Made by a program: the position numbers and the translations under genes. The notes under the pieces are model-generated. The model worked only from the letters and a program-made list of their open reading frames with translations. It searched no databases and was not told where the DNA came from. A stretch of DNA of 44,610 nt, the filler included, from Jimgerdemannia flammicorona (taxonomy: Eukaryota): NCBI GenBank assembly GCA_003990765.1. It is 2 parts of 2 records of this genome, joined end to end, with 100 filler letters (N's around TTAATTAATTAA, not from the genome) between each part and the next. Parts side by side here need not be neighbours in the genome. Positions count along the whole stretch, not along the records: positions 22,362 to 44,610 come from RBNJ01001313.1; 1 more part is not named here. One strand, given 5' to 3'. This document shows, piece by piece, positions 1 through 44,610 of this stretch. The stretch's first letter is position 1. Each line of letters begins with the position of its first letter.

Positions 1-1630
1 TTATTTTTTTTTATTTTATAGACTTAGAGTCTTGTAGATTTTTATTAGAAGAGAACCTAAACTATATAGATCAAAACCCTCTCTCACTACCTATTGAGCA
101 CTACTCTCTCATTAAACCTAGACTAGTTATTGTCTAATAGACTCAACTATACTAGATATAGTAGAGCCTAATATATATGCCTCTTTCTCCACTACCTTAC
201 TGGTTATAATAGTTTGATAGATAATCTTCCAAGTTCACTTTCTACAACTATTACCCTCTTTATCTTGAGTTGGTTTACTATATCTATTACAAGATAGTGG
301 GAAGAAGACAATGGTAATGAGTTGCCTCTTTATTGGTATTCGATTAGTGTCTTCTCTACTTTTTCATAGTTTCTGATACCTTTGACTGTATCTAGAGTAT
401 ATCTATTTTGATGCAGTGCTTTCTTTCTTTTGCTGTCACCAACAAGGTACTGTCTTGGTATATCATGGGTTATATAGAAAGTCAGCTGATCTTAGGCATC
501 AAATGTCTAGTATAGGTTATCTGCAGATCCTTAGTACCTATGGTGGAACCCTCTGGCTTTGGCAAGCTTCCCAGCAAGTGTGGTTCTGGCATAGGTGACT
601 GTTTTTTGGATATTGTTGGGATGAGAGGAGAGATGGTCATCACAGATAGAAGAAAGAGTAATTATGGTAAACCAGTAGGGTGCCAGACTAGGGATAGTCA
701 TCAGGGCTGGGGTAGGTACTGTTTTGGTGAGGCCTTTTGATTGATATGGAGCAGTTAGATAGTAAGTATCACTCTCAGCTTCTTTTGACAATTCAGCAGA
801 TTGGATCTCAGTTATTAAGAGGGGTCAGAGGGCCCAAGGCTATCCATTTCAGATATCTTGGCTATACTCAACTAGAACTAGGAGCTGATATAACAATATG
901 ATCAAGGTCTGTAGGCTTGAGTAGTGGGGTATTAGAGGTTTTCTCTTACCTTATATATAAGTTCTTTACTTACCTCAACTAGGGGAACCAGACTCTACCC
1001 ATTGTGATGTACTTTGATGAGGGTTTTTCTTTGCCTGTCATTCTTCTTGGGATGGCAGGGGCTATTCTATTTGACTTGGCATAGCTTTGTATATATATTG
1101 GGGTCTTGAGTATATGCTTTCAGTTATTGGCATATGGCTGAGTTCCCCCTGGTGATAGAGAGAGCATAATGTGCAGAATGAGATATGAGCCAACATAGGC
1201 CCTGCTGTGCCTGATATAGTTGAGCTACTAGACAATAGCTAGCTTAGGTTAATGGGGGGGCAGTGCTTGATGAGTAGGGAGGGAGAGTTTTGGTCTATAT
1301 AGTCTAGGTTCTCTTCTAATAAAAATCTATAGAACATTGAGTCCATTTAAAAAAAAAAAAAAAAAAGTAGAGCCTAATGTGGCCCACACTTTATTTTATA
1401 TACTATACTCTTCCTATCACTAGAGAGAACTCAGCTATATATTAATAACTGAAAGTACATATTCAAAACCCTAACATATATATAAAGTTATGCTTGAGTC
1501 AAATAGAATAGCCCCTATCACCTCAAGCAGAATGATGATAAAGAAAAAACTCTCCTCAAAGCACAAAATGGTGGGTAGCTTAGTTCTCTCAAATGAGATA
1601 AGTAGAGAACTTATACATGAGATAAGAGGA
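1..1630 (-). mobile_element. Decayed non-LTR retrotransposon 3' fragment (outer copy, 1-172 + 1379-~1630), split by an inserted copy of the same family
   Basis: 1-172 is the reverse complement of ~1195-1366 (T-rich tail at window start). 1379-1630 is the reverse complement of ~945-1195, so the two pieces are contiguous once the insert is removed. CpG-depleted. Confidence 0.75.
173..1366 (+). mobile_element. 5'-truncated non-LTR (LINE-like) retrotransposon copy with poly(A) tail and TSD
   Basis: AATAAA at ~1318 and A18 tail at 1349-1366. Flanked by direct repeat GTAGAGCCTAAT at 161-172 and 1367-1378. Co-linear with ~33434-34518. Confidence 0.8.
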
Positions 1631-2169
1631 GTACCAAACCTTGTGACTGGTAAGGTAGTAGCACTAGGTGGCATTGTGCGTTTTGAATGGAAAAAAAAGG
1701 TTACACCGCTTCGATTTCACATGACGGCAAGCTTAATTTACTTTTAGGTTCAACTTGTGACCTCATTACAAAGCAATATTCTTTGTTCTGAAACAGCCCA
1801 ATATTGAAACTTGGGTAGTACACGGGAAGACGGCCACGGTTGTGATGAGAACGGCCATGAAACTGAATGTTTTCTATGTTTGAAAGGGTTTCGTGTGTTT
1901 GGGAATGCGTTTAAGGTGTACGTTCGCATCCAGAACAATTGCATGGGAATCAGATTGGATCTAATTGGTATGAACCCGAGCTTGCGGGTTAACCCGGGCA
2001 ATCCAACTCTATCCGCAGAAGTATTTATCCTTCCTTTATCTGATAGCCCAGTCGTGATCCCCAGATTTGGCACTTATCCCAATTGGCGTTTTATATATAA
2101 TGCATAAAACTCTCTGCTCTTTCTTCACGCCGTTTTCTATATTATTTCGAACATTCATCCGACATACCT

Positions 2170-3699
2170 ATGACACTCACAAACATTAATCCGCGACCAG
2201 ACATCGGCCTTAACCTCAAGGACGACATCTCCTCCATCTGGAACGACTCGACCTTCCACGACATGACCATCGTCTGCGCTGACGGCGTGGAGATTAGTGC
2301 CAGTCGTGTCGTCCTGGCTTCAAGGTTTGTACGCTTCTTTCTACATGGTTTCGTTCCTGTCTACCCTACTCTCCCATACAAAATCTGACGTGTAATCCCC
2401 AACAGATGCGCAGTGTTCAAGGCAATGCTGTATGGGCCCATGCGAGAGTCGATCTCGGGCAAGGTTGAGCTCCACTGCATCGATTCCGCGGCTCTGCAAG
2501 TCGTCCTCAGCTATTTGTATACCGGGACCGCTGAAATCGTCGACTCGAACCTTACCATTGCGGTGGAGGTGTATCGTGCCGCAAGCTTTTTGCTGCTTCC
2601 CGGGCTCATGCAGATGGTAGTGGAGCGAGCGAGGGAGGTCTCGGATCTTTGGATTGCCGTGTCTCTGTTCAACGAAACAGTCACGAGGGTGCTTTGGACG
2701 GATGAAATTAACCGGACACTTCTCAAGGCGTTCTGTACTCACCCTCTTGCCATTGGTGACCTAACTGAGCTTTCCCATGAGGCTCTGGAGTTGTTGCTAA
2801 CGCAATCCCACACGATGGAGTTTAACACTCCTGAATTCGACCTCTTGCTTTGTGTGGTAGATTGGGCGTGGGCACGTAACGATGATGCGCAGTCCGAAAC
2901 TGAGCGTCATGCCATTCTTGGCATGGTTAAATCTTCGCCCACGAAATCGGGCGTAAAGATTCTCTTGGGTGAAGGCTCGTCGCTGCCCACGATGATGCAA
3001 CACATGGACCTGGCGATTATCTGTCCTCTCCGCCTGAAGAGTCTAACTGACTCCATCGACTTATTCGCCAACATTCCCCTTGACTACATGGACTCCCACG
3101 TCTGTAACATCGAGTGCACGCTGACCCATCCCTCCAGTCACCGCGGGAAGCCCAAGCTCGTCTGGGACCGATCTCAACTCGGCGACAACATCAGCGTTTC
3201 GGACTGCGGCACCACCGTGGCCTCCAACCGGTTCCCATCTTCCAAGTGGGGCCCGTGGACTGTGCGGTTGACTAGTCCTTTTGTCGCCGGCCGTGGCGAC
3301 GGCATGCACGAGTGGGACATTGTCGTCGAATCCATTGGCTCGCGACACGGTCACCCCATGATCGACGTCGGCCTCGTCGGAGAGGCGTTTGCGGGATTCT
3401 GTGGTAATATGACGTGTACGCCCATAGCGTGGACATTTGAGTCCTTGGGTGATCGGGTTCACGCCGTGTGGTCCCAGACCCACGTGACGTATGGGCAGTT
3501 TGGGACGAGGGTGCAGAGTGGCGATGTGCTGACGTTTTCTCTGGATATGAATAAGCGGACTTGCGCCATTTCCATTAATGGATGGGACTATGGAGTCGCT
3601 TGGAGGGATCTGCCGGATAAGGTGTACCCCGCCGTAACATTACATCCTCAAGCGAGATATCGTGTAAAATTTCACAGTAATGATATTTCCGAGCTTTAA
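2170..3699 (+). CDS. BTB/POZ-(BACK)-SPRY/B30.2 domain protein, ~482 aa; exons 2170-2324, 2406-3699
   Basis: GT-AG intron 2325-2405 joins the frames to give the BTB motif HDMTIVCADGVEISASRVVLASRCAVFKAMLYG...YLYTG. C-terminal SPRY motifs: WDRSQLGDNISVS, GMHEWDIVVE, GDVLTFSLDM, YPAVTL. Confidence 0.9.
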
Positions 3700-4231
3700 T
3701 AAAATCTATAAGTTACTCGCTGTTTTCAAGGATATGTGATATATATGTTGATATGTTGCCACACTTATACAAGGCGCTATCTGTAAATTTAAATTCGACC
3801 GTGACGCCAATCCGAGCAAACCACACAGGATAATTTTTTTAAGAGATTTGAGATGTCGACCGCTCATAGTACCGAAACCCTGTAGATAACCGAAAAGTCT
3901 CAGTGTGGAGGCGGCATAACTATTATTTCATTTGTCTTGATGGCAAAAGTTGGGCGTCTCGACCACGACTCACATCTCCGAAGATCCGTCAGCTGACCGT
4001 TGGGACAATCGAACACCAGGCATGTTTACCACCGACTTGATTCAAAGAGGAAATCAAGGGGTGACGTCGACACGGGTTTTGTTGCGAAGCAAAGAGAAGA
4101 AAGCGTTGTGGGATGATTTGATTTGGTGGCTAGACAACAATTTGACACGGGTGAGACGATGACGTAAGTGCCATGTGCGGCGGAAGTCCTTTCGAAAGTT
4201 CTTCCAACGACTACTCCATTTGATACCTACA

Positions 4232-5988
4232 ATGGAGCAGACACTTTCTTCTGTACCATCCCCACCACCCCCCACCACCACCTCCTCCACCACCACCTCC
4301 ACCACCGCCACCACCCCTACCCCCACCATCCTCCCCGTCGAGCTCATTGTCACCGTTTTCGAAAACCTCGATGGCATCTCCCTAGCTCGTTGCTCCCAGG
4401 TTTGCTCCGCCTGGACCTCCATCATCCAAAGCTACGACGACGTGCTCTGGAGCCAAGCTGTTCGCCGGGATCTCGACCACGATGGGGGCCGAATGCTATG
4501 GTCGCTAAGAGTTCCCAACCCGCGCGACCTCGACGACGTCGGGGACGGTTGTATGAATAACACCGCAGGCGTCGCGTCCGAACATGGGACCGAGAAGTAC
4601 CGCGCCATCGACGCGTCTTCCTCGAACCGACCGAGGCGCACCTGGAGAGACATGTACCGCATCACCCGAAACTGGTACACCGGAAACTATCGCGGCTACT
4701 TCCCTCGCGCCATCCAACCGCACCACCCCTTTCCACTCTCAGAACTCCACACTCCTCCCCCACATTTCCGTCCGACCTGCGTTCTCGGCATTCCGCAAGA
4801 ATCCTACCATAATACTCACCTGACCCTCACCAGCCGCGGCTACCTCGTCCGCTCCAACCCATCCTACCGCCTCCCTGACTACAACCTCCCTAGTGCAACA
4901 CCGACCCCTGTCCTCCCTGACACCCGCGCCATCCTCCTGCAGGACCCGCGTACAGGACGCGTCGTCTCACACCTCGAGAATGCCGACGGCAGTGACGTGA
5001 CGTGCCTCCACGCGGGTCCCAGGTCTCGCTGGCTCGTCACGGGCAGCTTCGACGGGAGCGTTGGAATATGGGATTTGGAGAGGGGGAAGAAGGTCAAGAC
5101 TTGGTTGGGGCATCGCGGGAATGTGTTTTGTGTGAAAATGAATGATAGCGGTACGTGCGTTTGTTGGATTTGGGCTTTGTTTGATCAATGTCACCCTCAA
5201 CACGGCAGCACGTATGCCAAATTCTTTCTTTAAAACTTATCCCAACCATCTCCACCACAGTCGTCATCAGTGGTGGCTTCGACAATACCATCCGCGTCTG
5301 GGACCTCCCACCCACGCATCCACCTTCCTACTTTTCCCCGCGCTCCCCGTCCTCCTACCCAACCCCGGCCACCACTCCGGCCACCCCACACACCGTCTGG
5401 CGCGGCACCATCGACATCTCCTCCTTCTCTGATGCCGGCGACGCATGGTTGAGAGGGGTTTGGGAGCTCGCCGTCTCAGACACTCTCGTCGCATGCACGT
5501 CGGATGCCTCCGGACCCATACTGGTCTTCTCACTCCTAACCGGAACCCTCGTCTACGAGCTGAACGGCGCCGGGATTGCAGGCCACTCGTATAGGAGCAT
5601 GTGTATCACGCCCCTCTTCCTGCTTACGACCGGCAGCACCACGGACATATCTTCCATATCCGCCTGCATCAACGTGTGGGACTTACGCACGGGTCGACTG
5701 CTACGGAGGCTCGTACCCGATACGGACGGGGTCCCAGAGGCGCGGACCGCCTCCATATCGGATGTGCGCGTCCTGCCCGATGGCGCGGGGTTGGTCGTCA
5801 GGTTATGTGATCAATGGAGTCGTAAGGATTGGGTTTATGCTTGGAGCTTTGAGGGGAGGGAGGAAGGATGCGAGGAAGGGGATGCTAAAACGGAGAATGT
5901 CTTCGTGCAGGAGATTGGTGGGGAGGAGATTAGAGCGTTTAAGGAGCCCGGAGAGTGCTATGGGAATGCGTGGGTTTGTTGGGCGTGA
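4232..5988 (+). CDS. F-box/WD40-repeat protein, ~548 aa; exons 4232-5150, 5261-5988
   Basis: F-box ILPVELIVTVFENLDGISLARCSQVCSAWTSII. WD40 repeats LVTGSFDGSVGIWD, GHRGNVFCV...VISGGFDNTIRVWD, INVWDLRTG. Phase-1 GT-AG intron 5151-5260 restores the frame. Confidence 0.9.
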
Positions 5989-6909
5989 TTATCGGCGCTG
6001 GCGGAGGAATTGTGTGTCAGGAGGTCGTACGTCATAGATTTTGCGATGACGTGTTTGGTATTATTTATTCATTTAATTGCGCGGCGTGCTTACGTAGAAC
6101 CTAATCAGATAGTTCGTTGGTCGTTCTCCAATGACAATATTACAAACCCCGGCAGGCATCACGATGTTATTACGCATGAGGCTGGTGTACACTCTCTGTG
6201 TTATTGGTAGGGATGGCAGGAGAATTTAAATCTGGAGAGAGAAGACGATTAAGAGGGTTATGTTTCTTAAAGAGATATATTGGAAGCAAAGTTTATTGTT
6301 AGAAGCAAACTTTGCTTTTGGTCCGGATGTGGCCGACCTTGAGCGAGACAGAATTGCATCTCGATGCGGCAGTTAGTTTTAATATTAATAGTAACATTAT
6401 CTCGACATTTCATCTTCAAGCTAGCAACGGCCCCATTTCCCTAGTAAACAATCCCCCACATTCTGACTCTCTCTCTCTCTCTGAAATGTGTGCAATCCAC
6501 TCGATACCGGCCCTCGCTCTAAAAATTTTAGAAATGAGTACACTGCATAGAACATGTCCAACGAGATTCGTCCTCTCGTGCGCTTATTTTTTGTGAATGA
6601 CTTCCAGGGGTTCGTGTGCACGGCTCTTGCTATGGGTATTGGTGTCGCTCGTTTGTGTCTGTAAACTCGGCGGTCGGATAAAGCAATTCAAGCGATGCGG
6701 GATGCAGTATACTGATCTCTTGAAGATTTAACGGTATCGAAACGACGTCGAATGAAATGCTCGGCGATCCTACACGCTAACCACGAGAAATTGCACAAAA
6801 CTATCGAGACGAAAGATGAATGATTTAAAATAACATGCTCAAAATGGTATTTTCTACACATACGCACTGTTCAGACAAAAGTACACACCCCCATAAGTTG
6901 TACATCTAT

Positions 6910-8041
6910 TCACAACATCGCCATCATTTTCGTCACTAACTCCCTGAAAACCTCAACTTCCTCGCACCTTTCCATGACCTCCTTGAAATTATCGCACTTA
7001 CGTATGACATTCACATTATTTAAAACGTACTCTATGACACTCTTCTTCAAGGGAGGGTAGATATAAGCCCAATCAAACAGGATCTCGAGCGCAGTTGTCG
7101 GGGTGAGCTCCTGCAGAATTCTATTCTCGACCTCTGCGGTGAGCTCGCTGATCTGGTATTTGTCCGAGAGGCAGTAAAGATCGCGCAGCGTCGCACCGGC
7201 GAACCTGTCGGGGTCTAGGAAGCCACTGTAGAGGAACCAGAGCATCGCCCTGAAGCACGGCGCCGTTGTGTCTGTGACCTCGATGGTCACATTTTCGCCC
7301 TTCGCTTGGCTCTCCATCATACCGCTGCTGAACATGGCCTTGAAATAGTCACACCTGCTGATGATGATGTTCTTGTTGGCCTTAATGATTTGGCCACTGA
7401 CTTTGAAATTCACGTATAGGTTGCTCATCATCAGCTCGAAGAGGGTTTCGAGGGACTTATTGGCAGGCATTTCATACGATAACCTGGCTTCAATAGTAAT
7501 ACTCTCGTCTCCGACAAGTGTCACCCGCTCACAAAAGTCTGGGTCGCCTGTATGTGGAAAGATGGCAACGAATGTCAACACTGTGTACACAGGGATGTTA
7601 TTTGTACAATGAACCAAAAATAATGTCATATCGTTCAGTGCTCACCCCAGCTTGACGAAGCGGAGATAAAATCACATTTAAAAGTCTTGTTTGCCAAGCC
7701 TTTCTTTGATGAAGCCGACCAGCAAAGGAGTGTGATATGGACATTTGGACGGACGCGAAAAACCTCCTTCGGGGTTCGCTGTTCCGCCTTAACAAAGGCC
7801 GCTACGAACCCCTCTTTGGTGGTCTTTGTTCCGTTCTGTAAATCGATTTGGCCATAAGAATTCCAACAGTACAAGAACAAAGGAGACTCCCAGAGTAGAC
7901 TCGATGACTTGCCGGATAGAACACCAGTTTCCAGCCGTCGTTGGCCGGAGTATACGCAGTACGGCTTGCGTATGATCTCTCTTTCAAGTCGCAAAGCTTC
8001 CCGAACACCCAGCTGAAGGAGAAAACCGTATTGTCAGACAT
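6910..8041 (-). CDS. MATH-BTB (SPOP-like) protein copy 1, ~318 aa; exons 8041-7913, 7835-7646, 7547-6910
   Basis: MATH motifs FSFSWVF, GWKLVFYP|NG, WGDPDFC. BTB motif IIKANKNIIISRCDYFKAMFSSGMME...FLYSG. Exon lengths 129+190+638 are in frame; intron 1 is GC-AG. Confidence 0.88.
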
Positions 8042-8829
8042 ATTGAAATAAGTAATAGCGAGTTTGACAAAATTGCGGGTTAGAGCGGAGGTGCAGGTGG
8101 CTTGGTGCGACACGTCAGTCGGCGCAGTCGCTCTTTCCCAATGCAAAGCTCCCATCGGTGGAACAGGAATCATAGGCTCCGCCAGGCCTCTTCATATAGC
8201 ATCCTGGTTTTATCGCGTACCGGCACACCCCCGACCTCTTCAACCCCGCCCCTCAATATCCATACGACAAGAAGCGCTCGCTGATGAGAAATACACCGGG
8301 CACTTCTTCGGTGGAGGCGGCCGACAGTGACAACTGCGTCGCGGTTCAGCTTTTCGTAAGTCCCTTGATCACCATAAAGCTTCTGATTGGCAATGGTGCC
8401 AACAGTGTGGACGACAGTGGAGGTGTTGGTGAGCAATGATCTAAAGGTGAAAGGGTCGAGAGCGCTGCCCCCTCGGGTGGATTCTCGACGAAAGATACAT
8501 CAGGACGAAGAGGGAGGCCGAGAAAATCCTCGTAGATGGCGAGTTCAAGGACCGGTTGTGGATGATCTTCCGGCCAGGTTAGCTAGAGCTATGGTAACTT
8601 CACTAACGCTGCCTCCTTGCTTGCTCTTCATTGACCACCTATTGCCATGACTACCTTGCTCAAACTATCCAGGCATCGTCTACTCCTACCATCAACGCCA
8701 GTTTATGGTCTCGATTGCCTTCGGCGCCATCTTCTTTCCGCCCTCTTCTCGCTCTTCAAGTCCTATATCCCTGATTCGTTCACCTTTCTCACGGATCGGC
8801 CGTGTTGAGTTTGGTGGTAGTGTGTAGGC

Positions 8830-9180
8830 ATTGTTTGATCAATGTCACTCTCGACACAGCATCACTATGCCAAATTCTCTTCATTCCCTACAGTTGTCAT
8901 CAGCGGCGGCTCCGACAATACCATCCGCGTCCGGGACCTCCCACCCACGCATTCATCCTCCTACTTCTCCCAGCGCTCCCCGTCCTCCTATCCAACCCCG
9001 GCCACCCCGGCCATCTCACATACCGTCTGGCGCGGCACGAAATCTCCTTCTACCTCTCTGCATGGTTGACAGGGGTTTGGGAGCTCGCCGTCTCAAAACT
9101 CTCGTTACATGCACGTCGGACTCCACCGGACTCATACTCGTCTTTTCACTTCTAACCGGGACCTTATCTACGAGTTGAAT
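8830..9180 (+). pseudogene. Duplicated 3' fragment (intron + exon 2 start) of the F-box/WD40 gene
   Basis: VVISGGSDNTIRVRDLPPTH...HTVWRGT and GVWELAVS are co-linear with ~5177-5565, with frameshifts and no 5' exon. Confidence 0.85.
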
Positions 9181-9843
9181 GGGTATCACTCTTTGTATTA
9201 TTGGTGGGGATGGCAGGGTAATTTAAATTTGGAGGAAAAAGACGATTAAGAGGGTTCTGTTTCTTAAAGAGATCTATGGGAAGCAGAGTTTATTGTTAGA
9301 AGCAAACTTTGCTTTTGGTCAGGATGTGGCCGACCTTGAGCGAGACGGCGTCTCGATGTGGCAGTTAGTTTTGCGATATTAATAATAACATTATCTCGAC
9401 ATTTCACCTCCAAGCTAGCAACGGCTCCCGTTTCCCTAGTAAATAATCTCATATTCTGACTCTGAAATGTGTCCCTCGCTCTAATAAATTTAGAAATGAA
9501 TACACCACATAGAACATGTCCAACGGGATTCATCCTCTCGTGCGCTTATTATTTTTGTGTCCCTCGGTTGTGTCGTTGTCCTTTTCTGTGAACTTGGTGA
9601 TGGAGATAAAGCAATTCAAAAAATCACAGGATATGCAGTATACTGACCTCTCGATCGGAAATGGAAGACGCGTGTATGGCTTTATGCATTGATACCAATT
9701 TGACGATATTGAACATCAATGGCATGGAATGCTCGACAATCTACATGCTAACCACGAGAGATGAACTAATACTGCATAAAACTATCGAGACGAGAGATGG
9801 GTGATTTAAACCAACATGCCAGAGCAATGATTTTCTACTGTAT

Positions 9844-10996
9844 TCACAATATCGTAACAATTTCCATCACTAACTCCCTGAAAACCTCTACTTCATCGCA
9901 TCTTTCCATGACCTCTTTAAAATTCTCGCACTTGCGTATGGCATTCACATTCTTTAAGACGTACTCTACGACACTCTTCCTCAAGGGAGGGTAAACATGC
10001 GCCCAGTCAAGCAGGATCTCGAGCGCAGTTGCCGGGGTGAGCTCCTGCATAATTCTATTCTCGACCTCTGTGGTGAGCTCGCTGATCTGGTACTTGTCCG
10101 AGAGGCAGTAAAGATCACGTAGAGTCGCACCGGTGAACCTGTGGGGGTCTAGGAAGCCGCTGTAGAGGAACCAGAGCATCGCCCTGAAGCACGGCGCCGT
10201 TGTGTCTGTGATCTCGACGGTCGCGTTTTCGCCCTTTATCTGGTTCTCCATCATGCCGCTGCTGAACATGGCCTTGAAATAGTCGCACCTGCTGGTGATG
10301 ATGTTCTTGTCCGCCTTAATGATTTGGCCATTGACGTTGAAATCCACATCTAGGCTGCTCATCATCAGCTCAAATAGGGTTTCGAGGGGCTTATTGGCAG
10401 GCATTTCATACAATAATTTGGCTTCAATAGTAATACCCTCATCTCCAGGAGGTTGAATAAGTATCTCCTGCTTACAAAAGTCCGGGTCGCCTGTAGTGGA
10501 AAGATGGCAACGGATGTTAACACTATGTACAGGGATGTTATTTGTACGATGAACCAAAAATAATGTCATATCGTTCAGTGCTCACCCCAGCTTGATGAAG
10601 AGGAGCTAAAATCACTTTTAAAGGTCTTATTTGCCAAGAGTTTCTTTGATGAAGCCGACCAACAAAGGAGTGTGATCTGGACATTTGAACGGACGCAAAA
10701 AACCTCCATTGGGTTTCGCTGTTCTGCCCTAACACTAACCGCTACGAACCCCTTCGTGCTATTCTTTGCTCCATCCTGTGAACCGATTTGGCTATAAGAA
10801 TTAAGACAGCAATATTAAAAAACAAAAAGAGACTCCTAGCGTAGACCAGGTGACTTACCGGACAGAACATCAGACTCCAGCCGTCGTTGGCCGGAGTATA
10901 CGCAGTACGACTGGTGTATGATTTCTTCTTCAAGTCGCAAAGCTTCCCGAACACCCAGCTGAAGGAGAAATCCGTTTTCACCGTTTTGTCAGCCAT
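9844..10996 (-). CDS. MATH-BTB protein copy 2, ~324 aa; exons 10996-10859, 10775-10586, 10490-9844
   Basis: Same three-exon structure (138+190+647 nt), open frame, GT-AG introns, same BTB motif. Confidence 0.88.
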
Positions 10997-11199
10997 GTTG
11001 AAATAGGTGAAAGCGAGGTTGGGGTTAGAGTCAGTAGGTGGCTTAGTGCTCACGTCATTTGGCACACTACTATTTGGGCGTCTACTCATACCACCAGCGC
11101 CAGTTTATGGTCCTCTTTTCGCCCTTTAAATCCTATATCTCCGACTCGTTCACCTTTCTCACAAATCGGCCATGTTGAGTTTGGTGGTTGTGCGTAGGC

Positions 11200-11620
11200 A
11201 TTGTGTGATCAATATCATCTTCAACACAACATTTTTTTTTTTTTTTTTTTTTTTTTTATCTTCAACACAACATTGTGTATGCCAAATTATCTATCCTAAC
11301 CATCACCACAGTCGTCATCAGCGTCTGGGACCTCCCACCCATATCCACCTTCCTACTCCCCTCTTCCTATCCAACTAACCCGGCCACCACCCCGGCCACT
11401 ACCTCGGCCACCCCACACACCGTCTGGCGCGGCACCATCGACATCTCCTATCTCTCTGCTGCCGGCGACGCATGGTTGACAGGGGTTTGGGAGCTCGCCG
11501 TCTCAGACACTCTCGTCACATGCACGTCGGACTCGCTCCTAACCGGAACCCTCGTCTACGAGCTGAACGGCGCCGGGATTCACGATGTAACGTGCTTCAT
11601 TACGCATGAGGCTGGTGCTA
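11200..11620 (+). pseudogene. Second duplicated F-box/WD40 3' fragment
   Basis: TVVISVWDLPP...HTVWRGTIDIS...GDAWLTGVWELAVSDTLV...LVYELNGAGI, with internal deletions relative to 5261-5580. Confidence 0.85.
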
Positions 11621-12119
11621 GGAGCAAGTTGGTGACGTGATACGTTTGGTCAGGATGTGGTCGGCAGAACATTATCTCGACATTTCGCCTCCGGCTTCCG
11701 TTTCTCTAGTAAATACACTTCATCTCCGGCTCCCGTTTCCCTAGTAAATAATCCCAACTCTGCACATTCTGACTTTCCCTGAGACGCATGCAATCAATCC
11801 AATATCGGTTCTTGGTCTAATAAATTGAAATGGATGCACCACATGAAACATGTCCAACGAGATTCATCCTCTCTCGTGCTCATTTTATTTTTATTTTTTT
11901 TGTGAATGACATTAGAGTTTCGTATAGGTATTGTATCGCTCGTTTGTATCGTTGTAAAATTCGGTGATGGGAGATAAAGCAATTCAAGTAATTACAGGAT
12001 ATGCAGTATATTGATCTCTCATGATAATTTAAAACAACATGCTCAGAGAGGTGCTTTTCCACACATACGCACCTTTCAGACAAAAAATACATATTCTCAT
12101 AAGTAGTAATTACATCTAT

Positions 12120-13264
12120 TCACAATAACGCAATAATTTCCATCACTACCTCCCTGAAAACTTCGATTTCCTTGCACCTTTCCATGATCTCCTTAAAATT
12201 CTCGCACTTGCGCACGGCATTCACATTCTTTAAAACGTACTCTATGGCCCTCTTCCTCAAGGGAGGGTAGATATACGCCCAACCAAATAAGATCTCGAGC
12301 GCAGTTGCCGGAGTGAGCTCCTGCATAATTCTATTCTCGGCCATTGCGGTGAGCTCGCTGATCTGGTACTTGTCCGAGAGGCAGTAGAGATCGCGCGGAG
12401 TCGCACCGGTAAACCTGTCGGGATCCAGGAAGCCGCTGTAGAGAAACCAGAGCATCGCCCTGAAGCACGGCGCCGTTGTGTCTGTGACCTCGATGGTCGC
12501 ATTTTCGCTCTTCACCTGGTTCTCCATCATACCGCTGCTGAACATGGCCTTGAAATAGTCGCACCTGCTGGTGATGATGTTCTTGTTGGCCTTAATGATT
12601 TGGCCACTGACGTTGAAATTCACATCTAGGTTGTTCATCATCAGTTCGAAGATGGTTTCGAGGGACCTATTGACAGGCATTTCATACGACAACTTGACTT
12701 CAATAGTAATACCCTCATCTCCGGGAGGTTGAATAAGTGTCTCTCGCTTACAAAAGTTTATTGAGCCTGCATGTGGAAAGATGGCAACGGATGTTAACCC
12801 AGAGCACACAGAGATGTTATTCGTACGACGAACCAAGATAATGATATATCATTCAGTACTCACCCCAGCTTTCTTTAGTGGAAGTAAACTCTTTTTTTTC
12901 CTGGGTCACCTCTGCAAAGAGTTTCTTTGATGAAGCCGACCAACAAAGGAGTGTGATCTCGACATTTGGACGGACGCGAAAAACCTCCATCGGGTTTCGC
13001 TGTTCCGCCCTAACAAAAGCCGCTACGAACCCCTCCTTGTTAGCCTTCATTCCGTTCTGTAAACCGATTTGGCCATAAGTACTCTGAAGCATACTAAAAG
13101 AAAATAGGAAACTCCCAGAGTGAACGGTGACTTGCCGGATAGAACGCCAGGCTCCAGCCGTCGTCGGCCGGAGTATACGCAGTATGACTGGTGTATGATC
13201 TCTCCTCCAAGTCACAAAGCTTCCCGAACACCCAGCTAAAGGAGAAAACCGTTTTTTCGGGCAT
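12120..13264 (-). CDS. MATH-BTB protein copy 3, ~322 aa; exons 13264-13136, 13056-12864, 12766-12120
   Basis: Exons of 129+193+647 nt are in frame. GC-AG first intron. MATH and BTB motifs as in copy 1. Confidence 0.88.
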
Positions 13265-13979
13265 GTTGGTAATAGCGAGTTTGACAAAATTGCGGAGGCG
13301 AAAGCCACAAGGCAGGGAGGTGGCTTGGTGCGACACGTAGTCGCTCTTTCCCAATATAAAAGCTTGCCAGGCCTCTTATAGCATCGCGCACCGGCGCACC
13401 CCCCGACCTCTACAACCCCGCCCCTCAATATCCAATACCACAAAGGCAGCGCCCTCGACCCAGATCCTTGCTCACCAACACCTCCATTGTCATCCACAGT
13501 TGGCACCATTGCCAATCAGAATAATTATAGTGGCAAATGGACTTACGAGAGGCCGAACCGCGACGCGGTTGTCACTGACGCAAGGGAACTGGCCGCCTCC
13601 GCCACCGATGTGGCCCGGTGTATTTTTCATGAGCGAGCGCTTTCCCCGGGTGGATTCTCGGCGAAAGATACATCGACGAAGAGGGAGGCCGAGAAAATCC
13701 TCGTGGGTGACGAGTTCAAGGGCCGGTTGTGGGTCAGGCTATGATAACTTCACTAACGCTGCCTCTTTGCCTGCTCTTCATTGACCACCGATTGCCATAA
13801 CTACCTTTCTAAAAATATCCAGGCATCGTCTACTCATACCACTGGCGCCAGTTTATGGTCCCTATTGCCTTCGGTGCCATCTTCATCTCCATCCTCTTCT
13901 CGCCCTTTAAATCATATATCCCTGACTCGGTCACCTTTCTCACAGATCGGCCATGTTGGGTTTGGTGGTTGTGCGTAGG

Positions 13980-14290
13980 CTTTGTTTGATCAATATCAAC
14001 ATTGTGTATGCCAAATTCTCTATTCTAACTATCACCACAGTCGTCATCAGCGTCTGGGATCTCTCACCCATGTATCCACCTTCCCATTTCTCCCCTCTTC
14101 CTATCCAACCAACCCTGGTCACCACCCCGGCCACCCCACACACCGTCTGGCGACATCTCCTATCTCTCTGAGCTCGCCGTCTCGGACATTCTCGTCACAT
14201 GCACGCTAGACTCACTCCTAACCGGAACCCTCGTCTACAAGCTGAACGGCGCCGAGATTCACGATGTAGCGTGCTTCATTACGCATGAAA
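13980..14290 (+). pseudogene. Third duplicated F-box/WD40 3' fragment
   Basis: Homologous to 11200-11620 (TVVISVWDL, ATPHTVWR, CTGAACGGCGCCG), with further deletions. Confidence 0.8.
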
Positions 14291-14453
14291 TAGGTGTTAG
14301 GAGCAAGTTGGTAACGTGATACGTTTGGCCAGGATGTGGCCGGCAGAACAATATCTCGACATTTCGCCTCCGGCTCTCGTTTCCCTAGTAAATAATCCCA
14401 GCTCTACACATTCGGACTCTCCCTGAGACGCGTGCCTAGACAGCCTCCTCGAA

Positions 14454-14540
14454 GACACGGACACGGACACGGACACGGACACGGACACGGACACGGACAC
14501 GGACACGGACACGGATACGGACACGGACACGGACACGGAC
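14454..14540. repeat. (GACACG)n hexanucleotide microsatellite, ~14 copies
   Basis: Direct reading; one variant unit (GATACG). Confidence 0.97.
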
Positions 14541-17399
14541 CCTTGCCTCAATCCTGCCGCTAGGCTCGCCACCAAACAGAACTGTCCCACCACAGTCTTC
14601 CGTCCGAGTCGTGCTTCGTCCGACTCGCGTGTCGTGCTTCGTCCGACTCGCGTGTCGTGCTCCAATAGTCACAACCAGACAACCGTTCCAGCCCTGCATC
14701 AAGACGCGTCCTCCTACATGCCTGCCCGCATCCCGCAACACTTTTCCTTTCCCAGCCTGCAGCCTGGCTTGACCTGGTACAGACATTCGACCTCAGGCGC
14801 GCCGGCGACCTCGTGTCGTCGCAAGTTCCCCTTCGGTGATGACGTGCTGGAACGGGGGAAGGAATTGGACAGGAGGGGAGACGGAGAAAGGGTTGCGCCG
14901 GCGACATGGGTGAGCGAGCTTGCAAGGGAGAGAGGAAAGGAGCGGGGTGGAGGTGGAGGGAGGAAGGCCAGTGAGGAAGGACGAGGAATGAAGTTAAAGT
15001 GGTATGTATTGTGTGGCATACATTGTTTTGCTGTGTGTTGGGTGATATGGCGAATACGACCTCATTTTTATTATACCCCTATGCCAGTACTGTCATCGGC
15101 CTAATGGAGGCGCTCAACATCCCTGCTACCGACAACACTGTCACCATGTACTGGTAGGGCGAGGTGGGTTTCGCCGACTTGTGTGGCGGGTCGCGAGTTG
15201 AGGGTTTGTAGACGTGTTGTGGTATGTGTGTTAGGGTAGACCGTGCGATTTTCGCTTCGTGCGGGACTCGCGATATCATTATTTCCCTCCCCTTCTCGAT
15301 GATTGTATCTGCTTTCTTGAAACTTCTGTTTATATATCTCTCTTCTCTGCCGTGCTGCAGTTTGTCACGCTATCAACCATGTCCCGTGGACCAACAACTG
15401 GGACGGTTTCATCACGAAGTTCAACAACCTCTCAGCTGCTTCGCGTCACGCAACTAAAGTTGGATTATTTACAGTGGTCGATAGGTAAATGGTATTGTAT
15501 ACCTGGAAACTTGTTTCAAGTGTTGACGATGAAAGCTCAGTTATAGGATTCTGTTTGGATTTTCTATTCACAGTGCACTTTTGGTGATATGTTAATGCCT
15601 CATTATACTATGTTTATTCATCCGACATCAGTTATCAATCACACATCCACCATCAATGTCATACCGCGGCCCCATCTGTAGGCTTTATCGAGTGTGAAAT
15701 GGTCGGGCAAACTTGACAGTTGATTACTATCACAACCCAAATTAAGTTGTCGCCACGGTGGCGTAATGGTTGATTTATTGTAAGTGCATGAGGTTGAAGC
15801 GTGTTGTGGGTAGTGATAATCTTGATAACTGATAACTCGTTGCCTATAGTTGATACTTCATGGCCATATTTTCTGTAAATAAGCAATAAGTTATCATCAC
15901 CTTTACCTGTGCAATTGCGCACACAATTCATATTTCGATATTGTACTGCGCGAGTGAAACTGGAAATGTAAAGTGAATAATAAGCATACCGAACCCAACT
16001 GTTGGGATTTTTACTGAAATTACTGGAGTAGAACGAGGGGATGTTTTTATTGATACTCAAGTTATGCGTTGCAGATTGATGACATAAGAATGATGACGTA
16101 TCCGTTGAAGAACAAGCAAAGGTTTCATTGGTCATGAAAAGTCTAACATCTGGCTACATATAATTTGCATTATCAATTTTTGCATTCCACACTCACAATT
16201 TGCATGAGAATGCTCATAGTATCCTCTGTTCCTCTCAGCCCAGCGAAGGGATTTGATATGTCGTCCGCGGCTTATTTGATACTATGACATCGTTGACGAC
16301 CTTGTTTCGATGGAAACCATTTATTATCCCCATCTATAGTGAGCGCCTTCACTGAGACCAGAACTGCCATACCAGCATCGCGATCGGATTCACAGCTGCT
16401 CACGCTTGTATACCCCACATGTTACTTGATCACCCTGCATGCCTGCAGAATACCCGTCATTTTATGTTTGTAACCCTCAACTCCCACACACATCATAGCT
16501 GGCGGCTTCACCAGGCATTTGGGGGGAGGGGGTGGGGGGGGTGCCTTTCCATGCGTTAAAGAATGTAATCTACAAAGGAGAGAATTCACAACGCTTCGCA
16601 TTGATTACGCCTCAGCATTGGCGGATAAGCAAAGGATGTGGTGATAAACGAGCACTACTGTTTTCGACGATCGGAAGTGGTGGTGACTGCAAAAAAATTA
16701 ATGGTATATACTAATGCGCAGTGAAAATAAAGGTTGCTGTGTTGTGTCATTTTGGTCTTTATTATTGTTGTGGAATTCGTAACGCCTTTTACTTACTGAA
16801 GATGACGTAGAATTGATGTAAAGGGATACGGCGTAAAGTCACGTGCCATACATGTCGAGTTGTCATTTCAACAATTATTTTAAAAAAAAAAAAATCGACA
16901 TACAACCATTTCAAAAAGCATGCGTGACTACCAAGAAAACAAATGGTCGACGTAAGATAACACGAAAACATGCATCCGCGCTTGGGTCGATGGTGCGTGC
17001 TCGCAGTGGGTGGCTTTTGTTTACAATAATGATAAAATACAAATAAGCTGCACTACGTTCTGGTTATGTGTAGCAAAAGAAAAATATTATGACTCTAGAC
17101 CCGAAATTTCAGGCTAGATTGTTGTCGCCATTTCAAACAATAGGCTATAGCGGGTAACAGTATCGATTTTGCAGTCTGGGCTCTCGGATGTGAGTCTCAC
17201 TAGAATCTTGAGATCAGTGCACCACCAGAAATTTGCTTGAGGGGACAGGAAGGAACGCCATCTCTACTTCCTCAGCGGACTCCACAACCTCAATATCAGC
17301 GACTCGCACCCAACGCGGCTTTGCTATTTCAACAATTCGCTAGCGCTAAACAATGAACGACGTATGCCCTAAATCCAATTAGATAGATACCTGTTTTCT

Positions 17400-17620
17400 G
17401 GCTTGCGCGGCTTATGCGGCTGCGCTTGTGCGGCTTGCGCGACTTATACGGCTGCCTTGCGCGACATATGGCGACTTGCGCGGCTTATGGCAGCGCTTGT
17501 GCGACTTGCGTGGCTTATGGCAGCGCTTGTGCGACTTGCGTGGCTTATGGCAGCGCTTGTGCGACTTGCGTGGCTTATGGCAGCGCTTGTGCGACTTGCG
17601 TGGCTTATGGCAGCGCTTGC
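17400..17620. repeat. 30-bp minisatellite GCGACTTGCGTGGCTTATGGCAGCGCTTGT, ~5 near-perfect plus ~2 degenerate copies
   Basis: Head-to-tail repeats without spacers. Confidence 0.95.
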
Positions 17621-18389
17621 CCTCATTATGGGGAAATGTAAAGACCATAATGGTTTCGACTTTGTCCGCTGATAAATTAGGAATCGTAGTGTGGCTAGTA
17701 TGACCATCTCTTTTAAATTCACAGCCGCATGAAAAGCTTCCCAATTCTCAATCGGATACGCTTGCGCAATGCGTGTTTGTGCCCGACCATCAAAGATGAG
17801 ATCCGAACGGTTATCCTCTCTAATGCGCATGAGGACTGCTATATTATATTACTGTTACTGGCATTATCTATTTGTCAGAGTTTTTTTCATGAGCAGATCA
17901 TTTTCGATTTGCAACGGTTATCCTTGCAGTTGACAATCTGCAATAAGTATAGATATGTACGGCCTATGAAGTATACAGGCACATTTGAGACCTCTCAAAA
18001 TGCTTACCCAACGCAAGAGAACCAAGTTCTCCATCGTCATGGTTTATTTGGTGTAACAGAGCTTCAGCTATGGAGAAATGAACGCAGATCACCATTTCTA
18101 TTTAACTTTCCAAAACGTTTCCTTCTTTCAGATTTATTTTCAATTTACACCCACTTCTTCTACAGTAAAGTAGGAAGACGTTTGCACCATTGTTTTATTG
18201 CACTTATACTGGAAAGAATGAATGATAACCCTTGAGCAAGAATGAAGACCATTCTGTTTTTGGGTTTACGCGGATCATCCACAAGCGGGTCGCGTCAACC
18301 CGCCAATAGACCCTGGACGCCGCAATAGACCTGCCATCAAGTGTGAAACAACTGGTTTGAGCGATTTACTACCTAGAACCAACTTGTCC

Positions 18390-18422
<33 letters not shown>

Positions 18423-20333
18423 CCTTTCTTTCCTTTCATTGATGGTAGAATTGCTCAATGTTGGTGGAGCAATATCATTATATTCTGTGATTTCCATACA
18501 CTGAATAATTATGGGTTTGTGACTTTGCTCGGATGTGACTATTGTTTCAGGTTCAGGTGGTGGGCAAAGACCAAAAGACTCCCAACCGTCGCTTTCTTTT
18601 CTTCATCGCTTGCTTCGTGCAAACTGCCTACTATATGGCCCGCTTGGGCGACGCTTGCGTGGGTATATACCTGCGTATAGGTACACCAAGTGTATGACAC
18701 CTGGTGTTAGACACTCCATGTGTATAACACCTTGTGTTAGATCGGTGTAGGTTTGTGCCCTAGCCGGGACGATAAAAGGGGCCCCTCTCCATTCTGGAGT
18801 GTGTATCTTAGCCTTTGTAGTTTTAACGGGTGGGGAAAGAAGTTGCCTATTTACGTTAAGTATTGCTCTCAGTTTCTTCTGCTGCCGTGTCTTTTTTTAT
18901 TTTATTTTTTTCGAATTTGCCCACTCACTATTACCACGACCGGAACGAAATGCCAACGCGAAAGCGTAGTGCCGCCCGGTTGGTCTTGGTTGCTCTTAGG
19001 CCAACTGATGACCCCCTTGAGCAAGGGCGAAACCGGTCTATTCATTTGGTGGCGTTTGTTTACATGATTATGTATTTTAATTTATAAACAATAAAAACAC
19101 ACGTCTTATAGACGGTTGGCATCGCGATTGTGAGTGAAAAGGTGAGCGAAAGGTATGCGTTTGATATGGTCAGAATTACATAGTCCGTTCTCGTCGAGAT
19201 TCACGGTCGAGATTTTGGTTTTGTCGCGTGCCTGAGACTCGCGCTGGCTTGTGGGTCGTGTGAGGGTTGGTGGTTTGAACGTGGGGCTGTGGGTCGTGTG
19301 AGGGTTGGTGGGGTTGTGGCTCGCGTGGGGATGTCGAACAGAGTACAGATACTCGTCCCCCTTCCTTCTCCCCGGATCCAGACACACGCAGATCGAGGTC
19401 CGACTCGCAACGCCATCTCACGCCATATGGCGAAGACGCTTTCGCACCTCGACCAAAAACGCCGATGAGCATGCTCAAAGCCTCTGAGGCTCTTCTAGAC
19501 GATGTCACAAAAATGTACCTCAAGTCAGTGTTCTGTATGAGAACCCTGCGCAGGTCGAGAGCTTGAGCGCCACAAATGGACATGATCTCTGATTTAAGTG
19601 TGATCATCTCTGTTTTTTGTGGGATTGGTGGGTGGTTGTGTCTGGGCAGCTATCTGTGTTGAACATATACAGTCTTTTAGATTATCCTTCATTCCAATTA
19701 TTCTACAGGACATCTTGACGGCCCAATTCACGGACGACCTGCTCCACTCTCTCAGCGGCGCCATCCTCCGCACCGAGCACCTCACCGCTATTATGGACGT
19801 TCGAGGACGGCGCCGCCTCCCGCATTGAGCACCTCATCGCCATTATGGACGTTTGGAGAAGGCGACGTCGAGATTGAGCAGGCCGGCAGGCTCGCCGATA
19901 AGGGAGGGTTGGGGTACGAATCAATCCGATATCGGCCCTTGGTCTAATAAATTTAAAAAGATTTTGAAATGGATGCACCACATAGAACATATCAACGAGA
20001 TTCATCCTCTCTTGTGCACTCGTTTTATTTTACTTTTTTGTGAATGACATTTAGAGTTTCGTATATACAGCTCTTGCTATGGGTATTTGTATCGCTCGTT
20101 TGTGTCATCGTAAAACTCGGTGATGGAAGATAAAGCAATTCAAGCAATTACAGGATATGCAGTATATTGATCTCTCGAAACGTTCATGGCCTTATGCATT
20201 GATGTCAATTTGACGATATTGAAACATCTGTGACCCATGTACGAATGGGATGATGATTTAAAACAACATGCTCAGAGTGGTGCTTTTCTACACATACGCA
20301 CCGTTCAGACAAAAAATACATATTCTCATCTAT

Positions 20334-21477
20334 TCACAATAACGAAATAATTTCCGTCACTACCTCCCTGAAAACTTCGATTTCCTTGTACCTTTCCATG
20401 ATCTCCTTAAAATTCTCGCACTTGCGCACGGCATTCACATTCTTTAAAACGTACTCTATGGCCCTCTTCCTCAAGGGAGGGTAGATATACGCCCAACCAA
20501 ATAGGATCTCGAGCGCTGTTGCCGGGACGAGCTCCTGCATAATTCTATTCTCGGCCTTTGCGGTGAGCTCGCTGATCTGGTACTTGTCCGAGAGGCAGTA
20601 GAGATCGCGCAGAGCCGCACCGGTAAACCTGTCGGGGTCCAGGAAGCCGCTGTAGAGAAACCAGAGCATCACCCTGAAGCACGGCACCGTTGTGTCTGTG
20701 ACCTCGATGGTCGCATTTTCGCCCTTCACCTGGTTCTCCATCATACCGCTGCTGAACATGGCCTTGAAATAGTCGCACCTGCTGGTGATGATGTTCTTGT
20801 CAACCTTAATTATTTGGCCACTGACGTTGAAATTCACGTCTAGGTTGCTCATCATCAGCTCGAAGATGGTTTCGAGGGACTCATTGGCAGGCATTTAATA
20901 CGAAAACTTGACTTCAATAGTAATACCCTCATCTCTGGGAGGTTGAATAAGTTACAAAAGTTTAATGAGCCTGCATGTGGAAAGATGGCAACGGATGTTA
21001 ACACCGAGCACACAGAGATGTTATTCGTACGACGAATCAAGATAATGACATATCATTCAGTGCTCACCCCCATCTTCTTTAGTGGAGGTAAACTCTTTTT
21101 TTTCGAGGTGCACCTCTGCAAAGAGTTTCTTTGATGATGCCGACCTACAAAGGAGTGTGAACTGGACATTTGGACGGACGCGAAAAACCCCCATCGGGTT
21201 TCGCTGTCCCGCCTTAACAAAAGCCGCTACGAACCCCTCCTTGCTAGTCATTACTTCGTTCTGTAAACCGATTTGTCCATAAGAACTCCGAAGCATATTA
21301 AAAGAAAATAGGAGACTCCCAGAGTGGACGGTGACTTGCTGGATAGAACGCCAGGCTCCAGCCGTCGTCGCCCGGAGTATACGCAATATGACTGGTGTAT
21401 GATCTCTCCTTCAAGTAGCAAAGCTTCCCGAACACCCAGCTGAAGGAGAACCCCATTTTCACCGTTTTGTCAAGCAT
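20334..21477 (-). pseudogene. MATH-BTB copy 4, frameshifted; exons 21477-21340, 21260-21068, 20970-20334
   Basis: Exon 3 is 637 nt versus 647 nt in copy 3, because of a 10-bp deletion (TGTCTCTCGC) at ~20951 that shifts the frame before the BTB domain. The conserved MATH Trp is also lost (KESWG > KEDGG). Confidence 0.85.
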
Positions 21478-21609
21478 ATTTAGCGAATTTGGGATAGAGG
21501 CAGTAGGTGGCTTATGCAACACGTCATTTTGGCCAAACTATCTCGGCATTGTCTGACTCGTTCACCTTTCTCACGGATTGGCCATGTTAGGTATCACCCA
21601 AATTCTTTC

Positions 21610-21660
21610 CCTCGTCTATGAGCTGAACGGCGCTGGGATTCACGATATAACGTGTGAGGC
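21610..21660 (+). pseudogene. Short fourth remnant of the F-box/WD40 exon 2
   Basis: CCTCGTCTATGAGCTGAACGGCGCTGGGATT (LVYELNGAGI), followed by the same spacer as in the other units. Confidence 0.7.
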
Positions 21661-22124
21661 TAGTGTATCACTATTTGTATTATTGGTGGAGATTGCGGGG
21701 GGATTTAAATATGGAGGAAGACGACGATTAAAAGGGTTCTGTGAGCTTTTCCAGTTCTTAAAAGAGATATATGGGAAGCAGAGTTTATTGTTAGAAGCAA
21801 ACTTGGTGACCTTGAGCGAGACAGGATTGCATCTCAATGCGGCAGTTATTTTTATATTAATAGTAACATTATCTCGACATTTCACCTCCAAGCTAGCAAC
21901 GGCTCTATTTTCCCTAGTAAATAATCCCCACATTCTGACTCTCCCCGAAATGTGTGCAATCCATCCGATACCGGCCCTCGCTCTAATAAATTTAGAAACG
22001 AGCACACCGCATAGAACATGCCCAGCGAGATTCTTCCTCTCTCGTGCGCTTGTTTCATTTTATTTATTTATTTGTGAATTACATTCAGACAAAAATACAT
22101 ATTCTTATAAGTAGATCATCTTAT

Positions 22125-22261
22125 TCACAATATCTCAATCAATTTCGTCACTAACTCTCTGAAAACCTCAACTTCCTCGCACCTTTCCATGACCTCCTTA
22201 AAATTCTCGCAATTGCGTATGGCATTCACATTCTTTAAAACGTACTCTATGACACTCTCCT
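22125..22261 (-). CDS. 3' end of MATH-BTB copy 5, truncated by the assembly gap
   Basis: Encodes SVIEYVLKNVNAIRNCENFKEVMERCEEVEVFRELVTKLIEIL*, homologous to the C-termini of copies 1-4. Confidence 0.8.
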
Positions 22262-22361
22262 NNNNNNNNNNNNNNNNNNNNNNNNNNNNNNNNNNNNNNN
22301 NNNNNTTAATTAATTAANNNNNNNNNNNNNNNNNNNNNNNNNNNNNNNNNNNNNNNNNNNN
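22262..22361. other. Artificial gap linker N44-TTAATTAATTAA-N44
   Basis: Exactly 100 bp and symmetric; the central 12-mer gives stop codons in all six frames. Confidence 0.95.
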
Positions 22362-24188
22362 GGAATTCACAGACCTCATAGCTATGTATGCGGCAGCCTT
22401 TTTGGAGCAGCCGATAGTAGATGTAGGTTGCTCACTCGGCCGCCACTTGTTTACTTGTGTTTATTTATTTAAACTTCCCCAGCACAACCCAATTCACCTT
22501 GTGCTTTTCTCAGGGTCTACAGCTCTACGGCGAGATCTGCCGACTTTATTTGCAATATCTGGTCAAGATGAAGAAAGGCTGGTGGACATTGCAGGGCATG
22601 CCTTTGGTGGCTGAGCTATTGAGTCAATGCATCACGTGGCGGAGGTCTCAAAAGGAACAGAAGCAAGCCTTCATGAGCAATTCTTGTGCAACTCATGCAA
22701 CTCATCGGCGTGCAACTTGTCGGCATGCAACTCGTCGGCATGCAGCTCACTCACTCATGCTCTTTTTCTGAAATACCCATCTCCGTGTTTTATTTAACTT
22801 TATTTTTACGTAGTCTCCCCCTAAAAAACACCCACACCTGTATGCAACCCATCCGCATGCAACCCACCCACCTGCATGCAACCCACCCACACGCAACCCA
22901 CCCGCAACCCACCCGCACACAACCCACCCACACACAACCCGTCTGCATACTTATCTTGGTCCCTCAGATCAGGGCTCAGTTCCAGTGGAAAGGAGAGTTC
23001 AAAGTTACCCAAGTTCAACCACATCCGGCATCTGATCAAATAGAGAAATTCAAGGGCAAGATGTTCAGCATGAGCAGTACCAGCATCATCATCAAGGCTT
23101 GGGGATCTACATTCGAATCAGAGCCAATCATACTCGACCAAGGGGTCCATTGGCCAGCAGGAGTAACCAACAATGAAGAGAACCATATCTTTATTAACGA
23201 ACGTGGAGAGGTGGTTGCGATGGTAGTAAGAAACCTCTACGGCGATGAGCTTCGCCGCCACATCAACGAGATTTGCGAGGATTGCATCAAATACCAGGTG
23301 GCAGGGAAGAGGGGGCAAAAAAAGCAAGGAGGGGGGGTTTGGACGGGAATTGGATATACTGCAACACTGGCGAAGGGTGGGTTCCGAAATCCCCTGCACT
23401 CGTCTCTCTTTTTTTTTAACCCCTCCCCAGATAAATCACACTCTTTGCTGACATACTCTTTTTGATACAATTCCAGGGATGCACAAGATTCTGTACCCCT
23501 ACTAGAACTTTAGAAGTGCCGTCGAAGAGCAAACTGCATGCGAGCATGACACGGCCTGTGCGGCAATGGCGGCTATGATCTGGGGTTCTTTGAGCAGATT
23601 GGTAGAGCATACGGCAGGCCAGCTTGGTGGTGATCTCAGCGCGGCTGTACGTACGTTCTTGGCGCAATTTAGCATGCCATATGAGGTGAGGAGCTCCGCT
23701 TTTTTGGGGTGCTGCAGCCCGGGGGGTTTCTGCAGCCCGGGGGGTTTCTGCCTCCCGAACGCAAAAAGGACTGACCAGTTACTGTCCGTTTTGGCAGGTT
23801 TCCAAGCCGGGGCTCCCAGGGCTGGACCAAGAGCAGGCATCCACCAGTACAGCCTGGCAGTATGAGGTTCTGGGCCAAGGGTTCACCTAACCGTACGCTC
23901 GTGTCACATCAGGATATGTCAGGCACAACCTTTCTCTGCCCACACACAGACAACAACGTTACTCTGGTAATGTTTTACGTCCCGAAAAGGAAGGGCCCAA
24001 CCTGGGAGGATAGCAGCGAAGTCTGGTACGACCTCACCTATGGTTTTGGGGTCCCATTTGTGGCCAACACGGCCGTCCTATTCCAACCACATGACCACCA
24101 TAGCACCGTCGCCTTCGAGGAGAGCTCGGACACAATAGTCGTTACACTCACAATGGATGATAGGCTCATCAAGGCCTGGGACCGGTAG
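22362..24188 (+). pseudogene. Multi-exon gene with C-terminal 2OG-Fe(II) dioxygenase-fold (TET/JBP-like) domain; 5' end lost in gap; probable premature stop
   Basis: Probable exons: ~22362-22421, ~22512-22660, 22968-23376, 23477-23685, 23798-~23859, ~23913-24188. The last exon has LCPHTDNN (HxD) ... GFGVPFVANTAVLFQPHDHHSTV (distal His). In-frame TAG at 23503. The last splice junction is uncertain. Confidence 0.55.
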
Positions 24189-24494
24189 GTGGAGTAGTTT
24201 TTGTGAGGGTTAGGCAATCTTTCATGGGGGTTAGGCAGCCATTTTGTATGGGTTGGGCAGTCTTATGTGGGGGGGTTGGGCTGGGCACCTCTTATGTAGC
24301 ACTAGCTTAGCCATTATGCAGGGCCCTACTGGCCCCTTGGCCCTGCTCTGTAGTGCCACCGGTGCGGCACTGCGGCATAGGGCCGGGGTGCCTGTGGGAC
24401 CCGAACCGGTGACTTCAACTGCTGGAAATGCCCTCCGACCACCAGAAGCACCCTCTGCCCGCCAGAAGCACCCTCTGCCCTGGACTCCTTGGCG

Positions 24495-24810
24495 GCTTGG
24501 GGCTGCCCCTATGCCACTGGCAGAGGGCCGCAAATTTTGCGCGCTCCCTCTGCCTGCCCCGCCCGCCAACCGATCCTGCCCACTGACCCGGGTGCTGATA
24601 GCTTGGGGCTGCCCCTCACTGCTGGCAGAGGGCCGCAAATTTTGCATACTCCCTCCGCCTCCCCCCCTGACCTGGACAATTGCAGCTTGGGGCTGCCCCT
24701 TACTGCCGGTGGAGGGCCACAAATTTTGTGTGCTCCCTCCGCCGACCCACCCACCGACCCAGGCACTGGCAGCTTGGGGCTGCCAACCCCACCTCACTTT
24801 GGCCGCAAAC
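24495..24810. repeat. 3.5 diverged copies of an ~85-105-bp GC-rich repeat (GCTTGGGGCTGCCCC...GAGGGCCGCAAATTTTG)
   Basis: Unit starts at 24495, 24601, 24685 and 24772. Confidence 0.85.
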
Positions 24811-24906
24811 TCCAGGCCAAGTTCTTAGGTTTTTTTCCTTTTATTAATTTGAAAGGTATTAAATATTCCACAAGGCCAACCAACTTATCTGTGGACTCAC
24901 CGAATT

Positions 24907-27430
24907 TTAGCGGCCTGAGCCCCACCAAGACTTCAGACACATACACACCCAGATTGTCTCAGCATTCAGCATACACCTCTTTGGGGCAACAAGGTCTACC
25001 CTATCTGAGAACACCTGCTCGACGGGAGTGCTGGAGGCAGGAATCACCAGGTAGTCCCGAGCCATACCACACAGGCTAGGGAAGTCCGTTTGACGCAGCT
25101 GCATGCCCTGGTGGGTAGAGTAGAGTGGTGGTTAGATTGGTGGGTTAAATTGGCCCAACGCCTACCAGACAACCCACCTTCCACCAGTTGAGCACCTCCG
25201 TGCCCTCCAGCAGGACCACGCGGTCGCTGGCGAGGTAAATGGTAAGTTCGTCTATTGATGACAGCTCTTCCACTGACGGCTCTCTCTTCCTCTTTCTGCC
25301 GAAGTAAATATGGGACAGGAGGGATCTCTTGGCATATTCGTCCGGACTTCGGCCAGAACCTTGCAGTGGTGCATAGTTTTTCCGGTACACTTCAATTACG
25401 GCCTGCTTGGTTCTCTCAATGAAGTGCTACTCCCAGCCCTGATCTTTATGGTATTGTAGCTTTAAGCGTGGGTCCAGCACTGTTCGAAGAAAAGGAGAGT
25501 GAGTTTTTGCGGGGTTTCCTCTGTTTTGGAAGGGGCAACGGCCACATGCTGACATACCTGTACTGATTGAGTATACGGTGGTATCTGTTTGGGTGTAGTA
25601 TTTTCTAAGCTTGCTTAGAGCAACCACCATGGCGTCTCTCTGATTCGGGCTTAACCGTAAATCACCACAACCCTCCAGCCTATCCTCGAGCTTGTCCTCT
25701 AGCCAGTCAATCAGAAGGTTGTATACCGGTATCACAGAGCTTATTGTCGGGGTCGTTTGTTTGACTATATCCTTCGTACAATCATCGAAACACTGGTAGT
25801 TATATGTGGTGAGAATTGCACTGTGCGGAGGCAGACAAAACGAGTGTAGAGCCAGGGCAACTACCACTTACTTCCAAAACTCTGACAATATTCCTAAGTA
25901 TATCCCACTCACTTTCACCTAGAGCCTCAGCCCGTATTTCCTTGTTGGCAGCCATCGTTGAATCTGTTGGCTTTTTTTTTTTTTAAAAAAATAAATCTTC
26001 CATCATCCGAAACAGTTGCTTCAGCCGACCGAAGAAAAAAAGGATGCATACCACAGCAAACTCCAGCATGTGCTGGATCATTGCAAATGTTGAGTTCCAA
26101 CGTGTACAGACGTCCAATATAAGCTCTTTCGGGGCTAAACTGATTGCCCTACACTGCGCAGTGAATTTGTCTCATCATTGTGGGGACGATCGGACCGATA
26201 CAATCAGTTTGCACAGCTTGGAAATTATACTCAGGGTACCTCCTCTCTTGGATGTTTTGTCTATGTATATAAGATAGTCCTGAACAGCGAGGTTCAGTAC
26301 ATGGGCCTGGCATCGCACATGGCAGCTTTCTGCACTGAAGGCCACGTTTTTCTGTTTGAGGCTGGCTGCTAAACCTTGGAAAAATGTTGAGTTATTTGTG
26401 GCATTGTCCGTCGTAATGGCCAAAATCTGTACTTGAAATATTTGGTTGACAAATTTATGTGAAAATAAGTAACCAATAAAATCTGGTTTGGTTTAGGACC
26501 TCCCTCAAAATGCCAACCTGATGGCAAGCCCCTCTTTTTTACCTTGGTGGTGATCCCAAGCTCCTGGATACAACTAATAAAAGCATCTGCGATATTGTCT
26601 CTAGAATGAGGGCCAGCAAGTTTGACAAAGTCAAGGGTGAGAGATTTAAGCTGCCAATCGAGGTCAATCCAATGACTGGTAATGCCCAGAAATGAAATTG
26701 CATTGGGGGATATCCATGTGTCGATCGTAAAAAAAATTTTGCCTGCCGAATTCTACTTATTGAATGTGAGGTTAAATTGGTGAGCTCTTTTGTATAATTC
26801 AGCTTGCAAAGGTCACGGTGCTGCCCTTATTTTACCTGAAGTGTCTGGTGGAGATTGTTGTGCTCCTTCCTATAGGCCTCCAGGATATCTTTGCGAATAG
26901 TATCAGCACTTGGCAAATATAAATCATGCTTGAGGAGGCCAAAGATGCTATGCAATTGATCACTCTTGATGGTTGTGAATGGCTGGTCTGTGCACACAAT
27001 CCAGCGAATGAGCTGATTTCGAAATTCTGCCAAAGAGTATGGCTAAAATTTTTGATTAAATGGCGTTGTTGGTACAGAAATGGTCAGGCAATCGGATAAA
27101 CGTACCCACCACAGCTTGGATGTTGATTTTATTTGTCTCTGTGTTCTTTTTTATTTTGTCAGAGTGCTTGTCTTTTATGTGTCGATTCATGTTCGAAGTC
27201 GTACCCCCAAGCATTTTGAACTTCTGGCTGGTACAGTTTATGGGGGTGGATGAAACAATATCATGTGTGTGTCAAAACAAAGTGTCAATAGGTGCGTCTT
27301 AATTTTTTACCTGCAATAATTACAAACAACATCATCTCCTATCTTAGTACAATGTTGTCAGATTTCGGAGCGAGGATTGCGTGGAAGGTGTGGAACTATC
27401 AGGGATGTTTGACTTGAAGCATCGTTGGTA
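24907..27430 (-). pseudogene. hAT (Ac-like) transposase, multi-intron, with BED finger, DDE core and C-terminal dimerisation domain; inactivated
   Basis: VVCNYC...TTSNMNRHIKDKH (BED), TIDTWISPNAISFLGITSHWID, AITTDNATNN, HVRCQAHVLNLAVQD, VCTRWNSTF, VLDPRLKL, LNWWK, FPSLCGMARDYLVIPASSTPVEQVFS. SPQ**DKF carries two TGA codons at 26172-26177. Start coordinate is approximate. Confidence 0.9.
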
Positions 27431-27555
27431 CTGTGAACTGTTGAAGACTGATCTGTCGACATGTGTGTTTGCATGTTTGTATGTGCATGTGTATGTGTGT
27501 GTGTGTATGCATATATGTGTGTTATGTTGTGGATGCGTCTGGCATATAAGTCATG

Positions 27556-28005
27556 TGGAGGATTTGGATTGGAGGATTCGGTTGAAGGATTTGGATGAGG
27601 ATTCAGATTGAAGAATTTGAATTGGAGGATTCAAATTGGAGAATTCGAATAGAGGATTCGAATTGGAGGATTCGGATTGAGTAATTCGGATTGAGTGATT
27701 CGGATTGAGTAATTTGGATTGAGTGATTCAGATTGAGTGGTTTGGATTGGAGTGGTTCAGATGGGTGATTCGGATGGGTGATTTGGATGGGGTGATTTGG
27801 ATGGGGTGATTCAGATTGAGTGATTTGGATTGAGTGATTTGGATTGGGGTGGTTTGGATGGGTGATTCGGATGGGTGATTTGGATGGGGCGATTTGGATG
27901 GGGCGATTCGGATTAAATCCGAGTTGATCCGGATGGCTTCGGATTTGAGATTTGAATCAAACTGTCATGTGACGAATCGAATCCGGATTTGATTCGAATT
28001 GACTC
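27556..28005. repeat. hAT subterminal short-repeat array (GATT[C/T]GGATT/GGATG motifs)
   Basis: Dozens of 14-15-bp periodic units such as GAGTGATTCGGATT and GGGTGATTTGGATG, with inverted copies (ATCCG/AATC) near the terminus. Confidence 0.85.
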
Positions 28006-28489
28006 GTTCGGAGCACTAGCCAGGGCAGTAATCGATCTTAATGCCCAGAAGATACAAATCACATACCAGGGACAGAGGATATGAATTCCCATCAATATCA
28101 ACAAAGGAGTCTTGTCTGATATGGAAGAAGAAGAGAGTGAGCAGGAGGAAGCTTATATGGTAACTATTCCAAAGAGGAAAGTAGGATAGATGAGTGAAGA
28201 AGAATGATGCAAGAAGATCACAGAAGGCTATGCACTACAAGGAGTCTGTCCTCACAGGATCAAGATATACTGTATGGAGTATGTCAATGATTGCTATCAA
28301 TATATCATCAGAATCAGAAAGATTCACTAGGAAAGAAGACAGAAGGCTCTTGAAAAACAGGTCAGAGAAGAAAAGGAGGAGGAAGATGACAAATCACCAG
28401 CCCTCCTGGAGGACAGTGATGATGAATAAATCAACATCAAGATTTGAAGAACCCACCCTGATACAGTTCTGCCAGAATACAAGTCAGAA

Positions 28490-28850
28490 AATACAGCTAG
28501 AATGGACATTACCATAGTAGAAAAAATTATACTAGAACCCCAGACAACTATCCTACTTGCAACTGGACTGGAAATGACTATTCTAAAAGACCATGTTGGG
28601 ATCCTCAAGACAAGAAGCAGCCTGGCCAGAAGTGAAATTACGATTGAAGGAGAAGTCATTGATTCTGACTATACTGGAGAAATTCTACTCATTGCTAGAA
28701 ATCACAATCCTACAATCCCATTCCCAGTCAAGAAGAAGGACTGATTGGCACAGATGCTGATCTTTCCGATCCTACAACTAAGGATCATAGAAGTCAAGGA
28801 TCTGGAGGAAATGAAAAGAGGAAAAAAAGAATTTGGATCCACAGAAAGAG
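28490..28850 (+). pseudogene. Trimeric dUTPase domain within Gypsy A pol
   Basis: dUTPase motifs II-V recognisable; one TGA at 28742-28744 in frame with RT. Confidence 0.88.
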
Positions 28851-31490
28851 GAGTATTCATCAGTATCAAGATCACCAAACTGAAGTATAAGAAGGAGGAA
28901 AGCACAAACAAGTACAGCTATACTATCAGAAACGAATTCCCACTCAAGGAGGAACTCAAGAAAATACTCCATGAATTTGAGAATGTCCTTGCCATGGACT
29001 TCAAGGATATCAAAGAAAAGACTCCACACTACTATCATGAGGTAGATACTGGAGACACTGAACCAATTTACCAGAAGGTAAGATCTGTCCCACCAGCCTA
29101 CTGAGAATGGCTCAGAGAAGAAATCAAGCAGATGGAAGAAGCTGGTATTATCAAAGAAGCCAGCAGTCCCTGGTCTTCACCAGTTGTACTAGCCACAAAA
29201 AAAGGAAGCAAACCTGGAGAATTCGCCCCAAGACTCTGTGTCAACTACAGAAAGCTCAATACAGTTACCAAGAAGGATTGCCAACCACTGCCCCTCATCA
29301 GTGACATCCTTATAACACTAGGAGATGAAGTACAGTACTACAGCACCTTGGACTTATACTCAGGATTCCACCAAATCAGACTCACAGAGATGACAAGTGA
29401 AAAGTCAGCCTTCATCACCCCAGATGGAACCTACATCTACCTACAAATGCCATTCAGGATGTGCAATACACCAGCAAGCTTTCAGCAAATGATGAACAAA
29501 ATCTTCTGCTATGACATGGAAAGATGGATGATGGTTTATGTCAATGATGTAATCATCTACAATAAGACACCTGAGGAACATCTGCAGTACATACAGCAGA
29601 TAATGGAGAGACTAAGACAATATGGCCTTTACATCAAACCCAAGAAGTGCAAGTTTGCAGAAATCGAGATCTCCTACCTTGGCCATGTTATCAATTAAGA
29701 TGGAACACATATGGACTCTCTCAAAATACAAGCAGTAACAGCATACCCAAGGCCCACCACTGTTACAGAAGCTCAAGCCTTCATGGGACTTGCCTCCTAC
29801 TATCGCAGATTCACTAGAGGATTCTCCAACATTGCAGGTCCAATCTATGAACTCAATAAGAAGGATACCAAGTTCCAGTAGACTGGCAGACAACAAAAAG
29901 CATTTGATGAACTCAAGATCAGACTAACTCAGACACCCATCCTCAGATGACCCAATTGAACTCAAGAATTCATTCTACAGATAGATGCAAGTACACAGAG
30001 ACTAGGAGCAGTTCTAGCTCAAAAGGAAGACAAAAAAGAGTATGTCATTGCATATCTAAGCCGAGGAACCCAAGGAGCTGAAAAAGAATATGAATCCTAC
30101 AAGTTGGAATGCCTCACAGTCATCTGGGCTGTGGAAAAGTTCCACTACTATCTGGCTGGAAGACACTTCACCATCCAGACAGACCACTCAGCTCTCATCT
30201 GGCTACTGACAACCAGATAACCCAAAGGAATCTACACTAGATGGATAATGAAGCTACAAGCCTATGATGTAACCATTGTATACTACTCTGGAAGAACAAA
30301 TTCCAATATAGATGCTCTCTCATGGATACTCTGAAATATTGCCAACCAACAAATCAATCATGAATAAGAAGCTCTACTATGGAATCATCACATATCTGGA
30401 ACAGCAAAAGATGCCCCAACATCTAGAAGAATGGATACAAATGATTATCAACAGAACATGGAAACAATTCAAAACTGATAGACAAATACTGAAGAAAGGA
30501 AAACTACTAGTCATACCAGAACACAGGAAAGAGCAAGCAATGAAATCAGTACATGAACTTGGCCAGGAATGGAGGAAGATATCAGACAATTTGTCAAAAC
30601 CTGTGACAAATACCAGAAACAGAAGTAAGACCAATGAAACCAAGCCCTGGGATCAGCATGCATAGAACTAGTACTATTTGCCCACATAGCAATAGATATA
30701 ATTGGCCCTCTGCCCTTGACCCTGACTGGTAACCAATATATTGTTATCATCATAGACCTTTTTACAAAATGGATAGAAGCAGGACCCCTCAAGGAAGCCA
30801 ATGCACAGTCAATCGCTGATTTCTTCCACAAAGAAATCATCTGCTGGTTCAAGACCCCAATACAAGTAACTACAGATAGAGGAACAGAATTTGTAAACCA
30901 GTTCCTTGAGGTTCTCTACAAGAAGTATAAGATCCAGCACATTCAGACCACAGCCTATCACCCCCAAGAAAACAGATAAGCAGAAAGGACTAACAAGACT
31001 CTCAAGAATGTTATCACCAAGATCTGTAATAACTATGAAAACTGGGATCACTATCTGCCAATAGCATTATCTGCTCTCCAGGATATCAGATCACAAAGTA
31101 CCCACTTTACCCCTTGGAAGATGCTGTTCGGAGAAGAAAGTTCTTGAGAAACCCTATCATCCAATGGAGATGCTATATGGAGACATGTGGATGGAAAAAT
31201 ACAGAGACTATACCAAATCAGGAAGAAGGCTGAGGATTACATAACAAAGGCACAGACACTACAACAGAAGAATGCAGAAAAAACCCACAAGCCCCTGGAG
31301 ATTATCAAGATAGAAGACAAAGTTCTGATATATTGGAACATAGTAGAAGCCTCATGGTCATGAAAACTGGAGCCCAAGTGGGAAGGACCTTACCTCATGC
31401 AAGATATAAAAGGAACCACCTTTTGGCTACAAAAACTCTCAGGTACAATCATCCCCACTACTATCCACCAAAACCAACTCAAGAAGTATC

Positions 31491-31952
31491 ATGACCAGTC
31501 AACAAAGTAATACTGCTGCCCTCAGAATTACTAGTGCAGCTCAGTGAGCCATCAAAAGACAGTGGTGTTCTACTGAGCCACCAACAATAGAGGAATCCTT
31601 TGACAGTATCTAGAGTATAGTGCAAATACACTTGTCACGAATCTCACATTTCAAGGTCTATCAGAATCAAACTGAGTTCCAGGAAAACTTCAAGTTGGGA
31701 TAGCTACTGAATTCAAGACTGAAGATGGGAAAAGAAGACTAGATCACAGAATGTCAGCTCTTCTACATTCAGATCACAATTGCAAAAAGAGTGCACAAGT
31801 TATTCAAAGATGATAAATCAGCCTTAGTCCATTTCCGAGGAGTAACCCCAGGAGACTTTGGATATATCAAGAGGTAACATTGGAAGGACATAATGACACA
31901 AATCACACAGTATAAGGAAATACAAATTGTAAAAGCCTGGGAATTCAAGTGA
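31491..31952 (+). pseudogene. Extra ~153-codon ORF between integrase and PPT of Gypsy A
   Basis: Single frame from ATG 31491 to TGA 31950-31952, broken only by 5 stops that transitions can explain. Confidence 0.6.
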
Positions 31953-31993
31953 ATAAGATGCTCCTGAGACGAATCACCTATTCAAGAGGAAGA

Positions 31994-32457
31994 TGTGATA
32001 GCTGATCTGAATTAGTAACATGAAACAGAAAATTAGACATTTGATCGCAGTATCTGAATCCAATTCCCAATATAGTATAGCCATATAAATAGCAGTTATA
32101 TTTCGCAAAGTGCAGAAACTTTAATGTTTGCAAAGATTTAGGAGATATTAGAATCTTTGCAATCAGTGAAATCTTAGCAGATGTTAAAAGATTCAATACT
32201 TGCGAAATGAGCCATTACTTAGCCACCTTATAGCTAGCAAACTTATATAAATAACCCAGTATCTTAGAGTGAATAAACCTCAGATTGAAATAGTTCAAAA
32301 GCAAAGAGATAGCAAAGGAACTAGTAAGCCTGTAGGTAGATACACTTTGAACTCATCCATCCTTGCATCCCAAGGACTCTGAGGAGTCAGAGAAGATTAA
32401 GTATTCAAGATACAGAAATCTGATGTACTTTCAAGAGTAAGTGTCCACTATGTTACA
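31994..32457 (+). repeat. 3' LTR of Gypsy A (~464 bp)
   Basis: Follows purine tract AAGAGGAAGA (31984-31993). Starts TGTGAT, ends GTTACA. Internal TATATAAATA and AATAAA. Partner LTR is not in the contig. Confidence 0.7.
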
Positions 32458-34518
32458 GTATTAAGAAAAAAGACAAAAATGTTCTAATAAAGTCTTAGTA
32501 CTAAGAGAGAATTTTTAAATATTTAAAAGATATTGAAATATTGTAAAATATTTAAAAAAAGTTAAGAAAAAACTATAAAAAAATATAAAAATATATTATA
32601 ATTAAGATATTATTAAAAAATTATTATATCTCTCTATCTTTAAGAATAAATATTCTTATTGAATTTTAAAATTATATGAGAATAATTATATTTAAGCAAA
32701 GTTTCTCAAATAAAATTAAATACTACTATATATAAAAAGTTATCTAACTTTATAAAATAAAAACTAAAGGCTTAATAGTTAAAGATTTGAACTATATAAG
32801 AGAAACTTCTTATTATCTTAAATAAGCTTATTAGTAGTAACTATATTAGTATATTAAGCTAGTAAGTAGAGATAGAGATATATATTTTTACCTTAAAGTC
32901 TTGAATGAGATCTTATATATTCTTGAGATTAATCAATAGTTTCTAGATAATATCAATTTAGAATAGTCTATCTATTTGATTAAATATTTAGATTAATAGT
33001 AGTAAATAATCTTATTAAATCTTATACTTAATATGGTCTTCAATAATCATAAAGATAAATAGTTTGAATATTTAAACAAAATAAAATAGTAACTGATTTC
33101 AGATCTTAAGATAAGATATATAAAAAACTAGATAAATTTATATAGTTTTAGATAGCTTGAGATAATAGAAGAATATAGAGACTTATTCTATAATCTCAAA
33201 GAGTTTAGTAAACTTAGATTGAAATTTATTTAATAAGCAGTTAACTTGAAATTATATTTTGAGATTCTCAATATATAAAAGAACTTAATTACTAATAGTA
33301 TAGATAATATTATAGTATTTTTTATTAATATATATACTTGACTTGATATTGTTAGACTTTTTGAAGATTTACAGTAGTAATTTTGAATAGTTTATCTATC
33401 TTATTAATGAAGTTTTTAGTAATAGAGACTTAGAGTCTCTTTCTCTACTATTATACTAATTATAAGATTTTGATAAGTAATCTTCTGAGTTCTTTTTTCA
33501 TAACTTTTATTCTCTTTACCTTGAGTTGATTTGCTATACCTATTATAGAATAGTAAGAGAGAGATAATGATAATAAGTTGCTATATTATTAGTATCAGAT
33601 TAGTGTTTTTTTTTTTTTTACTTTTTTACAGTTTCTGGTACCTCTGACCACATCTGATATATACTTATTTAGTATAGTACTTTCTTTCTTTTATTATTAC
33701 CAATAAAATATCATCTTAGTATATTATAGACTATATAGAAAGTCAGCTAATCTTAAGCATCAAGTATTAGTATAAGTTATCTATAGATCTCTAGTACCTA
33801 TAGTAAAGCTCTCTGAGCTTTAGTAAGCTTTCTGGTAAGTATAGTTTTAGTACAGATAACTGCTTTTTGAGTAGAGTTAGAATGAGAGAAGAGATAGTTA
33901 TCACAGATAAGAGAAAGAGTAATTATAGTAAATCAGTAGAATGTTAGGCTAATAATAGTTATCAGAACTAATATAAATACTGTATTAGTAGAGTCTTCTG
34001 ATTAATATAGAGTAATTAGATAGTAGGTATTACTCTTAACAGTTCTTAGTAATATGTGAAGTTAGACTCTAGTTATTGAGAGTTATTAAAGAGTCCAACA
34101 TTACTCAGATTAGATATCTTAACTATACTTAACTAGAACTAGGTATTGATATAGTAATATGATCAAGATCTGTAAGTTTGAGTAATAGAGTATTAAAGAT
34201 CTTCTCTTATCTTACATATAAGTTCTCTACTTATCTCATTAGAGAGAACCAAGTTCCATCTACTGTTTTGTATTTTTGAAAGAGTTTTTTCTTTATCTAT
34301 TACTCTATTTGAGATAGTGGACTATTCTATTTAACTCAAGTATAGTCTTATATATATATTGAGATTTTGGATATATATCTTCAGTCATAGGCATATGATT
34401 ACTTTCTTTTTAATAGTAAGAAGAGCATAGTATATACATATAATGAGATATAGGCTACTATAATCTCTACTGTATCTGATATAGTTAAGCTACTAGACAA
34501 TAGCTAGTCTAGATCTAA
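32458..34518 (+). mobile_element. Very heavily C>T/G>A-mutated LINE remnant, same family as 173-1366
   Basis: ~33434-34518 aligns with ~178-1252, mostly by transitions. The upstream part is extremely AT/TpA-rich and is assigned to the element by continuity only. Confidence 0.7.
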
Positions 34519-36502
34519 TATAAGTGCACAACTTCCAAGTTACTAAAATTACATATAATCTCTGAATAAATCCAGAAATTATATATATGATTATAAAGCT
34601 GAGTCAAACCAAAGTCACAGCATATAAAGCTAAGTCAACTTGAAGTTATAGAATACAAAATTTATATAAATGGAGTCTTACCAATCAGGACCAAATATAT
34701 ATATACCAAGTACTGAGATATATCAAAATAAAGAACCACAACAAATTAAACAAATAATCCCAACTCTTAAATATATATACAAATATGACCACTGAGATCT
34801 ATAACTACATCTGTACTGACATTTGGAATACCATTGTCAACTAAGCTACACTCTCTCTGCTTCTTATGAATATCTATAACCTAGCACCTCTTTACTTTGT
34901 GGAAGCCTGATAGAATACCCTGAACATGCTCAGCAAAGTCTACCAAATTAGATAAATCTCAAGCTACTATCAGATTGGTCATCTCCTGGAAGATATGATT
35001 GAATACTACTATAATACTAATATTACTCAGATGTCTCAGCACTAGAAACTCATTACCCACAAATATCGAGAACTCTTCTATGAGTATAGCTTCTTTATTC
35101 TCCATCTCCAAGTTATTACTGCTAAAATGGTTACTATTCTATCTTATGGCCAAATTGATGATATAATATAAGAACTTAACCACAAGTATATCAAGTATAT
35201 TCAAACTACAGACAGAACCTTCCTGCACTCAGATGACCACATTCTACAAATGCCCCAAGTTGGATATGCTATGAAAGATATCTATAATATAATTCAATTT
35301 AATGATAACAAAGCAGAAGACAATGATCTCTCTAATACTGATATGACCTTAAGCCAAGGATCTCTACCAACTCTGATCACTCTGCCAACCTTGCTGATGA
35401 ACTTATAATAGTTCATAACTATCTATGAGACCTATTGAGATAATGACTACTGGTATAAGTACCAATCCATATTCACCACCAATTACTTCAATTATAATAA
35501 AGAGACCAGAGAATATAACCTATATCTCTAGATAATCCTTGAGATTGAACCAACAACTCCACCATCTGAGTATGAGTGATATGAAGTATAACTGCCAGTA
35601 TACTACAACTCTACAACTTATAGTATTATAATCTATAGAAGGTATACAGACAGTGAATCTGATGATAGTGAAGATGATGTATTCCTCCTTTACCTATCAA
35701 CTTCTTATCCAGTATACAAGACAGATAATGCTATTCTGTAGGATAGCAATGAAGTCCCAATATATTATTATCTTAGTGAATAGAGAGAAGTAATCCAAGA
35801 ACTACTTTTCTTAAATAACTACTTCATTAGAGATAATATCATTGATGGTAATATCACTGAAAACTACCCAGATAGTATCTAAATCTATAGATAGTCTAGC
35901 AGTCATTAGTATAGTTAGATTAGTCTTATATGACATAACTGTGAACTAACTCAGCAAGGTACTAAGTACTACATCTATATTTAGCATAGTCCAGATAGCC
36001 TTCTATTAGTATAAATATCTCCTCCTCCAGATCTCAGAATCTCAGACTTGAGCATACAGAACAATTTGAACACAACTCCTAAATACTTCTCACAATATTT
36101 CTTCATAACTACTCCTAGTATAATAATATTACGAATAGTGAATAAACCTATTTAATAACTCACCAATTACTCTTAAGTAAATCTGCTTCTTATTAGGTTC
36201 TACTTCTAATCCTATTATAAAATTTTCTAATTGAGTATTGTCTACAGTGATATACCAATTCAATTAAGCTGGTCTTAGTTTCTTAAACTTTCTGAAATAT
36301 AGAAAATTCTGAACATCCAGAACTAGTTCAAAAAAGGACTTTGGTTGAGACATCAATCTGATCTTGAAATCAATAAGTATAGAGGATATACTTTATATAA
36401 AATTGATCATGACCTAAAGAAAACAGTCTTTGAATATCCAGAACTTCCAGAAACCCTTTCCAAAACTATATAATGGTTACCCTAATAAGTAATCCTCTTA
36501 TA
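34519..36502 (+). repeat. Putative ~1.98-kb 5' LTR of Gypsy B, followed by a PBS-like TGGTAGCAG at 36506
   Basis: Start TATAAGTGCACAACT matches TGTAAGTATACAACT (42990-43004), which follows the purine tract 42976-42988. End CTTATA is a mutated CTTACA, the inverted repeat of TGTAAG. Confidence 0.6.
34785..35890 (+). pseudogene. Decayed ~365-codon ORF of unknown function inside the putative LTR of Gypsy B
   Basis: One frame from ATG 34785 (MTTEIYNYICTDIW...LSKVYQIR*ISSYYQIGHLL...YTDSESDDSEDD), interrupted by TAA/TAG/TGA consistent with C>T/G>A changes. Confidence 0.55.
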
Positions 36503-39500
36503 ACTTGGTAGCAGTAGTTTATAATCCAATTCTGCTTCAAGATACTTCCTCACTCTGCTATAAATCTCTCTGAGAATTTCTACAAGTTGGTATAAAGCCC
36601 AACCTCTAAACAGGAATTTATTTTGAACCATCTGACAATCTGGAGAGAATTGAACCTGATATACAAAGACAATTTGACCTCCATACCTACAATAAGTGGA
36701 ACAGACTTCATTTATAAAAAAAAGTACTCCAATTAAATCAGCAGATAAGTCAAACTCTATTTACTAAACTCCTTGCTCTACACCCCACAAGTTAAGATGA
36801 AGAAGGTCTTATAGAAGCCTTCTTTACTCTTCTCAATAAGAGTTTTGTCAGCTCTACAAATCTAAGCAATCTAGGATAACTGGCAGTAGCTTTTCTAGTC
36901 TTAGTTCCTTATGAAGCCCAAGCCTCTATAGCTAAGTAGCTCAACTCTACTGACTTTTACCATACTAGGACTAAGACTGCCTTATACTACCACTTTCAAA
37001 ATTATAAGGCCCACCATATTCTTAAAGAAAAAGTAAGAGAAATCTTTTGTCAATAATCTGACTCTGAACCAGAAGTAGGCTCAGCTATAACTCTACCTAA
37101 AACTAAGACCAATACTGAACCAGAACCTGACTTTGAATTAAGCCCATCTGAAATTCAATATATAATTAATTCTGTCTACTTCAACACTAAGCAAACCCAA
37201 CTACACAGAGACCAAACTGAAGAGGAGAAGAAGTATCTTAGTGAATTTGACCCCAGATATACTACTGAAGGAGATATACCTCCATCAGAACAGAACACAC
37301 CTATATAGTGACAAATAGCTACCTATTGAGCCCTTACTCCAGATCTGCAACTATTACTCCAGCAACTTACACAGACTTAAAGAACACCATCACACTCTGC
37401 ACCAGTACCTCAAGTAGTACCAGTAACACCACTACTAGCAGTCCAACTGCCTCCAGTAAACAATATAGCAAATCAACAGATTCTAGACCTCACAGCCCAG
37501 ATAGCAATAATGGCAGCAACTATTACTGCCTTAGTCAAACAGATCTGACCAACAAAAAATCTGAGCCTATCTATCTTTAATAGTACTGCACAAGAAGTTC
37601 AAAGCTTCATTAATATAGTTGATACCAACTTTAAAGCTAACCAATAGACCAATGAGCAAGTTGCTGACCACCTTCTGACAAACAATCAAGACCACACTCT
37701 GGAACAACTCTTTGCTACCACTATAGCCTATGTCTACTGAGTTGTTATATTCTTCCAAGGATCTGCTGAAGAATAGTGGTAAACTCTTTCTCAAAAACTT
37801 CTCACATAGGACATCTGACTTATAGTTATTGCCCAAAATATAGTAAATAATACTCCAGAATATAGAGCCCATCCTATAGTCCCTGAACTCAAATAACTCA
37901 TGATTGCTCAATACTATAGTAAAATAATGATTATGAAATTTTGAGTTAAACTCTATAACCTTAAGTTTGATGTATATGATAAGGAATTTGAAACCTTCTA
38001 TATAAAACTCAAGTTACTCCTGAATACTATTGGCCTAGAATATATTGCCAATGATGAAATATAAAATAATATAAAAGCAGACTATTTATTTGATGTACTA
38101 TCTGAATGGCTTATGAGAAAAATCTGATAACAAGAATACCCAGCTATTTGTGATTACTAATAATGGTATCTGGCAAGAATCAAGACTATGGTCAAGCAAA
38201 TTCTAATAGCTGGACCAATTCTGCCTCAAAGATGATTCAATAATAAGGAAAAGACTTGAACTAAGAAAGAAGAACCCAAGCATAAAGCATCTTGAGCTCC
38301 CTCCATATCTACCTTATAGATACCTAGAAATTCTGAACCTACTCAGCCAAGTATCTTCAGAAACTCACTGAAGAAGAAAGAAATAAACTTTGAAGAAGTA
38401 GAGCATACTTCTATTGCCAAAAGACAGGATATATGGCCAGTGCCTGCTCTAACCAAAACCCTAAACAGCAATATGGGCAACTATTATCACTCTATACCAC
38501 CTCAACAATCTGATCACTAAGACATTGGACTTTGTTAAGTTAAGGCCAACTGCGAAGGCCCCAACCAAAGAAAGTCAAAAGGCAGCTAGATATGATCTAT
38601 ATATAGTCAAAAAAGCTATAGTTTCCAACTGAGAAGTCAAGTAAGTCTATATAGAAATCAGCATTCAAATCTCTGAAAGATATATTGGAAGAATATACTG
38701 TTGCAGTATCCTAGTATTAAAAGGACTCTCAGTAGAAGGAGGAGTCATTGATGAGGATTATATACATAGGTAAAATTATTGTCCTCATCTGAAATTATAG
38801 TTAAACACCCTTCAAAATTCTCACTGGTTTCTGTATCACTCAGATCCTATTTAAAAAAATTAAGTCAACCCTGATAATCAAGGAAGTCTCTAAACTACTA
38901 TCTACTATTTAAGGATCCAGAGGATTTAGCTCATCAAACAAGGCTCTAACTCAACCTATAATAAATAAGGAAGAACAATTCTATAAGAAAATCGAAAATG
39001 GATTTGTATCAAGTGGTCAATATCTCTATAGCATTAGAATGTACTTCTCCTGAATGATTGATGATTACTTCTCTTATATCAATGAACTAGTCCAAAGAAG
39101 AACTAATAGAAGAAAATCTCTTATAACTGAAATCACCACCATTGGATCAGACAAACTACTTACACTCCAAGCTTTTGTTAACTGAGCATCTGTCAAGATT
39201 ATGATAGATAGTAGTACCTCAGACAACTTCATCAATAAAGAAACAGCCAATAGACTCAAGGTTCTGACTTCTCCAGTACAATAGACTCAAGTAGTTTTTA
39301 TAGCTGATGAAATCTCTTATGTCATTAGTAAGGAAGTCTGTAACCTATCCTTCTGAATTGATAACTACTAAGTATATATTAATCTCCAGATCATACCACT
39401 TCCTGACAATGAAATCATCCTTAAGATCCTATAGTTAAAATAAAAGAACCCTATAATTGATTGGATAAACTATTCTTTAACTATTAAGAAAGGATGCCAT

Positions 39501-42500
39501 AATTTAAAATTACAAGATGAAAAAAACCCACTCAGTTCTAGCAATTCTGGACCAAAGATCATCTATATTAATAAGCTATAGCTCAAGAAATTGGCCAAGA
39601 AATATCCTCTCTTTGCCATCTCCATCTGCTCATCCAAAGGAGAACCCAAGAACTCTGAAGAAGACTTTTCCAAAGTTAACAACTGTGTCAGACCCCTACT
39701 CTAGAAATTCTGAGACATATTCCCAAAGAAACTCCCAAAAGGCCTATCACCTAAATGAGCAGTAGACCATATCATCAAGACTATTCTAGATACTAAGCCC
39801 ACCTTCAAGTCAATCTACCATATATCTCTGAGAGAAATTGATGTACTCAAGAAAGAGATTAATGAACTTCTAGAATAAGAATTCATTAGACCCAGTATAT
39901 TACTCTATAGTATATCAGTCCTCTTTGTTATCAAGAAAGAAGAAGACCTATGAATGTGTATAGACTACTGTGACCTCAATGAGCAAACAATCAAGAACTA
40001 CTACCTACTACTTAGAATTAATGAAATATTTGATAGGCTTATCAATTCACAATTAATGAGCTCTTTTGACCTGTGAAATAGTTACTAGCAAATTACTATG
40101 AAAGAAAAAGATATCTATAAGACAGCCTTCCAAATAGACATTTTGAGTTTCTAGTTATGTCCTTTGGTTTACAATCTTTCAGATACTGATGAATATCATC
40201 CTGCACTCATATTTAGACAAATTTGTTGTTATCTACATTGATAACATCCTAGTCTCCAGCAAAACTCTGGAGGAATATCTTGAATATCTTAAACTAGTAC
40301 TACTGAAACTCTGAGAAAACTGACTCTTTGCAAAACTCAGCAAATGTGAATTTCTTCTGAAAGAAATTCAATTCCTTGAACACATTATCATACTGAATAG
40401 AATCAAAGTGGACCTTAGCAAAATCTTTACAATTAAGAATTAGCCCAGACCCAAGAAGTTGAAGACCTCTAGTTATTCCTGAGATTAGTAAACTATTATC
40501 AGTAATTTAGCTAAAATCACTACTGTCCTTATCCAAATAACCAAGCATAGTAAGAAAGAAGAACAGCCTTGGACCACAAAGTAAGAAAACGACTTCAACA
40601 ATCTTGCAAATTGAGAATCTGAATATGATATAGCCTTTCAAATACTGAAGGATGTCTTGATAATTACTCTAGTATTTTAAGTGGTAAACTCTACTCTACC
40701 ATATGAAGTTACTACTGATGCCTCTGACCTAACTCTTGGAGCAGTGCTTATGTAAGAAGGACACACCATGACCTATCATTCTCATAAGTTCAATGATGCC
40801 AAAATCAACTATGCAATCTATAAGAAGAAAATGTTAGCCATTGTAGATACTCTGATCAAATAATAACTATACTTAGAAGGAGCACACTTCACTATATTGA
40901 CTGACTACAAGTTATTAGTCAATATCAAGACCTAGGCTACTCTTTCCCAAAAGCAAGTCAGATGGATGAAAGTCCTCACCAACTTTGACTATAAAATCCA
41001 GTATTGTCCTAATAAGGAAAATATTATTACCAATGCAATCTCCAGACTACTAATCAAAAAAGTTATCCAAACTCTCACCTTAGTTACTAACTCTATTATG
41101 GAACAAATTATTATAGTATATACTGATGATAAAGAAGCTCAAGTACTCTGAGAAATTCTGAACAGTGATGATGCTAATAAGTATATCCAGTATTATAAAT
41201 ATCAACTAAAGAACAATGCTATCTACTATAAAGATAGATTGTATGTTTCAAACAACTGAGACCTCCAAAGGACTATCCTATTTGAATGTCATAATATCTC
41301 TATAGCTAGATATTTAGAATTTGACAAATACTATAAAGTTATTTTCCAAAACTTCTATTGACCCTACATGGCAGATCAGCTAAAGATCTACATTACTTCC
41401 TGTGATATCTACTAACATAACAAGTTCTCAATACTAGCAAAACCTGGTCTACTCTACTCTATTTCAGTACCATCTACTAATTGGGAACCAATCTCTATAG
41501 ACTTCATTGTATAACTACCCTGAACTAAGAATGGGAAAGATACAATTATTATCTTTATAGACTATTTTAGCAAATAAGCCTATTTTATGCCCACTACTAC
41601 TACTACAATAGCACTAGACAATACTCTTATTTGACAATATCTTTCACTATTATGATCTTTCTAAAATTATTATTAGTAATCGAGACCCAAAGTTTACTAG
41701 CCATTTTTGGAAAGTCCTCTATATATATCTTGGAATAAAACTTGCACTATCTATAGCCTTTTACCCCAAAACTTATGACCAAACTGAAAGAATGAACTGA
41801 ACTCTAGAATAAATACTAAGGAACTATATTTCCTATAGACAAGATGATTGGCATAAATATCTTACTGCTATCGAGTTTGCCTATAACAATAGCAAGCAAG
41901 CCTTTCTTAGAATGACTCTATTCTTCACCAATATAGGACAAAATCTGAACACTTCTCTGATACTTATCAGTACTGATAAACTCTCTACTGTTGAAGCCAT
42001 TGAAGAATTCCTACTCTAAATATACAATCTAAGCTAGATTGCAATTAAGAATTTATTCTGATCTCAAGAATAATAGTTATAGTATATCAACCAACACTAC
42101 TAAGAAGAAACTTTTGATATCAGAGAAAAGGTTCTACTAGATATCTGAGGATACTGAGTTGATAATCTCAAGCATAGACTATCTACAAAGCTGAATAGTA
42201 AATTTATTAAACCATTTGAAGTCATTATACAAGTCTCTCTAACTTTCTACAAATTAGCACTACCAGATACTATTAAAATTTATCAGGTCTTTAATGTTCA
42301 ACATCTCAAGCAATATAATGAAAATGATGATGAGCTGTTCTCAAACCAAACTACAAAACCATCTGCACCTATAATTATTAATGATCAAAAAGAATACAAA
42401 GTTGAATAAATCCTCAACAAATGTAGCCACAAGAGCCATCTAAAATACCTTGTCAAATAGAAAGGTTATCCAATCCATGATGTGATATGAGAATCTAAAA

Positions 42501-43004
42501 CTAATCTCTAGAATACTACTGACTTAGTTTAAGAATATAATTTTTTGAATAACTGAAACCTGAGTACTCTAATATCTATCATACTATATATTACTTTTCT
42601 CAAACATTAAGTACTCTTATAATTATCATAAACAAAATTAAGAACTCAGCAAGTCAAGATAAAATACCAACCCTCTAGAAAAATAGCAAAACTGAAAGCC
42701 AGTCTATTCTCTCTATACCACTGGTGAAAAATAAGGTATAGATATTTAAGAAGATTCCTTAGAGGAAATTCTCTAGTAGTGAATAATATCAGAATTACTT
42801 CTGGTGTATGATATCAAACATACAACCCTTTAACATATGAATCCAACACATTAGGCAACTATACTATAAGTATGCCACTTTCTAAGAAAAACAGATATTA
42901 CTAGACTTTTGACTATTTAAATAGTGTAATAACACTAGACTAAATTAGAAGACCTTGACAAGGATATCAAAAGCTAAAAAAGAGAGAGTTGTAAGTATAC
43001 AACT

Positions 43005-44610
43005 CTCCTTATGGACCGGATTAGGCAGAGGATAGTGGGGCTCTCTGTCTTTGGCATAGGATGGAAGGTTGGGGCCTTTGCTGATGACATGGTGGTGGGC
43101 TTGGGTTCGATTGCTGATGTTGAGGAGCTCAAGAGGACTGTGGAGTGGTATGAGGAGCATTCTGGAGCTAAGCTAAATTGGCATAAGTGTGAGACAATGG
43201 TGCTTGGTAACAGTCTGGTGGGAGGAGAGGTTATAGGAACAATTGTCTCCACCAGTGAAGCAGTGTAGTACTTAGGTATCTACTTGTCAGTCTATGGGTC
43301 GGTTCTGCCCAAGCTTTGGTGGGAGCAGAGGATTGGAATCTGGGAGGAGGCTCTGTGGAGTTGGGGGGGAAGACAGTTTTCTCTAGTAGAGCAGATCTCG
43401 ATTTTGAATGTCTACTGGCTGCCAAAGTTGTGGTATCTGGCGTATCATCTGGACTTCCCAGCCTGGGTAGTGAAGAGATTGATGAAGTCAGCAAAGGGAT
43501 GGATTTGGGCTGGCAGGCGGAGTCAGATTAGTTGGGAAACCTTGTCCCTATCAGTGGCAAGAGGTGGTCTTGGGCTGATTGACTTCCCAAAACAATTACA
43601 CTGCTTAAGAGCATGGTGGCTGAAGAGGGTGGTGGAGTTGAGAGGAGGTGGATGGGTTTCTCTGTTACAGAAGATATAGGAGAGGCGGACATCACCAAGG
43701 GGCTCAACCGGTGATCTCCTCTCCTTAGTTGGGCTTCAGAACACTGCCCAACTACGATATAAAGGATTTTGGTGGGGAATTGCAGAAGGAGCGCACTGTA
43801 TTGGTATTCATTGGCAAGAGAATGAAGGTGAGGAGGATTGGGACCCAGCGATGTGGAGATAGGACTGTATACTGCTGGGAGGTGCTCCTTTAGCTAAGTT
43901 CAATATTGGTGATAGAATAGAATGCCAAAGGGGACCAGGCCAGGATCTGTGGCCTAGCGGTTGGCAAGGAGTTGGAATTGGCGAAGAGTGGAACTGGCAT
44001 AGTGTTTGGACCTGGAGTGCTGTGGTGAGAGCATGGCTGCCACCAAAGTACTGGGTGGTCTGGTGGCGCATGCTGCAGAGGAATATTATGCTCAATTTTT
44101 GCTCAGGGCACCTGATTGTAGGGGGTTGCTTCGACTGTGAGGAGTGCCATAATGTAGGGCAGGAGGGGGGTTATGTACAGATGCTGGAACATTGGCTAGG
44201 AGAGTGTGAGGTGTTGGGGGATTTTTGGCAGACAATTGGGGATCGCTTAGGGGTACAGGGTAGGAGTAATGGAGTACAGAGGCAATGGGAGGACCTGAGG
44301 GTTAGATTGATAGGGGGGATAGGGAAGGAGTGGCTCACTTTAGGTTGGGCTTTGGCTATTTGTCTTTGAGGATGAGAGGAGGCAGAGCTTGGAGGACTGG
44401 CTGCTGCGATGGCATAGGCTTATAGAAGATACCTTAACAGGCTGGTAGCTGGATTAGGGGATGCAGGGTGATCGGAGGCACCACTTGGTGGAGAAAATCT
44501 GTGGGTAAAGTGGGGGGAGAGTGGGGGTCATTGGTGAAAGGGTGATTTTCATTCGTGAGGAAGTAGGGAGGGGCCCCCCGGTGGGGATTGGATAGTGGGT
44601 CAGAATGATG
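43005..44610 (+). mobile_element. 5'-truncated L1/Tx1-like LINE (RT C-terminal part + Cys/His zinc-binding domain), decayed
   Basis: VGAFADDMVV, SGAKLNWHKCETM, YLGIYL, ILNVYWLPKLWY, ISWETLSLSVARGGLGLID, CEEC...LEHWLGEC. Several in-frame stops. Confidence 0.9.

Follow-up and report, generated by a model that had tools for sequence, protein, structure and literature searches.

Does the hAT transposon at this locus of Jimgerdemannia flammicorona (assembly GCA_003990765.1) carry a TET/JBP-like 2OG-Fe(II) dioxygenase gene as cargo, or do two separate repeats merely lie side by side? The window, that is, the whole stretch of 44,610 nucleotides that was analysed, consists of two parts joined across an assembly gap, and the contig bearing the element begins at 22362/22363; the TTAATTAATTAA sequence within the N runs is presumably a contig-join linker, and the DNA to the left of the gap need not adjoin the element. 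In the reading that we favour, with a probability of roughly 0.6, positions 22363–28018 would be the right-hand 5.7 kb of a single, dead DNA transposon of the hAT superfamily, which landed within the protease region of a Gypsy element and whose cargo beside the transposase would be a four-exon gene for a divergent dioxygenase of the transposon-borne fungal TET/JBP-like kind. The left end, with its TIR and TSD, would lie further left, past the point where the contig begins at the assembly gap (Table 1).

The transposon is assigned to the hAT superfamily on the basis of its C-terminal dimerisation domain (Pfam Dimer_Tnp_hAT, PF05699), which matched at 24907–25131 with an E-value of 3.2e-10, scoring 40.1 bits where the cutoff is 21.4; a BED-like zinc finger at 27056–27271 remained below the cutoff (zf-BED, E 0.029). 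This agrees with the initial annotation, which had placed a minus-strand hAT transposase tail-to-tail with the oxygenase gene. The transposase frames are broken by introns and/or frameshifts, and its stop codon TGA at 26172–26174 reads CGA in other copies, as seen in four public sequencing runs (X1–X4) from the depth of the A>G variant at 26174 (34.8/79 in X1, 13.5/13.5 in X2 and 4.2/4.2 in X4); the runs carrying the element are labelled as soil metagenomes. The dimerisation domain, the BED-like finger, a terminus starting with TAGTG and extended arrays of short repeats in the subterminal region are shared with Ac-like fungal and plant hAT elements, and to our knowledge classical hAT elements contain the transposase gene only.

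That the hAT terminus lies at 28018 was likewise borne out, with an ambiguity of 1 nt: empty-site contigs from three of the four runs (two records in X1, one in X2 and three in X4) run along the Gypsy to the right of 28018 and carry different sequence to the left of that point, making it a true element boundary. The host Gypsy is recognisable by its dUTPase (28448–28741, E 3.4e-13), RVT_1 (29105–29695, E 6.4e-27) and RT_RNaseH (29960–30217, E 1.2e-29) domains, and the C-terminal remnant of its protease was read by eye; its 5' half does not occur anywhere in the window. CpG observed/expected ratios (o/e) were 0.60 in the dioxygenase gene, 0.57 in the transposase, 0.08 in the Gypsy and 1.00 in the host BTB region, the window also containing a BTB/POZ gene cluster.

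Table 1. Features of the element and its surroundings, in window coordinates.
Feature	Position	Strand	Basis
Assembly gap, N runs around TTAATTAATTAA linker	22262..22361		sequence
Dioxygenase-like gene, exon 1 (ATG at 22568 or 22589), reads MPLVAELLSQCITWRRSQKEQKQAFM	22568..22669	+	resembles P0004 N-terminus, by eye
Intron-like stretch with CATGCAACYC / ACCCACCC tandem arrays	22670..22967	+	arrays at 22694-22749 and 22835-22941
Dioxygenase-like gene, exon 2, matches P0004 residues 92-167 (..VAMVVRNLYGDE..GKRG..GIGYTATLAKG)	22968..23376	+	tblastn joint E 4.1e-17 and alignment A3
Dioxygenase-like gene, exon 3, with premature TAG 23503-23505	23477..23685	+	P0004 residues 167-227
Dioxygenase-like gene, exon 4, putative catalytic core	23798..24188	+	P0001 match (E 4.6e-38, 81% identity); tblastn in two frames
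GC-rich intergenic spacer with 20-bp and 84-bp tandem arrays	24189..24903		arrays at 24431-24480 and 24600-24784; CpG o/e 0.38
hAT transposase pseudogene, several frames	24904..27462 (end approximate)	-	PF05699 match
Right subterminal array, ~26 copies of a 14-bp unit (TGGAGGATTCGGAT), CpG-rich	27556..27914	+	tandem-repeat and motif counts, CpG o/e
Right terminus, TAGTGCTCCGAACG read inwards	28005..28018	-	loose ends at 28018 (X1, X2, X4) and homologous terminus in L001
Host Gypsy, interrupted by the hAT	28019..30665	+	domain matches (see text)

The dioxygenase-like gene is a spliced plus-strand gene of four exons that extends from about 22568 or 22589 to 24188. The strand, the splicing, the end at 24188 and the HxD...H signature proposed in the initial annotation all hold, but its start at 22968 had to be abandoned in favour of a further exon upstream, at about 22568/22589–22669, which is the least certain of the exons and has no clean splice donor after it in the window copy. 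Exon 2 ends in phase 1, between G and GT, at the position also used in the metagenome locus L001, and by our own reading of the sequences three intron positions are common to L001 and the window gene. Relatives of the encoded protein are very rare, comprising three credible ones among 1.84 billion representative proteins, one more from a follow-up search and two metagenome loci. Exon 4 as query returned four matches from these representatives, including P0001, P0002 (E 3.6e-20) and the full-length P0004 (E 1.6e-4); P0004 in turn retrieved P0005 (E 8.8e-59) and was mapped by tblastn onto three window exons, and the metagenome loci L001 and L002 proved to encode 47–48%-identical homologues.

In alignment A1 (4/4 sequences), H283, D285, R298 and H335-G336 (P0004 numbering) are invariant; L001 and the window copy likewise have the two His, the Asp and the Arg 13 residues past it, and HxD...HG[S/T] is invariant across the family. 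In exon 4 the candidates for the metal triad are H-T-D at 23943–23951 (His 23943–23945, Asp 23949–23951) and a distal His at 24099–24101, with an Arg at 23988–23990, 13 residues after the Asp. An Arg past the distal His, previously described as not evident, is present at 24162–24164, 21 residues on; the family alignments place it 19–21 residues past the distal His in P0004, P0005 (shifted by one), P0001, P0002 and the window, and it is missing in L001. Both Arg are candidates for the basic residue that binds the C5 carboxylate of 2OG. Judged by these comparisons the gene family is real, and its members would be recognised by HxD, HG[S/T] and an Arg 13 residues past the Asp, in most cases with a second Arg about 20 residues past the distal His.

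In the window copy the gene contains three nonsense codons and a 2-bp deletion within the HxD motif. The premature TAG at 23503 noted previously is genuine, but it is not the sole defect: a TAA at 23888–23890 occupies a position where P0001 and P0002 carry Gln, and the terminal TAG at 24186 corresponds to a Trp of P0001, which extends for 8 further residues. Near 23940, CA is missing from a (CA)n run and is present in other copies (depth 73.8/105.5 in X1 and 8.9/24.3 in X4). The motif CPHTDNN of the initial annotation was thus read across a frameshift and has to be replaced by the family motif (L/S/A)PTH(T/V)D. Both genes are pseudogenes in this copy, which is unable to act because dioxygenase gene and transposase are both broken; it is dead and without functional consequence.

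As to the identity of the protein, the family has the conserved His-x-Asp...His metal triad of 2OG-Fe(II) dioxygenases, and its HxD-to-His spacing of about 50 residues resembles that of NgTET1. Profile searches were negative: Pfam gave no match to a 2OG profile at E-values up to 10 for P0004, P0001, P0002, P0005 and three L001 exons, nor at up to 0.1 for three window pieces. At E-values up to 10, nothing of any Pfam family matched P0004, P0001, P0002 or the L001 exons, and P0005 gave just two chance-level matches to unrelated families (E 0.19 and 0.3). There was no relevant match to Tet_JBP (PF12851) by hmmscan or to solved TET/JBP chains by hmmsearch and phmmer against the PDB, and AlphaFold2 models of the protein, for which a double-stranded beta-helix would be predicted, were too poor for a fold search, with a mean pLDDT of 34.8 from a 4-row and 37.6 from an 11-row alignment. 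Leads, and leads only, came from the ESM Atlas, where P0004 scored highest (0.96, 209/256 features) against a Basidiomycota cluster with PF20515 (2OG-FeII_Oxy_6) in 15% of its members and, at rank 11 (0.91), hit a cluster with Tet_JBP in 16% of its members; the tool's text puts the share of shuffled proteins that reach 0.96 at about 1 in 100. We take PF20515 to be a Tet-like family.

By eye and without a score, five motif blocks of the family are collinear with the PE (Agaricus Zisupton) and PU (IS3EU, EnSpm) proteins of Table S1 in a survey of transposon-borne TET/JBP genes (Kojima 2025, PMC12730594), namely RGK..G.YVSAGY versus RKG..G..FGHSAG, PTHTDNNVTLV versus PHTDNDVNDWTLV, KRE versus SRE, IFRARDLHGT versus IFRAQEYVHGT and GLSLTTDERL versus GLSFVTSSRL. 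The PE proteins also share an N-terminal layout (..V.MV.RD...R.G..G...SAG..), a distal motif (LLHGTS / LHGT) and a last strand (GLSFVTSSRL / GLSLTTDERL), all again by eye, as well as an Arg shortly past the metal-binding acid and a divergence too great for ordinary profile searches. For this type the survey gives an HHpred E-value of just 1.4 to CMD1, with AlphaFold-DB models matching CMD1, NgTET and CcTET at e < 1e-5 (PMC12730594), so failure of sequence methods is to be expected for a PE-like group. The solved TET/JBP enzymes named there as nearest structures, CcTET, NgTET1, CMD1 and TET2 (PMC12730594), have the same triad but no detectable sequence match to the window family.

Alternatively, the family could be real and yet belong to another class of 2OG oxygenase, or be a non-enzymatic protein with a chance HxD...H. 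The missing Pfam, PDB and structural matches would fit this, as would the small proportion (15% only) of PF20515 in the best language-model cluster, the 2OG-FeII_Oxy_3 clusters reached by exon 4 alone (0.88, a lead only) and the variable Arg past the distal His. We nevertheless consider it quite improbable in view of the His, Asp, His and Arg common to all members, an Atlas score that so few shuffled proteins attain, the collinearity with published PU-type and PE-type proteins and the weak HHpred result reported for a type whose models do match TET enzymes. The TET/JBP identity proposed initially is retained in part: the triad, the language-model neighbours and the collinear motifs speak for it, and the absence of a Pfam or PDB match speaks against it. 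Language-model search and motif comparison would place the family beside the transposon-borne fungal TET/JBP dioxygenases of PMC12730594, a placement that is not proven.

Turning to the relation between the two genes, no left end was found between them. As the initial annotation had already stated, the window contains no second TIR and no Gypsy 5' half between transposase and gap: the terminal 14-mer matched only itself at up to 3 mismatches, and no inverted-repeat partner of the terminus occurred among the 25 pairs listed of the 29 in the window. A matching TSD was not found either, GCCAGGGC being present in the window at 28019 and otherwise only, by chance, within the transposase ORF at 25851. 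Between 20000 and 30000, no 250-nt bin held two or more inverted subterminal motifs, and two or more forward ones occurred solely in the two bins at 27500–27999, with 19 GATT[TC]G[AG] motifs; the 19 nt that border the empty Gypsy site on its left do not occur in the window. In 4/4 runs, gene region and transposase are equally multi-copy, and records 9, 17 and 25 (runs X2, X3 and X4) extend 173, 50 and 99 nt past 22363.

Further evidence comes from L001, where 10 copies of the same subterminal motif, oriented as in the window, lie 1.7 kb downstream of the homologous gene. This gene is also followed by a 28-nt match (24/28 identical) to the last bases of the window element (27987–28014); the match scores 36, whereas the best of 300 shuffles scores 29 (0/300 reach 36). 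Between dioxygenase gene and terminus, L001 contains a four-exon gene of another kind, which is not a transposase; the locus shows linkage of gene and terminus, not of gene and transposase.

On the other hand, adjacency alone is weak evidence, because TET/JBP genes move between transposon superfamilies, as PMC12730594 describes. The dioxygenase-like gene might sit in another repeat, or have been amplified independently, and abut a hAT whose left end was deleted or rearranged. Such an arrangement would suit the unseen left TIR and TSD, a contig that begins merely 205–226 nt upstream of the two candidate start codons, and a spacer (24189–24903) that is variable or thinly covered in X2 and X3: its array copy number differs among element copies (contig joints 24565>24672 and 24748>24565), depth in X2 and X3 is 0 to 1.13 in bins 24267–24742, and no contig bridges the spacer in another copy among the 32 of 2514 pieces listed. 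It is unlikely, however, as it requires the loss of both the hAT left end and the entire Gypsy 5' half, followed by exact joining to a different repeat, and it leaves the equal CpG o/e of gene and transposase and the tie between homologous gene and homologous terminus in a distant genome to be accounted for. Cargo status is favoured by the lack of a left end between the genes, their equal CpG decay, the multi-copy nature of the gene region and the combination of a homologous gene with a homologous terminus in L001. The dioxygenase gene is thus likely to be cargo of the hAT, as the initial annotation held, although this is not proven because the left end falls past the assembly gap. By analogy, such an enzyme in a live copy would act on 5-methylcytosine on or around the element and oxidise it, working against both silencing by methylation and the CpG-to-TpG decay typical of the transposons of this genome.

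The initial view that fungal TET/JBP genes are known mainly from KDZ/Plavaka transposons is out of date. PMC12730594 maps TET/JBP-carrying transposons in rusts, mushrooms and Pezizales; for rusts it lists seven carrier lineages, including 20 hAT families with a TET/JBP gene, namely hAT7 families (hAT7 being defined by a 7 bp TSD) from six Puccinia species. Since hAT elements with TET/JBP genes have been published, the first of them in 2025 from rust fungi, this kind of element is already known; the survey describes the function of the transposon-borne enzymes as not experimentally validated. Puccinia hAT7 resembles the window element in uniting, as is likely here, a hAT transposase and a TET/JBP-like gene in one DNA transposon, in the position of that gene upstream of the transposase, and in the CpG-directed decay of transposons in the host genome.

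These similarities, together with the CpG-directed transposon decay reported for Pucciniomycotina and the HTDN and VHGT motifs common to some PU proteins and the window family, could suggest that the window element is simply one of the published rust hAT7 families with a PU-type gene and wholly known (PMC12730594). This is highly improbable. Two hAT7 consensus sequences start with CAACGGTGGGCC (CAACGG...) instead of TAGTGCTCCGAA (TAGTGC...), and 0/6 terminus k-mers start any element among the entries listed. In the three families with a stated order (hAT7-1_PCor, hAT7-2_PCor and hAT7-1_PHor) the gene lies upstream in the same orientation, whereas the genes of the window element are convergent. 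Among the Table S1 entries listed, with cells cut at 400 characters, none has a 5-residue word in common with the window protein, and GGFEF, VSAGY, CEEAF, YGFGV, THTD, THVD and PTHTDNN are absent. Very probably, the window element represents a lineage different from the rust elements and previously unlisted.

A PE assignment is not straightforward either, as HxE in place of HxD is the hallmark of that type, while all members of the window family have HxD, and no hAT carrier of it is listed in PMC12730594; the distal HG[S/T] of the window family occurs in the PE type and in some PU entries. A broader reading would combine a fourth type of transposon-borne TET/JBP gene (HxD as in PU and AG, with a PE-like layout and HG[S/T]), a hAT lineage unrelated to rust hAT7, a soil fungus outside the three listed classes, and the element's own ends as target. 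We offer it tentatively, as a possibility somewhat against the odds. Units of the 26-copy subterminal array (consensus TGGAGGATTCGGAT) carry a CpG, and CpG o/e is 1.42 over the right subterminal region (27463–28018) compared with about 0.6 in the rest of the element; the enzyme could therefore hold transposase-binding repeats unmethylated. If true, demethylation would be coupled directly to mobility through these repeats.

Among mobile elements that encode a defence against silencing by DNA methylation, transposons bearing TET/JBP genes are the clearest example, and the window element would contribute a hAT with a highly divergent dioxygenase. A protein that Pfam misses and that has so few relatives among billions of predicted proteins suggests that such cargo is under-counted where annotation is profile-based. 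Finally, the pairing of gene and terminus type recurs in two genomes, with proteins that are both less than 50% identical to P0004, which indicates long-term co-inheritance, not a one-off capture.

Taken as a joint statement, that a hAT element at 22363-28018 carries a TET/JBP-like dioxygenase gene as cargo, our reading has a probability of roughly 0.6. The window is eukaryotic with gene structure of fungal type, and the layout is summarized in the table below. We infer that the gap at 22262-22361 is a contig-join linker, so that the element's contig begins at 22362/22363 and the BTB fragment on the left need not adjoin it; there may have been no evidence of adjacency behind the join. In a self-comparison, internal tandem arrays were the only part of 22363-28018 to occur a second time in the window.

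Features of the window by position, with the basis of each assignment.
Feature	Position	Strand	Basis
BTB ORF (with SPRY)	2389-3696		Pfam
F-box/WD40 gene	4163-5985		Pfam
BTB ORF	6910-7638		Pfam
BTB ORF	9844-10578		Pfam
BTB ORF	12120-12845		Pfam
BTB ORF	20334-20891		Pfam
Sixth BTB C-terminal fragment, cut by gap, resembling 20334-20480	22125-22261		by eye
Gap: N-run + TTAATTAATTAA + N-run	22262-22361	.	sequence; linker with stops in six frames
Dioxygenase-like gene	about 22568/22589 to 24188	+	sequence + tblastn
GC-rich spacer with variable tandem arrays	24189-24903	.	repeat scan
hAT transposase	24904 to about 27462	-	Pfam
Subterminal array (26 copies, 14-bp unit)	27556-27914	.	repeat scan
Element terminus, abutting the rest of the Gypsy element	28018	.	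empty-site contigs
Gypsy remainder (dUTPase, RT, RNase H)	right of 28018	.	Pfam

The transposase was recognized by a Dimer_Tnp_hAT domain at 24907-25131 (Pfam, E 3.2e-10), with a BED-like finger at 27056-27271 that remained below threshold (Pfam, E 0.029). The terminus sequence of the element is TAGTGCTCCGAACG, and the boundary at 28018 placed there by the initial annotation was confirmed by contigs from the public sequencing runs X1, X2 and X4, which align with the Gypsy element from 28018 rightwards, while to the left of 28018 they agree with one another but differ from the window. As this differing sequence represents the empty site, the hAT boundary is fixed to within 1 nt. At the junction, the Gypsy reading frame resembles, by eye, what we take to be the retropepsin C-terminal motif. 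A Gypsy dUTPase (PF00692, E 3.4e-13) is located at 28448-28741, upstream of the RT.

The plus-strand gene is real but dead in the window copy. Alignment of P0004, a 374-aa relative from the protein database, to three window exons (tblastn), together with the sequence itself, gave exons 22968-23376, 23477-23685 and 23798-24188. The initially proposed start at 22968 was not retained, as a first exon, assigned with less certainty, probably lies at 22568/22589-22669, where the sequence shows likeness to the P0004 N-terminus. The relative P0001 aligns in two frames. Besides the premature TAG at 23503, which is indeed present, a TAA at 23888 takes the place of Gln in P0001 and P0002, and the TAG at 24186 corresponds to Trp in P0001, which continues 8 residues further. 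Within the HxD motif, moreover, the window's (CA)n run is one CA short; the extra CA of other copies accounts for 73.8/105.5 of depth in X1, 8.9/24.3 in X4 and 0/2 in X2, with X3 lacking cover. Due to this missing CA, the initially reported CPHTDNN is a reading across a frameshift; the motif of the family reads PTH(T/V)D. The transposase, too, is a pseudogene: its TGA at 26172-26174 is CGA elsewhere, with G at 26174 in X1 (34.8/79), X2 (13.5/13.5) and X4 (4.2/4.2).

An exhaustive HMMER search of 1.84e9 representative proteins with the last exon returned four matches, including P0001 (136 aa, E 4.6e-38, 81% identity), P0002 (E 3.6e-20) and P0004 (E 1.6e-4); P0005 was retrieved using P0004 as query (E 8.8e-59). 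These four relatives are nameless singleton clusters from metagenome or Logan assemblies. The fourth match, P0003 (413 aa, E 2.2e-6), matches the last exon in five stretches, is built of about 50-residue repeats (..DGVSAVVYRS..HIRELTL..WDLSAGTGAP..) and lacks HxD...H; the match is probably a compositional or strand-pattern effect, and P0003 was kept out of all alignments as likely spurious. A word-indexed protein search with a profile of A1, the alignment of the four relatives, recovered only the already known P0004 and P0001, and exon 4 gave no match in such a search. None of the A1 pattern matches was confirmed in viral contigs (0/43) or genome contigs (0/26). Scanning of JGI metagenome contigs yielded two loci, L001 and L002, encoding homologues that are 48% and 47% identical to P0004 over residues 28-367. 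By eye, L001 has the same three intron positions as the window gene; P0004 and P0005 are continuous across these positions and thus presumably originate from spliced transcripts or intron-less copies. Two in-frame stops occur in L002 but not in L001, so that in the organism of L002, too, the family exists in several copies and is decaying. Upstream of its dioxygenase gene, L002 also contains a directly repeated 70-nt unit (4-73, 182-252; about 180 nt apart).

Judged from sequence comparisons, this family probably belongs to the transposon-borne TET/JBP group, for which Kojima 2025 (PMC12730594) distinguishes the three types PU, AG and PE. The deciding lead was a comparison by eye, without a score, with PE/PU proteins of Table S1, which showed conserved blocks in the same order: RKG..G..FGHSAG in PE/PU versus RGK..G.YVSAGY in our family, PHTDNDVNDWTLV versus PTHTDNNVTLV, SRE versus KRE a short way past the acid, IFRAQEYVHGT or LLHGTS versus IFRARDLHGT, and GLSFVTSSRL versus GLSLTTDERL. 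According to the same source, the PE type has HxE as its hallmark, which our family lacks. Invariant residues in A1 (P0004 numbering) are H283, D285, R298 and H335-G336, all of which are kept in L001 and the window except for Ser in place of G336 in the latter. The Arg after the distal His, initially described as not evident, is present 19-21 residues downstream in five of six members, including the window, and absent in L001. Querying the ESM Atlas with P0004 gave as top hit (0.96, 209/256 features) a Basidiomycota cluster annotated with PF20515 (2OG-FeII_Oxy_6) in 15% of its members, along with nameless Basidiomycota and Mucoromycota clusters at 0.95-0.96 and, at rank 11 (0.91), a cluster whose members bear Tet_JBP in 16% of cases, while a language-model search with exon 4 alone retrieved 2OG-FeII_Oxy_3 clusters at 0.88, a lead-level score only.

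Pfam scans detected no 2OG family, whether in the homologues and L001 exons (E cutoff 10) or in window pieces (E cutoff 0.1), PDB sequence searches gave chance-level matches only (allophycocyanin, E 1.6; eL43, E 0.35), and two AlphaFold2 models of the family protein had mean pLDDT values of 34.8 and 37.6, too low for a fold comparison. PMC12730594 reports that the PE type itself reaches only E 1.4 to CMD1 in HHpred, with AlphaFold-DB models matching CMD1, NgTET and CcTET at e < 1e-5, which leads us to expect blindness of sequence methods for the transposon-borne TET/JBP group. Literature searches returned nothing on PF20515/2OG-FeII_Oxy_6 and, among the papers listed, nothing on TET/JBP in Mucoromycota, Glomeromycota or Rhizophagus, the latter a weak negative as the search term may miss the slash form 'TET/JBP'.

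Several indirect observations bear on whether the gene lies inside the element, and we consider it a likely cargo of the hAT. In line with the initial annotation, no second TIR was seen: allowing up to 3 mismatches, the terminal 14-mer matches nowhere else in the window, and none of the inverted repeats listed pairs with it. Bins 27500-27999 contain 19 occurrences of the subterminal motif GATT[TC]G[AG], with no other 250-nt bin in 20000-30000 containing at least 2, and the inverted motif does not reach two in any 250-nt bin of the same range; a left subterminal region is therefore absent between gap and transposase. The window likewise lacks the Gypsy 5' half and the 19 nt that flank the empty Gypsy site on its left. 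The dioxygenase gene has a CpG o/e of 0.60 and the transposase one of 0.57, pointing to one shared decay history, unlike both neighbours (host BTB region 1.00, Gypsy 0.08; AT-rich block 0.04). In all four runs, X1-X4, the gene region lies, as does the transposase, under many diverged contigs (X1: 2196 contig records), and three of the contigs listed extend 50-173 nt beyond 22363. Against cargo status, none of those listed among these short contigs bridges 24189-24903 or spans the whole stretch, and 24267-24742 is hardly covered in X2 and X3.

In L001, 10 copies of the GATT[TC]G[AG] motif in the same orientation follow downstream of the dioxygenase gene and a four-exon gene, and a 28-nt stretch is identical at 24/28 positions to window 27987-28014 (score 36; shuffles mean 18.9, max 29, 0/300 reaching 36). 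L001 contains no transposase, which also counts against cargo status. The four-exon gene (2320-3369, plus strand, about 290 aa, no Pfam match) separates the dioxygenase gene from the hAT-like terminus. No homologue of it was detected in the window by tblastx (best E 0.2), and it may represent additional cargo in a non-autonomous relative.

Of the heavy cytosine deamination of transposable elements proposed initially, the CpG depletion of transposons, with host genes spared, was corroborated, and we infer the deamination route itself. Among the 39 best-supported differences listed (a small sample; 957 further ones exist), 28 are C>T or G>A substitutions specific to the window copy, with ancestral contexts of 13 CpG, 8 CpC, 7 CpA and 0 CpT. 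Cytosine methylation followed by deamination may serve as a silencing and decay route in the host genome, and an element-encoded TET/JBP enzyme would, by analogy, oxidise 5mC and blunt this route. Kojima proposes such a role for all TET/JBP-carrying transposons, stating in PMC12730594 that it is not experimentally validated. The subterminal region 27463-28018 has a CpG o/e of 1.42 versus 0.38-0.60 in the rest of the element, and the 14-bp consensus unit itself holds a CpG; speculatively, the element ends may therefore be a critical substrate of the enzyme.

This kind of element is already published, and the window adds one member, present as a fossil copy. In PMC12730594, Kojima describes 20 families of hAT7, a rust hAT lineage, with a TET/JBP gene of PU type and 7-bp TSDs in six Puccinia species. 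Two hAT7 consensus starts given there differ from the terminus of our element, and none of six terminus k-mers begins an element listed in the supplement portion available. Genes are co-oriented in three hAT7 families described there, whereas those of the window element are convergent, and the table proteins accessible share no family-specific word of at least 5 residues with our family. Identity with a listed family is thus unlikely over the supplement portion covered.

The element was contained in eight sequencing runs from five studies, labelled soil metagenome or with a coded organism, at small shares (0.06-0.20) and with no RNA run among those listed. To the left of the gap, a BTB/POZ tandem cluster extends over 2389-22261, with Pfam BTB in 5 of 20 ORFs scanned. 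On the right, an 11-kb AT-rich block (32001-43000, GC 0.23-0.36), almost without long ORFs and with TpA not in excess, has the appearance of very old repeats decayed at CpG, not of CpA-type RIP.
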